A DNA stretch of 64,000 nucleotides from Perkinsela sp. CCAP 1560/9 (Eukaryota; Protista; Euglenozoa: Kinetoplastea), in NCBI GenBank assembly GCA_965644495.1, contig CBFFSA010000004.1, forward strand, positions 1,067,767 through 1,131,766, given 5' to 3'. Below, one piece after another: positions 1 to 64,000 of the stretch. A model generated the notes under the pieces. It was given only the letters and a program-made list of their open reading frames with translations, made no database searches and had not been told where the DNA came from. Both the position numbers and the translations under genes were made by a program. How positions within the stretch are numbered: position 1 is the stretch's first letter; each line of letters begins with the position of its first letter.

Positions 1-1624
1 TACGATTAATAAGTAGTTTCTCTACGCCGCGGCGTGTGGGACTAGGCGTGAACGAGACGTTCCAGGACTCCGGCACTATCGAAAGATTCTGTGGCGGCGA
101 TAAAGGGGCAGGGAGGTACGGGACTTTCTCTGCTTTGGAGTTGTCGGAAGTGTCCACCCCTGCGTCGTGCTCGGGCGTGCTGCTGGGATGGTCGCGATAT
201 GGTTCATCAGTTATCCGGTCTGGGGGGTGCTTTTCGGTATCAGAGGAAGAGATACGTGCGGGTGACGATGTTGTGATGCCAGGGGTAAGCCCTCTTTTGC
301 AGCAAAGGTGGCCACACGTGGTTTTGTCCTTACAGGGATGTTTACATGGTAGATTGTATGGGTTCTGAGGCTCTGGTTCGGGCTGTCGAGCGCTGAGGCG
401 CAATGTCGGTCCTTCCTGCAGCTTTTCTATAGCGAATTCGGGAGGTTCTCGCTTGGGAGATAGTTGGGACCCTCGGTTTACGGTCTTGGGAGTCATCTTT
501 CTGAGAGGCGGTGGTTTCGCTCGTGCTTCCGTGGGAGGGATGCCAAGGAGGCCTTTACATAATTCATACGCAAGATTGATAGCTGTTGAGGAGATAGTAT
601 GTTGTTTTCCTTCCGGAGGAGAAGAAGGGGATTTCCGAAAGGTGGGCACCTTACTTGCTTCACGCTGATCAGCTCTGTTGGCATGCGTTGTAGCAGGGTT
701 GTCGCTGTTTGATCTGGCGATTCCTGGGGCAATCAATTTTCTCTTCGCCGACATTTCTCCCTCGACGTGTTTCCTTGAGCGTTCGTAGTGGTTGGAGCCC
801 TCGCTTGTGGATCTGCCGCTGGGTGAAAACACTTCCGTGTTCGAGGAGTTCTGCGCAGTTTGGGGTTTGTCCGCACATTGAAATATGGGCTTGGTCAAGT
901 GGCGCAGTACTTTCACCATAAAGCCCCCAGAGTCTCCTGCCAGATTTTGACTCCCATTGTCGCGCGTACTGCTTTGTGGATCTAGTCTAGGTGCACTACC
1001 GGCGCTCGTACAAGTGGTGTGGAGGTGACGTTTACAACAGGGGTGCCCGCAGTTCGCCTTATCCTTGCAGATATGTTTGCACGGGGCGATAGGTTCAGGT
1101 ACATCCTTTACTACTTCAGATGATGGGGCTTCAGAGGACATTGTGTTTGTTTCCGTCCTCCTCGTTACATCGGGAACAGTATTCCCTTGGGATACATGTG
1201 TGGTACTATCTTCGGGAACACAGGTAGGAAGAAGATGTCGTTTACAACATGGGTGGCCGCACAGACTCTTGTCTTTGCAGGGATGCTTGCATTGTGAAAT
1301 GTTAAGGGGCTGAGTGGACGGCGGATTCGGCGCAGTCTTGCAGCAGGGATGGCCGCATTTTGTTTTCTCCTTACAAGTATGTTTACATCGCCGGGTCGTA
1401 TTTATTGCGGTTTCCTTCTTTTCAGTGTTTGTTTTCAGTGAACCTCTCATAGGAGCTTTGGAGCTGACTCGGTAGGAGTTTGCATGTTGAGCTGCATGTT
1501 CCTTGGCCTTGCGTTCAGCACCTGTCAGAGAGGTGGCGGATCGGCTAGTTACGTTGCCTAGTCTCTTATGAGAGTCCTGCAACGCCTGTGAGATTTCCCC
1601 ACTTCTGGCATGTGGCGAGGTCAT
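1..1624 (-). CDS. Partial ORF (>=541 aa, runs off the left edge) with four CKHxCK[DE]KxxCGHxCCK zinc-binding motifs; possibly the N-terminus of a retroelement ORF or a retrogene
   Basis: Manual translation from the ATG at 1624 (MTSPHARSGE...) has no stop to position 1. It is absent from the ORF track because its stop is outside the window. Motifs: CKHTCKEKTKCGHPCCK (~1337-1387), CKHPCKDKSLCGHPCCK (~1241-1291), CKHICKDKANCGHPCCK (~1031-1081), CKHPCKDKTTCGHLCCK (~296-346). Confidence 0.8.
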   Translation of the reverse strand, partial: MTSPHARSGEISQALQDSHKRLGNVTSRSATSLTGAERKAKEHAAQHANSYRVSSKAPMRGSLKTNTEKKETAINTTRRCKHTCKEKTKCGHPCCKTAPNPPSTQPLNISQCKHPCKDKSLCGHPCCKRHLLPTCVPEDSTTHVSQGNTVPDVTRRTETNTMSSEAPSSEVVKDVPEPIAPCKHICKDKANCGHPCCKRHLHTTCTSAGSAPRLDPQSSTRDNGSQNLAGDSGGFMVKVLRHLTKPIFQCADKPQTAQNSSNTEVFSPSGRSTSEGSNHYERSRKHVEGEMSAKRKLIAPGIARSNSDNPATTHANRADQREASKVPTFRKSPSSPPEGKQHTISSTAINLAYELCKGLLGIPPTEARAKPPPLRKMTPKTVNRGSQLSPKREPPEFAIEKLQEGPTLRLSARQPEPEPQNPYNLPCKHPCKDKTTCGHLCCKRGLTPGITTSSPARISSSDTEKHPPDRITDEPYRDHPSSTPEHDAGVDTSDNSKAEKVPYLPAPLSPPQNLSIVPESWNVSFTPSPTRRGVEKLLINR

Positions 1625-1656
1625 GAAGGGTCGTAAAAGTAGGGGAAAATAAAAGT

Positions 1657-1674
1657 CAACAAGGTACAGAAACT
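1657..1674 (-). other. Spliced-leader (mini-exon) 3'-half-like sequence
   Basis: Minus strand reads AGTTTCTGTACCTTGTTG, a 16/18 match to the conserved kinetoplastid SL 3' half AGTTTCTGTACTTTATTG. It is followed by ACTTTT rather than a GT donor and lies 32 nt upstream of the ATG at 1624. Confidence 0.55.
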
Positions 1675-1940
1675 ATATCGCTGCTAGATGTGGATGGTAA
1701 AAGGCTATGTTACGATCTTTCTATAAAACATGATACTCCCCCTCTCATTAATAATTATAGACCTAAAAATCATTAAAGGGATCGTTTATAGAAATTTAAT
1801 GAAACAATAATTCTGAGTCTCACTTTTATAATTAAAAACCTTAAATTCTTCATTTTTGTACTTATTAAAGCTTCCGCGAACCCTGTTTCATATCTCTAGT
1901 ACCTCTATCACAATATTTTTTACAGCATAAATTTTGTGTC

Positions 1941-3974
1941 ATGTTTCCTGAGGTACGAAGTTTAACTCAGGTCGCGAAGTTGTTCCCGAACACAGTGGAA
2001 GGAATAAAAAAGATTGCGACGACGGCTCAAACCGAGGCACTGCAATGTATTCGTTCCATTGTGGGCACGAACTCCACAACATGGGATTCCGTAATATCGC
2101 AACAAGATCGTTCCCTGGCTTCTTTTGCCGTGACACAAAATATTCTTGGAGTGATTAAAGAAACCTCACCGAATGCCGAGATTCGCGAGTCGGCACGAAG
2201 CTACTACCTTGAACTTGAGAACTTCGGAATCGAGCAGTTTCAATGTAATCGAAAGCTATATCAAAAATTTAATGAGTGCGCGAAGTCATGCGTCGCAGAA
2301 TATAGTACGAACGCATGTCGCTCGTACTACGTACAGGAGACAGCATCTGTCTATCGTCGGTTGGGCTTGGAATTGCCCGAGGAACAGTTTGAAAAGGTGC
2401 TCGAGGTTCAACGCAAAATATCACAACTGCGAACCGATTTCCAGAAACAGATTGCTGAAGATACCCGAAAAATTGTTGTATCCGTAGATGAGCTCCGAGG
2501 TGTACCTTTAGACACGATACAAACGTTGAAGATGGATTCCGAGAACAGAGATTCTTACCTTGTAGGTACCGATTATCCAACGTATTTTTCCATCATGCGA
2601 AACTGTCAAGTGGAATCTACGCGGCAAAGTCTTGCAGAGGCCTTTGACAGCAGAGCCTTCCCAGCGAACGAGAAAATCCTCGCAGAGCTGATTCACTGCA
2701 GACACGTCCTGGCACAACTTGTTGGCTACGAAAGTTACGCCTCCCTTGATTTGGAAGACAAAATGGTGGGGTCTCCGACTGCCGCACAGGATTTCCTGCA
2801 AGAGTTAATCCCACCTCTCCGCAAAAAATGGAGCAAAGAATATGAAATTCTTAAAGACAATCTCCCGGGCGGCGTTACCCTCTCCTCGGAGGGTCGCATA
2901 AAATCGTGGGATCTGATGTACGTGATTCATCAATACAAGACGAAGCACTTGCAGGTGGACGAAAATCTACTGAAGGAGTACTTCCCCCTGTCGGTCACGG
3001 TGGACGGGTTGTTCCACGTGCTCAGCTCATTTCTAGATTTGCACTTGGAAAAAGTTCACGACGTCGAGTTCTGGGATCCCCAAGTTTTTGCGCTTCGCGT
3101 CACCTCTCGTGCCTCAGGAAATCTCGTTGGTCACATCGTGTTGGACTTATTTCCCCGGGAGGGGAAATACTCCCACGCATGCTGTTGTGGGATTGTCCCA
3201 AGTGTGAACGATGGTGAGTCTTTCACCCCCGCTGTAGCGGTGGTGTTAGCCAACTTTCCTGTAGCTGTGGGCGATACTCCAGCACTGTTCACGCACAATG
3301 ATGTTGTAACCTTCTTTCACGAGATGGGGCATGCGTTCCACATGTTACTTGGGCGTAGCGAGATGTGTACGATGGCAGGGTATAACGTAAAAACTGATTT
3401 CGTCGAAATGCCGTCACAAATTTTGGAATACTGGATGTGGGAATCGTCCATTTTGCGAGAAATCTCAAGTCATTACAGGACGAAAGAGCCCTTGCCAGAT
3501 GCACTGATTCAGGCTAAAATTGATGCTCGGAATTTTTTCGCTGGGAGGGATACGTTACGACAAATTATCTTTGCTACTCTTTCGTTACGTCTCTACAACG
3601 CCCAGTTTGCCGCACAAGACGTCAGCATGATGCAACCCGAGAAGGAGATGAAAAAACTCACCGAAGAACTCCTACCCGGCATTGAAACACTCCCGAATTC
3701 TCACTTCACTTGCAGCTTTGGTCATCTTGAGGGTTACGGCGCTGCGTACTATGGATATTTGTATGCAGAAGTGTTTGCCGCTGATGTCTTTCATTCTCTG
3801 CACGAACGAAAAGGTCTTCTTAGTCCTGTTGAAGGTAAAAACTATGTAAAAGCCATCATCGGAGTCGGAGGTTCCTCACACCCCAGCATTATGTTACGAC
3901 GCTATTTAGGTCGGGATCCCAACAGTGCAGCTTTTTGGAAGAAAATTGGAGTCACTCAGCCAAAAAATGAATGA
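1941..3974 (+). CDS. M3A family metallopeptidase (thimet oligopeptidase/neurolysin-like)
   Basis: HEXXH motif FHEMGHAFH, DFVEMPSQ, LDLFPREGKYSHA, FGHLEGYGAAYYGYLY; 677 aa. Confidence 0.95.
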   Translation: MFPEVRSLTQVAKLFPNTVEGIKKIATTAQTEALQCIRSIVGTNSTTWDSVISQQDRSLASFAVTQNILGVIKETSPNAEIRESARSYYLELENFGIEQFQCNRKLYQKFNECAKSCVAEYSTNACRSYYVQETASVYRRLGLELPEEQFEKVLEVQRKISQLRTDFQKQIAEDTRKIVVSVDELRGVPLDTIQTLKMDSENRDSYLVGTDYPTYFSIMRNCQVESTRQSLAEAFDSRAFPANEKILAELIHCRHVLAQLVGYESYASLDLEDKMVGSPTAAQDFLQELIPPLRKKWSKEYEILKDNLPGGVTLSSEGRIKSWDLMYVIHQYKTKHLQVDENLLKEYFPLSVTVDGLFHVLSSFLDLHLEKVHDVEFWDPQVFALRVTSRASGNLVGHIVLDLFPREGKYSHACCCGIVPSVNDGESFTPAVAVVLANFPVAVGDTPALFTHNDVVTFFHEMGHAFHMLLGRSEMCTMAGYNVKTDFVEMPSQILEYWMWESSILREISSHYRTKEPLPDALIQAKIDARNFFAGRDTLRQIIFATLSLRLYNAQFAAQDVSMMQPEKEMKKLTEELLPGIETLPNSHFTCSFGHLEGYGAAYYGYLYAEVFAADVFHSLHERKGLLSPVEGKNYVKAIIGVGGSSHPSIMLRRYLGRDPNSAAFWKKIGVTQPKNE

Positions 3975-4442
3975 AAGCGGAAGGCACTCTGCACTCAATC
4001 AATGATATTATGGAAGGACGCGTCCTCTGGTTACTTTATTCCCTGTTGTAAATCGTGTAGGGTAAATGGTTGCCTTGAGGCCGTGATGTTCACCTACTCT
4101 TGTTTTTTTTAATCTTCATTGGCCTCTGTGGTGTCCTAAAAATCAATGAAATGAATTTAGTGGTTAAGCGAACTTGTCTACACACCTGTTTGTAGAATGG
4201 CGTGCAAATTTTTGCCTTATTTTTGATTCTTTCTGAATCTACATTCCAGGTCCCGAAAGATACTCGAACATACATTTCTAATTTTATGAGCCCGTTTTGT
4301 GAACCATATTTCAAACTTGATCATGTTATTTTCCATTTTTTTTTAGCTAAGCTAATTTTCTATTCTATTCTATTCTTCGGATCGATACAGCGAACTCGAC
4401 GATAAACGAACCCGCAACCTATCTTGATCATCATCGATATTT

Positions 4443-4868
4443 ATGATCTCCCCCTCCGCTTATCTCTATGGTGAAACTGCTGCTGTTGTGGAGAATTCCG
4501 GAAGGCCACACACCGCTCGCGCGTCACTCACACCCAAAGGGGGACCTCTCACCGGCTTCCGCATGTGTGCCACATCCCACAAGGAGATGAATTACCGAAA
4601 GGAGCGTCTGGGCTGGAAGGCGTACAACTATACCGACCCGTTCCTACCATTCCAGTCCAAACGGCCGAGCAGGCATGTGGAGACGATCCATCCTGGCTCA
4701 TGGTTTGGCGCTGGACATTATAACATTCGAAAGTCGTATTGGGTAATGTACTCGTGGTTACCCATGACAGGGATTATAGGCGGGGGTCTAGGTTACGCGG
4801 TCTACATGACGAAGATGATGCGAAATGGGTGGGTTTTGAAGAATCAAGGCGCTGTGGTGGGAGATTGA
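4443..4868 (+). CDS. Hypothetical small protein with a C-terminal transmembrane segment (possibly mitochondrial)
   Basis: 141-aa ORF in cluster orientation, GC-richer than its flanks, with hydrophobic segment WVMYSWLPMTGIIGGGLGYAVYM. Confidence 0.6.
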   Translation: MISPSAYLYGETAAVVENSGRPHTARASLTPKGGPLTGFRMCATSHKEMNYRKERLGWKAYNYTDPFLPFQSKRPSRHVETIHPGSWFGAGHYNIRKSYWVMYSWLPMTGIIGGGLGYAVYMTKMMRNGWVLKNQGAVVGD

Positions 4869-5391
4869 AAGCCTTATGTGTACAAATAATGTAAAAATGA
4901 CTACTATTATTCTCGTACGTTCGTGAATACCGATCGTACGTGTACAATGAACGATATACCAGGTATTTCGTTTATTCTATGTTGCTGATTACGCGCAGAA
5001 CTAGCTTGTGTGAATATGCTGTGATCCCATTAACTTCGTATAACTCCCTAAAACTCTTTTTATCGTACCTTTTGTTGCCCACCATTTCTTATTCTTACAA
5101 TGCAAAATTCAAGTAAAACCTACTATGAAAAGCACATCTTAAAAAATTGAGAAAAATTGATTTGTTTGCGTCTGATTGTGCTCCTTAAACTAAACAACAC
5201 GAAATAGAAAGTCCGTAAATGTGGCCTCTTCTATATCTGCCATATCTTTTTCATTTTATGCACTTTTCAGATTTTATGCACTTTTTATCTGCTTTCCTGT
5301 TGAAAGCGAATGAAACTATTTGGACCAGAGCCTCATCCTAAGAAGCCACCGAGTTAATTTGCGAAAGAAAAGTCGACACTCCTACGCACCG

Positions 5392-6501
5392 ATGCCATTG
5401 TCCTCACTCTACGAAGGCTATCACTCGCGATACGACGAGGCACGCACGAAAACTTTTCGCGGTGCCTCCTTTACCCTTCTTTTATGTCTTTTCATGGGCC
5501 TTGTTCTGTGGATCGAGACCGACTACTACCTCTCAACCGAGACCATCTCACACGTTAGTAACTCCCTCGAGGTCGAACACCAAATCCCACTCAACTTCAA
5601 CATGACCTTTCCAGCAGCACACTGTGACGAACTCTACTTTGAGCTTCACGACGCCTCGGGGGTTGTCCGCAATATTAACGACAACGTCTCGCGTGTCCCG
5701 CTGCTCACTCCCTTCAATGCGCAATCGACACGTCCCGTTCAAAAGCCTAAACCTCATACGTGTGGTTCTTGCTACGGTGCAGAGTCGAACGATTTACAGT
5801 GCTGTGAGAGTTGTGAGGACATAATCCGCGCATATCTCACGAAAGGGTGGATGCCACTTCCTTTGGAACACTACTCACAGTGTGTGACCGAGGTACCGTA
5901 CACCCACGAGGGCTCCGGTTGTCGCGTCTCGGCTTGCATACCCGTGACACTCCCGAAAGGGAGCCTTCGCATTCACTCGGGACCGATGCGATCGGTAGCG
6001 GGTATCACCGTACTGGACGCTCAACTTCATACAAACAACCAACCTGAAAGAGAGGCTCGACCCGATGTGGATGTTCGTCACTCGTTTCACCACCTGAGTT
6101 TTGGGGATACGCCAGACACAGTGGCATCCACCATCTCGGGATTTGTTACCCCTGAGTCAGGCCATTCGTATGTGCATCACTATATTCTGCAAGCCGTACG
6201 CACGATGTTATGCAACCGCAACGGTACGGTGTGGAATCACACACAGTACAGTGTAGCGAGGCATGTAAAAGAAATAACGGAGCAGGCACCTCACATTCCT
6301 GGAGTTTACCTAAGCTATGAATTTAGTCCACTACTTCTTCGCGTTACGCAACGCTCGCCGTACCGTAGCATATTCCACTTTCTGCTGTATCTTAGTTCAA
6401 TTGCTGCCGGGGTTTATGTCGCATTGTCTGTGGTTGAATCTTTGTGTCATTATGGAATGCATCACTGGCGCAAAAAAGCCCAAATTGGGAAGCAAGCCTG
6501 A
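5392..6501 (+). CDS. ERV46: ER-Golgi intermediate compartment protein, Erv46/ERGIC3-like
   Basis: N-terminal TM after KTFRGA, LNFNMTFPAAHC, CGSCYGAE...CCESCEDI cysteine motif, HSFHHLSFG, PGVYLSYEFSPL, C-terminal TM and terminal IGKQA. First ATG at 5392. Confidence 0.9.
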   Translation: MPLSSLYEGYHSRYDEARTKTFRGASFTLLLCLFMGLVLWIETDYYLSTETISHVSNSLEVEHQIPLNFNMTFPAAHCDELYFELHDASGVVRNINDNVSRVPLLTPFNAQSTRPVQKPKPHTCGSCYGAESNDLQCCESCEDIIRAYLTKGWMPLPLEHYSQCVTEVPYTHEGSGCRVSACIPVTLPKGSLRIHSGPMRSVAGITVLDAQLHTNNQPEREARPDVDVRHSFHHLSFGDTPDTVASTISGFVTPESGHSYVHHYILQAVRTMLCNRNGTVWNHTQYSVARHVKEITEQAPHIPGVYLSYEFSPLLLRVTQRSPYRSIFHFLLYLSSIAAGVYVALSVVESLCHYGMHHWRKKAQIGKQA

Positions 6502-6728
6502 CCGAGACTGATATAGAATTATGAAGCTACTCCCCACTTCTTATAGACATGCTTTCTATAAACCAATTCACTTATGACGACAAAAGGTTTAAGCTGTCTT
6601 TCATGATATAGCTACTTTGTAGTTACATTGCGTATTTCTTCCATGAAAGATTTTAAGCTTTGACACCTAAGGATTTTACTACAAAGGGATTTGATAGCAA
6701 GAGCAAACTACACATTTACAGAACTTAT

Positions 6729-7127
6729 ATGACTTCAGAAGATTCTTTGCCTAATCAACCTAATGGGCTTCCTATATCTAGCGTAAGATGGAATGAACAC
6801 ATGAGTCAGAACGAGATCGATCGAGTTCATCCTCCCGCTTCGACGCAGGAAATGCTGGTCCAGCAAGAAGCACAGATTGAATCTCTTGGCGGGGGTGTAC
6901 AGCGAGTACGTGAGGCAGCCGAGGATATTCGCTTCGCTTTAGAAGAGGATGAAGGAGCAAGAAAAGATCTTGAAGGCTCTTTAGATAAATTAATGTCCAA
7001 GGTACAAGCTCTGAATCTTCGAGTGAGCAAGTTTCTTAGTCGGCAATCGACGAAAACGAAGCTAGTTTGTATCATTATTGGTATATTAATACTTACTTTG
7101 CTTTTGATTTTTGCTTTACTAGTCTGA
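6729..7127 (+). CDS. Qc-SNARE (Bet1/syntaxin-6/8-like)
   Basis: QQEAQIESLGGGVQRVREAAEDIRFAL SNARE heptads followed by a C-terminal tail anchor. Start could be 6729 or 6801. Confidence 0.8.
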   Translation: MTSEDSLPNQPNGLPISSVRWNEHMSQNEIDRVHPPASTQEMLVQQEAQIESLGGGVQRVREAAEDIRFALEEDEGARKDLEGSLDKLMSKVQALNLRVSKFLSRQSTKTKLVCIIIGILILTLLLIFALLV

Positions 7128-7653
7128 CATTTGCGTAAACGGTTTATCTATCACTGCATACTAATCTGTACTTGCACAAGCCGCATAAAATGTGAGATGC
7201 AGGAATGGTCAGTAAAGCTCTAACATGATCTTTTTTGACTCAATCCTCGCTATAATGGAGACGTCGTGACCGCACGCATTTAATTGGTGCTTACACACTT
7301 ACATTGTATGATCAGACATAACGAAATCATAAATAGTCAGCGCAAGATAATATAATTGTCTTCCTAGGTAATATCATCTTTCAAGATAATATTATCTAGT
7401 ACATGCAGTATTTTCATCATGTAGTTCTACATGTATCTTCCTCACGCTTCAATGCTATTAATTATCAACAAAGCGACGCCGGGCTTGGAACCGGTATCTA
7501 GCGTGTTTACGTAGGTGGTAATAATGCATGTTTTACACACTGTATGTACTACTCTACATAAGACGATTGACTACCTAAGAAGGCTACATAAGAAAGATTG
7601 AACATTGACTCTTAAGCATTATCAATTCATTGTATTCTCTACTTTTTTGGAGC

Positions 7654-8361
7654 ATGAGCTTATTGGACCAATTTCAAGTTCCTGTCAAAAAAACAGAGTC
7701 GAACAGCATGCACTTAACATTTTCATTGAAGCTCAAAAAAGTATTACGTGGCGCATATAATGCGGCAGTAGAGGAAAGCTGCATACCATTTACTCAGAAT
7801 TCGACTAAGTGTGAAGGAAAAGATAGGCATTTTAACGTGCAGATGCAAAGGGCTCCATACGTATCTGTCACTGATGTTCTGGAAGAGTGGTATGAACAAA
7901 TGATACGACAAGCTGAAGCTTGCACAATTCGCAGTGTTATATGTTTCTTGAAGGAACTTTTGTTCTTTACGCTTCCCAATTCTTTGGCAAGCACGTCGGC
8001 TGAACAAAGATATTTTGCAAGTTTCATTGACACTACCCATTTACATACAGCACGGCACGGTCAAAGTAAGTCACAAAAAGGGGAGAAACACAAAAGAAGC
8101 GTAGACAAGGACATGAGTTCCGAAGCACAAGAATACAAGTGTAGCGTTGAGGCAGAGAAAGTGGCGACACTTGCTCCCGTTGAGTATCTTGTTCGCTTAA
8201 TCTCCCTTCTGCCCCATATTCTAAAGAAGTACGCCTCTTTTTATGGTACTCTACCCGTCGGCACGCACTCAGGTCTAGAGCAGTGTTTGCAGTCACTATT
8301 AGATTATCTGGGGACAAGCGTCCAATTTTTGTCTCGGGATAAATATCAGGATATTAGTTAA
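7654..8361 (+). CDS. MRG-domain protein (Eaf3/MRG15-like, no chromodomain evident)
   Basis: LKLKKVL, PYVSVTDVLEEW, LKELLFFTL and APVEYLVRLISLLP resemble the MRG domain signature (YGxxHLLRLFVxLP). Confidence 0.6.
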   Translation: MSLLDQFQVPVKKTESNSMHLTFSLKLKKVLRGAYNAAVEESCIPFTQNSTKCEGKDRHFNVQMQRAPYVSVTDVLEEWYEQMIRQAEACTIRSVICFLKELLFFTLPNSLASTSAEQRYFASFIDTTHLHTARHGQSKSQKGEKHKRSVDKDMSSEAQEYKCSVEAEKVATLAPVEYLVRLISLLPHILKKYASFYGTLPVGTHSGLEQCLQSLLDYLGTSVQFLSRDKYQDIS

Positions 8362-8574
8362 GGCGAATGACCTTGTGTTTGTTTTTGGTGCTACTTCTTC
8401 AGCTTTCCAAAAAGCAAAAAACTCTCATAAAAATAGTACTGTATCAAAAATCGGTGGATTCTCAGCCGTTTGATTGATCAGCATCACAATGCCTTTTTCT
8501 GGAGCTCTGGACGTCGGCTGTATTTCCCCGAATGATCAGAACATGCCCCCACTATTCGAAAAATATGCTATTAA

Positions 8575-8870
8575 ACCCTGTTCCGGGTTAATGTGCCTAT
8601 AGCCAATTATTGTACCGGCGGGGGCACAATAAGTCGGAACGACCGCTATTATTGTGCCCCCCCGACAGAAAAGAGGTGACCAAGCAGTTTTCGCCACTGC
8701 TGCCGACCAGGCACGTACGATATTGCGGTAGTCAAAGCACTATTTAAGTCAAAAAAATCACCACATAGCTTGCACTTTTCAGAGGTATTTTTGTCCATGA
8801 TAGTAAACCCTTTTATGATGGCTAGTTATTGTGCCGGGGGGGGGGGGCACAATAACCCGGAATGCTGGTA
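8575..8870. mobile_element. Degenerate MITE-like foldback element
   Basis: TTCCGGGTTAATGTGCC (8581) and GGCACAATAACCCGGAA (8846-8862) are inverted at 16/17. The motif TTATTGT(G/A)CC recurs several times internally on both strands. Confidence 0.45.
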
Positions 8871-9509
8871 GTAAATATGCCATCAATAAATCTTACACGA
8901 AATCAGATCATTTTGCTGGCCATGATAGAATGTGAACTTGTGTTAGTAATCCCCCATTTCTCTATATGGCTATTTACATGTGAATAGAACTCGAATAAAC
9001 ATACTTGAATTTATATTCTAATTATATTTGTAGGACTATTATTCCCATATTTACAAGTGATAAAATTTTGAACATGTATTTAAAACCCATTCGTAAGTAT
9101 ATTGAGTGGAAGGCCTATATTAGGAAACGGCCGTATTTTATTTATAAGAATGTTTATCTACAAGAAGTGGAAACTGGTGTGTTTTCGAATATAAAAGTGC
9201 GTTTATTTAGAATCCAAGTTTCTTAATATTCTTTTCTATACTACATTATATCAATGCCAAATTGGGTTCTAAATACAGTCCAGGTATTGGTTTCCCCCCC
9301 CAGGCTCCTGAGCACACCGTAAGAGCTTTTGACCTAATTCCTTCGGCATTCAACAGATCTCGAAAAAGTAGAGCGTTTCCCGTCGTTTGTTTGCCCATCA
9401 CCCCCCCTGGGTTCTGGGTGGGTGTGATCAAAGATGGCAAATTTCAAAAAAAAGAAAATGTTTTTGAAGGGAGGTAAAAAATGACAAAAAAGGTGTATGA
9501 ATTCCTATA

Positions 9510-9908
9510 TTAATACCCACAATGGTCTCCTTGAACGCTCTGCACTATTCGCAAGCGTTTAGGTACTGAATTTATGCAATTTAAGACTTGGCGTCGATAA
9601 GGATGACGCTTAAGCATCATGAAGGCTTTCTTTATTGCCTTCCGGAGCTGTGTTTCAGTCTCTGGCTTCAGAATTTCTTTTACAATTCGGTCCATTATTG
9701 ACCAAACATTCTCGATCGGATTGAGCTCAGGAGAGAGTGCTGGCCACTCCAATCGAGTAATTCCTTTTTCGAAAAGGACACGCTTCGTTTTGTTATGCGT
9801 GGCCGCATTGTCCATTTGCACAATCGCTTGTTCTCTATTTTCAACTAAATATTCAAGAATACCCCCCCTTTTTGAAAAACACTCAACAAGAATCGTTTCA
9901 CCCTTCAC
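9510..9908 (-). pseudogene. Tc1/mariner (IS630-Tc1-mariner) transposase C-terminal remnant
   Basis: QMDNAATH ... LEWPALSPELNPIENVW catalytic motifs and Tc1-like ending GDHCGY*. The HTH domain and first Asp are missing. Confidence 0.9.
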
Positions 9909-9956
9909 GGAACTTGCATCCCTAATTTTTTTATGTATTCCACCAGAGGGCTATGT

Positions 9957-10024
9957 GAGAGCTCTCGAATGCGCTATTATTTTCTAAAATTGGCCATGTA
10001 TTAAAATTTTTAGATCCCCCCAGA
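9957..10024 (-). repeat. Transposon terminal sequence (TA|CAGGGGG...), homologous to 47827-47915
   Basis: GAGAGCTCTCGAATGCGCT...TTTTTAGATCCCCC...CCCCCCTG-TA matches the reverse complement of TA-CAGGGGGGTAAATC...CAGCGCATTCGAGAGCTCTC at 47827-47915. Confidence 0.65.
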
Positions 10025-10143
10025 GCGAGCTAATCCCCCCTGTATCTTGTCATTTAAAAGGCACTACAAACTTGCTTCTGATTTTTTAGCGGATATCATG
10101 GCATAGGGGATTGTTTTTTATAGTCCGAGTACACCACTTATCT

Positions 10144-10929
10144 ATGTCCAATAAGCTTAGTGTCCTCTTTGCCAAAACAGATAAAAAGAAGGCCAAGGCC
10201 GGCGTTGGAGATTCAGTGACCCGTAGAGATGCTTTTTCAGGTGAGTCGTCTTTTTCACAATCCAGTGTATCGATACACCTTGACGAACCTTCTGATATTC
10301 AGGTTATTGAAAAGGAAGCTGTACATTCTCCAATTGAGCATGCAAGCCCCAGTGATAGTGAGCCTCTGGATGATGTTATATCCGCATTGCAAGTCGACTC
10401 TGGTCCTAAGCTCTTTCGTGCTCGTGGTGGTCAAACCTCTGAGGCCCGCATGGACGCTATAAATTGGCCTGCATTGGGCTACACAGAAAGTAGGGCAAAC
10501 AAACCTAAGAACATACGAAAGAATGAGGGAAATCAGATGAGAAACGCTTCTGGGACTGACGCAGAGCTCGTGCTATCTCGAACCCTCCAAGAAGAGCTGA
10601 GATATGATTCACCTGTAGGGGTTCAAGAGGGAAAAACCCACATCACAGCCCCTGTTGTATCCCCATCGGGGTCTGCTAAAGGAAAGTATGTGCCACCTAG
10701 CCAGAGACAGTCAGGAAATAATACCGGAGCAATTGAATCGGCGAGCTGTGATAAAAACGAATATGCAAAGAAAAGGGCATCTCTTTCAGCAGAACACGGG
10801 ACCAAACACCAGGAAAATGTATCTGCTTTACCATTAAACTTAAAGTTGGCGTCCAATGATTCTACTTCGGGATCAGGACGTCCGAAGTATATTTCTCCAA
10901 GTCAAAGGCAAGTGACACAACATCTCTAG
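10144..10929 (+). CDS. Low-complexity protein, CDV3-like
   Basis: N-terminal LSVLFAKTDKKKAK resembles CDV3 LDxFFAKxDKKKK; also NWPALG and two GKYVPPSQR/PKYISPSQR motifs. Confidence 0.5.
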   Translation: MSNKLSVLFAKTDKKKAKAGVGDSVTRRDAFSGESSFSQSSVSIHLDEPSDIQVIEKEAVHSPIEHASPSDSEPLDDVISALQVDSGPKLFRARGGQTSEARMDAINWPALGYTESRANKPKNIRKNEGNQMRNASGTDAELVLSRTLQEELRYDSPVGVQEGKTHITAPVVSPSGSAKGKYVPPSQRQSGNNTGAIESASCDKNEYAKKRASLSAEHGTKHQENVSALPLNLKLASNDSTSGSGRPKYISPSQRQVTQHL

Positions 10930-11161
10930 AAGGCGCACTTGCTTTTCACGAGTTTATTCTGCGCACCATGGGCTTATAGACTTTACTTGTATCTGATTTC
11001 CTATGTCGATTCAACATAGAACATTGTCCACGGACAGAATCCCCTACACACATACATGAGTTTTTATTACATTTCTCGCATTACAAGAATAATAGCTTCT
11101 TTTCGGATCACTTGTTAGCCAATATTTGTCTGGTTACACAACTACTGCGCTACCCTTGATT

Positions 11162-11725
11162 ATTGCGGTGGTTGTATAACTACCGCTCTACCCTCGATTA
11201 TTGCAAAAAAAGTAAACAAAAACAGTGAAAATATAAAGAGAAACACAGTAATATAATAGTCTATTATAGAAGAAAAAAATATAAAAGGGGGCTCCGGTGA
11301 TCCAAAATTGAAAAAAAAATTGAAAAAAATGGGGGGTCTAGGGGGGGTCCACGGGGGGGGCATACATCGCGAATTTTTTCCGAATTTTTTGCTTTTCGAA
11401 ATCAAGCGCGGGGAAGTGGTAGAGTAGGCTGCGGCGATAATTTTCCACCCCCCCCCTGGGGGTACCACCCCCTGGTACGCGCAGGAGGGGTCCGACAAGG
11501 TCAAAAATTCCGAAATTTTTGGGGTGACCAAAAAAAAAATTGACCCGAAAAAAGGTAAAAATAATATTTTTCCAAAGTCGACTCCTAAAACGCGTTTTAA
11601 GAGGTATGGACCTCAGCTACCATTCTACGACGTTTTTTTCGTCAGATTCGCCTCCTTCCCCTACTGGCAACGCATCAAAAACGGCCCAATTCGGGTTGAA
11701 ATTTAAAAAACAATCCATTTTTTAA
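11162..11725 (+). mobile_element. Dispersed, truncated non-autonomous rolling-circle unit (subfamily A)
   Basis: Begins with the fixed end ATTGCGGTGGTTGTATAACTACCGC and is homologous to the units at 44861-46955 and 48340-49225. It lacks the long palindrome. Confidence 0.8.
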
Positions 11726-11765
11726 ACACTACCCCCCTATCCCACCGTTGCCTCGGTAACCCCCC

Positions 11766-11825
11766 TCATTAGAGGTGCTTTTTAAGCAACGTTTAAGAGC
11801 GTTGCTTAAAAAGCACCGCTAATGA
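11766..11825. repeat. Near-perfect palindrome, 26-bp arms and 8-nt loop
   Basis: TCATTAGAGGTGCTTTTTAAGCAACG-TTTAAGAG-CGTTGCTTAAAAAGCACCGCTAATGA; 25/26 complementary. Confidence 0.9.
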
Positions 11826-12562
11826 AAGCAGTAACAAAACCTTCAGCGCAGTAAGAAAAGAAGAGCGCAGTAACAAAACCTTCAACGTCAAGCAAACGCG
11901 TTTCACGAAACGACTAAAATAGAAAAAATATTTGTTTACTGCTACCCTCCACGCATTCGTCGTAGCTCAACCCCCCCTACTTAGATGATAGAAACCTGTC
12001 AAGTTTGGCTGATTTTTGGCTTTACTATTGATTTTTTACCGTTCGGTTTTTTGTCATTTACCATTTAGTTTTTACCATTTAATTTTCTTTCGTAATAGTA
12101 AAGATTTTCGATGAATTATTTTTTGAATTTTTGGTACCACCCACTTACACGGTACATACTTACACGGTACATACTTACATAGGGCCGTTTGACTAAAACC
12201 TGCGGCACTATAAGTGGGGGGCACAGTATATCGCTTTGCAGGGTAAAGTATTTATGCCTAAATTCAAATATCAATCTTTATGATGAATTGGACAAACTAA
12301 GAAGACGAGTCTAATGTGTTACACATACACATATGACGTATCATTGAGTCCATCGGCTACCAATGACTGATTTTAATAAACAAAGTATACTTGATGTGAT
12401 ACATATTTTTCATCTTTACTATCTACCTGAAACTTTTCACCTCGTAACACGGTAGCTGACTACGTTTTAAACCGTTTAGAATCCTATACTCTTCCCTATA
12501 AACTTCGCTCCTTTTTTTCACCCTATCTTTCCCTTTCTCTCTCTGTCTCCCTCCCCTTTCCC

Positions 12563-13234
12563 ATGACCCTCTCCCCCCCTCCCCCCTCCCCAACAAACCC
12601 AACACAACCACAACCCCCACCACCCCAGCCCCCCTCCCCCCACCCCCCTCCCTCCCTCTCCCCCCTCCCCCCTCTCCCCCTCCAACACCCCCTCCCCTTC
12701 CCCTGTACCCTCTGGCACCACCACCGACCCCCGCTCGTACCCCCCAACACCCCCTCCCCTATCTCCTCATCCTCTCCCCCCCCCTCCTCCCACGACTTCC
12801 TCCACCACCTCCACCCCCTGCTCGACCTCCACACCGTCGAGCAGTTCTGGTCCCTCCACCCCCGGCTGCTCCCCCCCTCCCGCCTCCCCTGCGGCACCGA
12901 CCGCTTCGTGTTCGCCCAGCACGTCCCGCCGACGTGGGAGCACGAGCGCAACCGCCGCGGGGGGGAGTACGTGTGGCGCGTGGCCAAGGGGCACACCGAC
13001 CGCGCGTGGGAGGCCGCGCTGGTGGGGTTCCTGCGGCACGGGCTCGGGGCGCGCCCCGGGGAGGTGTGCGGGGTGGGGGTGTCGGTGCGGCGGCGGGTGG
13101 ATGTGGTGCGGGTGTGGGTGGGGTCGGGGGACGCGGTGGGGAGGGTGGTGGAGGGGATGCGGGGGGAGGGGGGGTGGGCGAGGGAGGCGGTGGTGTCGGA
13201 GGAGTTTAAGAGGCACAGGGTGGAGGGAGGTTAG
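12563..13234 (+). CDS. eIF4E-family cap-binding protein
   Basis: HPL..CTLW, HTVEQFWSL, PSRLP, PPTWEHERNRRGG, DRAWEAAL, VCGVGVSVR, VRVWV follow the eIF4E Trp pattern. Confidence 0.9.
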   Translation: MTLSPPPPSPTNPTQPQPPPPQPPSPHPPPSLSPLPPLPLQHPLPFPCTLWHHHRPPLVPPNTPSPISSSSPPPSSHDFLHHLHPLLDLHTVEQFWSLHPRLLPPSRLPCGTDRFVFAQHVPPTWEHERNRRGGEYVWRVAKGHTDRAWEAALVGFLRHGLGARPGEVCGVGVSVRRRVDVVRVWVGSGDAVGRVVEGMRGEGGWAREAVVSEEFKRHRVEGG

Positions 13235-13512
13235 GGGGTGTGATGGGGGTGGGGTGGCGGAAGAGAGGAAATGCGGGGGTTTGAAAAGTGAAGAGAGCAT
13301 GGTGTTGTAGTGTTTTTTCGCTTATATTGCAGAGATCATGGTGTTGTATGGTTTTTCCCTCAAATTTTCATTCGTTTGGGAACATTTTACCATTTTTTAA
13401 TCAATGAATCCTTTTATCAATACATTTGTATTTCAAGTTTGGTGTATTTCAATGTATTTCAAGTTTGGTAGGGAGTAAAAAAGCACACGTTTCCTTTTTT
13501 TCTTCAAAATAC

Positions 13513-13935
13513 ATGCAACCCATTTCCCAGGACACCTACCGACTGGTGTTTCCCTCTGTGGACCCTCAAAAGCTCCGGGCCTGTCGTGAGTGTCGTCTGA
13601 TCCTCCCCCTCGAGAGCTTTCGGCGTCAGGGATGCGTGAACTGTAATCTACGGGAAGGAACTGTTGGTATCACCCGGGGTTATAACACACGTATGCTGGA
13701 GCGACGTGTTACCTCACACTTTGATGGAACACTTGCACTGATGAACCCAAAGGGGTCCTGGGTGGCCTCCAGTGTGGGGTTGCAGCAGCAGTGCGCGACT
13801 CCCGGGCTCTACGCCATGCGACTGCTGACCCAGGATGAGGGAAGCGACAGTGAGAGTGTTGCAGGCTCCAGTGATACGTATGAGGATGAGATGATAGCCG
13901 CTTCGGAGGGTGGGGAGGAGGAAGTCGTTGCGTAG
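13513..13935 (+). CDS. SPT4: Transcription elongation factor Spt4
   Basis: LRACRECRLI...FRRQGCVNC zinc ribbon, TSHFDGTLALMNPKGSWVA, PGLYAM. Confidence 0.93.
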   Translation: MQPISQDTYRLVFPSVDPQKLRACRECRLILPLESFRRQGCVNCNLREGTVGITRGYNTRMLERRVTSHFDGTLALMNPKGSWVASSVGLQQQCATPGLYAMRLLTQDEGSDSESVAGSSDTYEDEMIAASEGGEEEVVA

Positions 13936-14319
13936 AAATACGGACGTTTTTAAGGACACAACTTTAAGTACGCCACAATAACGATATTCCACGACATTCC
14001 ACCACGTCATATGGTACGTACTATGTGGCACTCAAGGTGCAGAAAAGTTCTTTCGAGCTCTGTTTATTCTCCCCGTGTTACGGTGTCGATTTCAAACGTT
14101 TTGCACTTCGTTCGAAGATCGGTAGGATTAGTGTCCCAAGTCATTTATCTGGAGGTTATATCCGGCTTCATGGTGGTATTCGAATTAAAATCTTCACATT
14201 CAAGTTCAAGTTTTCTGTAAAATTTGCTATCGGTTCAATATATTCGTTACGTGTACAGAGAAATCGCATACTGTATGTAGTTCGAGATCAATCTAAATTA
14301 CTGTATTTCTTTGATAAAC

Positions 14320-15387
14320 ATGATGGACGAAGAGCTTTCTGATTTAGATTGGTTGGAGGATGCTACTCCCCTTGATTCTGTTCTCTGTTCTGAGACCCAT
14401 GTGAGTTCAGATGACGAGGCTTCGCCCTCTACTTCCGAGGATCTCTCCCTACTTGCGATGGCAAAAGTAAGGCTTGGAGCTGCTCAGCTTGCGCCGGAGG
14501 AAGGATCTATTCAAAAATCATCAAACCCCACGAAAACACGAAAGCGAGACATTGCGAAGAGAGAGAAGACTCAGAAAAACAGGAAAATGAGCGTCGAAGA
14601 AGAAGAATTACTAGACGTCACCTCCTTAAGGGATGAGGACCTTGTGACTCCTCATGCCGCAGGCGTTTCGGGACCTTTAAACGAAATGACGACTACATCC
14701 TCAGGTTCGGAAATGGCAAGGAAAACTGCCCGAACGTTACCCAATGTTACGCTTTCGCGTATCCCGGATCGTACCTTCCCGCCCAACACCCCTGACTCCG
14801 GAATCGATAAAGAGAATTCACCCTCTTATCTCACCTGCGTCCGCAGTATTTTACAGGAACATAAAGAGCAACGTCGATCGGCACGTACAGATTGGATGAA
14901 ACGAACACTCTCGCATGTGTGTGAGTCCGAGGCTGTAGCCCTGGAGGGTTCGAAAAAGGCGGTGGTGTGGGCTAATGAAACTGTGCCGGATGAAAATACA
15001 TTTAGCCTAGAGGACGCGATATCCGAAAACCCGGTCGTTGAAGATGTTGAGGGGGAAGACGACGAGAATGAGACTCGTCCACCAGCGTGGATGTTTTCGA
15101 TAACAACAAAATCAAGACCAGAGCCCTGGACGCTGGACGAGAAGCGACGGTACATCGACTGCATTCAGCAATTCGGAATGGATTTCTCGATAATTAATTA
15201 CATGTTCCCCGGGCGTTCTCGGAAGGAAATGAGGCGCATGTACCGCGCTATGCAGCGCGCAAACCCTCAGCTTCTCACCCGCCTTTTGTCGACAAGGAAA
15301 GCAAGCATTACTCCTGAAGAGTTTGAAGAATGGAAGGCGAAGAGTAATGCCACAAGAAATTTCTCGGGGAATAGAGCACAATTTTGA
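14320..15387 (+). CDS. BDP1: TFIIIB subunit Bdp1 (B'') with SANT/Myb domain
   Basis: WTLDEKRRYIDCIQQFGMDFSIINYMFPGRSRKEMRRMY...NPQLL matches the Bdp1 SANT signature (GTDFxxIxxxFPxRxRxQIKxKF...NP). Confidence 0.85.
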   Translation: MMDEELSDLDWLEDATPLDSVLCSETHVSSDDEASPSTSEDLSLLAMAKVRLGAAQLAPEEGSIQKSSNPTKTRKRDIAKREKTQKNRKMSVEEEELLDVTSLRDEDLVTPHAAGVSGPLNEMTTTSSGSEMARKTARTLPNVTLSRIPDRTFPPNTPDSGIDKENSPSYLTCVRSILQEHKEQRRSARTDWMKRTLSHVCESEAVALEGSKKAVVWANETVPDENTFSLEDAISENPVVEDVEGEDDENETRPPAWMFSITTKSRPEPWTLDEKRRYIDCIQQFGMDFSIINYMFPGRSRKEMRRMYRAMQRANPQLLTRLLSTRKASITPEEFEEWKAKSNATRNFSGNRAQF

Positions 15388-15593
15388 TTAGAGTGCAAGT
15401 TTGAGTAGACTACGACTTTGAACGGAGCACAAGTTCTGTTGAATGTCTTCTTCGCTGATGTTTCCACTAACTGTAGGATTGCGACTACGTTCTCATCTTA
15501 TTCGTACATGTAACTGTATTCAAAGTAAGAGTTAGCTGTTCAAAGTTAATAATCTGAGCATCTTAAGTGATTCCCTACTCTTGTTCTAAAGAT

Positions 15594-16421
15594 ATGAATG
15601 CATTGAAGGAGAGATATGCTACATGCCTGCAAGAATTCTCTCCTGAAGAAACAAATTTTAGGGACTTAATCGTGTGTCAGAAAAAATATTTGGAGCTCTT
15701 GGACGAATTAAACAGCTATGATAGCATGCAAAGGGATGTTTTTCTTCACCTCTTACGACCCTTGTATCGGAAGTCAAACGCCTTGTTGTCGAAATACAAA
15801 AGAGAAGAATTGTTAAAGCTCTCATCGAAAAAATCCGAAAGCCATGCGGTGGATGACAGAACGACACCCTCTGCATTCTCGCACGAAGCTCAGCGAGTGA
15901 TCGAGAGAGAAGTCGCGCGTGCGGAGACCAGTCTTCGAACGCTCGAAGAGGGTGGCGACCTCATTCGAGGCGTGCACCACAGCTACGGCGTGTATGATGC
16001 AACCGCCCGACACACCCAGCAAGCACTCCGGGGACTGCAGCGTGTGTGGAGGAGCGATGCTCTATTGTTAAGGTACAGCATTTTCCTGTTTGTGATGGTG
16101 TGTGCCCATGTGTGGCTCTCTCGTCTCCGTTTGTACCGCTCAATGTATTACGTAGTGTGGGGTGCATACATAGGAATCATGCAACTTTGTTTTTGGTTGC
16201 ATAAGCATGTGATTAAGAGTGAAATTATTACCGCACTGTTCGCACAGTTTCACGTTACTTTCAACATGCGTATTTCAGGTGCAAATAGAACTTCAAATGC
16301 AATGAATCACAGGGACGAGTGGAATTTTCAATTAGAGGCGAAACCGAACACCTCAACGCATACTCCAAGCGCGTCAAATGAAACTTTTCGAGAATTACGT
16401 AAAAGTAACATCGAACTTTAG
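15594..16421 (+). CDS. SEC20: Sec20/BNIP1-like ER SNARE
   Basis: SLRTLEEGGDLIRGV...ALRGLQRVWRSDALLLRYSIFLFVMVCAHVWLSRL resembles the Sec20 domain plus TM. Confidence 0.75.
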   Translation: MNALKERYATCLQEFSPEETNFRDLIVCQKKYLELLDELNSYDSMQRDVFLHLLRPLYRKSNALLSKYKREELLKLSSKKSESHAVDDRTTPSAFSHEAQRVIEREVARAETSLRTLEEGGDLIRGVHHSYGVYDATARHTQQALRGLQRVWRSDALLLRYSIFLFVMVCAHVWLSRLRLYRSMYYVVWGAYIGIMQLCFWLHKHVIKSEIITALFAQFHVTFNMRISGANRTSNAMNHRDEWNFQLEAKPNTSTHTPSASNETFRELRKSNIEL

Positions 16422-16690
16422 TTCCTCATCTAACGTTGATTTTCTCGCATTACATGTGATGGTTCGACTGTACTGCTGTGTATCGCGGTTGCGGCATTGC
16501 TATAGCCAGGCTACGCACTGATACTACAGGCTAAGCCTGTAGTATGCTCTTTTACTAAACCTCAACAAACCATGTCTCACGCATATTTTGCATGACGATA
16601 AGAAATATATTGTAGGATTTTTAATTTTTTTCATTGTATAATGTCTTGTTTTGGTAGGTCACTCAAAAATCAAGAAATAAAGTATAAGTA

Positions 16691-17099
16691 AAGGGGGGGT
16701 ACGTCTATTGTTGGCAATCATCTATTGTTGGCAAACTAATAAAAACACCTATTGCTGGCAATCGGTTATTGTTGACATTTAATTATTTTTGGTTTTTTTG
16801 ACCCATTGCCATGTATGACGTATAAACTCCTGGAATCTGCGAAGGTCAAAATTTCCACTTTTTTCGAAACTTTCCTCTTTTTCGAGGATACGTATACATG
16901 TATGTGTCCTCGTGTATGTGAGGGGGGGCGACGGTAGTGTAAGTGATAAAAGTAGCGTAAGTTACCTTGATAGCCAACAATAGTTGATTTTATTGCCGTT
17001 CCATCTATTGTTGGTAAAGGGGGGTATTGTATCATCTATTGTTGGCTATCGGCTATTGTTGGCAAAAAAAAGTAGCCAACAATAGACGAGCCCCCCCTC
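16691..17099. mobile_element. MITE, 409 bp, ~25-bp TIRs, TA-flanked
   Basis: TA|AAGGGGGGGTACGTCTATTGTTGGC ... GCCAACAATAGACGAGCCCCCCCTC|TA (22/25), with many internal CTATTGTTGG copies. Confidence 0.8.
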
Positions 17100-17134
17100 T
17101 AGTTGTAACCCACATTTTTTATATCACATAACGT

Positions 17135-17934
17135 ATGTGTGCACTTGTTGGTTACACCGTCGATGTGTCGACTTCACAGCAAAGCCGTGTAGGGAAAGTA
17201 CGAGGAGCCAACTTGCCATCGGAATTTTTTCTGATTCGATTCGTAGAATCCATTGAGAATCCACATACCACATGGAATGCATCGGTACCCATCTGTGATT
17301 GGAAAGGAGTCACTTGCGAGGACGGTGGCGACATTACAGAAATCTTTTGGGAAAATATGGAGCTTCATGGATCGGTCCAATGGGAATGGTTGCCCAGTAC
17401 AGTACGAAAGTTGGACCTGACGATAAACGGGCTGACGAGCGAGCTTCCCCTTGATAACTTACAGCAAGAACTGGTTGTTTTTATTGCACCGGAGAACTCT
17501 TTTACAGGTGAAATTGATTTAGCACACCTGCCGGACACTCTCCGTATTCTTCACTTACACAATAACATGTTGAACGGCAGCATAGAACTCGGTTCCCTTC
17601 CTGAGAGCTTGGAAGCGCTCAGTCTACATTCGAACAAATTTTCTGGGAGCATTGATCTCGAAAGCCTTCAAGTTTAAGGGGTCTGAACTTAGGCGATAAC
17701 AACTTGACTGGGACGCTGAATTTGGAGCATTTACCGGCTACATTAAAAGGCCTTAACCTGGAATACAACGACTTTTCCGGTGCATCTAAGCTTGACGCAC
17801 TTCCTACAGGCCAGGAACTCAGAATGGTGAACGGAAACAAAGAGCTTGGGGGTATCGTTCGAACTTCATATCTTCCTGCACCGCTAACATTTTTTCGTCA
17901 CAAATATACGAAAATATGCGTTATGGAGACGTGA
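17135..17934 (+). pseudogene. Leucine-rich-repeat protein, frameshifted at ~17668
   Basis: CDWKGVTC cap and LxxLxLxxNxFxG repeats. The frame breaks at CTT CAA GTT TAA and continues as SLRGLNLGDNNLTG in another frame; pseudogene or assembly indel. Confidence 0.8.
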
Positions 17935-18403
17935 AGCGATTAAGAAGTGTTTTTAAACATGCTAAACAACCAAGTATGCTAAGTGGACCCTTTGATTAGT
18001 TTACTTGTACATACCTGTACATACATGTGTAAGCTTTTATTTCTTTGATTACCTGCTAGCAATACCTAGCACTTGATTTGCTATGAATTTAAATATTTTT
18101 TAGAGTTGGACTGCTGAGTAGTCAACAACGTTAATGACATTAAATGTTGAATGATTACCCACTTGTTTCGGGTATGTATGTATTTTAGTTATACATGTAC
18201 ATGTTTCTTTTCGTATCCCATTTAAGGTAGAAAAAAAAGAGATAGAAACGTTTGCCGTTCGACAGTGATTTCAAATAAAATCTGCAGATTCAAGTGGGTT
18301 GAAACAACCTACATGTATTTCTTGAGCCGCATTCTCTTTTCTAACATTACACGCCCAGTAATGCACGACCAGGAGTATCATTACACGCTCTTTTACTTGA
18401 ATC

Positions 18404-19150
18404 ATGAAAATGAAGCACGTTTATTTATTCAGTTGTCACGATTCAAGCTCGTCCCAACAAAGTTCTAATTCTCGTGCCAGCAGAGTTGGAAGAGCAAATT
18501 TACCACCTGAATATGAACTCACGCAACTTATTGAGGATATCGGAAATAAGCATCCCACATGGAATACGTTGGTCCCTGCGTGTGAGTGGAAAGGTGTCAA
18601 GTGTGAGGGCACTTATATTACTCAGCTAGATTGGATACAACGAAGCCTTTTCGGGTCCATTCGATGGCCCTGGCTTCCGCAGTCACTGCAGAACTTTCTA
18701 GGAAGTACGAATCACCTTACGGGGACTGTCGAACTCGATGCCCTGCCCTCGGGTATTCTCCATTTCAGTGTGATGGACAATGCTTTCAGTGGGAAATTGG
18801 ATCTTCGATATTTACCGCAGACGGTAAAACGGCTTAGCTTCAGTTACAATCAATTTGAAGGAGAGGTTGACCTAAATCACCTTCCTATAAATCTTGCGAG
18901 GCTCCATTTAGGTTACAACCACTTGTCTGGCCCTATAAATTTGACTAACCTTCCACCTAATCTAGTCGACTTATCTTTGCCTAACAATCAATTTTCGGGT
19001 ACCGCAATAATGAATAACCTGCCGAAAAGCTTACAGGCACTGCATGTGCATGGTAATAAGCAATTATGTGGTAAAGTTGACGCCTCGACTTTGCCAACTA
19101 TTTTAGACAGCTTTCTTTATTCTGATACTAAAATAATTCTTCAAGAATGA
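18404..19150 (+). CDS. Leucine-rich-repeat protein
   Basis: CEWKGVKC cap and 24-aa LPxxLxxLxLxxNxFxG repeats. Confidence 0.9.
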   Translation: MKMKHVYLFSCHDSSSSQQSSNSRASRVGRANLPPEYELTQLIEDIGNKHPTWNTLVPACEWKGVKCEGTYITQLDWIQRSLFGSIRWPWLPQSLQNFLGSTNHLTGTVELDALPSGILHFSVMDNAFSGKLDLRYLPQTVKRLSFSYNQFEGEVDLNHLPINLARLHLGYNHLSGPINLTNLPPNLVDLSLPNNQFSGTAIMNNLPKSLQALHVHGNKQLCGKVDASTLPTILDSFLYSDTKIILQE

Positions 19151-19514
19151 GTTACATGCAGCTGTGGAGATCATATTCAAAAAATATTCTCCATACTTAA
19201 TAAGCGTTTTGGTGACACTCCCAACCAGCACAAAAACCTACATGTACGAAATATCGTACGCAATGACTAGTATAGTATTCTTCACTCTTACTTTTATTTT
19301 TTTAAGGTCAAACTTCATTCAATTTGGAAGCAGTTTTCAGTGCGAAGTAGTACAGGTGTCTTTCCGTACCGCACTCTTCACGGAAAACGAGGTGCGCCTA
19401 AATGGGGGGGGGGGTATTTTCTGCACAACATTCTCTTTTCTAACATTACATGCTCAGTAATACACAACCAGTAGTGCCATTACATGCTCCTTTACTTGTA
19501 AAATTATTTGTAAA

Positions 19515-20255
19515 ATGAAGCACGCTTATTTATTCAGTTGTCACGATTCAAGCTCGTCCGAACAAAGTTCTAATTCTCATGCCAGCAAAGTCGGAAGAGC
19601 AAATTTACCACCTGAATATGAACTTATGCAACTTATTGAGGATATCGGAAATAAGCATTCCACATGGAATCCATCAGTCCCTGCGTGTGAGTGGAAAGGT
19701 GTCAAGTGTGAGGGCAGTTGTATTACTAAGATAGATTGGATTGGACAAAATTTTTTCGGGTCCATTCGATGGCCCTGGCTTCCGCAGTCACTGCAGATCT
19801 TTCTAGTAAGTACGAACCAGCTTACGGGGGCTGTCGAACTCGATGCCCTGCCCTCGGGTATTCTCCATTTCAATGTGATGGACAATGCTTTCAGTGGGAA
19901 ATTGGAGCTTCGACACTTACCCCAGACGGTAAAGCGGCTTTACTTTAGCTACAACCAATTTGAAGGAGAGGTTGACCTAAGTCACCTTCCCGCAAGTCTT
20001 ATGATGCTCCATGTAGGTAACAACCAACTGTATGGCCCCTTAAATTTGACAAATCTTCCACCTAATCTAGTCGACTTATCTTTGCCTAACAATCAGTTCT
20101 CGGGTACTGCAATCATGAATAACTTGCCGAAAAGCTTGCAGGCAATAGATGTACATGGCAATAAACAATTATGTGGTAAAGTGGATGTCTCAACGTTGCC
20201 AACCATTTTAAACAGCTTTCTTTATTCTGATACTAAAATAGTTCTTCAAGAATGA
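19515..20255 (+). CDS. Leucine-rich-repeat protein, tandem paralogue of 18404-19150
   Basis: Collinear and highly similar to the previous gene, including flanks (~1.1-kb duplication unit). Confidence 0.9.
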   Translation: MKHAYLFSCHDSSSSEQSSNSHASKVGRANLPPEYELMQLIEDIGNKHSTWNPSVPACEWKGVKCEGSCITKIDWIGQNFFGSIRWPWLPQSLQIFLVSTNQLTGAVELDALPSGILHFNVMDNAFSGKLELRHLPQTVKRLYFSYNQFEGEVDLSHLPASLMMLHVGNNQLYGPLNLTNLPPNLVDLSLPNNQFSGTAIMNNLPKSLQAIDVHGNKQLCGKVDVSTLPTILNSFLYSDTKIVLQE

Positions 20256-20259
20256 GTTC

Positions 20260-20355
20260 TTAGAGCATTGAGCAGAAAAGAAAGTAAAGGAAAGAAAGGG
20301 AAGTAAGAGGAAGGAAGGAAGTTATGGAAAGCACAAAGGTAAGGGAGAGCGTCGA

Positions 20356-20386
<31 letters not shown>

Positions 20387-20613
20387 TTACTACAAAAAAT
20401 TATACAAAAGTTATACAAATGTATTACTACAAAAGTTATACAAAAGTAATACAAAAGTTATAATACAAAAGTTATAATACAAAAGTTATAATACAAAAGT
20501 TATAATACAAAAGTTATAATACAAAAGTTATAATACAAAAGTTATAGTACAAAAGTTATAATACAAAAGTTATAATACAAAAGTTATAAGGTATAATTAT
20601 AAAATATTTAGAA
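20260..20613. repeat. 354-bp simple-sequence insertion: purine tract, (CTA)n and ~10 copies of a 14-bp minisatellite
   Basis: (CTA)n at ~20357-20392 and TAATACAAAAGTTA x~10 at 20447-20588, flanked by AATGAGTTC direct repeats (20251-20259 and 20614-20622). Confidence 0.85.
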
Positions 20614-20831
20614 AATGAGTTCCATACAGCTGTGGAGATAATGTTAAAAAAGTATGATCCACTTTAATTCTCGTTTTGGTGTTTTCTGCCACCCAAGACA
20701 AAAACCTGCACGTACGCAATATCGTAGGCAATGATTAGTACAGTATAGCACTCTTCATTCTTACTTTTATTTACTTTTTATTCACAATCTAGCCGTTACT
20801 TTCTGTTTTCCTTTCCCCACTCTGTTCCCCC

Positions 20832-21653
20832 ATGTTAGCGTTATTCCCCCGTGGCCCCTTAATGGACCCATGGCAGGCGGACTTCACCGCCTCCTGGGTC
20901 ACCTCCACCTCCACGACCTTCCTCACCTTCCCCCTTGACACACTAAAAGTATTCTGGCAGGCCAACAACAATAACCCCCGACAGACGCTATCCACCCTCG
21001 GGGTCCTCGGGCTCTACCGCGGGGTTCAGGTCAGCCTGCTGCTCAACGGGGTGATCGTCTCCCTGATCTTTACCCTTTTCGAGGGGTGGAAACGAGAACT
21101 CGCGCGTCTCACTCCACTCACGGGGCTCCAGATCCCCATAGCCGCTGGATTTCTCAGCGGGCTGTTCGGCTCCCTGGTGCTGTGCCCCACGAACTGCACA
21201 AAGGCACGGCTGCAGATCCATGGGGGCTCGCTGAAAGAGGCCATAAAGCTGCTGAGGTTCCGCGGGATGTACCGAGGCATTCCTGCCGAGATGACGGCAT
21301 GCTCGATCGGCCGGGCGTGTTACTTTGGAAGCTACGAGGGGGTGAAATCGTTGTTTGTGACAAACCCCACGGAGCGACGGTGGTGGCACTCCATGGCAGC
21401 GGCCACGGTTACCGGAGTCACCGGGTGGACGGTGATCTTTTCCGTGGACTTGGTGAAGACCAAACTGCAGGCCACGCCCTACCGCTATAAGGGGTACTGG
21501 GATTGTGCTGCCCAGACCTACCGTTCGAAAGGAGTGTTGGGGTTCTGGACGGGATATCACCTCGCGGTGTCTCGATCCACACTAAATGCGATTATTGCAC
21601 TCCCGCTGTTCGATGGCACCAAGGAATACCTGCATGGGAACTATGTGCGGTGA
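20832..21653 (+). CDS. Mitochondrial carrier family (SLC25) protein
   Basis: Three carrier repeats: FPLDTLK, CPTNCTKARLQ, FSVDLVKTKLQ, with GLYRG/GMYRG/GFWTG and YKGYWDC. Confidence 0.92.
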   Translation: MLALFPRGPLMDPWQADFTASWVTSTSTTFLTFPLDTLKVFWQANNNNPRQTLSTLGVLGLYRGVQVSLLLNGVIVSLIFTLFEGWKRELARLTPLTGLQIPIAAGFLSGLFGSLVLCPTNCTKARLQIHGGSLKEAIKLLRFRGMYRGIPAEMTACSIGRACYFGSYEGVKSLFVTNPTERRWWHSMAAATVTGVTGWTVIFSVDLVKTKLQATPYRYKGYWDCAAQTYRSKGVLGFWTGYHLAVSRSTLNAIIALPLFDGTKEYLHGNYVR

Positions 21654-22041
21654 TGGGCTCTCCGAGAAAAGGCGAGGGTGTGTGATCCCTGATTCTTACA
21701 TTTTACACATTGTTGTGTGTGAAGGGGTCGTGTTTTACGACACATAGTTTTCGATCTTGAGAATCTAGTCACCTTAAGCAACTTTCTTGCCGTAACCTTT
21801 TGGTTTATTTGTCAAGGGAGCAGTAAAAGTTTCACAAAAAAACAAAAACAACATAAGAATCCATTTTTTTTAATTCGTTTAACTTCTACGTTTGGACAAC
21901 TAGTTTCAGACTAAATTCTTCGTGGTGTACAGCGATCATTCGCGGTGTAGAGCTATATGAAAAAGAAGTTATTTTTTCATTTTTATTTTGTAATAGAGTA
22001 CAACATTGCCTTTACATCACTCTTGCGACAAGCGTCGAAAA

Positions 22042-22791
22042 ATGAACCTAACTGAAAGTAATGAAGTGCAAAACTGTGCAGCGTGTGATCTTTACACAGA
22101 TGAGAATTTCGAAGAAGCCTTAGTCCTGTTAGCGGAATTCCCATATGAAATTTCGGACACTGGAGACGATGAAGAATCATCGAATCGGTCTTCAATTGAT
22201 TGGGAGGAAGTACAACCATGGATGTTTTCGGTTGTAAGTGCACCACTAGAATATGACGTATCACATCGAAACCTACATCTGAAACGTTGGCGAAATGAAA
22301 TGGAAGAGAGCACCACCCTCAATGAACATACAGCAAAAGAGAATGACAACCTAAATGCGAACGAACAAGAATATATCGCACCGGAGACACCGTATGAAAT
22401 ACTATCTTGGAAAGGCATAACAAACGACTTTGGCAGTGGACTGGAGCCACGGGTATACGCACGTGTAATTGCGAAGGCCAATAAACTGATCGTACGACAA
22501 GATCTAAATTCATGCGATGTGGATGAACATCGTACCGAAGGGGATACAATGCGGGTAAATCCATACTTGTTCGGTGCCTATGGTGACTCTGTTCCGAACG
22601 AAGTAGGAACTTTTCCATCTACTGCACATGAGTCTTTCCCTGCATGGACAACACCTGTAGGACTACCGAAAACAAATCAATCATCACAAATCAATCAGCC
22701 CATCCCAACAAGTTTCATATCTCCAAATGAAGCATTGGGATCACGTATAGAACAGTGGAGGCAAAAACAATATAGCGAATTAACTAAGTAG
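22042..22791 (+). CDS. Hypothetical acidic protein
   Basis: ~250-aa ORF in cluster orientation; no recognised motif. Confidence 0.55.
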   Translation: MNLTESNEVQNCAACDLYTDENFEEALVLLAEFPYEISDTGDDEESSNRSSIDWEEVQPWMFSVVSAPLEYDVSHRNLHLKRWRNEMEESTTLNEHTAKENDNLNANEQEYIAPETPYEILSWKGITNDFGSGLEPRVYARVIAKANKLIVRQDLNSCDVDEHRTEGDTMRVNPYLFGAYGDSVPNEVGTFPSTAHESFPAWTTPVGLPKTNQSSQINQPIPTSFISPNEALGSRIEQWRQKQYSELTK

Positions 22792-22994
22792 GCACTAAAC
22801 AGTGTTCTAGTTCTTTCCTATGAGGTTGCTATGAGATATTGCCCCAGAACCGAATTACATGCTTGTACTTATTTTACTGTATATGCGATTGAAGCAGAAC
22901 GTATACTTTTTGTTACAAACATTTTATGTACACTTTTTATCACAAACAATTTAGAACGTACAATATAGGACAAATATATTTCTCGTCCAGAGTG

Positions 22995-25634
22995 ATGCTT
23001 GCGCGCGGTAGACCAATTTCACTTGGCATTCTGAAAAATAGATGTTTGGCATTTCCTGCGTTCTCTCGCTTGATTCGTACGAATACTGTGTCGTTTGGCA
23101 CAAGTGGGAGCTTGTCTTCTCTCGAGACCCTATCAACACCTAGTTTTGGGCCTTTGGTTCCACCCACCTCAACTGGATCGAGCAACAGTACTCCAGTCGA
23201 GGTGTCCAATGTTTCCATGCACGCCTTGTCGGACCTCAACGCTTCCGAGATGCACGGGCCCTGGCTATTGATCCTTCCGGAACTTGACTATTCGGGGGGA
23301 AAGGACAGCCAGCCCATTCCCTCCGGAGAACTTTTGATGCTTCCCTGCGGCACGGCTTATTACCGTCCAGGTGCAGAGTTAGGCTACGGTGTCGGAAAAT
23401 TTGAGGTAACGGCTGGCGGCATGCTTCAAATGCGCTTGGAAATCTATGTCTACGCACAGACTTCCAAGCAACCTGCGACTAACTCACGAATTCTTACTTT
23501 TGAAGGAATTGTACAAAACGCAAAAATTGGATCGCACAATGCTGAGATCTACACTTGTAACGGAAAAGTAGCGTTGGAGGGAAGCGACATGGCCACTGGG
23601 GAATTCCAGATGGCAAAAATGGCAAATTGGAACGCCGAGACGCAAAATCCTCCTCCGTATGCCCCCAATGAGGAGCTGATGCGGGAGCTGGAGAAAGTGA
23701 TACCCCCGATCGAGTCTTTTCCTCGCCGTCGTCGTGTGGACTTCACTAAGCATTCCGTTGGCACGATTCCTCATGTGTACTATGTACCCGAATGGGTGAC
23801 CACTGAGGAGGAATCCACCATGCTGCGTATTCTCAAAAATACCCCATCGGAGGTAAAGTCAAAACTTCAGAAGCGTCTGGTCCAGGAGTACGGTGGCTCC
23901 ATGTGTTCCACTTGCAATACCAGCTTTGTATCGGAGGGCAACCTGCCCACGTGGTGCAACCAGGTCTGTGACGGATTGCTGCAAAGCTCTGTCTTTACCC
24001 CTGCGACATTTCCAAACAACGTACGAGTGCATGAGTATCAGCCGGGAGAAGGGATCGCACCCCACGTGGACGGTCCTATTTACGTCCCGCGTGTTGCCAT
24101 TCTCTCACTTGCCGCCCCTACGCTTATCTCGTTTTACCCTCGCCGTGAGCCCTATACCAACCCCATGGACCACTACGATGACACGTTCAAATTTGATGGG
24201 GAGATCGCGAAGGAGCGACCGATCCAAAGTTTAATACTGGAGCCACGCTCCTTGCTTGTCTTTTCGAGCGACGCCTACTGGTTGCATCCTCATGGGATTA
24301 CCGATAAATTGGAAGACTCGCTGTTAGAGGAGCATGCGGGTCCGATTGTGAATCGAAGCGTTGTGCACTGCGTTCCGCCCACAGCAACAAAACTTGCACG
24401 GAAGTACCGAGTAGGGGTCACGGTCCGCAATTTGCTCCCCCGATGCAATCATCAGCCTACTCGCGCTGAGTACTTTCTTTCTCGGGCGTTGCACATTACG
24501 GAAGGAGCAACCCCCAAAAAGCACATTCCTATGAAAACTAAGACCAAGAGCACAATGCCTGCTTCATTGGACACCAAACCCCCGCACCCTACCTCAACAT
24601 CTACACCGGCAAAAGCCATACCCCAAGCCCCTGAACCCACCCCACGCCGTTTCACCCTTCCTCGTCTTCGAACCCCCACAACGTCGGAAGCCCCGACCGT
24701 ATCTTCCTCCCCACCCTCCACGCCTACCACGACGTCCCCTGTCTCCCCCACCCCTCCACCCCCCTCCCCTTCGAAATTTTCCCACCCCTCAACTCCCCCT
24801 CTCCATCCCCCAACCGCCGCTTCTCCACGACACCACGACACCCCCACCGTACCCCCGGCCCTACCCACAACCCCTCCCCCTCCCCTCCCCCCGGGGTACC
24901 CCCCCTACCCACATGTCCCCTACCCCCCCATCTACCCCCTGGGTGTCTACCCCTGTGTGTACCCCGTAGTGCACACACCCCCCTATGCCCTGTGGAACAC
25001 ATGTAACCACAGTACAATGGTTAACCCCAATACAATGGTTAACCCCAATGCAATGGTTAACCCCAATGCAACGGTTAACCCCAATGCAATGGGTATCCAC
25101 AACACAATGGTTAACCCCAATGCAACGGTTAACCCCAATGCAATGGGTATCCACAACACAATGGTTAACCCCAATGCAATGGGTAGCCACACTACAATGG
25201 GTAACCCCAGTACTATGGTTAACCCCAATACAATGGGTAGCCCCACACAAAGTAATCCGGGCTCACAGGGGACACAAGATACAAATACAAGTCCAGAGAA
25301 TACGGTGATGGGATCCCATGGGGAGGGAATGAAAGACACAAGTAGAGTTCGGGAAGCTGGGGAACAGTACGGGGGGGACACGCTCAAACAAGCGTTAGAG
25401 GAGAGTAAGGAACGCGTGAGTGCGTTACGTGGTGATGTTGCGGCACTGCAAAAAGTGGTGGAGGGGTTTCAGAAGGCCACGAATGCGATACTGCAGGCGA
25501 TGGTGGAGAACCATGTGAAGGCGAAACAGGATCAGGGGCTTGCGTTGGATGCCATGTGTAAAGCGGTGGTGGAAACGAATGCGATGGTGAAACAGATGGC
25601 ACAAACTGTGAAGGATAAGTTGATTGAAAACTAA
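22995..25634 (+). CDS. ALKBH6-like 2OG-Fe(II) dioxygenase with N-terminal extension, Pro-rich region, hexapeptide repeats and C-terminal coiled coil
   Basis: YYVPEWVTTEEE, PNNVRVHEYQPGEGIAPHVDGP (HxD), LEPRSLLVF..DAY..HPHGI and RKYRVGVTVR. The Arg/Leu-rich N-terminus resembles a mitochondrial presequence. Confidence 0.85.
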   Translation: MLARGRPISLGILKNRCLAFPAFSRLIRTNTVSFGTSGSLSSLETLSTPSFGPLVPPTSTGSSNSTPVEVSNVSMHALSDLNASEMHGPWLLILPELDYSGGKDSQPIPSGELLMLPCGTAYYRPGAELGYGVGKFEVTAGGMLQMRLEIYVYAQTSKQPATNSRILTFEGIVQNAKIGSHNAEIYTCNGKVALEGSDMATGEFQMAKMANWNAETQNPPPYAPNEELMRELEKVIPPIESFPRRRRVDFTKHSVGTIPHVYYVPEWVTTEEESTMLRILKNTPSEVKSKLQKRLVQEYGGSMCSTCNTSFVSEGNLPTWCNQVCDGLLQSSVFTPATFPNNVRVHEYQPGEGIAPHVDGPIYVPRVAILSLAAPTLISFYPRREPYTNPMDHYDDTFKFDGEIAKERPIQSLILEPRSLLVFSSDAYWLHPHGITDKLEDSLLEEHAGPIVNRSVVHCVPPTATKLARKYRVGVTVRNLLPRCNHQPTRAEYFLSRALHITEGATPKKHIPMKTKTKSTMPASLDTKPPHPTSTSTPAKAIPQAPEPTPRRFTLPRLRTPTTSEAPTVSSSPPSTPTTTSPVSPTPPPPSPSKFSHPSTPPLHPPTAASPRHHDTPTVPPALPTTPPPPLPPGYPPYPHVPYPPIYPLGVYPCVYPVVHTPPYALWNTCNHSTMVNPNTMVNPNAMVNPNATVNPNAMGIHNTMVNPNATVNPNAMGIHNTMVNPNAMGSHTTMGNPSTMVNPNTMGSPTQSNPGSQGTQDTNTSPENTVMGSHGEGMKDTSRVREAGEQYGGDTLKQALEESKERVSALRGDVAALQKVVEGFQKATNAILQAMVENHVKAKQDQGLALDAMCKAVVETNAMVKQMAQTVKDKLIEN
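25014..25240 (+). repeat. 18-bp coding minisatellite (MVNPN[AT])n
   Basis: ATGGTTAACCCCAATGCA-type units repeated about 12 times in frame. Confidence 0.9.
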
Positions 25635-25890
25635 GAAAAATGAAAGTACTGTGCACTTTTTGAATCATCTGGAAGAGTTCCTTGTAAGAGCATGAATGAT
25701 GTGAATGGGCTCGCTTCCTATACGTTTAGCTTTGCTAGCATTAGATGCGTGTACATCGGTACGCATTCACAAACATAAGTTTTTTCTCTATACAACAGAG
25801 TTTTTTCTCTGTAGACAAAACCCAATATTTATCGCACCAAAATTCCTGAAACCTTTTTTCCATAATTAAATTTATAGGTTTTACTCGTTT

Positions 25891-26622
25891 ATGTCCGACA
25901 TCGAGGAACCTCCTACCAAAAGGTCACGAGTAGGAAAAATTTCGAGCATTTCTTTGCCTGTCGAAATCGAATTCGTACGCTTTATTCGAGACATTCAGAA
26001 CCCCTACGCCTCCTGGGACGGGGAGACTCAAATCAGTGAGTGGAGCGGAATCCGCCGATCGCACGAGACACACTATCACATACATTGGAGTAATCGAAAT
26101 CTTCGCGGATCCTTGTACTGGGAGTGTATTCCTCCGAATATCGTTTCTCTTGATCTCACAGCCAATCAACTACGCGGGAACGTGACTTTGGCGTTTGTTC
26201 CGTCCTGTTGTCATCGAATAAAACTCGGTCATAACTCATTTGGTCCGGGCTTGGATATGTCGGTGTTGCCGCAGTCGTTACAAATCCTTGACCTGTCAGA
26301 AAATCGATTTCGAACGCCCTTGGAACTGCGGAATCTCCCGCGACAACTTACACATCTGATATTGCATCACAACAGCTTTACAGGTACTCTTCGTATGTCT
26401 GATGTTCCCGCTTCATTGTCTCTTCTAGATGTTCAGTACAATAAAATTACACTTTTGGAGTCGGCCGAGACACCTTGTACCGTTCGGTACAACGACAATC
26501 CATTCCGCAATAGTTTAGGAAAGGGACAGCCTATCCTTGATGATTTGTTTCACGAAACAGCGTCTAAAGGGCAACCCTCAGTGAAGGATTTGTTTCACAA
26601 ACAGAAGGCTTCACCTGAGTAG
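25891..26622 (+). CDS. Leucine-rich-repeat protein (same family as 17135-20255)
   Basis: SRVGK...LP.E..F..FI..I.NP..W cap and LxxLDLxxNxF repeats. Confidence 0.88.
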   Translation: MSDIEEPPTKRSRVGKISSISLPVEIEFVRFIRDIQNPYASWDGETQISEWSGIRRSHETHYHIHWSNRNLRGSLYWECIPPNIVSLDLTANQLRGNVTLAFVPSCCHRIKLGHNSFGPGLDMSVLPQSLQILDLSENRFRTPLELRNLPRQLTHLILHHNSFTGTLRMSDVPASLSLLDVQYNKITLLESAETPCTVRYNDNPFRNSLGKGQPILDDLFHETASKGQPSVKDLFHKQKASPE

Positions 26623-26995
26623 AATTTGTGAATTAGAGGTGTATCCTAGAGGCGGGATCCTAGAACTATTGGTTGGTGAAGTAGAAGATGCGCTTCTGGA
26701 GTCATTAATTTCAACATTTATAGCGAATGTTACTTTCTGACGCCCGGTTTTTGGTTAAAATATGGATGCTTTCTTGCTAAATATTCTGGAACGGCTTACA
26801 TTTTGCTCACAGGATCTTTTTTTTCTTAATTTTAATTTAATTGGCGATTCAAATTGTTATTCCTTCACTACAACACAACTGCATGCTATTTCCCTGAACG
26901 CGCTTGAAGTCTTTTTTGCTTTTTTTCAGTTTATGTATTCTGTTTTATCCTAAGAAGGATTTTTGACTACGATATCATCGTACTTTATTTTGTAA

Positions 26996-27829
26996 ATGTG
27001 TGAAATTTCGAGTCAGGAACTGACCTTAACTTCAGTTTACTATGATGTGCGAAAACCACCAAGACAGGTGCTCAAATTTCTGTTGATGTTCTTCTCGTCC
27101 ATTCTTGTATTACAATTCACGTTTCTTCGTTCCATCAGATTCGATCGCGTAAATCATAGAAAATCTTATAGGAATCCTGAACAAGAAGAACATGATCAAC
27201 ACTCCTCCAATGCGCTCAATTTTAGTTCCACAGGTAGTGAAAAATTGAAGCTCGAAGGCTTCTACCTCAACGAAATTGTGATTGAACTTTTCTTGTTACT
27301 AAACACCCTTAGCGATAGTATCTTTGATGAGTTGAAATCGTGGTACGACTTGTTTCAGAGAAAAAAGCACGTAACTTGTGGTGCGGGCATCTGGAATACC
27401 TGGCTCCACCGATTCCAAGTTCCGTCCTACATTCCGCTCCTACTGAACAATCTGATAATTGCCAGCATTACAGGGACTCTACTTTATACCTTCCTTTTCT
27501 ACGTTGCATCGGAATCTCTTGCATTGTACGAAGACGTTGGACTGCAACTAGAAGGATATTCTTACTTCGGATTACAATGTTATCACCGTTTTATTCCTTG
27601 GGACCGTATACATGGAGTGTACATCAACGAAAACTTTCATCGTTTTCAGGTAATTTATGTCCTTTGCATAGTATGGAGAGATTCCACGTCTCATATTCGA
27701 ACAAGTGTCGCTTTCCAAGAAACATTGCCTCGCATTGCACTCCTACAAAAGGTGTACAAAAGACTGCAATATTCGCTTTGTCATAGCGAAGAATGCTCTT
27801 ATTCTGTCCCGTCGACGAAAGCTCCATAA
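26996..27829 (+). CDS. PIGH: GPI-GlcNAc transferase subunit PIG-H/Gpi15
   Basis: ESLALYEDVGLQL...RFIPWDRIHGVYINENF...YVLCIV...VAFQETLPR..L..VY matches the PIG-H domain; two TM segments. Confidence 0.85.
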   Translation: MCEISSQELTLTSVYYDVRKPPRQVLKFLLMFFSSILVLQFTFLRSIRFDRVNHRKSYRNPEQEEHDQHSSNALNFSSTGSEKLKLEGFYLNEIVIELFLLLNTLSDSIFDELKSWYDLFQRKKHVTCGAGIWNTWLHRFQVPSYIPLLLNNLIIASITGTLLYTFLFYVASESLALYEDVGLQLEGYSYFGLQCYHRFIPWDRIHGVYINENFHRFQVIYVLCIVWRDSTSHIRTSVAFQETLPRIALLQKVYKRLQYSLCHSEECSYSVPSTKAP

Positions 27830-27984
27830 TTTCATTTCTGTGTATTGAGACTTCAAAAGACTTACTGTTTGGCCTGCTTTTTTTCATACTACATCGCAAT
27901 GTTTGTGATTTAAGCCTCTGAGATACATGAGATTCTAGATATTCTTGATTGATTTATTTTTTTCGTAAGCCCTTTTGTACCACA

Positions 27985-28560
27985 ATGTTTCGCCCCTCCT
28001 CTACATTACTCATGACGATTTTCATGATCGTCGTGCTCCGTACCGTTGACATGACAAAGATCGAAACGCTTCACCGCATTTACCTTGTGTACGTCACTGT
28101 ACACGGCCTACTGGCTCTCGCCCTGATTGATTTGTATTTCCGTATTCTCCGACGAGCCGATCACACGAAACTTTGCTACAAGGAACCAAAGTCATTGGGC
28201 TCCGGACTTCAACCACAGGAAGGGGACGGAAACACCGAAACGACACATATGAACTATGATCTCGCAAAATGGCGCGAGTTGGCCTTTTCTCGACTTTTTC
28301 TTGGTGTGCTTATTTTGTGCTTCGTGCACTACAAATGGGGCGTAGTGCCGCCGCTGCTGTATCAGTGCGTCCATCACCCCATGACGTTGTACAACAGTCC
28401 GATTTTCCAAATCCACACGTTGGGCAAACGTGCTTATGATAATCTACAGCGCCCTTTTGCTGAACCCAATGCGCTGCTTCGAATGACGCAAGGTGCAGAG
28501 GAAAATGCGAAGCCCTCTCGCGCAGAGCGACGAAGAGAAAAATCGGAGTCGACCGAATAA
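27985..28560 (+). CDS. PHO88: Pho88/Snd3 family ER membrane protein
   Basis: TTHMNYDL, HYKWGVVPPLLYQ, SPIFQIH.LGK.A...LQRPF. Confidence 0.88.
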   Translation: MFRPSSTLLMTIFMIVVLRTVDMTKIETLHRIYLVYVTVHGLLALALIDLYFRILRRADHTKLCYKEPKSLGSGLQPQEGDGNTETTHMNYDLAKWRELAFSRLFLGVLILCFVHYKWGVVPPLLYQCVHHPMTLYNSPIFQIHTLGKRAYDNLQRPFAEPNALLRMTQGAEENAKPSRAERRREKSESTE

Positions 28561-28920
28561 AAAACGAGCGAATAAAGCCAGTGGCTCTAATTATTAAACC
28601 ATCCGCTTTTTATACGAGTTTTACAGTATGTATGTTGAGATCCCTAATGCATGTTTTTTAATCTCTCTTTGTAACGCTAATCACATGCTTTTGCTTATTT
28701 AGCTTTCGCATTATTTCTTCTTCCCTTCTTTCTTTCCTTGATTTTTGCGTAGATGTTGTGCGGTGGGCTACGTATGGCAAACCACTTGTATCGTAAAAAC
28801 GATTAGGCGCTTCTCTTTCATATACAGGATAAGTCCTCTTCAAAAGCAGTCACACTGCTTGGTTATTGTAAATGTTTCTTTGAGCATTCTCCATTAAATT
28901 TTTTAAACACGTACCGAACA

Positions 28921-29694
28921 ATGAATTGCCCACTTCTATTTTCATCGCAGCCTTCTCGAAATCGAGATTGTTCCTTGATTCACCTTCTCTTTGATTTAAT
29001 ACAGGCAGATGTCAAACTAGGTGACTGTGTAGCCCAACGATGTGCAGCAGAGTTTTTGCATCGACTGCGGGCGTTAGATACGTATGAAGACTTTCCTGTA
29101 GATTATCGGCGCATGTTCAGCGTGTACATCATTCTGACTGATGTTCGAAAGAACGTATCGGATATTACTGCTCTCCGAGACATGTGTCAACGTTTAAAAG
29201 AAATAGACATCGTGAATAAATTGAAATTGCTATTAGATTCATATGAATCTTTATCGAATGCAACATCGAACTCATACAAAGAGTTGAATCTTTTGTCGCG
29301 TATGTTGGAAAAGTTTGAAACGGGATCCGTAGATGAACAATGTGAAGTTGCTGAGTTGGAAGCTTTATCAAAGTATGCTCAAAACACGACATTGAACGTA
29401 TGCTGCTTCGTCATAGAAACACTCTCTAGGAATATGAGCAGTGAGACAAATACCTCAAATGATGTAGTCGGAAGATCGCACCATCCATCCATTTATTTTC
29501 ACGTCACGTATGATGCGAAGTCCGAGCATCAACCACGTCGCAAAGATCAATGTGAGCTGTTCAACAATGCTACGAAAGCGATGCACGTTCAAAGGACCTA
29601 CGCACTAAGACACCATTCAATGTCAACCTCGTCTCACAATATCGAAGGTGGCAACAAGAGCGCGTACATCCTTCTAGAGGAGCAATACTCATAG
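28921..29694 (+). CDS. Hypothetical protein
   Basis: 257-aa ORF in cluster orientation; no recognised motif. Confidence 0.5.
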   Translation: MNCPLLFSSQPSRNRDCSLIHLLFDLIQADVKLGDCVAQRCAAEFLHRLRALDTYEDFPVDYRRMFSVYIILTDVRKNVSDITALRDMCQRLKEIDIVNKLKLLLDSYESLSNATSNSYKELNLLSRMLEKFETGSVDEQCEVAELEALSKYAQNTTLNVCCFVIETLSRNMSSETNTSNDVVGRSHHPSIYFHVTYDAKSEHQPRRKDQCELFNNATKAMHVQRTYALRHHSMSTSSHNIEGGNKSAYILLEEQYS

Positions 29695-29939
29695 GCATGG
29701 GTTGCACGTGACTAGAGTATGCTGGGTATCTTTTTTTCTGATTTATTTGATTTCTACACTTGAGGGTGAAGCCTTAAAGATTTTAATGCACGGTGCGAAT
29801 TGTTCTGTTTTGGCTACACTAAATAACAACGCTAATTCATTTCTTCTGCTTGGAAAATCTTTATCTACCTGTCGTATTTTCACGAGAAATCAATGTCATT
29901 TTTATAGCACAGACTGTTCACATCGTGATTGGAAAGTGA

Positions 29940-31964
29940 ATGGGACGTCTTGCGCTATATTCCGATGTGAGTGGTGTACATTGGATAGATTTTTCTGAGG
30001 AAGAGTTGCCATCTGAGGAATTCAATCGTAATTCGAAGCATACTGTACGTCTTCCAGATGCCCTCAAAGCAAAACGAAAACCTGTCCAACCGACGGAGGA
30101 CATCTGCTTGCCGCCAGACTTGTTAGCACTGAAGTGGCGCCCTTCACAGTATACCGAACTCCTCAGCGATGAAACCTGCAACCTGCAAGTTATGGCCTAC
30201 TTTCAATCATACGCTGAACTATTCCAAAAGCAATCGACAGCCACACGGCACGAGGAGGATGCGGACGTTCCTTATCGCGCATTGTTACTCACCGGACCCC
30301 CTGGAGTGGGTAAGAGTACTGTGTGTAACGTCATAGCCTCCCACTGGGGATTCCACACAATAGAGATCAACGCGAGTAGGGAGCGTAGTGAGGGGGCCCT
30401 CGCAAAGACGCTTCAAACCGTCCTGCAGGCCGCAAAGAATCAGTCCATTGCGGAGGGTGAAGGGAAAAACTTTCTTCTCATTGAGGAGGTAGATGGGATT
30501 TCTCCCAGTGGACTCAGCGCGTTGACGAATCATGGGCTAAAGTCCAACGTGCCGGTCCCGATTATATGCATTGCAAATGACTTGTACACACCCACGTTGC
30601 GCACATTGAGGCAACAGAGCGTGGTTGGGGTCATACAGTTTCCCGCTGTCCAGGAGTCACGTATGGCCTCTCGATTTCTTCGCATCATCACTAGTGAGGG
30701 GCTATATCCCTCTCTCGGGCCTACAGAGAAGTCCATGTTAGTAAAACGCATTGCGGCGACCTCCGAAGGGGATATGCGAAAAGGTCTCAATCTTCTTCAG
30801 TTTGCTTTTCTTCCCGCAGAAACGGATGAAGTCGAAGGCTCAGCTCTCACAAGCACACCATTTCATCTCTGGAAACGTGTATTCCGAAGAGGGTCGTTGG
30901 AGGATGAGGCCACCAAAAAGCTGGTGCATGTGCGTGAACTGGCTGCTAAACTTCGGAATTTTGAAGACCTTGCTTTAGCCTCCGCAGGGGTGTATGAGAA
31001 CTATCTGAGTTATTTGGGCACTGGGGACTACACATATGACCGCGGATTACACACATGTAGGGCAGCGGAATGGTGGACAACCAGCGATCGCAGAAAACAA
31101 ACAGTTGCTGACACGGATATGGTATGTGCGGCTGTAGCCGCCACTCATATTTCTTGCCAGGGCCATCGAACCGCCACACCCTCCTTGCATTGGCCTCGCT
31201 GCGCGAGCGCATGCACCTCACTTAGCGGAATACGACAAGGCGAGCTAACCGAGCTCTCTCAGTTATACACCGTGAACAGAGGCGTGTTTATGAGCCCGTG
31301 GGATGTATTACTGGAGTACGTACCGTGTGTGCATTCCCTCTGTACGGCCTTACGAGAGAAAATGCCCTCTGCGAGATCGGTTTCTCATTTGGACATGCTA
31401 TCCGCGGAAAGGATCGCATACGTTTCATATGTCGCGGAAGTGTTGCGGTGCTACGCCCCGTCCCTACTCACTTCTGGGATACATGCAGCGTCTACCGCGC
31501 GTCTGTCCGCGAAGAACCGATTCGCCAATCAGAAAGTGGAGGTAGAATCAGATGCTGCGAATTCCGTGCATCTACTTGGCTCCTCTCTTCTTCCTGTGCA
31601 TGTGCAGGGTTTTCTGTGCGAAGCCTATGCTAGGCAAGGAAACCGAGACCAAAAGCATAAGGCCGGTTCCGGTACTTCGGCAGAAATTTCATCCGCATCT
31701 GGCCAAAGGAAATCGATGGGTAACTCAGTAAGTAAGACACGTGAGGCACAGAGCGATAAGATCGTAGAGCCACCGAAAAAGGTACAAAAGCGAAGGGATC
31801 CTTTTCATAAGTTTAGGAAGGTCACTGTTGAATCATCAGACGGAAATAGCATCTCCGACTCGAAAAATACAAGCATAGTTACGGTACATAAGGTTCGGTA
31901 CAAGCCTAGCGTCGCTACGACTTCATCGGTGCGAAGAGATGCCTTTATTGAAGATTTTCTGTAA
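29940..31964 (+). CDS. CTF18: Ctf18, RFC-like clamp loader AAA+ ATPase
   Basis: KWRPSQYTELLSDE, GPPGVGKST, IEINASRERS, LLIEEVDG, PIICIANDLYTP.LR.LR, GDMRKGLN and C-terminal VRYK....SSVRR...IEDFL. Confidence 0.9.
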   Translation: MGRLALYSDVSGVHWIDFSEEELPSEEFNRNSKHTVRLPDALKAKRKPVQPTEDICLPPDLLALKWRPSQYTELLSDETCNLQVMAYFQSYAELFQKQSTATRHEEDADVPYRALLLTGPPGVGKSTVCNVIASHWGFHTIEINASRERSEGALAKTLQTVLQAAKNQSIAEGEGKNFLLIEEVDGISPSGLSALTNHGLKSNVPVPIICIANDLYTPTLRTLRQQSVVGVIQFPAVQESRMASRFLRIITSEGLYPSLGPTEKSMLVKRIAATSEGDMRKGLNLLQFAFLPAETDEVEGSALTSTPFHLWKRVFRRGSLEDEATKKLVHVRELAAKLRNFEDLALASAGVYENYLSYLGTGDYTYDRGLHTCRAAEWWTTSDRRKQTVADTDMVCAAVAATHISCQGHRTATPSLHWPRCASACTSLSGIRQGELTELSQLYTVNRGVFMSPWDVLLEYVPCVHSLCTALREKMPSARSVSHLDMLSAERIAYVSYVAEVLRCYAPSLLTSGIHAASTARLSAKNRFANQKVEVESDAANSVHLLGSSLLPVHVQGFLCEAYARQGNRDQKHKAGSGTSAEISSASGQRKSMGNSVSKTREAQSDKIVEPPKKVQKRRDPFHKFRKVTVESSDGNSISDSKNTSIVTVHKVRYKPSVATTSSVRRDAFIEDFL

Positions 31965-32271
31965 ATGGTGCCATCATTTCTGTATTTCGCATGCCCTGTT
32001 GCAGAATTTTTTACACGCCTACGGTTTTTCTATCATATAAAATTGGCATTGTCAACAGACGAGTGGCAATAATATTTTACTTCAAACTAACATCTCTGAT
32101 TCATATTTTTTTGCATAGGGGAGACCTGAAAACACAACGGCTGTGTATTGAACCAATCATTTCCTTTCTCTAAGCAGTGAATGATTAGTAAATGATCAAA
32201 TTGTTCCCTACAGTGGTGAATTAGAAGGTAAGAAATATTGATGTATGGCTAGTCACTCGGGCCTATGAATA

Positions 32272-33000
32272 ATGTCCACCGCTGAGAAACTTGTGAGAAA
32301 TATGGAAAAGCAAACTGACGAGGAAGCACCCCTTAACTCCACTCGATACATCTCCCTACTGATTCGAATACATAGCACAGCCCATGTAAAAAAGGATACC
32401 GGGGTTGAGTCGCATCGTCTCTATGACTGGAAAGTGCAACTCACACCCTTGGAAGGATACGAAGAACTTCTCTCCTCAATTCTTGAGCGAGTTGTTTTTG
32501 AACTCCATCCAACTTTTGACACTCCTCTGCGGTCGGTATCCTCTCCTGGGCCCTACGTGATTACTGAGGAGGGCTGGGGGCAGTTCGACATGGGTGTGTG
32601 TCTGTACTTAACCCATGGAGAGGTATACCGCACTACCCATGCGCTGCGCCTCACTCCTCACACCCCTCCTCCCCTTACTCTCTCTAAACATGCAAACTCC
32701 CCGGTGGGGTCCAAGCGTGTGAAGCCCACAGAGCCGAGTGCAGCTCCTCCAATGAGTTCCAGTCCCGTGGAATCCGACACGATTGAGGAACTCTTCATTC
32801 CTACTCGTATGGTGAAGGAAGAGGTTCTCTTGCGTTTACCTCCGAGACAGGTGTTCGAGGAGGAACAAGCCCAGTTGGATATTTTAGAAGAATATCACAA
32901 GGCCATTGCACGTGATACGCAAAGTCTGCGTCAAAAGATCCACGAGAGTTGTCAAAAAATGGTTACAAGGGGGATGAAAATTGAACCTGCGTATGAATGA
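32272..33000 (+). CDS. YEATS-domain protein (Yaf9-like)
   Basis: VVFELHPTF..PLR....GPY.ITEEGWGQF and a C-terminal coiled coil. Confidence 0.88.
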   Translation: MSTAEKLVRNMEKQTDEEAPLNSTRYISLLIRIHSTAHVKKDTGVESHRLYDWKVQLTPLEGYEELLSSILERVVFELHPTFDTPLRSVSSPGPYVITEEGWGQFDMGVCLYLTHGEVYRTTHALRLTPHTPPPLTLSKHANSPVGSKRVKPTEPSAAPPMSSSPVESDTIEELFIPTRMVKEEVLLRLPPRQVFEEEQAQLDILEEYHKAIARDTQSLRQKIHESCQKMVTRGMKIEPAYE

Positions 33001-33151
33001 ATAGAATAGAAATAGGTTTCTCCACATGACAAGTCATTTTATGTATGATGGGTCCTACTATTGATTTTCACGTCAATATTCTTACTGTACGCTCACTGTT
33101 TTATTTCTCATAGCATTGTTCAGTATCAACCTTATCACATACACTGACTGG

Positions 33152-34057
33152 ATGATTCCTCAAAAGTCGTCTCTACGAATTTCAGCCGAACTAGTTGATG
33201 AAAAACGTGTGTGTTCTATTATTGGCGATGTGCGCGAAACGCTCACTACTAAATCCGCAAGTTTCACTGTTGAGGAATTAGAAATCCTTTTATCTACGAA
33301 AGAAATTTATCCTGACACAAAAGAGCCCTTGGAAATTTTATTCCGCTCACTGAGAGCTCAATTTGCGAAGTTCTTAAATCAAAATTGCGATTGCCGCCAA
33401 ATAGTGAAAGAACTTGACAGATATTGTGAACGCGTGTTGCGACTGTGGGGTTCCTCTCGTACTCGAATTCTGCGTATTTCAAAACCCTTCCTAGAAAAAT
33501 GCAAAGGTGTTCTTGTCCACGGTCATAGTGAAACGCTCTGCGAGGCTGTGTGCGATGCTACGCACAACTCCAATTTTAAGGTATATTTCACCCAGTGTAC
33601 TCCGTTAAACCTTGGTGGACTTTCGGGCAAGTATTTGGGTACAAGGAACAGTTCTACCCGTCAAACGCAGTGTCACGTTATACACGACGTATCCGTTTGG
33701 TCCTTTCTTTCGGAAGTACAGTGTGTGGTATTAGCAGCAAATGCTGTAACACCGCAAGGGGGGTGCATGTGTTCTACAGGAGCCTCGCAAGTTGCAACAT
33801 TAGCAGCTTGCGCAAAAGTGGACGTCTATGTCATAGCAGAAACATTCCGCTTTACGGAGCTATCTCCCATAAGTCTTCACGATGAGCAGATCTATTCTTC
33901 CTCATGCGGAGATCACACCGTCTCGAGGCCACTTGAATATGTAGACCCCAGCAATATTACTCTATATTTTACAGATGTGGGTGTATTCCAGCCCTCTAGT
34001 ATGGCCGATGAAGTTCGGAACGCTTTCTGTGGAAAATTTCATCCCACAAATGATTAG
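33152..34057 (+). CDS. Translation initiation factor eIF2B regulatory subunit (alpha-like)
   Basis: VLVHGHS, VYFTQCTP, VVLAANAVTPQGG, G...VA..A...VDVYVIAETFRF, EYVDPSNITLYFTDVG...PS. Confidence 0.85.
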   Translation: MIPQKSSLRISAELVDEKRVCSIIGDVRETLTTKSASFTVEELEILLSTKEIYPDTKEPLEILFRSLRAQFAKFLNQNCDCRQIVKELDRYCERVLRLWGSSRTRILRISKPFLEKCKGVLVHGHSETLCEAVCDATHNSNFKVYFTQCTPLNLGGLSGKYLGTRNSSTRQTQCHVIHDVSVWSFLSEVQCVVLAANAVTPQGGCMCSTGASQVATLAACAKVDVYVIAETFRFTELSPISLHDEQIYSSSCGDHTVSRPLEYVDPSNITLYFTDVGVFQPSSMADEVRNAFCGKFHPTND

Positions 34058-34292
34058 AATAAGGTGGGGCGAGATAGTGCCTTGTTGATGCACAGAAAAT
34101 CTATCCTACGTTGCAATACCCTTTTGAAGCGAGAACCAGGCACCTCGGCTTTAAGCTGTGTAACGCGCTACTTCCAAAAAGGATATTGTAGGAAACACTA
34201 AATTTATTTGAACTACGAATCTACTCAGGGGGGCGAAATTTAAACTTTCACGATGTCCTCTGTAGCCTGGGGGGACTAATTTCTGGACTGTA

Positions 34293-34562
34293 CACCCCCT
34301 TTCATTAATAATGATAATTGAAAAAAGATTTTTACCTCGGACTGAAAATTACTCAAAAATTATCAAAAAGGTTTCATTCTATCGTAACTCCCCTTTAATC
34401 TTGTCTTGTTTTTTTCCCTTCGTAGACAAAGTATCATACTACACACATGTATGTTTATTTCGGATCTCCCCTTATTGCCTTCATAAATAATGATAATAAT
34501 AATGATAATGATAATCTCAGAAAATTTATTATTATCATTATCATTATTTATGAGAGGGGGTG
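34293..34562. mobile_element. MITE, 270 bp, 26-bp TIRs, TA-flanked
   Basis: TA|CACCCCCTTTCATTAATAATGATAAT ... ATTATCATTATTTATGAGAGGGGGTG|TA (24/26). A related solo end TACTCCCCCTCTCATTAATAAT is at ~1734. Confidence 0.8.
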
Positions 34563-34708
34563 TAATCTGCTTTCAACTTGCCTTTTTTCCAGTTTTTAGT
34601 GTGTTCTCCAGGAATTTACATGCCGAATTGCACGTTAAGAATATTATTTTATTATGGATCTGCGATGCCACCTATACAATTTTACTGATTTGACTTTTTT
34701 GTAATATT

Positions 34709-35089
34709 ATGGTGCGCCTCTCTTCTCTTCAGGATTTCGTCAACGCCTCTGCAGATTTGTATCAAGAGAATCCCAGCCGTACTCGTTACTCCCTAAAAAT
34801 TCGCGCAGCACCTCCAAAAAGTGGAATCGTTTGGAAAGCCACTGATGGAAAGTACACTTTAAACTGGGCCTCCGGCTCAAACGATGTGACAGCAGATTGC
34901 TTGGACCCTTTAATACAGTTTTCTAAAATTATGAGCGAAAATGGAGAATTCGATGAAACAAACGATTACGACGTCAATGTCATCATTAATTCAGAACCAC
35001 CACAGGAATTTATGGCAGAAATCTCAGCCAAAAGAAAGAAAAGGCGACGCACGAGTAATAAGAGAAAGAAGGAGAAATTATATGAATAA
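34709..35089 (+). CDS. SRP9: Signal recognition particle Alu-domain protein, SRP9/Srp21-like
   Basis: QDFVNASADLYQENPSRTRYSLKIR...IVWKATDG follows the SRP9 pattern (F...A..LY..DP...R..LKYR....L..KVTD); basic C-terminal tail. Confidence 0.75.
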   Translation: MVRLSSLQDFVNASADLYQENPSRTRYSLKIRAAPPKSGIVWKATDGKYTLNWASGSNDVTADCLDPLIQFSKIMSENGEFDETNDYDVNVIINSEPPQEFMAEISAKRKKRRRTSNKRKKEKLYE

Positions 35090-35330
35090 TGAGATTGGGG
35101 ATCTGACAACTGCAAAATAACGAGTACAAAAAAAAAGTACATTTTTGTTTTTCACGAATTGGAATACTAACCCTGTGAAGTACTAATGATGCGCTTTACT
35201 TTGGTTTGTATTTCGCTATCATACAGTAATATCGCTAGTGTAAAAAAATGGGTGTTTTGCTTTCATTCATTTTAACACCAAATATCGCTGAATTAAGTGC
35301 TAGATTGTTTCCTATACCGAGTTTCCACTC

Positions 35331-36095
35331 ATGTCAGAACAAAGCCCCGAAGTTAATGCTCCACACATTATAGTGATTGGTCCGCCAGGAGGCGGAAAAG
35401 GGACCTTGTGCGATACGTTAGCCCAACGTTATGTACATCTCTCCACTGGAGACTTGTTGCGAGCTGAAATCAGCAAAGGAACTGAATTAGGCAAACAAGT
35501 GGAGTCAAAAATGCGACAGGGATCGCTAGTCCCGGACGATGTCGTAACCTCTCTGATACATCAGCGTGTTTCACAACCGGATTGCCAATCTCGCGGCTTT
35601 ATCCTTGATGGGATTCCTCGAACTCCGAATCAAGTCAAAGGACTGCAACTCTCGGTGGACATTGTCATTGTGTTACATGTCCCCGCGGAATGCTTGGTGA
35701 GTCGTTTAACAAACCGCCGGCTGGATCCGGTAACGGGTAAGATCTACAACTTAAAGACTAACATGCCATCGGAGAAAAAGATACAGGAACGGTTGCGACA
35801 GCGCCCGGATGATTTTCCGGAGACCATTCGCCGTCGTCTTGCCTCCTATGAGAGGAATCTACGCGAAATTATACACGAACTACGACGCGGGACCTCTCGG
35901 TTTGGAGGTCCCGATCTCACGCTGGATCACACTCCGTATCGATGTGCACCACATTTCATTCACCTTGACGGCACACACGCCCCAGATGTAGTCGCCAATC
36001 ATTGCCAGCAGCAGCTAGAATATTTCTCATCGATTATGGCATTTTCTCCCTCCCAAATAGGTAACCAGAAGGAACCGATTAATAGTAAACTATAA
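35331..36095 (+). CDS. Adenylate kinase
   Basis: GPPGGGKGT, HLSTGDLLR, GSLVPD, GFILDGIPRT, RRLDPVTGKIY, QRPDD. Confidence 0.95.
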   Translation: MSEQSPEVNAPHIIVIGPPGGGKGTLCDTLAQRYVHLSTGDLLRAEISKGTELGKQVESKMRQGSLVPDDVVTSLIHQRVSQPDCQSRGFILDGIPRTPNQVKGLQLSVDIVIVLHVPAECLVSRLTNRRLDPVTGKIYNLKTNMPSEKKIQERLRQRPDDFPETIRRRLASYERNLREIIHELRRGTSRFGGPDLTLDHTPYRCAPHFIHLDGTHAPDVVANHCQQQLEYFSSIMAFSPSQIGNQKEPINSKL

Positions 36096-36535
36096 GTCAC
36101 GCAAAAATATTAATTTTGGATTTTTTTTGGAAATTCTTATGGGGAAGTAGGTAACTTAGTAGTTTATCATTTCTCTTCTACGACGTCAGTCGAGGAGGAA
36201 AAACACATTATACGCACACCGAATTTCATTTTTCTGTGATCATACAGGGTATATTTTTCTTTCTTTCCAAGCAAAAGGAAATGGGCTATGTACGCTGGGC
36301 ATCGCACAATGATTCAACGTAGATTTTCTAAAATAAAGTAACCCGTTTTTAACCAATATCTACATTGATATAAAGGTCATAACCAAGATGTACGTGTATG
36401 ATTTATCAACTACGTTACGCATGCTAAGCTAATCCATTTTATTACAGATACTACCGTAGCGCGTAAAACCACTGAAAAAAAATATCTTTATAAGTTCAAA
36501 GCTTCTTTTGATCGTTACTCTGATTGATCCACGAT

Positions 36536-38614
36536 ATGCTGCAGGATATTTTAGAGGACGCAGGTTTACACGATTTTCACGACTTATTTCTCCAACGTGG
36601 AGTAGACGAAGACAATATCACACAACTCACCATGCAGGATTACCCCATGGTTGGGGTGACATCTGTGACGGACCGACGCAAGCTTTTTGACACGATTCAA
36701 AATTTGAAGCGTAAAAGAAAGCATCACACTGCATCTGGCGTACCGGATAATTCTTCAAATGAATATTTCGTTAGTGCAGAAAAAAAAACTGACTTCAGAG
36801 ACATCCAAGAGACACCCCGAAACAGTGAAGCCATTCAAAGTTCTCCGAGTCCGTTTCGTCATCCCAATAAGACGATTTCGGAAGATAGCGTATCTACCAT
36901 GATGTCGAATGCATGTAGTTCAGAACGTGCCATACCTCAAAAGCGTCGGAGCCGAATTACGGTGGCCATACGTAAGCGACCGCTGAGTACTGAAGAACGA
37001 ATGACCGGTCACGAGGATATTATTTTCACGGAAAACGACACTTCTCTTACTCTCGTGGAGACGAAACACCGAGTCGACATGAGCAAATACTTGGATCGCC
37101 ATCACTTTAACTTTGATGAAGTGATCTGCGAGGACGTCGATAATGCGGAAGTTTATCGAAAGACTGCACGACCTCTGGTAGAAACCGTCATGTCAGGGGG
37201 ACATGCAACTTGCTTCGCATACGGTCAAACAGGAAGTGGAAAAACACACACTATGCTGGGGAAAGGTGAGGATCACGGTATCTATTTTCAGGCCGCACGA
37301 GATATTTGGTCACAACTTGGCAGCACGTTATATGTGACGTCTAGCTTTTTTGAGATATACTCTGGCAAGTTATACGATCTTCTGAACGAACGTAAAGCAC
37401 TCCACTGCCGAGAAGACGGAAAAGGGGTGGTTAACATTGTAGGTCTTTCTGAGCACCGAATCGACAGCCCGGAACAACTTATGGAAGTTGTGGCGTATGG
37501 TAACTGCACTCGCGCATCTGGCACAACAGGAATGAACGCAGACTCTTCACGTAGTCACGCAATATTGAGAATAAACTTACGACAGGATGACTCTGACGTA
37601 TTCGGACGCTTTTCCTTCATAGATTTGGCCGGAAGCGAACGCGGAGCTGATACCTTGGATTCCGACAGACAGACACGAATGGAAGGATCGGAGATCAACC
37701 GATCATTGCTTGCCCTGAAGGAGTGCATCCGGTCACTCGACCAAGGGCATCGGCATGTGCCTTTTAGGGGATCTAAGCTTACCGCCGTTTTGAGAGACTC
37801 TTTTGCTGGAAACTCTCGTACAGTGATGATCGGCAATGTTAGCCCCGCATCATCTAGCTCGGAGCATACATTAAATACACTAAGGTATGCTGATCGAGTG
37901 AAGGAATTGAGGAAGATCGGATCAGAGCCGACTGGAGAATGCATGGTTGGGCAAGTACCCACGGAAGTCATTCAATCCGAGCGATACGAACCACGGACAC
38001 GTCCAACTGTAGGACATAGACCACCATTAACATCGCGCGGTTTCGAAGAGGGATTACGTTCTTCTCGTCCCAAAGGAAGTCCTTATTCCAACACACGCCA
38101 AGAGCCTCGTCAGAGGCTTTCCTGTAAATCTAGACTGAGTATTCATGGAGAGCAACTTCGAACCACACGATCTACCGTTTCTCAGAATAGGCGCAATTCA
38201 CTTCTCACAGTTCGGGATCCCCCCACTTCTTCACATAGAAACACTGTTAATAGTTTTCACTTCGATGAACCTTCACTCGAAAATTCTCCACGCCCCCGAG
38301 ATAGCACGTGTTCTGCATTGTCAGAATGTTCGCGTCGTGATTCTTCACAACGCTACAGTATTTCAAGCGATCAAGAAGGATTGGTCTTATCACATCGCCA
38401 CTATATCGATGAAATGCTGGAGCGGACCAAAGCAGAAATGGGTCACCTTGCTGCCTTAGAACAGAAACAATGCTCTTTTCATCACTACGTCGATGCACTT
38501 GATGCCCTTTTGCTAGAGCATACAACGCGTACGGTAGCTTTAAGAGAGGGCATAGCTCAATTCCGGCAAAATAACGAGTTTCGAGCGTCATCTCCTCATG
38601 CTCTTTTCAGTTAG
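36536..38614 (+). CDS. Kinesin-13 (MCAK-like) with N-terminal SAM domain
   Basis: SAM-like N-terminus; ITVAIRKRPL, KHRVDM (KVD finger), FAYGQTGSGKTHTM, SSRSHA, DLAGSERGADT, LKECIR. Confidence 0.95.
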   Translation: MLQDILEDAGLHDFHDLFLQRGVDEDNITQLTMQDYPMVGVTSVTDRRKLFDTIQNLKRKRKHHTASGVPDNSSNEYFVSAEKKTDFRDIQETPRNSEAIQSSPSPFRHPNKTISEDSVSTMMSNACSSERAIPQKRRSRITVAIRKRPLSTEERMTGHEDIIFTENDTSLTLVETKHRVDMSKYLDRHHFNFDEVICEDVDNAEVYRKTARPLVETVMSGGHATCFAYGQTGSGKTHTMLGKGEDHGIYFQAARDIWSQLGSTLYVTSSFFEIYSGKLYDLLNERKALHCREDGKGVVNIVGLSEHRIDSPEQLMEVVAYGNCTRASGTTGMNADSSRSHAILRINLRQDDSDVFGRFSFIDLAGSERGADTLDSDRQTRMEGSEINRSLLALKECIRSLDQGHRHVPFRGSKLTAVLRDSFAGNSRTVMIGNVSPASSSSEHTLNTLRYADRVKELRKIGSEPTGECMVGQVPTEVIQSERYEPRTRPTVGHRPPLTSRGFEEGLRSSRPKGSPYSNTRQEPRQRLSCKSRLSIHGEQLRTTRSTVSQNRRNSLLTVRDPPTSSHRNTVNSFHFDEPSLENSPRPRDSTCSALSECSRRDSSQRYSISSDQEGLVLSHRHYIDEMLERTKAEMGHLAALEQKQCSFHHYVDALDALLLEHTTRTVALREGIAQFRQNNEFRASSPHALFS

Positions 38615-38810
38615 AGATAAAGTTGATAACTTCATAACCTTATCACATTTTATTTTTATTTCTCACTTTCCCTCGCTTCTACTTTCAATGTTTTATCAAA
38701 GGGAACGACCTTGATAATCGGATTTTTGACGATCTTTTTCGTGAGTGCGGCTATCTAAACCCTCTAATTTCATAAATATTGCGCTTCTTTTTATTTCCTT
38801 CTGAGTTTCT

Positions 38811-40538
38811 ATGCGACGTTTCTCACTTCCGTTTTTTCGCGCGCCTTTTTCCCTGGCGTTTCCCATACGACGTCTGACGAATCCCTCGGTGGCACGTGCA
38901 GCCGGTAAGGCGGTGACCTCCAGTGAGTTAATCGGACATATTCATAGCATTGACGGCACCATTGCCACGGTTCTTCCCTCTCCGGGAAGCTCGGAGGTGG
39001 CGTACAACACCATTATTGAGATCCACGTACGGGCGAATCTTGCCGCATCGGGTCTTGTGTTCAACTTGGAGAAGGATGGACGTGTGGGTATTATTCTCAT
39101 GGATAACATTCACGAGGTCAAGTCCGGGCAGAAAGTAACCGCCAGTGGTGAGCTTCTCTCCATCCCCTGTGGGTTCAGTGTGCTTGGGAAAGTAGTCAAC
39201 CCGCTAGGTCATGAGATTCCCACGGGAAATGAGGACGACGCAACGGTGTCCTTTGCGGGCGACAAGGAAATGGGTCGTGTGGATACCAATGCGCCGAATA
39301 TTGTATCGCGTTCTCCTGTGAACTACAACCTCCTTACAGGCTTTAAGAGCGTAGACACGCTTATTCCGGTAGGTCGAGGCCAGCGAGAGCTCATCGTGGG
39401 GGATCGTCAGACCGGAAAGACCTCTTTGGCAGTGAGCACGATTATCAATCAGGTCCGCGTGAATCGTCAGATTCTGTCCAAGAACGCTGTGTTGTCCATC
39501 TACGTCTCCGTCGGCCAGCGTTGCTCCAATGTGGCTCGTATCCACCGGCTCCTCAGCAGCTACGGTGCTCTGCGCTACACCACTATCATGGCTGCCACCG
39601 CTGCCGAGCCGGCGGGTCTGCAGTTCCTTGCGCCTTACAGTGGGGTCACGATGGGGGAATACTTCATGCATCGTGGACGGCACTGTCTGGTCGTTTACGA
39701 CGACCTCTCGAAGCAGGCTGTGGCATACCGCCAGCTCTCCCTGTTGCTGCGACGACCTCCTGGACGTGAGGCGTACCCCGGAGATGTGTTTTATCTCCAC
39801 TCCCGGTTGCTGGAGCGTGCGGCGATGTTGTCCCCCGGGAAAGGAGGAGGCTCGCTGACGGCGCTGCCTGTAGTGGAGACATTGTCCAACGACGTCACGG
39901 CGTACATTGTGACCAATGTGATTTCTATCACGGACGGTCAGATCTATCTTGATACGAAGTTGTTCACCGGGGGACAACGTCCCGCTGTGAACATTGGGCT
40001 CTCTGTCTCCCGGGTAGGTTCCAATGCTCAAAATGTGGCGATGAAAAAGATTGCAGGTGATCTGAAGAAGATATTGGCTGAGTACCGAAAACTTGCTAGC
40101 GATTCCGTTGGAGGACAGCAGGTGATGACGATCCCCATGATTCGTGGTGCGCGCTTTGTGGCGTTGTTCAATCAGAAGGGGCCGTCCTATTTTATGCATG
40201 CTTTAGTGTCTCTTTATGCATGTCTTCACGGGTACATGGATGATGTAAAGTTGCAGTACGTGAAATTCTATGAGTATCTACTTGTGAACAAAGACTTGGG
40301 CATACTCTACGGGGCAGCTAAAAACAGATTCTTCTACATGTATCTAAATGACCTCAATTACATTATTCGAATACTGACACTGAATTCCCCAGTCCTTCAA
40401 AATGAGTTAAACGCCATGCTAAAAACGCATACGTCGATCTTTCTGCAGCACTACCAATCCCGCATGAACAGCATGAAATCGGAAAAGGAACAAATCGCAC
40501 TCAAAAACCTGTTGTACAGTTGCAAACGAGCCGTGTAA
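38811..40538 (+). CDS. ATP1: Mitochondrial F1-ATP synthase alpha subunit, nuclear-encoded, kinetoplastid type
   Basis: GRGQRELIVGDRQTGKT, RRPPGREAYPGDVFYLHSRLLER, presequence, and the divergent kinetoplastid-like C-terminus (...LLYSCKRAV). Confidence 0.97.
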   Translation: MRRFSLPFFRAPFSLAFPIRRLTNPSVARAAGKAVTSSELIGHIHSIDGTIATVLPSPGSSEVAYNTIIEIHVRANLAASGLVFNLEKDGRVGIILMDNIHEVKSGQKVTASGELLSIPCGFSVLGKVVNPLGHEIPTGNEDDATVSFAGDKEMGRVDTNAPNIVSRSPVNYNLLTGFKSVDTLIPVGRGQRELIVGDRQTGKTSLAVSTIINQVRVNRQILSKNAVLSIYVSVGQRCSNVARIHRLLSSYGALRYTTIMAATAAEPAGLQFLAPYSGVTMGEYFMHRGRHCLVVYDDLSKQAVAYRQLSLLLRRPPGREAYPGDVFYLHSRLLERAAMLSPGKGGGSLTALPVVETLSNDVTAYIVTNVISITDGQIYLDTKLFTGGQRPAVNIGLSVSRVGSNAQNVAMKKIAGDLKKILAEYRKLASDSVGGQQVMTIPMIRGARFVALFNQKGPSYFMHALVSLYACLHGYMDDVKLQYVKFYEYLLVNKDLGILYGAAKNRFFYMYLNDLNYIIRILTLNSPVLQNELNAMLKTHTSIFLQHYQSRMNSMKSEKEQIALKNLLYSCKRAV

Positions 40539-40944
40539 GGGAAAAAATAGAGTTCGTACATATTAGGATACAGACTGAAGCACATTGTATAATCATACGA
40601 AATGGATATTAAAATGTATTAAGTGAAGTATCATACAAAAATACTACAATTCTCTTGTACGAAAGTTTTTGTAGGGAACATTCCAATTACCGATAACAAA
40701 TTATTGCACTAGTAAGTGATTCGATGATATTTGTTTTTTAGAACCTCATAGTTACATGCTCAATGAAAAGATTGAAAAAGAAAAACAGGCAAAGGGATTC
40801 ATCGTCCGACACTTTCCGATATTTAAAAGCCCCATCATCGCAATAGTTATAAGAATGTTCTGATTTCTGCTTTTTTAGGTAAAAATCCTCTAGCTTTACT
40901 CTCTTGAAATTTAAACTTTCTTTTAAGTATCTCTGTATAAATAT

Positions 40945-41241
40945 ATGGCGGATCCGTTTATTCGTCCTGGACAGCCTCATTCGCATCACACTGCTCATCT
41001 CATACACAAAGTCAGCGGCACTGGCCATCCCGACACTACCGCACAAGAACTTGCTTGTCAGCATCAACGAGATCAGCTGTCGCACCTGCTGCTTTTTCTT
41101 CCCTCTACAATGTACATAGCAACCTCAACGAATACGAATACCGAACGCGTGAGATGTCAATTACTGGAGCGTTTGCATGAACCATATTTCGCGACGGAGG
41201 AGGAACCTGTGTTTCGAGTTAGCGAGGCATTTAGTCAATGA
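40945..41241 (+). CDS. SF3B5: U2 snRNP SF3b subunit 5 (SF3b10)
   Basis: HL..K..GTGHPDTT.......QRD and RVR.QLLERL..P match SF3B5. Confidence 0.85.
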   Translation: MADPFIRPGQPHSHHTAHLIHKVSGTGHPDTTAQELACQHQRDQLSHLLLFLPSTMYIATSTNTNTERVRCQLLERLHEPYFATEEEPVFRVSEAFSQ

Positions 41242-41480
41242 CCTTATACCGTAAGATGACCGGCCCGCGACAATGGAGTAAGCTCATTAGTTTTCTTCTT
41301 AATATGTAACTTGGGTTATTTGTACCGCAAGCAATCTGCTCGGAGATATGACCTTGTATTTCGTAAAATTGTATCCTTACAAACACGCTTTTTTTGACCC
41401 ACCGACATGTAAGCCTCTTCCTATGTAATTTCTCTAGAACCATATTATTATGGAAAATTGTCAATTCTCCTGTTCATAGC

Positions 41481-42599
41481 ATGACTTTGCAGCGCGGAAG
41501 CCTCAAACGCATACTACATGATTCACGGTTATGGTGTACTTTTCAAAGACACAAATGCTCTCACGTGGAGAGGTCAGCTTTTACGGGAACATGCGTTCCA
41601 ATTACATACTATTTTCTAAGGCACGAAAATACCTATAGAGTTATGCCTAACTTACCTTGCCCATTTCGCAACGACATTTTGCGGCGCTCCGTTACTTTTG
41701 ACTTTGATAAGGAAGTAGAAGAACACGTGTCACTTGGGTCAGGTCCAGGTGGAGGTGCGCGAAATAAATGCAAAAATGCAGTAACCCTTCATCACCTCAA
41801 TACTGGCATTCGAGTGCGATGCAGTAAGTTTAGGTCTCTACATGAAAATAGAAAGATGGCGTTGTGGAATTTACAAAAGCAATTGGAGGACTTTCTTCTC
41901 GGCGCACATGGACCCACAGAACGCAAGCATCGTGCCAATAATATACCGAGAAGTCTGGAAGCCAGACATATAGAACACCAAAAGGTACAGAAATATTGCC
42001 TCGCAGAATTTTTTGGAGGAATTTCTACGCAGAACGGCTCAGCAATAAAACAAACCATACATAAAGTTTTTTTGATGCAGGTTCGCGCGAATGTGTGGAG
42101 CTGGCTCGTAAATCATCCGGAACCATTTTCTCTTATCTCACGGATCCTTCCTCTTCCAGGGATGCCTACATCTAAGGATTTGATCACACTCGAAGACTAC
42201 TACGAAATCTTTGAAAATCCTTTGAGTCGAAAGGCATACCACAGAGTTCTCCAAACACTTCTTGAGGTATACGATATATCGTTCACATCGTCCACAGGAG
42301 AAGCAGTGGATAACTATGCAAGCGAATCCAATGATTCTGACTCAAAAGAAAATTTCTCGCAAACCGCACGGGATAGATCAAAGCATCTTAGATGCTACAA
42401 CGATCCTCGTTTGGCAAAGCATGCATTAGTGTTGAAGCGACAGGAGAATAAATTACTGTGGAATACACTCACATCTCGACTACTTTGTTCTTTCTCCATT
42501 GCTCCCGTTTTAAATTACGACATGATAGTAAAAGAATTAGTTGCTTATTTACTCGATTATCTGCCACAAGATCATACACATTCTCTATCAAATTTTTAA
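41481..42599 (+). CDS. Mitochondrial class-I release-factor-like protein (C12orf65/mtRF-R type) with GGG in place of GGQ
   Basis: VEEHVSLGSGPGGGARNKCKNAVTLHHLNTGIRVRCSKFRSLHENRKMA matches the RF-1 peptidyl-hydrolase domain. Confidence 0.8.
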   Translation: MTLQRGSLKRILHDSRLWCTFQRHKCSHVERSAFTGTCVPITYYFLRHENTYRVMPNLPCPFRNDILRRSVTFDFDKEVEEHVSLGSGPGGGARNKCKNAVTLHHLNTGIRVRCSKFRSLHENRKMALWNLQKQLEDFLLGAHGPTERKHRANNIPRSLEARHIEHQKVQKYCLAEFFGGISTQNGSAIKQTIHKVFLMQVRANVWSWLVNHPEPFSLISRILPLPGMPTSKDLITLEDYYEIFENPLSRKAYHRVLQTLLEVYDISFTSSTGEAVDNYASESNDSDSKENFSQTARDRSKHLRCYNDPRLAKHALVLKRQENKLLWNTLTSRLLCSFSIAPVLNYDMIVKELVAYLLDYLPQDHTHSLSNF

Positions 42600-42997
42600 G
42601 GCTTTTTGATATTGAGACCTTGATTTTACTCAGTACATGGCATTGTAATCTCGCTCACATTTACTAATTGTGTCGGTCACGATGATACTATTTGTTTATA
42701 GGCAAGCAGGTCCACATAAAAGATTCGGTACTGAAAGACCATCGTGGTAGTCATACTATGACTGCCTTGTAATTTCTTTATGAAATTATTGACAATAAAG
42801 AAATTTTCTTTGTTCTGTCAATCAAGATGGCTGTGTATATACGCGCATGCTTTTATCTATTTTTATCTGTTCGTTCGTAATCACATTAGTTTGGCGAAAA
42901 GTTTTCAACTGTGTTTTTAGTGTAGTTTTTCAACCTGTGTTCTCTGTACGTATGATCTATGTATGAGAGCAACGTACCACCGAATTGTTGTCTCAGC

Positions 42998-43396
42998 ATG
43001 ATGTCGTTCTTCAAAATGGTCCTAAGTGCTACGTTTTTTCTTCTTCTAGGTGCGTATTCATTTCCTGGTCCTGTGAATAGGGGGTGTAATTTGTTGTGCA
43101 CGCTGGTGCAAGATAACGATATTGAGAATGAAAATTCTGTTGTAGAGGAAGAAAGCAAGTGTGAATCAATTGATGATATTTCCTATTATGAAGATGGACG
43201 TTTACGTGACTTAAAAAATTCTTCTGAGACTCTTATCGTCACCGATTCTACTTCAGCAAATTACGACGAAGATTGGCCACAGGAACCTGCTCAGCAAAGT
43301 ATGGGCGTTACACCTCATGATCGCAGCTGTAGTGATTCCAAAGCGAACATTGGGAGGATACATCCTGGATTTGTCTCTTCTTTTGATCATTTTTGA
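42998..43396 (+). CDS. Hypothetical acidic protein with signal-peptide-like N-terminus
   Basis: Hydrophobic MVLSATFFLLLGAYS followed by a D/E/S-rich body. Confidence 0.45.
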   Translation: MMSFFKMVLSATFFLLLGAYSFPGPVNRGCNLLCTLVQDNDIENENSVVEEESKCESIDDISYYEDGRLRDLKNSSETLIVTDSTSANYDEDWPQEPAQQSMGVTPHDRSCSDSKANIGRIHPGFVSSFDHF

Positions 43397-43716
43397 CACA
43401 GCTCACATTTAGATGTACAACATACATTTACATGTACATGTATGTTATTCCTTCATCCTTTTTGTGCGCAAGTTAACCTGTACTATTTTCTACTTTCTCT
43501 TCGAAATGATTAGTGCTCACTTCAGTAGTAATACTCTTATTTTAGTGTAGATTTTTCTAATGTTATCTTAAATAATTCTCATCTCGTTCTGTATTCTAGA
43601 AAAATAGTATAAAAAATCTATTTTTGCTTTACCAAACATTATGAAGTCGCTTTTCTGAGAATCAAGTCTCCACACAATCTGGTTTTCCTCAAACTTCGAA
43701 ACTAAGGAATCTGACT

Positions 43717-44817
43717 ATGATACCAACGAGGTCGTATGAGCAGGTTGTGTCCGAGGCGCGGAATAATCTGAACTGCTTCATAGATACCTTACACTGCACA
43801 AATAAAGGCCTTACGTTAGATGAGACATTCATAGCTGATGTTCTGAAATGTGACATTAGAAGACTAAGAGAAACACGGACACAAAGTAGTCGTTTTTGCT
43901 GTAATAGTTACACTTCAAAATCTTTCCTTCATACCATGACGCAAGAAGCGCACAATGCCGGTATTCTGCTCCATGAAGGAATTGCGCTGGATACTGACCG
44001 ATTCGGTGGCATTGGTTGGTTCAATGTTGGAAAACAAATTGTGCACCCCGGAAAACCCATCTGTTCCTTTCCTTTATCTCTCTCAATTAAACCTTCATGT
44101 AAACGTTCAACCCTTAGGATTAGGGGAAGTTTCGATTTTTCATGCCGCCTTGCGCGTCTCATTTGTAGTGAAAATTTTACAAGGTTGTCTACATATCGCT
44201 CATATTTACAGAGCAGCTGCCCTGAATACGCAACTTTAAACTTGGACAAGTCTCCTGCAATTAGAAACGGTCCTTATTTGAGTAAAAAGGAATTAAGCAG
44301 CTCCGGTGGCTTAAATTTTTTGAACAGGATTCAGTTCGCCGTTGAAAAAAAAATGGGATACTTTTCTAAAAGCACTTCATTGGATACAAGAAAGTGGGCC
44401 TTCAGCACTGCCCTTGGTCGTAAATTCTCTACCTATATTATACCGTACGCAGACTTTTTTAATCACTGCAGCACTCCAAATGCACACAGCACAATGCCTG
44501 CCTCAACTGGAACGCGAGTAGTTGATGTCATAGAAAATTATATGAATGGAGTTCCGTTATCTAGGCTTAGCGAATCTTACATGCACACATACGCGCTACG
44601 CAAAATTTTACCAAGGGAGATGATCGAAATTGCTTATAGCGACATGGATCCCTTGGAAACGTCAAATACGCTATACCCATCAAGAGCCAGTGGGCACGAC
44701 CTATGGTTGCTACAGTGGGGTTTTCTACCTCCAGAACGAACACGATACTCAATGGACCAGCTTGATCAGGCCACATCTACAATGTCGCAATTACGTATGA
44801 TGCGCTTCAATTTTTAG
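43717..44817 (+). CDS. SET-domain lysine methyltransferase (Rubisco LSMT-like)
   Basis: GGIGWF, IIPYADFFNHCSTPNA, EMIEIAY, LWLLQWGF. Confidence 0.8.
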   Translation: MIPTRSYEQVVSEARNNLNCFIDTLHCTNKGLTLDETFIADVLKCDIRRLRETRTQSSRFCCNSYTSKSFLHTMTQEAHNAGILLHEGIALDTDRFGGIGWFNVGKQIVHPGKPICSFPLSLSIKPSCKRSTLRIRGSFDFSCRLARLICSENFTRLSTYRSYLQSSCPEYATLNLDKSPAIRNGPYLSKKELSSSGGLNFLNRIQFAVEKKMGYFSKSTSLDTRKWAFSTALGRKFSTYIIPYADFFNHCSTPNAHSTMPASTGTRVVDVIENYMNGVPLSRLSESYMHTYALRKILPREMIEIAYSDMDPLETSNTLYPSRASGHDLWLLQWGFLPPERTRYSMDQLDQATSTMSQLRMMRFNF

Positions 44818-44860
44818 GTGACTTGTTTTAGAATTTTAGAATAACTTCATCATAAAATAA

Positions 44861-47080
44861 ATTGCGGTGGTTGTACAACTACCGCTCTACCCTCGATTAT
44901 TGGAAAAAAAAAGTGAATAAAAACAGTGAAAATATAAAGAGGAACACAGTAATAAATTTGTTAGACTCTTCGCTAAACGCGGTGGTTGTTTTCAACTTAG
45001 AAGTCACTCATGCTGCGCGCTTCGCGTTGAAAACGCCGCGTTTAACGAAGAGCCTAAAAAAGAAACATCGTCAAAAGATCATAAATAATCTATTTTGGGG
45101 GGTAAAAAAGCTCGATTTTTCGGCGAAAAATGCGAAATTTTAACCCGAATTTGGACAGTTTTTGATGCCTTACCCGTAGGGGCAGGAGGCGAATCTGTCA
45201 AAAAAAAAAGACGTCGCAGAATGGTAGCTGAGGTCCAAAACTCTTAAAATACATTTTAGGAGTCAATTTCGGAAAAATAATATTCTTACTTTTTGTTTGG
45301 TGAAAAAAATGATTTTTTGGTTACCGTTACCCCCCCGCTTACTTAGCCCCCACTTTTTGGCCCAAGACCCGTACTTTGTGGTGAACTTCATTCCTGCAGC
45401 TACGTAGCATTCCTGTAACCGTTATCATTTCCCCCCGGAACGTTAAACCAGACTGTGGTTTAAAATCCCGGTATGACGGCGTCGTCTTCACCGACGTGTG
45501 CACCAAGAACCTTTGTTCATCGATGTTTGTGCGCCATCTGTGTCCCTCCTTGAAGACCACTGGGCGTGACTCTGCCTCGCCTTACCCCGATGCAACGGTC
45601 GGTTGCAGTGCACCCCTCCGGCTGTGTAAAGAGGTGGTAAGTTGTCTGAGAAAATTCCGACACCCCCCTTACTTCACCACACGTCCAGCGACTAAATGTG
45701 GTGAAGGCGACTAAATGTGGGGGAGGCGAAGTAAAGGGGGGGTAACGGTACACCAAAAAATTCGGAAATTTTTAACTTGTCGGACCCCTCCAGCGCGTAG
45801 CAGGGGGGTATCCCCAGGTGGGGGGTGGGGGGGTGGAAAATTATCGCCGCGGCATACACTCTACCACTTCGCCGCGCTCGATTTTGAAAAGCAAAAATTT
45901 CGAAAAAAAATCGCGACGCATGCCCCCTCCCTGGACCCCCCCTAGACCCCCCCCTGCCCCCCCCCCTGGACCCCCCCCTGCACCCACCCTGGACCCCCCC
46001 ATGGACCCCCCATTTTTTTGAATTTTTTTTTCAGTTTTGGACCATCGGGGCCCCTTTTATATTTTTTTCTTCGACATTTTTTCTTCTGTATTATAAACTT
46101 TTTTTCTTCTATTACTGTGTTCCAGTTTATATTTTCTTTTCAAAAATGGGGTCTGGGGGGGCAGGGGGGGCATACGTCGCGAAACTTTTTTTTGATTTTT
46201 TTTCTTTTCAAAGAGTATGCTGCGGCGATGATTTTCCACCCCCCACATTTGGGGGTGACCCCCCCTGGCACGCGCAGGAGTGGTCCGACAAGTTCGAAAT
46301 TATTAAAAATTTTGGGATGACCCAAAAACAAATTTTTGACCAAAAAAAGTAAAAGTATCATTTTTCCAAAATGGACTCCTAAAACGCATTCTGAGAGTTT
46401 GGGAACTCAGCCACCGTTGTACGAAGTTTTTTTCAACAGATTCGCCTTCTACCCCTGTTGATTTTCGAAATCGAGCGTAGGGAAGTGGTAGAGTAGGACG
46501 CGGCGATGACTTTCCACCCCCCCACCAGGGGGTAACCCCCCCTGGTACGCGCGGGAGGGGTCCGACAAGGTCAAAAATTCGGAAATTTTTGGGATGACCA
46601 AAAAAAGTATTTGACCCGAAAAAAAGTAAAAATATTATTTTTCGAAAATCGACTCCTAAACCGTATTTGGAGAGTTTGGGACCCCAGCTACCATTCTGCG
46701 ACGTTTTTTTCGTCAGATTCGCCTCCTACCCCTTCTGGTAAGGCATCAAAAACGGCCTAAATTCGGGTTAAAATTTCGCATTTTTTGCCGAAAAATCGAG
46801 GTTTTCTCCCCAAAAAAATAGATTATTTATGATCTTTTCGCGATTTTTCTTTTTAGGCTCTTCGTTAAACGCGGAGGTAGTTTTCAACGCGAAGCGCGCA
46901 GCATGAGTGACTTCTAAGTTGAAAACAACCACCGCGTTTAACGAAGAGCCTAAAAAAGAAAACCGGTGGTCCAAAAAAACAAGAAAACCCGGTGGTCCAA
47001 AACTGAAAAAAAATCAAAAAAATGGGGTGCCCATGGGGGGGCTTTTTTAAAAAAATGGGGTCGTTTTTTGAATTTTCTCT
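44861..47080. mobile_element. Nest of rearranged non-autonomous rolling-circle units (subfamily A) in both orientations
   Basis: Fixed end ATTGCGGTGGTTG at 44861, long palindromes at ~44961-45060 and ~46851-46957, and internal segments homologous to 11162-11725. Confidence 0.8.
45324..45748. mobile_element. MITE, 425 bp, CCGT-starting TIRs, TA-flanked, nested in a rolling-circle unit
   Basis: TA|CCGTTACCCCCCC..TTACTTAGCC ... GGCGAAGTAAAGGGGGGGTAACGG|TA. The flanks rejoin as the uninterrupted sequence seen at ~11510-11540. Confidence 0.85.
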
Positions 47081-47274
47081 CAGGACCGCTACGGTCAGCT
47101 CGTTTTGAACGAGCAGCTGAAGGGCCGGACTGCAGCTTCCTCCCTCCCCGCTCCTCCGCCGACGAGAAAGGCGGCCACGCGGGCGTGGCAATACCGTTTG
47201 CATATTTTTCTGTTTTTGAAAATTTCTTGATGTGCAAAGTCACGAGGGTATCAAAATTTCTAAAAATGCTGAAA

Positions 47275-47640
47275 CGCTCCAGCGCGTGGGTCGCGCACTG
47301 AGAACCTGTGCCTACCCCTTCCGCAGGATTGTCCAGAGGCAAGGCCCAACTGTGAGCGAATCCCACTTCTGGAGGCAAAGGCCCCAGTTTGCGAGCAAGG
47401 CCCAACTGTGAGCGTAGCCCTGGGACATAATTATATTTTTTGGCGACCCGCGCGCTCCAGCGCGTGGGTCGCGCACTGAGAACCTGTGCCTACCCCTTCC
47501 GCAGGATTGTCCAGAGGCAAAAGGTCCAACTGTGAGCGAAGCCCACGTCTGGAGGCAAAGGCCCCAGTTTGCGAGCAAAACCCAATTGTGAGTGAAGCCC
47601 ACTTCTGGAGGCAAAAGCCCCCGTTTGCGAGCAAGGCCTA
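47275..47640. repeat. Hierarchical GC-rich tandem repeat (~179-bp duplication containing ~60-bp subunits)
   Basis: CGCTCCAGCGCGTGGGTCGCGCACTGAGAACC... at 47275 and 47453; subunit CCCAACTGTGAGCGAA.CCCAC.TCTGGAGGCAAAGGCCCCAGTTTGCGAGCAA x3. Confidence 0.85.
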
Positions 47641-48339
47641 ACCCAATCCATCCAATACAAAATACCGACAAAGTCGGCTAAAACACTTAGTACTTTCACA
47701 TGAAACATTTCCATCTCTATCACCTCCAAATTAGGAGTTTTTGTGCCTATCCTATCCTATCCTATAATACCCCTGCCGGGTAAATGGGTAATTACCCGCA
47801 TTGACAGGTCGACTTAGAAAGCTACATACAGGGGGGTAAATCAGATGCTGCGGGGGGTCTAAAAATTATAAAACCCTTCAAATTTTGGAAAATGACAGCG
47901 CATTCGAGAGCTCTCGCAGAGTTCTAGGTTTTTGCGCTATTTTCACCCCAAAAGAAAACAATTTTGTTTATGGCATTTTTTTAAAGTTTTTTTGCCCCTC
48001 TAAAATTTGCAGTTTTTCCCAAATTTGCTCATTTTTTCGTTTTTTCTCCATTTCGTCTCAGTTTTTGCCGCGAAAGCGATCCCGTTCTATGCAGAACAAA
48101 GGATCTCTCTCCGATAGGGCGTACTCCTCCCCTGGGCACACCAAATATTCACATACAGTAGCAAAAAAACCGTCAGCAAAAAAACCGTTCGAATGTTTCG
48201 GTTTTTTCTTCTTTTGTATAGAGCTATTGATTAAATATCACCGTTGCGCTGGTAATGTGTGCTAGTAGCATGAGTGTCACCTAATAGTACCCGTAGATAG
48301 TTTGCCTCAGTTCGTTCTACCAAAGAAATAAGAATGAAT

Positions 48340-49225
48340 ATTGCGGTGGTTGTAAAACTACCGCTCTACACTCGATTATTGAAAAAAAAGTGAACAAAAA
48401 CAGTGAAAATGTAAAGGGTAACACAGTAATATAATAGAAGAAAAAAATATAAAAGGGGGCTCCGGTGGTCCAAAACTGAAAAAAAAAATTGAAAAAAATG
48501 GGGGGTCTAGGGGGGGGGGTCCAGGGGGGGGGCATGGTCGATCAAATTTTTTCGAAAAAATTAGTTTTCGAAAAAAACCGCAGAAAGGGTAGCCGGGGTC
48601 TTGGCGCGCATTTTCCACCCCCCTACCCGGGGGTGACCCCCCCGCGTATCCGCAGGACGGGTCCGCCAAGTTCGGATTTTTTCGGAAAAATTTTTTCGAA
48701 AAAAAATTCAACTTGGCGAAAAAAATGACAAAAAAAATATTTTTCCAAAATCGTTTCCCCTATTGTATTTTGATAGTTTGGGACCTACACTAGCTTTCTA
48801 CGCAGTTGTTTTCGCAAGGTATCACTTCTTCGAACTGTGGTGCGCCCCTCAAAATGACCCACTTTTGACTAAAAAAGGTGAAAAAGTATTTTTCGGACCT
48901 AAAGGGGCATTTTTGTGTCGAAAGAATGGTATGGTTGGAGTCGCATTCTCTACCCAATACGTTCGGTAGGCTTTCATTCATGCCTGCGAGTGATTTCCCA
49001 CGCGCAAATGTCGGATTTAGTGCTCTGAGAGCAAAAATGTGCGAAAATGACCCCATTTGTACCCGAAATTCGGCTATTTTTGGCTATAATCTTTCCGTTT
49101 TCCAGGCTAAATTTTCTTTTTTAGGCTCTTCGTTAAACGCGGCGGTAGTTTTCAACGCGAAGCGCGCAGCATGAGTGACTTCTAAGTTGAAAGCAACCAC
49201 CGCGTTTAACGAAGAGCCTAAAAAA
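48340..49225 (+). mobile_element. Complete ~885-bp non-autonomous rolling-circle unit (subfamily B), inverted relative to the autonomous element
   Basis: Starts ATTGCGGTGGTTGTAAAACTACCGC, ends in the long palindrome ...CGAAGAGCCTAAAAAA, and is a near-identical reverse complement of 61636-62552. Confidence 0.9.
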
Positions 49226-50648
49226 GAAATAACTCGAAAAATATAACTCGTTAATCACTGCATCCTTCCTAAAATTCTGTACGTAAACTTTTAATATATT
49301 TTTTTATATAATAATTTATTTTAGGCTCTTCGTTAAACGCGGTGGTTGCTTTCAACTTAGAAGTCACTCATGCTGCGCTATTCGCGTTGAAAACTACCGC
49401 CGCGTTTAACGAAGAGCCTAAAAAAGAAAATTGGCCAGGGACGCGGAAGAAAACGGAAGAATTTGAGCCAAAAATAGCCGATGTTTTGGTAAAAATGGGG
49501 TGATTTTTTGTATATAGAGCACTAAAGTCGAGAATGCGACTCCAACCACACGATTCGTACGACTCAAAAAGACCTCTTGGTGTCCAAAAATTACTTTTTC
49601 GCATTTTTTGATCAAAAATGGGACATTTTGGGAGGCGTACCACGGCTTCAAGAAGCGACACCTCGCAAAACCAATGACGTAAAAAGCTAGAATAGGCCAC
49701 GAACTATAAAAATACAATAGGCAAAACAAATTTGGAAAAATATTCTTTTTACCAATTTTTTCGTCAAGTTGAAAATTTTTTCAAAATTTTTTTTCCGAAA
49801 AAATCGGAACTTGACGGACCCGTCTTGCGGATACGAGGGGGGGTCACCCCCGGGTAGGGTATGCCCCCCCCATAGACCCCCCAGTTTTTTCAATTTTTGT
49901 TTTCAATTTTGGACCACCGGATCCCCCTTTTATATTTTTTTCCTTTACGGCGTTTAACGAAGAGCTTAGAAAAGAAAAATTTGACAGGAGAGTAAAAGAA
50001 ACCAGAGGGATAACTCTGGATTTGGTCCAAAAAGAGCCGATAGTTGGGCAAAAATAGGGTTGTTTTTGCATATTTCCGCTCACATGTGTTTTCCTTCGGT
50101 TCGCACGATTTTGAACGAAGCAGGGTGGAGACCTCTTTTTTTGAAAGGCCCTTGAATTCACCCCGGCTTTTGAAGGGGGGGGGATTTACTTCGTGGGTTT
50201 ACTTCTTCGTTTTGATTCATTTGGTTTACGCCAGGGGTGCAGTTAATGCCATGTCGGAACGCTTTTCTGACAGTAAGTTGGATATGCACTAATTCAGTCA
50301 TCAAAAGCATATTTGTTGAATGATCAGGCTAAAAATAGAAGAAGTGATGACTGCAACTGTAGATCTGCTATGTAAATGTAAACATTTTTTTAACAAATTT
50401 AGTTTCAATTGTATTTATTTGAGTTTAGAAAATGCGAAGTTACAAATACTTACAGAGGGTTTCCGAGACACAAAGTAAAACCACAGAAAAACTTTGATGC
50501 GATGAAACGTAAAAAAACGGTGCTGTGGACGAATTTAAGCCGAAAATTTCTCGAAAGAAAAGTGTTTTATTTCCTTCTCCAACCTTCGAATCATGAATTC
50601 AAAATTTTAAACCAACTTTCACTTCCAAACGTCTTCTTACACACTTAT

Positions 50649-50990
50649 TCAGAAAATTAAGTATCTGTTTCTCTTCTTTTTCCCTTTGAAGTAAACGCTC
50701 GATGCGCGCTTCGCTTCTTCCGTAGTGCTAAAACACACGTGCGCCAGTCCTTTTTTTGATACGATTGTTATGCAATCGATTTCACCATACGAAGCGTAAT
50801 GCTTGGTAAGGTCTTCTTTAGTCGTAGAGGAGGGAAGGTGTTCTATTGTGATTGAGCGCTCGTCACGCTCTTCGCGCGCAGAGCGCAAAACGTGTAGAGA
50901 TTCTAAGTAATCATCTCTTTTGCGCTTTGTATCTCTTTCCTTGTCGGAAATGTCGTTACCATTGGTTGATTGATTCTCCGCCGAGGCCAT
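50649..50990 (-). CDS. Small single-RRM protein (113 aa) inside the Helitron-like element
   Basis: DERSITIEHLPSSTTKEDL..HY..YGEI..ITIV..KGLAHVCF.T.EEA..A gives RNP2/RNP1. ATG at 50990; the upstream part of the tracked ORF is repeat-derived. Confidence 0.75.
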   Translation of the reverse strand: MASAENQSTNGNDISDKERDTKRKRDDYLESLHVLRSAREERDERSITIEHLPSSTTKEDLTKHYASYGEIDCITIVSKKGLAHVCFSTTEEAKRASSVYFKGKKKRNRYLIF

Positions 50991-51482
50991 AGTAAATTCA
51001 AAGAAAGTTTTTAAAAAAATCAAGCTGAGTCTAGAAACATTCAACTTAAAAAGCAATACATGAACGTAGAAGTCTTGTTTTTGAAGGGCCTGCCCGGAGG
51101 GCCCTTCGAGAGGGTGCAGACCCGCTGCCGCGGGGGGTGCTTTACCTCGTGACATGTAATTTTGAAGGAAACAAGCTTCTGATAACTTTTTTTGCAGGGC
51201 CCGCCCGGAGCGCCCTTCGAGAGGGTACAGGCCCGCTGCCGCGGTGGGTGCTTTTGAAGCAAACAAGCTTCTGAAATTTCGATAAAAAAAATTGAAAGCA
51301 ATTTTGACGGAGCGTAATTCTGCAGCTATGATGGAGACATTTTTTTTTGGTAGAGGGCGCGTGAGCGTTGGGGTCACTCGCACTTCTTCTGCCGAAGCTG
51401 AAGACGCCGGGCTTGTGACCGGTATCAAGCGTGCTTCCCCCCTAGAGAGGTCTTCCTAAGAAGATCGTTTCAATCTAATTTC

Positions 51483-54400
51483 TTAGAATTGATAAGTCAA
51501 ATCGGTAAGCCGATTTGCTTTTTCCATGGCCGGAAATTTAGGCCTATGGTAACCTGAAGTCAGGTGTGTTCCTGGGCGATCTGTGCCCATGCCAGGGAGC
51601 ACTCGAATATCATCGAGGCATTGTGCCCTGGATATTGCTACTGTGAGCTTGGCGAGTTCCGGTCTCTTGGACCACGCCTTATCATTCAAGTCAAGAATAA
51701 CACCTTTCTTCACGGTGATACCTTGTACTTTGTGATACGTATAGGCAAATCCCAATTCCACTTGAAAGTTTCCTTGGGAAGCCTTATCATGGTGCTGCGC
51801 CTTTTTGGCGTAAAATTCTACACCTGACCCCTTCTCAATGCATTGCATAAAAGAAGGGGCTTTTCGTAGATAACGAACACCATCAATAGTGTCGTATGAC
51901 AAATCGTCTGACACAAGGTCTCTCATTTCAATCACTGTCCCATTCGCAATTTTCATTGTATAAGGAGCAATGTTCTCGGTGATTACACCGGGTGCTCCTT
52001 TTACAAATACAGAAAATGCTTCAGGGTGTGTGTCAATGAGTTTACCTTGGACGTTATCGCCTGTCCATGCGAACAATGGGCAATTGTGACGTCTGGAAAA
52101 ATTTCTTGCCATTGCGACATTAATCTTGTGCCGTTCAATATTTGTTCCAACAATGACAATTGCATTGCGGAACTTTTCTTGGTCCTCAGAGGTAAGAGGT
52201 TTTACCAATTGGATGAACTTCTTCAACCCCTCATTGGGAGCTTTTCGAAGAAGACGCAAGATATCTGAAAATACAGTATCTTGTCGTGCTCGCATTTGCT
52301 GTTTGAGTTCAAACACATACGAGACTTGAAAAATATTCTCAAAAATGGGATTATTACCAAGAGAGCTATCTTCTATGGTAAGAGACGCTCCTTGTACTGG
52401 TCTCAGCTGATAAAAATCTCCAACAAAGAGCATGTTGATGCCTCCATAGGGAAGCTGCTCATTTCCTTTGATTTGCTGCAGTCTAGTGTTGATACAGGCA
52501 AGGAAACACTTGCTGATCATTGACACTTCGTCGACTATGATTAATCGACATTTCTCATACCTTTGTTGGTATGGTAGAAGGCTACTGCTTGAAAGATGTT
52601 TCAAATTTCTTGCAGTAGCCCCTATCGGTATGCAGAGGGAAGCGTGTATTGTGCAACAGTGCAGTACTGATGCGGCGATCCCAGTGGGCGCCATTGCAAT
52701 ACATTGGCTTCCCAGTTCTTGCATTATGAAACGGGAAACTAGACTTTTCCCGGTTCCGGGGCCACCGAGCAGAAACATACATTTCCGCTCGGGGTCTAGT
52801 TTCCCGTTTAGTAAATCTTCAATTTGATTTACGCACTGTTTCTGTGCTTGGTTCAGTTCAATGGAATTGTTGTCTTCGCGCAATATGTAGCTGCGATCGA
52901 ACGTAATCTCTTCGTATTGATTACTGCGAACCAGTGGACGATCCTCATTAAAATGAGCTCTGTCCACTGGTGCACTTGGCTCAGATTGAGCCGAAGTTGC
53001 AAATCGTTCGTTTTGGATCATTTCAGCATAGCGCTCTCGCGCATTTATGACTGAAATATTGGACCTCGTCCTTGTCATTGTCGATGCAAGATCAACATTT
53101 TCTTCAGAGGAGTTCTCAGTAGAACCTCCTAACGCGGCCGTTAAAGCTCGCGTTTGTAGTTCGCAGTATGCATTCTGCTGAACCAATCGCTCTTCATTAA
53201 CCACTGCAGTGTTCTGCTGTGCTTCAAGAGCATCTTGAAGATGAGGTTCAACCTCTCGCACTTCAAGCTCATTTTCGTACGCAATGTTGCGTGCTAATCT
53301 TGCTTCTTCCAGAGTGCAAGCATCTTTGCGTCGATACAAATCTGCCGCGTTCTCTGTATTCTTCGAAGCATGTAAAAGCCGAAGAAAGTTGCACATTATG
53401 TCATACTTTCCAGGCGTATTTATTTTCGCTTCATTGAGAAGCTTTTCAAACCCTTCTAGGGTCATTTCATGGCTCGGTGAGCCTTTCGTCCATGGGGAAA
53501 ACAATGCCACCATGTGTTTCGCTACTCGAAGATGGCTTCGAGCTCGTGCCCCAGGTTCTTTTGAAGAACTCAATATGGGAAAACCTGGTATAGCTGGCAC
53601 AGTGTGCAAAGAGCGCAACTGTTGCTCAACAATATCTCCAGGCTCAAATTCCGGGTGGCCGTCAATGTCCTCAAAGGCGTATCTCCCATTAGCACGACGT
53701 CCGCGACGACGTCTTCGATTTGTCCCTGACTCAAAATCTGAATCATGATCGGGCTCTTCTTGAGCTAGTTCAGCTCTTTTCTTCTTTACGCTGACAATGC
53801 CTGCATAGGAATACAGGTCAAGGTCTTGAAGATCTTCGCCCCTGTGCATGTAACGCACATGGAGTGGTGCAAGAACTGCACAATCATGTTCGGTGATCAT
53901 TAGAGGAGCCTCTAAGATACCGTTGTCGAACTCCATATTAGAGTCTTGTGACGAATCATCGTCACTGATTTCTGGATCTCTGTGATCAGACTCACTTGGG
54001 ATATTTGCCAGGAACTTCATTACACGGTTCATATTGATCCATGTGAAGTTATGGCTCATATACTCGGAGGATTGGCCGAGACAAAAGGCAGTTGCCATTT
54101 CGATTGAAACTTCTATCTTTCGATGTGTCATGTTCGACAATTTCTGTAGAACTAAGCGCGCCATCGGAATGTCAGTTTGCACTCTGTTCTCTGAATTCAG
54201 ACCCATTTGAAGGTGGTCATTGGCTGCGCGAAGTGCTGGTACAATGTACACAGGTGGACCAATGTCCTTGCTCATATATTTTATGAGATATTGCATAATT
54301 TTTATGCCTGGACCTTCGCTCCCAATGAAAACTACACATGTATTGCATCTTACGCAAGCAGTGAGTGTTTCATTGTACGGAACGGTGATGGATCCCCGTT

Positions 54401-57400
54401 TAGTGTGTTGTGTCGGGTCCTGGTTATTGCGCAGAAGCACAATCAGAGACCTTTCATCAAGTACTGGCCAAATGGTATCATTTTTAATCGGCCGTGTTGG
54501 AGCCTTGAGCCGGAATTCCGGTTGTCCGGATTCATCCATCTGAACCTCAACCTCTCTAACTTCCGTTTCATTTTCATGAAGTACGGATGGAATGCCATAT
54601 CGGCATTTGTTCTTGCCAATGTTTCCTTTCATTTTGAAACACATGGGTCTGTGACCAACGTGCTGCTGAACATCAACAGCACATTTGGCCACATGTTCCC
54701 TGAAATAATCATCCTTTTCATCAGGAATGATATGTAGACCTCCGCGATACATCTTTGAGTAGTCGAGCGTTGCATGGCCGTAAAGCTCCTTACTGATCCT
54801 TTGCGCCCACTCGGGCAGATCAGCGCGCATCGTCGTACCCAAAGACTTCGCGAGACCATCGTGCTCCTTCACAATGTGAATTAATTCGGAGACGTAATGT
54901 GGACTAAGATTCGTCCATAGCACACTATGAAAGTGTAGCGCACCTCTTTTCTGGCATTCTACAACACCAAAAAATGCTCGAGGGCGACCAAAGAGGCCTT
55001 CAAGAACGTCACGTTCCTTCTTTACCTCATCTACATTCGACATTCCGTACAATTCGGTAAGAAGAGTACGGATTTGCCGTTCGAAAATGCTAGTGGATCT
55101 GACAGGATTCCCTTGCACAAGCTCAGATCGCTTGAGAAGGTTGGCCCGCATTTCCTGCATTTTTTCGCTCTCATCATTTGTGATGATTCTTAGAGCTAGA
55201 ACGTTATCGTTCATGTTTGGACTCACTGTGATCCAGTAACTTGGCAGTCCGTATCGCCTGTATAAGGCGTAGATCTGGCCTTGTGATGCCTTTCGCTTTG
55301 CTGGCGAAAAGGGTATCGTTTTTGCGCATACTTGCACAAATGGCAGAAACTTTGTTTCCAGAAGTTTCGCCTCGGAACTGTTTGGGTTCCTTATAGCCTG
55401 TTGCACAATGTGATAGAAAGCATCAGCATTGCAAAAATTCATGAGGCTTCTGTGCATATCTTTGTTATACTTCAGATTTTGCACTACTGCTGATGAGACT
55501 GCACGGCGCCGAAGCACATCGTAGCAGTAAAATATGAATCCAGCATTCTTTGCAAATCGGGAATCCGATTGCTCTAGAATTTCCTTGATTTCATATAGTT
55601 CAAACGTTGAACCCTTAAAAGGGTACTTTTGCATCAGCGTCGGAAATGCTCCGAGCAAGATGTTTTCCATGTCGGTATACTCATTGAGTAAACCTTCTTT
55701 TTGTTTCAGTTGCATCGCCACGGCATGCGTAATTTGCGCACCCGCCGGCGCATTGCTTACAGGGCTGTGATCAGTTACAAAAGATCGTGTGATCTCACCG
55801 CGAGGATCGCGATGTAACGTATCGGAAGCCACTGCTTGGGTGACCATACTGTTGATGGCGTTTTCACCCTCCTGGGAAACAGATCTATCCCAAAGATGTG
55901 AGACAACGTCTCTACAATGTTGCTCGGTAACAACGTTGATCTTTCCTTCCTCTTTCAGTTGAGCATACACGTGGTTATGCTCACAGAGGAAGTGTACCCA
56001 GGTGTTCAGGGTCTCTGATTTCACGCCGAATATGCCACTCAGCTGTGCAGAACATAGTCTTTGACTACGTTTCGTTCTCCGTTCGTTGGCTATCCAAACA
56101 ATTTGGATGTTCTTAATCGCGCCCTCGAGATCAGGAACTCTTTCGAGTTGCAAGAGCTCAAGGGTTTCGCGTGCTGTAGCCGTCACGTGTCCAGTGAACT
56201 TCGTGTCTGGCCTTAAGGATGCGGCATATGCGCCACCTTTCCTATGTACACTGATGATTGTGCAGTGTAAAAACACCTTTTGAAGAAGGATCTCTTCTAC
56301 CAGCGTGGGTACTGGAAGGTGATTTGTAGAAGGTTGTTCTACTGGACCGCGGGGAATTCTCCCTTTTTTGTCCATTATTCTTTGATCCCTTGCACAAAGT
56401 TGCGCTTCGGGATTCGGAAGGTCACTTTCGAGAAGAATAACTTTACAAGAATCACAACTTGTGATACGTTGGTCGTCGTTCATTCTCTTTTTGTACCTTT
56501 TCATGCACTCTTCTTGAGCTTCCGTACTGACTGAAAAATCTTCCAAAGGAAGACGATCAATGTAGGAAGTCTCATAGAAGTATTTTAGTGCGTCTTTTGG
56601 ATTGCGCTCAATGTCAAAACGTGTTCGACGTGAGCCATCTCCATTGACTTCGTATGTGTCAAAATTGACAATACATTTCGCGATGCAACATCGTTCAAGC
56701 CAGTACCGAAGTTCATTGGCTGAAGATTCTTTGCATATTTCGTTTGTGTGAAAGATGGTATTTTCACACATCTGCATGATAGCATATGCTGCACTGTCAA
56801 TAGTGCTAGCATTCGTCACATTCGTGACAGTTGCTTGATTCAAAATTGAAACAATTTCATTTTCAAGAGAGGGACTCGTAATAAACGTATAAACGTTCTT
56901 TTCACCCTTCTTTTTCAAGGAAACAAGGACCCATATGGGCCCCGATGATTCATCTGTTTCCAAGTATGTAAATATGTGTAAACCCACACGGTTCCTTGAA
57001 GTGAACTTGTCACATTCATTGAATGGACATACTTTCACAGGAAATCGTCGTGTGTTAATGGTTTTACATAATACATTTTCCACAAAGTAGAGAATCTCTA
57101 CTGATTTTAGTGGATGATCTAGCCTTGTGAATGCTTCTTTGGTACGCTTTTCTTGTGGATACAAAGTGAGGGGTATAACCCCCACTTCGCCTTTTTCCAG
57201 TGAAGCTTCGAGCCACTTCCAGAGTGATAAAAGTTTATCACGTTCTGTCAGTTTCGGCCAATCACGGTCTTGCGTGATAGTGTAGGCTATGGCTCCCAGG
57301 GAGAGCTCACCTTCATCGTTTCCTACTAAAGGAACTGGCGTAGTAGCCATGTTTCCAATATTGTAGACGGTTCGAATTGCCGCTATCTGTGTTTCCATAG

Positions 57401-58223
57401 AAGCTGCGCAATTATATGTGAACACTCGTCGTTTAGTCAGACATACCATGGCGAGAGAATCGCCATTGCCTTTAACGTAAACGACGTTATGTCCATCACG
57501 ATGTCTCTGAATAGAGCATCTTTTATCTCCATCGCTTTGGAGGGTTTCATCACAAACAATGTGTGAATTGATGAGAATATTCTCAATCAGTTGAAAAGAT
57601 GTGAGTGTTAGCGTGGAGCATTGCTTCACACGTTCCAGCTCATCATCCTGCGATACTGCATGAGCTCTGTTGCGCTCAGCTTGTGTGATCCGAAGTCGAA
57701 AAGCCCGAGCTTCAGCATGCCGCGGATGGCGGTAAAAATGCTTTTGAAGCCCCTTAAACGTGAACATTTGTTCGGTAGCGCACAAAGTGCATTTGAACTT
57801 GTTCTGTTCGCAGGGGAGGGCAAATTCGATCCAGTCGACTTTTGTTTGAACATAACGTGTATGCTCACTTGACACCAAATGGTATTCATCTGCCGGGATA
57901 ATACCCGTTGTTCCTTGAATCTGTGCGAAATACGTACATACTTCGCACAGAGGAACATTCATATCAGTTAGGAGCACCTGTGAAGGGTGTCCCATACTGA
58001 GTATGTGTCGCATCATAGATTTGACACTTAGTTTGCGTATGGCGTGCAGTGCGCATACATACGATCCATTAGAGAAACTTACGTGAAGCTCCCATTTCGG
58101 ATGTAGATACGCCATTTCCCGATGTTTCAGAGAATTCGCGTGATTAGTATTCACCATGACTGGCGGGAATCTTGCAAGATAGCAAAGTAATTGAAAGGAA
58201 TACATAAATGCATTCCTTCGCAA
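51483..58223 (-). CDS. RepHel transposase: HUH endonuclease (Rep) plus PIF1-family SF1B helicase
   Basis: Rep motifs LPSYWITVSPN (~55230), VVECQKRGALHFHSVLW (~54935), YLIKYMSK (~54280). Helicase motifs GGPGTGKS (~52750), MAPTGIAA, TIHASL, IIVDEVSM, FVGDFYQLRPV, QQMR, AYTYHKVQGITV, VAISRA. Confidence 0.95.
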   Translation of the reverse strand: MRRNAFMYSFQLLCYLARFPPVMVNTNHANSLKHREMAYLHPKWELHVSFSNGSYVCALHAIRKLSVKSMMRHILSMGHPSQVLLTDMNVPLCEVCTYFAQIQGTTGIIPADEYHLVSSEHTRYVQTKVDWIEFALPCEQNKFKCTLCATEQMFTFKGLQKHFYRHPRHAEARAFRLRITQAERNRAHAVSQDDELERVKQCSTLTLTSFQLIENILINSHIVCDETLQSDGDKRCSIQRHRDGHNVVYVKGNGDSLAMVCLTKRRVFTYNCAASMETQIAAIRTVYNIGNMATTPVPLVGNDEGELSLGAIAYTITQDRDWPKLTERDKLLSLWKWLEASLEKGEVGVIPLTLYPQEKRTKEAFTRLDHPLKSVEILYFVENVLCKTINTRRFPVKVCPFNECDKFTSRNRVGLHIFTYLETDESSGPIWVLVSLKKKGEKNVYTFITSPSLENEIVSILNQATVTNVTNASTIDSAAYAIMQMCENTIFHTNEICKESSANELRYWLERCCIAKCIVNFDTYEVNGDGSRRTRFDIERNPKDALKYFYETSYIDRLPLEDFSVSTEAQEECMKRYKKRMNDDQRITSCDSCKVILLESDLPNPEAQLCARDQRIMDKKGRIPRGPVEQPSTNHLPVPTLVEEILLQKVFLHCTIISVHRKGGAYAASLRPDTKFTGHVTATARETLELLQLERVPDLEGAIKNIQIVWIANERRTKRSQRLCSAQLSGIFGVKSETLNTWVHFLCEHNHVYAQLKEEGKINVVTEQHCRDVVSHLWDRSVSQEGENAINSMVTQAVASDTLHRDPRGEITRSFVTDHSPVSNAPAGAQITHAVAMQLKQKEGLLNEYTDMENILLGAFPTLMQKYPFKGSTFELYEIKEILEQSDSRFAKNAGFIFYCYDVLRRRAVSSAVVQNLKYNKDMHRSLMNFCNADAFYHIVQQAIRNPNSSEAKLLETKFLPFVQVCAKTIPFSPAKRKASQGQIYALYRRYGLPSYWITVSPNMNDNVLALRIITNDESEKMQEMRANLLKRSELVQGNPVRSTSIFERQIRTLLTELYGMSNVDEVKKERDVLEGLFGRPRAFFGVVECQKRGALHFHSVLWTNLSPHYVSELIHIVKEHDGLAKSLGTTMRADLPEWAQRISKELYGHATLDYSKMYRGGLHIIPDEKDDYFREHVAKCAVDVQQHVGHRPMCFKMKGNIGKNKCRYGIPSVLHENETEVREVEVQMDESGQPEFRLKAPTRPIKNDTIWPVLDERSLIVLLRNNQDPTQHTKRGSITVPYNETLTACVRCNTCVVFIGSEGPGIKIMQYLIKYMSKDIGPPVYIVPALRAANDHLQMGLNSENRVQTDIPMARLVLQKLSNMTHRKIEVSIEMATAFCLGQSSEYMSHNFTWINMNRVMKFLANIPSESDHRDPEISDDDSSQDSNMEFDNGILEAPLMITEHDCAVLAPLHVRYMHRGEDLQDLDLYSYAGIVSVKKKRAELAQEEPDHDSDFESGTNRRRRRGRRANGRYAFEDIDGHPEFEPGDIVEQQLRSLHTVPAIPGFPILSSSKEPGARARSHLRVAKHMVALFSPWTKGSPSHEMTLEGFEKLLNEAKINTPGKYDIMCNFLRLLHASKNTENAADLYRRKDACTLEEARLARNIAYENELEVREVEPHLQDALEAQQNTAVVNEERLVQQNAYCELQTRALTAALGGSTENSSEENVDLASTMTRTRSNISVINARERYAEMIQNERFATSAQSEPSAPVDRAHFNEDRPLVRSNQYEEITFDRSYILREDNNSIELNQAQKQCVNQIEDLLNGKLDPERKCMFLLGGPGTGKSLVSRFIMQELGSQCIAMAPTGIAASVLHCCTIHASLCIPIGATARNLKHLSSSSLLPYQQRYEKCRLIIVDEVSMISKCFLACINTRLQQIKGNEQLPYGGINMLFVGDFYQLRPVQGASLTIEDSSLGNNPIFENIFQVSYVFELKQQMRARQDTVFSDILRLLRKAPNEGLKKFIQLVKPLTSEDQEKFRNAIVIVGTNIERHKINVAMARNFSRRHNCPLFAWTGDNVQGKLIDTHPEAFSVFVKGAPGVITENIAPYTMKIANGTVIEMRDLVSDDLSYDTIDGVRYLRKAPSFMQCIEKGSGVEFYAKKAQHHDKASQGNFQVELGFAYTYHKVQGITVKKGVILDLNDKAWSKRPELAKLTVAISRAQCLDDIRVLPGMGTDRPGTHLTSGYHRPKFPAMEKANRLTDLTYQF

Positions 58224-59845
58224 TGTTGTGCTACATGCTTCGTTATAGCCTCTTTTTCAAGAGGTGTTTCAGAACACCCAGGCAGTTTGCACTGGTATAT
58301 GTTTTCTGTTTCAAGGACGTTTTCTGTCCAAAATGCGTACCACTGCTTGTGCTCAGAGCACTTCGCAGGATTGTGCTTCTTGGGCACACGCCCCGCATCA
58401 AAGAATGAACAAGCTTCACAGCTTTGTTCACTTGTTTTCATATGCTTTTTTTCGACGTGCTTTCTTGCAGCGCCGAGGCTCATCACTTCACCGGAACAAG
58501 CGTCCGCAACACACTTGTAACCGGATTCTGTCCCTGCGCTTGCGTGAGCTATGGGAAGCTCGTGCCATAGTTCGAACAGTTGCTGTTCGTGTTCGTGGCT
58601 GATACTCGAAATATGCTCTCGAGTTTTCAAGATAGGACGCTGTCCATGCATACTCGAAAAAAAGGAGCATGCTTCACAAATGTCGTGATCTCCGCGCCCA
58701 TGTTCGAAAACATGTTTGCGCATGTAGTAGTACATAAATGTGTACGACGAAGGGTTTGCTTTACCCCGTGATTCTGCACATTTTGTGCACCGAAAGCCTG
58801 CAGACATGGTACCTTGCACCTCAAAGTCCATCCACATGTCGTACATCTCCTTCTCGGTTTTGTGATTCGCACTCGAGAGATGCTCTCGAGTACGTCTTAT
58901 GGGGGGTTTCCCTTGCAACTCCTCGAAGAAGGAGCACTCTTTGCAATGGGAATGATCCCCGCGCCCATGTTCGAAAACATGTTTGCGCATGTCATCATAC
59001 TTGAAAGTACGATGTTCAGGGTTTTGATCGCCCTGTGCTGTGGCACATTTCGTGCACCGAAAGCCTGCAGACACGGTACCTTGCACCTCAAGGTCCATCC
59101 ACATGTCGTACATCTCCTTCTCGGTTTTGTGATTCGCACTCGAGAGATGCTCTCGAGTACGTCTTATGGGGGGTTTCCCTTGCAACTCCTCGAAGAAGGA
59201 GCACTCTTTGCAATGGGAATGATCCCCGCGCCCATGTTCGAAAACATGTTTGCGCATGTCATCATACTTGAAAGTACGATGTTCAGGGTTTTGATCGCCC
59301 TGTGCTGTGGCACATTTCGTGCATGTAAAGCCATTGACAATGCTTCCTTCAATTTGAAGGACTTTCCACGCGTTAAAAATCTCTTTTTCACGCTTGTGTT
59401 TCACACGCTCGTCGTGCTTTTGTACGCTCAAAACGGGGGGTTTTCCCATGAGCTCTTGGAAGAACGAACAAGGTTCACAAATGATATGCAACCCTTTTAA
59501 ATGTTCATTTACGTGCCGCTTCATCAGGGGAGCTGTCAATTCCACCCGAATGTTCGCGTTAGCACATTCTCGGCAGGTGTAAAATTCACCTTCTTCAGCA
59601 ACATGCTGTTGCCATAGCTCGTATATTTGAGCTGAGCTTTTATGTGCTTTGCTAGCACTGTGATTAAGGGTCATGCGCACCCTTTTCTTTCCTTTCTTTC
59701 TTTGAAAGAAAGTGCAGCATTCGCAGTCGCGATATGCTTCGCCCAGAGCTTTGTTAGAGCTCAGTTGGCTTCCCCCACCCCCGGCCCCAGCAAGCGACAC
59801 CTCCAACGACGCCGACGACACGGACCACGACGAATCAGAAGACAT
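58151..59845 (-). CDS. Cys/His zinc-finger repeat ORF; probable N-terminal part of the RepHel protein
   Basis: Five or more modules CxxCSFF...GxPP...H...H / CxxC...MRKHVxEH. The last module is completed only by the first residues of the RepHel frame. Confidence 0.85.
   Translation of the reverse strand: MSSDSSWSVSSASLEVSLAGAGGGGSQLSSNKALGEAYRDCECCTFFQRKKGKKRVRMTLNHSASKAHKSSAQIYELWQQHVAEEGEFYTCRECANANIRVELTAPLMKRHVNEHLKGLHIICEPCSFFQELMGKPPVLSVQKHDERVKHKREKEIFNAWKVLQIEGSIVNGFTCTKCATAQGDQNPEHRTFKYDDMRKHVFEHGRGDHSHCKECSFFEELQGKPPIRRTREHLSSANHKTEKEMYDMWMDLEVQGTVSAGFRCTKCATAQGDQNPEHRTFKYDDMRKHVFEHGRGDHSHCKECSFFEELQGKPPIRRTREHLSSANHKTEKEMYDMWMDFEVQGTMSAGFRCTKCAESRGKANPSSYTFMYYYMRKHVFEHGRGDHDICEACSFFSSMHGQRPILKTREHISSISHEHEQQLFELWHELPIAHASAGTESGYKCVADACSGEVMSLGAARKHVEKKHMKTSEQSCEACSFFDAGRVPKKHNPAKCSEHKQWYAFWTENVLETENIYQCKLPGCSETPLEKEAITKHVAQHCEGMHLCIPFNYFAILQDSRQSW
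58790..59323 (-). repeat. Near-perfect 267-bp (89-aa) in-frame tandem duplication
   Basis: CTKCATAQGDQNPEH...QGT[VM]SAGFR occurs twice with very few substitutions. Confidence 0.95.
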
Positions 59846-59972
59846 GAGAAGAATAATAGTATGAATAAAAAAGCGCTAAACAGTGAAAAAAATGTATGAA
59901 CAAAAAAATTCGAAGCACAAAAATAAGAACATGTGATTTTCATCTCATTTTAGAGGATCATTTTTTAGAGGA

Positions 59973-62900
59973 TCTTAGAAGTCACTCATGCTGCGCGCTT
60001 CGCGTTCAAAACTACCACCGCGTTTAACGAAGAGCCTAAAAAAGAAACTTCGGCCTGGACAGCTAAAGTAAAACAAAGATTATAGCCAAAAATAGCCGAT
60101 TTTAGGGTAAAATTTTTAGGGTAAAATTTTTGGGTATTTTTGCTCTCAGAGCGCTAAATCTGACATTTGCGTGTGAGAAATCACTCGTAGGTGTGAATGG
60201 AAGCCTACTGAACGTATTGGGTATAGAATACGACTCCAACCACACCATTCTTTCGACATAAAAAGACCCCTTTGGGTTCGAAAATTACTTTTCCGCAATT
60301 TTTGGTCAAAAATGGGCCATTTTGGGAGGCGTGCCACGGCTAGAAGATGGGGTAACTTGCGAAAACAACGGTGTAGATGGCTAGTATAGGTCCTAAACTC
60401 TCAAAATACAATAGCGAAAAAAAATTTGAAAAAATATTTTTTTTACCATTTTTTCCGCCAAGTTGAATTTTTTCTCAATTTTTTTTTTTGAAAAAATCTA
60501 AACTTGGCGGACCCGTCCTGCGGATACGCGGGGGGGTCACCCCCGGGTAGTGGGGTGGAAAATGCGCGCCAAGACCCCGGTACCCCTTCTGCGGTTTTGT
60601 TTCGAAAATTTGCTCGACCATGACCCCCCCCCCCCTGGACCCCCCATTTTTTTCAATTTTGGACCACCGGAGCCCCCTTTTATATTTTTTTCCTTTATTA
60701 TATTACTGTGTTCCTCTTATATTTTCACTGTTTTTGTTCACATTTTTTCAACGTTGAAAACTACCGCCGCGTTTAACGAAGAGCCTGAAAAAGAAAATTT
60801 GGCCTGTAAAGCTGAAGAAAACGGAAAGATTATAGCCAAAAATAGCCGAATTTCGGGCAAAAATGGGGTGATTTTCGCGTATTTTCTCAGAGCACTAAAT
60901 CCGACATTTGCGCGTGGGAAATCACTCGCAGGCATGAATGAAAGCCTACCGAACGTATTGGGTAGAGAATGCGACTCCAACCATACCATTCTTTCGACAC
61001 AAAAATGCCCCTTTAGGTCCGAAAAATACTTTTTCACCTTTTCTAGTCAAAAATGGGTCATTTTGGGGGGCGCACCACGGTTCGAAGAAGTGATACCTTG
61101 CGAAAACAACTGCGTAGAAAGCTAGTGTAGGTCCCAAACTATCAAAATACAATAGGGGAAACGATTTTGGAAAAATATTTTTTTTGTCATTTTTTTCGCC
61201 AAGTTGAAATTTTTTTCAAAAAATTTTTTCCGAAAAAATCCGAACTTGGCGGACCCGTCATGCGGATACGCGGGGGGGTCACCCCCGGGTAGGGGGGTGG
61301 AAAATGCGCGCCAAGACCCCGGCTACCCTTTCTGCGGTTTTTTTTTCGAAAACTAATTTTTTCGAAAAAATTTGCTCGACCATGCCCCCCCCCCCTGGAC
61401 CCCCCCCCTGGACCCCCCCCCTGGACCCCCCCCCTGGACCCCCCCCCTGGACCCCCCCCATGGACCCCCCATTTTTTTCAAATTTTTTTTCAGTTTTGGA
61501 CCACCGGAGCCCCCTTTTATATTTTTTTCTTCTATTATATTACTGTGTTCCCCTTTATATTTTCACTGTTTTTGTTCACTTTTTTTTCAATAATCGAGTG
61601 TAGAGCGGTAGTTTTACAACCACCGCAATAATATTTTCTTTTTTAGGCTCTTCGTTAAACGCGGTGGTTGCTTTCAACTTAGAAGTCACTCATGCTGCGC
61701 GCTTCGCGTTGAAAACTACCGCCGCGTTTAACGAAGAGCCTAAAAAAGAAAATTTAGCCTGGAAAACGGAAAGATTATAGCCAAAAATAGCCGAATTTCG
61801 GGTACAAATGGGGTCATTTTCGCATATTTTTGCTCTCAGAGCACTAAATCCGACATTTGCGCGTGGGAAATCACTCGCAGGCATGAATGAAAGCCTACCG
61901 AACGTATTGGGTAGAGAATACGACTCCAACCATACCATTCTTTCGACACAAAAATGCCCCTTTAGGTCCGAAAAATACTTTTTCACCTTTTTTAGTCAAA
62001 AATGGGTCATTTTGGGGGGCGCACCACAGTTCGAAGAAGTGATACCTTGCGAAAACAACTGCGTAGAAAGCTAGTGTAGGTCCCAAACTATCAAAATACA
62101 ATAGGGGAAACGATTTTGGAAAAATATCTTTTTTGCCATTTTTTTCGCCAAGTTGAAATTTTTTTCAAAATTTTTTTTCCGAAAAAATCCGAACTTGGCG
62201 GACCCGTCATGCGGATACGCGGGGGGGTCACCCCCGGGTAGGGGGGTGGAAATTGCGCGCCAAGACCCCGGCTACCCTTTCTGCGGTTTTTTTTCGAAAA
62301 CTAATTTTTTCGAAAAAATTTGCTCGACCATGACCCCCCCCCCTGGACCCCCCCCCTGGACCCCCCCCCTGGACCCCCCCCATGGACCCCCCATTTTTTT
62401 CAATTTTTTTTTTCAGTTTTGGACCACCGGAGCCCCCTTTTATATTTTTTTCTTCTATTATATTACTGTGTTCCTCTTTATATTTTCACTGTTTTTGTTC
62501 ACTTTTTTTTCAATAATCGAGTGTAGAGCGGTAGTTTTACAACCACCGCAATCTTTTTTAGGGCTCTTCGTTAAACGCGGTGGTTGCTTTCAACTTAGAA
62601 GTCACTCATGCTGCGCGCTTCGCGTTGAAAACTTCCACCGCGTTTAACGAAGAGCCTAAAAAAGAAAATTTAGCCTGGAAAACGGAAAGAATATAGCCGA
62701 AAATAGCCGAATTTCGGGTACAAATGGGGTCATTTTCGAATATTTTTGCTCTCAGAGCACTAAATCCGACATCTGCGCGTGGGAAATCACTCGCAAGGCA
62801 TGAATGAAAGCCTACCGAACGTATTGGGTAGAGAAATACGACTCCAACCATACCATTCTTTCGACACAAAAATGCCCTTTAGGTCCCGAAAATACTTTTT

Positions 62901-63492
62901 CACCTTTTTAGTCAAAAATGGGTCATTTTGAGGGGCGCACCACAGTTCGAAGAAGTGATACCTTGCGAAAACAACTGCGGAGAAAGCTAGTGGAGGTCCC
63001 AAACTATCAAAATACAATAGGGGAAACGATTTTGGAAAAATATTTTTTTTGTCATTTTTTTCGCCAAGTTGAAATTTTTTTCGAAAAAATTGTTCCGAAA
63101 AATCCGAACTTGGCGGACCCGTCCTGCGGATACGCGGGGGGGTCACCCCCCGGGTAGGGGGGTGGAAAATGCGCGCCAAGACCCCGGCTACCCTTTCTGC
63201 GGTTTTTTTTCGAAAACTAATTTTTTCGAAAAAATTTGATCGACCATGCCCCCCCCCCCCTGGACCCCCCCCCTGGACCCCCCCCCTGGACCCCCCCCTG
63301 GACCCCCCCCCTGGACCCCCCCCATGGACCCCCCATTTTTTTCAAAAAAATTTTCAGTTTTGGACCACCGGAGCCCCCTTTATATTTTTTTCTTCTATTA
63401 TATTACTGTGTTCCTCTTTATATTTTCACTGTTTTTGTTCACTTTTTTTTCAATAATCGAGTGTAGAGCGGTAGTTTTACAACCACCGCAAT
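59973..63492 (-). repeat. Head-to-tail array of four ~0.8-0.94-kb terminal/non-autonomous units
   Basis: Units at ~59973-60750 (diverged, truncated), 60751-61629, 61636-62552 and 62553-63492, each with a variable (GGACCCCCCCCT)n tract. Confidence 0.92.
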
Positions 63493-64000
63493 TTATATTA
63501 TGAGATATGATTTGTTTGTTTTGTTTAGAGATTTCATTTATTTAGTTTGGTATAGTGACACTCCTTCTCTAACCTTTTTATTGCGCCCGCCCACCAACCC
63601 CCAACCACTTCGCGGAGTTGGCGGACGGGATGCCCATGGGAGTTTGGCATAAAATTTTTAAATGCACCACGAGATTCACTAGCTACTATCCGGAAACTAT
63701 CCCGAAGGAACCAAAGTGCAGGACACTAGAAGTCTACGCATGGAAATTTAAGGGGCTAATATCGGGTCAAATGCCCGGAAGGGGTTATAATTTTCATTGT
63801 TCTTTTCCCCGAAAGGGGGTTGTAATTGAATCATGTAATAAAAGCTACAATATGTATTCTGAAAATTTACATATTTACTGATTACTTACTTGTAGAATCT
63901 TTTTCCTTTACGCGTTTTTTGTTACCATGCGTTCCCAGCGACTTCGCGTGCCGGCGAACCCAGGACATGAGCGAGACCGCAGCCCTAAGCGAACACGTCC

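Follow-up and report, generated by a model that had tools for sequence, protein, structure and literature searches.

Helitron2 elements are defined by hairpins at both termini, an asymmetric inverted repeat and the lack of an endonuclease (PMC5148889, PMC4067079). The 3′ member of the repeat lies 20-40 bp inside the end, short non-autonomous derivatives are abundant, and insertion occurs without target duplication at a T-rich or AT-rich target (TTTT|T/C or TNAT|T). Chlamydomonas Helitron2 and Fusarium FoHeli1/2, which are HLE2 elements without endonuclease, encode a RepHel protein with DUF6570 and no AP endonuclease. The presence of DUF6570 upstream of Rep has been proposed as a marker of HLE2 (PMC11417382). 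The proto-Helentron of Phytophthora infestans is a large element (12-14 kb) that also encodes an HLE2-type RepHel without endonuclease. It inserts between A and T, begins with 5′ TT (A|T convention), contains a stem-loop near the 5′ end and ends with 3′ CTAG. Trypanosomatids are said to lack class II elements altogether, and the Helitrons once called in them were considered false positives (PMC12278014). In agreement with an earlier note on the present DNA, the literature searched reports no Helitron in kinetoplastids.

Here we describe a locus from Perkinsela sp. CCAP 1560/9. The window, that is the whole stretch of DNA analysed, is 64,000 nucleotides long. Positions 49319-61629 very probably represent a copy of an HLE2/Helitron2-type Helitron-like element in the nuclear genome of a Prokinetoplastina-like kinetoplastid. 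The analysis supports a Rep+PIF1 Helitron-class element with a non-autonomous family, recently active, in a kinetoplastid.

Organization of the element and its neighbours

The element and the related sequences in the window are as follows.

49319-61629, minus strand: autonomous-type Helitron2-like element of 12,311 bp, with minus as the gene-sense strand (comparison with the C8 copy)
61605-61629, minus strand: left terminal sequence (LTS), ATT followed by a hairpin with a 9-bp stem and a 4-nt loop (left-end alignment)
49319-49432, minus strand: right terminal sequence (RTS), a palindrome of 114 nt whose arms measure ~40 bp, ending in an A-run tail (inverted-repeat and folding analysis)
59974-61629, minus strand: a pair of incomplete unit-like repeats inside the element (unit positions 40-875 and 69-914), separating the LTS from the start of the ORF, also in C8
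61635-62552, minus strand: non-autonomous element of the 914-bp class, separated from the autonomous element by 5 bp and arranged head-to-tail with it (unit alignment)
62553-63492, minus strand: second non-autonomous element, whose RTS directly abuts the LTS of the 61635-62552 unit (unit alignment)
48340-49229, plus strand: non-autonomous element in opposite orientation, whose RTS faces that of the autonomous element over 89 bp (unit alignment)
44861-45066, plus strand: 96-bp LTS fragment joined to an RTS palindrome (unit alignment; end fragment 44861-44957)
11162-11360, plus strand: LTS-containing 200-bp fragment in the host gene array, with a second partial LTS before it (unit alignment)

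The extent of the element was defined by a second copy on contig C8 (G000:C8, ~151110-163973), which is 99.7% identical and has different flanks; homology ends at both boundaries. The earlier note had extended the element to 63492, but the units at 61635-62552 and 62553-63492 are separate insertions. Head-to-tail unit copies span 59974-63492. The ~0.9-kb hairpin-ended units recognized in that note are real and include an inverted full copy at 48340-49229. They are not LTR-like flanks of the gene but deletion derivatives bearing the two different ends of the element. The dispersed units reported at 11162 and 44861 are present as end fragments, and 44861-45066 may be a micro-element of 206 bp or a pair of nested fragments.

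The RepHel protein

The element encodes one giant protein, composed sequentially of a zinc-finger module array, DUF6570, an HUH/two-tyrosine Rep and a PIF1-family SF1 helicase.

51483-58223, minus strand: RepHel ORF, 2246 aa (ORF list, Pfam, motifs)
58151-59845, minus strand: N-terminal zinc-finger-like repeat ORF, 564 aa, 89-aa Cys/His modules, continuous with RepHel in C8
58165-58175, minus strand: 1-bp difference splitting the window ORF, TT versus TTT in C8 (comparison with the C8 copy)
55956-56333, minus strand: DUF6570 (Pfam)
54918-55580, minus strand: Helitron_like_N, HUH and two-tyrosine (Pfam)
52275-52856, minus strand: PIF1 helicase (Pfam)

The 2246-aa minus-strand ORF had been noted for its three Rep motifs and complete PIF1 helicase, and Pfam and the motif positions bear this out. 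YWITVS lies at aa 996-1001, RGALHFH at aa 1093-1099 and YLIKY at aa 1312-1316; the Walker A motif GGPGTGKS occupies aa 1820-1827, and a Walker B motif is also present. The HUH, two-tyrosine and Walker motifs are all intact. The three expected profiles, PIF1 (5.9e-25), Helitron_like_N (2.1e-21) and DUF6570 (2.9e-11), each match above the curated Pfam cut-off, with DUF6570 scoring 44.4 bits against a cut-off of 24.3. PIF1 helicases in the PDB match at up to 5e-24. Pfam finds no endonuclease domain and the ORF stops ~40 aa past the helicase alignment, consistent with the lack of a C-terminal AP endonuclease claimed earlier.

In the C8 copy one intact ORF encodes a single protein of 2965 aa, and the 2246-aa ORF corresponds to the last three quarters of it. 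The N-terminal zinc-finger-like ORF matches no Pfam family. In this region the C8 copy has 534 bp, or two zinc-finger modules, more than the window copy. Because a 1-bp deletion near 58170 splits the 2965-aa ORF, the window copy may not itself be autonomous. The earlier reading of an autonomous element with derivatives thus holds for the element type, whose ORF is intact in C8, but may fail for the frame-shifted window copy.

Terminal sequences and insertion site

The LTS is invariant in 37/37 distinct copies, all beginning with ATT, and the preceding base is near-random. Its hairpin folds at -8 kcal/mol (z -4) and contains a 10-nt motif, GCGGTGGTTG, at left-end nt 4-13. The inverted partner of this motif, CAACCACCGC, lies in the 3′ arm of the RTS, 27-36 nt from the 3′ end. 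The RTS palindrome of this element folds at -38.9 kcal/mol (z -9.3), and terminal palindromes range from -39 to -46 kcal/mol, with z about -9 to -10 versus shuffles. The 3′ end of the RTS is ragged, with an A-rich tail of variable length.

Comparison of an occupied locus (L047) with its paralogous empty site (L057) reveals a base-precise insertion without target duplication at A|T, equivalent to insertion just 5′ of AT; the precision is given by this one site, which is compatible with both A|T and T|T. Of 36 right-end junctions, 32 are A|T. Two of the four others clearly continue into an extended palindrome arm and are not true ends. The 3′ flank following the tail is ATT in 15, ATA in 14 and ATG in 3 of the 32 junctions, so that T|T is possible in only 15/32 whereas A|T fits 32/32. 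The junctions of the 914-bp/12.3-kb family thus depart from the T|T target rule of HLE2.

Accessory gene and twister-like motif

Two further features lie downstream of RepHel.

50649-50990, minus strand: small accessory gene with an RRM domain, 113 aa from the first Met (Pfam RRM_1, 2.9e-6)
51371-51441, minus strand: twister-P1-like motif, 42 nt past the RepHel stop codon (sub-threshold match)

In at least six other copies the RRM gene, 96-99% identical, likewise follows the RepHel end at a distance of 0.5-0.9 kb. RRM paralogues of lower identity (50-69%) are present elsewhere in the genome, one of them adjoining an older copy on contig C4. The twister-P1-like motif scores 24.4 bits (E 0.009 in a 701-nt search) and so falls short of the gathering score of 67.2 that sets the threshold for the family. 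Its core, CCGGUCACAAGCCCGG, recurs in an older copy (L012).

Copies across the genome

The 914-bp derivatives, which keep both element ends, number in the hundreds; a first look gave 750-940 matches genome-wide. The unit recurs with sharp, identical ends, which together with the palindrome z of about -9 to -10 argues against chance. The mean pairwise divergence among 24 copies is 2.3%. This value and the 99.7%-identical C8 copy uphold the recent activity proposed in the earlier note, and the genome-wide unit search with empty-site comparison that it outlined yielded these hundreds of copies and the one precise empty site.

Host and origin of the element

The genes adjoining the element form a one-strand array. 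By sequence they are kinetoplastid and Prokinetoplastina-like: the ATP synthase alpha encoded in the same array is 89% identical to that of PhM-4 and 81-82% identical to those of Bodo and Trypanosoma.

The horizontal acquisition suggested in the earlier note gains no support either way, and we regard a recent arrival of the family by horizontal transfer, as opposed to an old presence in the lineage, as unlikely. In its favour, divergence is shallow in every family-A copy that was scored (dS at most 0.14), other kinetoplastids are without a reported Helitron, and the nearest relatives are anonymous environmental sequences. However, a search of about 15 billion proteins found no donor-like relative above 33-44% identity outside this species, and all full-length relatives found are under 33% identical. 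Subfamilies that are older and decayed (76-90% aa identity) also occur in the genome, as do RRM paralogues that are 50% identical and a second HLE2 family that is 24% identical to the first and not its sister. In addition, Helitron-like ORFs have been mentioned for a diplonemid.

It is very improbable that the element belongs to another organism (amoeba host, prey or contaminant) and was misassembled onto kinetoplastid DNA. The element does lie at the very end of contig C4, which terminates at window base 64000, and no read or contig bridges the junction between the host array and the element, the public runs being short contigs that break at repeats. However, unit copies occur at many positions in the Mb-scale contigs C1, C2, C3 and C5, a unit fragment lies between genes of the kinetoplastid array, and the C8 copy lies in the interior of an 800-kb contig. 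The family is present in four samples of this organism, where the summed contig depth is far greater over the unit than over neighbouring unique sequence, although such a depth cannot be read as a copy number.

It is scarcely credible that the 0.9-kb units are a host satellite or hairpin repeat unrelated to the Helitron, into an array of which the Helitron gene happened to land. The units form tandem arrays beside the gene and, as satellites often do, occupy the starts of small contigs (C14, C32 and C69). Yet unit ends are element ends, and the same unit-like termini and internal parts recur in the C8 copy, whose flanks are unique on either side. Units also occur singly by the dozen, with sharp, identical ends and unrelated flanks, and one of these has a precise empty site.

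Classification

The locus has the features common to all Helitron-like elements: a Rep followed by a helicase in a single protein, insertion without target-site duplication at the one empty site, and asymmetric ends shared by the 12.3-kb and 914-bp copies. Placement in HLE2/Helitron2 follows from the presence of DUF6570, the absence of an endonuclease domain, the hairpins at both ends and the 10-nt asymmetric inverted repeat. In an unlabelled FastTree tree, the RepHel protein forms a long orphan branch, and most of the matches checked around it carry DUF6570. The diagnostic residue of Rep motif 2 is L in Helitrons and S in Helentrons (PMC4067079). It is A here (RGALHFH), so the motif argument alone gives no placement. 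The Helitron2/proto-Helentron assignment of the earlier note therefore stands on its Helitron2/HLE2 side, through DUF6570 and the missing endonuclease, but not through the motif.

Like Helitron2 elements, the element has abundant short derivatives and an AT-rich target. Unlike them, it inserts at A|T (3′ flank ATT, ATA or ATG), and its repeat is only 10 nt, compared with the 12-16 nt usual for HLE2, and sits inside the stem-loop, not before it, within a very large terminal palindrome with a ragged 3′ end. The long N-terminal array of 89-aa Cys/His modules, the conserved downstream RRM gene with the twister-like motif, and a protein under 33% identical to any full-length relative found also set it apart. 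It resembles the P. infestans proto-Helentron in size, 5′ TT, 5′ stem-loop, A|T target and the absence of an endonuclease. However, the 3′ CTAG is absent and a giant 3′ palindrome is present, and the accessory gene encodes an RRM protein instead of SET/TIR.

With Helentrons and HINE/DINE-1 the element shares subterminal inverted repeats and a 3′ palindrome, and its non-autonomous copies, like theirs, contain internal tandem repeats or microsatellites, are numerous and cluster; the element differs from Helentrons in its lack of an Exo_endo_phos match, its motif (RGALHFH, not RGSPHxH) and a target beyond TT. With HLE1/Helraiser it shares the HUH/two-tyrosine Rep fused to a PIF1 helicase, a 3′ hairpin as likely terminator, and tandem arrays. 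Assignment to the canonical Helitrons (HLE1) or to Helentrons can be dismissed almost entirely: the A|T target without duplication resembles HLE1 and the general Rep motif-2 pattern fits both groups, but the termini read (A)TTGCGG... and ...GAGCCT followed by an A-run, instead of 5′ TC and 3′ CTRR with a hairpin 10-12 nt upstream, DUF6570 is present, the protein ends shortly after the helicase with no endonuclease, and Helraiser matches the helicase part only (E 1.5e-7), with no Rep similarity detectable by phmmer.

Proposed mechanism

By analogy with Helraiser and IS91-type elements, Rep would nick the gene-sense strand at the left-end ATT, and the helicase would unwind 5′ to 3′. The palindrome may act as an imprecise termination signal, which would account for the ragged tail. 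The freed strand would then be circularised and joined into a target AT. Since the left end is itself the putative Rep nick site, a resident left end could act as a target. Head-to-tail arrays may arise in this way or from bypassed termination.

We tentatively propose, as a possible but doubtful joint reading, a kinetoplastid-adapted HLE2 lineage with its own tool kit: the RRM protein, the twister-like motif, an N^ATT-nicking Rep and a second family. The conserved RRM protein would fill the single-strand-binding role of the RPA-like genes in plant Helitrons. Under polycistronic transcription, the messages of RepHel and the RRM gene would be parted by a twister ribozyme lying between them. Resident left ends would become preferred targets of a Rep that nicks N^ATT in targets as well as in its own left end, and head-to-tail arrays would result. 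The family and the second, unrelated HLE2 family would together constitute the first functional Helitron system in Kinetoplastea, at a few percent of the genome.

Implications

The element combines an HLE2 protein with an A|T target. This combination, together with the giant ragged-ended terminal palindrome, the RRM gene, the twister-like motif and the very divergent sequence, makes it useful for studying the evolution of end recognition between HLE1 and HLE2. In practical terms, kinetoplastid genomes contain many PIF1 paralogues, and it has been assumed that no Helitron sequences contaminate this set. The element described here, whose ends are defined and which has an intact sibling copy, an empty site and young derivatives in the hundreds, extends the host range of the group to Kinetoplastea. 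It suggests that DNA transposons missing from trypanosomatids were retained or acquired by early-branching kinetoplastids.

Boundaries and coding content of the element

A six-frame search across the 21-Mb assembly revealed a second full-length copy of the element, on contig C8. Read in gene sense, which is the minus strand of the window, the two copies agree at 99.7% over the stretch between window 61629 and 49319. Past these two positions their flanks are unrelated, and the autonomous-type element is therefore delimited as 49319-61629. The earlier note had placed a rolling-circle transposon system at 49319-63492. Its boundary at 49319 stands, but the other boundary of the element is at 61629: the units at 61635-62552 and 62553-63492 are missing from the C8 locus and are thus separate non-autonomous insertions.

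The C8 copy is intact and master-like, with a single open frame of 2965 aa counted from the first Met. The window copy is frame-shifted. A 1-bp deletion near 58170 (TT, where C8 has TTT) splits the zinc-finger ORF from RepHel, the ORF that combines Rep and PIF1 helicase, and the copy is 534 bp shorter than that of C8, equal to two 89-aa Cys/His modules fewer. The remaining ~15 RepHel loci found by the six-frame search are truncated or contain stop codons. The dN/dS values between copies (0.6-1.1) reflect neutral decay following insertion and are uninformative on origin.

Features of the window copy
49319-61629, minus strand (gene sense): autonomous-type element, 12,311 bp
58151-59845, minus strand: zinc-finger ORF, 564 aa, frame-separated from RepHel in this copy
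51483-58223, minus strand: RepHel ORF, 2246 aa
RepHel aa 631-756: DUF6570, Pfam E 2.9e-11, above curated cut-off
RepHel aa 882-1102: Helitron_like_N, Pfam E 2.1e-21, above curated cut-off
RepHel aa 996-1001: YWITVS motif
RepHel aa 1093-1099: RGALHFH (HUH motif)
RepHel aa 1312-1316: YLIKY (two tyrosines)
RepHel aa 1790-1983: PIF1, Pfam E 5.9e-25, above curated cut-off
RepHel aa 1820-1827: Walker A, GGPGTGKS
RepHel aa 1898-1902: DEVSM
51371-51441, minus strand: twister-P1-like motif between the RepHel stop and the RRM gene, 42 nt past the stop
50649-50990: RRM protein gene, 113 aa

The minus-strand ORF of 2246 aa had been read from the sequence alone as carrying three Rep motifs and a PIF1 helicase. 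All three motifs are present at the residues listed, and the helicase is recognized by its Pfam profile and contains a Walker A motif. The profile search, suggested in the earlier note, placed DUF6570, Helitron_like_N and PIF1 above their cut-offs; no Pfam family was found for the zinc-finger array or the 700-aa linker between Rep and helicase. The alignment to solved PIF1 helicases reaches to ~40 residues short of the RepHel stop codon, leaving no space for a C-terminal endonuclease. None was detected in RepHel, in keeping with the lack of an AP endonuclease noted before.

Structure of the two ends

At the left end (gene-sense 5' end), ATT precedes a hairpin whose stem is 9 bp and whose loop is 4 nt long (-8 kcal/mol, z -4). 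This end does not vary among the distinct copies examined (37 of 37), and the preceding base is T in 16, A in 15, C in 3, and G in 3. The right end (gene-sense 3' end) is formed by a palindrome of 114 nt whose arms are ~40 bp long (-39 to -46 kcal/mol, z -9 to -10). After it comes a tail of variable length that corresponds to the beginning of an A-rich 11-mer. Right-end junctions read A then T in 32 of 36 distinct cases, with ATT (15), ATA (14), or ATG (3) as the next three flank bases. Two of the four other junctions clearly run into an extended palindrome arm and are not true ends. The left hairpin contains the 10-nt motif GCGGTGGTTG, and the complement of this motif lies in the palindrome's 3' arm, at 27-36 nt from the end.

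The left end is precise, whereas the right end is ragged, and fragments with a left end but without a right end occur. Together with known Helitron biochemistry, this anatomy fits a mechanism in which transposition would initiate at the left end, in the orientation of the RepHel gene, and would terminate imprecisely at the right-end palindrome.

LTR-like direct repeats are ruled out, since the two ends of the element differ. A broad Rfam scan of window 44000-64000 returned plant microRNA-precursor models only. These matches, at 49136-49420 and 46843-46963 (E to 4e-23), score less than half of the gathering scores and are explained by the palindromes being long perfect hairpins.

Classification

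Helitron-like elements are split into HLE1, the canonical Helitrons, and HLE2, which comprises Helitron2 and Helentron (PMC11417382). According to the same study, HLE1 elements are bounded by TC...CTRR and target A|T, HLE2 elements target T|T and have a stem-loop at the 3' end together with short inverted repeats, and DUF6570 is an HLE2 marker. Helitron2 elements are without endonuclease, carry hairpins at both ends, and have an inverted repeat that is asymmetric, its 3' member being set 20-40 bp inward from the terminus (PMC5148889, PMC4067079).

The window element resembles HLE2, and Helitron2 in particular, in its DUF6570 domain, the lack of an endonuclease, and its end architecture. Its target departs from T|T: with A|T at 32/36 junctions, the T|T target rule is rejected. 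Its inverted repeat is only 10 nt. The Phytophthora proto-Helentron shares the 5' TT under the A|T convention, but its own CTAG end is missing in the window element. A Helentron is rejected because an endonuclease domain was not detected and the diagnostic residue of Rep motif 2 is A, as against S in Helentrons and L in Helitrons. HLE1 is rejected on the presence of DUF6570 and on the match to Helraiser (HLE1, PDB 7lcc), which is limited to the helicase part of RepHel (E 1.5e-7). DUF6570, the missing endonuclease, and the Helitron2-type ends support the earlier placement on the Helitron2 side rather than with canonical Helitrons or Helentrons.

Non-autonomous units

Hairpin-ended units of ~0.9 kb had been reported as inverted and dispersed in the window. 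Head-to-tail units occupy 59974-63492, an inverted one spans 48340-49229, and fragments are present at 11162-11360 and 44861-44957. Between head-to-tail neighbours, the right tail meets the next left end directly or within 5 bp. The left 878 bp of the unit are 93% identical to the element and the right-end region 84-88%, and the palindrome is nearly identical. The unit therefore derives by deletion from an element closely related to that of the window.

Genome-wide, a search with the full 914-bp unit gave 940 first-look candidates, and one with the 255 bp of its left end gave 751. Full-length units of 96-99% identity number in the dozens and are spread across many contigs, including Mb-scale ones. 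All 21 solo or paired copies retrieved with flanks have the same two ends, and their flanks are unrelated and AT-rich (37% GC vs 44.5% for the window). The mean pairwise divergence is 2.3% (24 copies). The units fall into length classes of 899, 912, and 927, set apart from one another by 13-nt C-rich repeats.

Comparison of insertion sites yielded one paralogous empty site (n=1). The flanks of the insertion in locus L047 (contig C64) are contiguous in locus L057 (contig C60), and the break coincides exactly with both element ends. The empty site reads CCTT-ATT-TGT in gene sense, and apart from a 3-nt ambiguity the target is not duplicated. The insertion point is A|T, or equivalently lies immediately 5' of ATT. 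The search and empty-site comparison outlined in the earlier note gave 751-940 candidates and one precise empty site. The low mean divergence agrees with the recent activity that had been claimed from near-identical copies.

A partial left end of ~35 nt is found immediately before a complete left end in three loci, joined at an internal ATT of CTCGATTATTG. This sequence holds two internal ATT triplets, one of which is used in the joins.

Junctions of partial and complete left ends
Window 11130-11186
Locus L055 (contig ctg3595l of assembly ERZ24900291), ~6430-6490
Retrieved locus L038, ~550-610

The like junctions in three loci suggest that ATT within the left end is favoured in its own right for nicking or as a target.

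At window 44861-45066, a 96-bp left-end fragment is fused to a right-end palindrome, with the loop of the palindrome in flipped orientation compared with the 914-bp units. The structure would be a 206-bp micro-element with a 'flop' hairpin or, alternatively, a pair of nested fragments. Locus L059, positions 1-520, contains left-end fragments and the palindrome in another order.

Every unit contains arrays of a 12-13-nt C-rich repeat (G-rich in gene sense) in 2 to 5 copies, and this number determines the 899, 912, and 927-bp length classes. These arrays, adjoining a PIF1-type helicase gene, are possible G-quadruplex or i-motif formers.

C-rich unit arrays in the window
45912-46024
61378-61483
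62326-62405
63243-63347

Accessory parts

At least six other copies also have the RRM gene, at 96-99% identity and 0.5-0.9 kb downstream of the RepHel end. Diverged paralogues (50-69%) occur elsewhere, one of them adjoining an older copy on C4, the contig of the window. No close relative of the RRM protein was found outside this species, the sole match being a copy from the same species.

The twister-P1-like candidate scores 24.4 bits against a gathering score of 67.2, below threshold; it was seen only in a 701-nt search and was missed in the broad Rfam scan of 44000-64000. Its core CCGGUCACAAGCCCGG is kept in an older subfamily copy (L012, 3377-3404). On the gene-sense strand, T-rich tracts and then AG precede the start codon and could be a candidate spliced-leader acceptor.

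Relatives and a second family

Among 1.84 billion cluster representatives searched with HMMER, full-length relatives are only 26-31% identical and short fragments reach 37-44%, all from environmental assemblies. The source of fragments at 85-97% identity is ENA assembly ERZ24900291, which matches contig C10 at 99.5% over 4.6 kb and is from the same or a nearly identical organism. A word-indexed protein search gave three weak matches, the best at 33%; the organism-named one is fungal (23%), and none of the three is from a kinetoplastid. In L055, ORFs matching DDE_Tnp_4 (weakly) and HTH_Tnp_Tc3_2 adjoin a decayed RepHel copy, at 4666-5226, 8066-9226, and 19674-20525. Further DNA-transposon families appear to be present in the ERZ24900291 organism.

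A genome search with Pfam models uncovered a second lineage, ~24% identical to the window RepHel. It contains DUF6570, Helitron_like_N (Rep), and PIF1 domains and an N-terminal match to an AKAP95-type zinc finger.

Loci of the second family
L059, C1:2626500-2636499
L060, C2:926000-935999
L061, C5:667000-676999

In an unlabelled FastTree phylogeny of the DUF6570-Rep region, the second family clusters among environmental sequences, and local support for this is high. The window's family is a long, poorly placed orphan branch and is not its sister.

Residence in a kinetoplastid genome

The element follows a one-strand array of ~25 ORFs that includes ordinary eukaryotic genes. The ATP synthase alpha of the array is 89% identical to those of the free-living prokinetoplastid PhM-4 and of an MMETSP0161 transcript, from a sample that we take to be an amoeba carrying Perkinsela. 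For the Bodo and Trypanosoma proteins the identity is 81-82%, and for that of Diplonema 70%. The plus strand at 41394-42599 carries a host ORF that has an RF-1 domain (4.9e-13). Between the host array and the Helitron, window 47275-47656 holds another repeat family of 68-80-nt units, two copies of which are 100% identical; it is also matched by the flank of the solo units in L035.

Window base 64000 is the last base of contig C4, and the element is therefore at a contig end. Four public runs consist of short contigs that break at every repeat, and the host-element junction is not spanned. Residence in the Perkinsela genome rests on three points: units lie in large contigs, a fragment lies between host genes, and the C8 copy is internal. 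Contigs C14, C32, and C69 begin in units, and C4 ends ~500 bp beyond its last unit. The unit family is probably a main cause of assembly breaks.

No DNA transposon was found in 57 trypanosomatids, and earlier Helitron calls were judged false positives; Merlin elements occur in Bodo and Perkinsela (PMC12278014). Helitron-like ORFs are mentioned for Diplonema (PMC10161547). Searches of the literature on Perkinsela, Prokinetoplastina, Bodo saltans, and Euglenozoa found no further Helitron report among the papers listed, in agreement with the earlier note, which knew of no such system in the lineage. Within the literature searched, a Helitron2-type family in a kinetoplastid is unreported. The window and C8 copies represent a genuine, recently active family of this type in a kinetoplastid.
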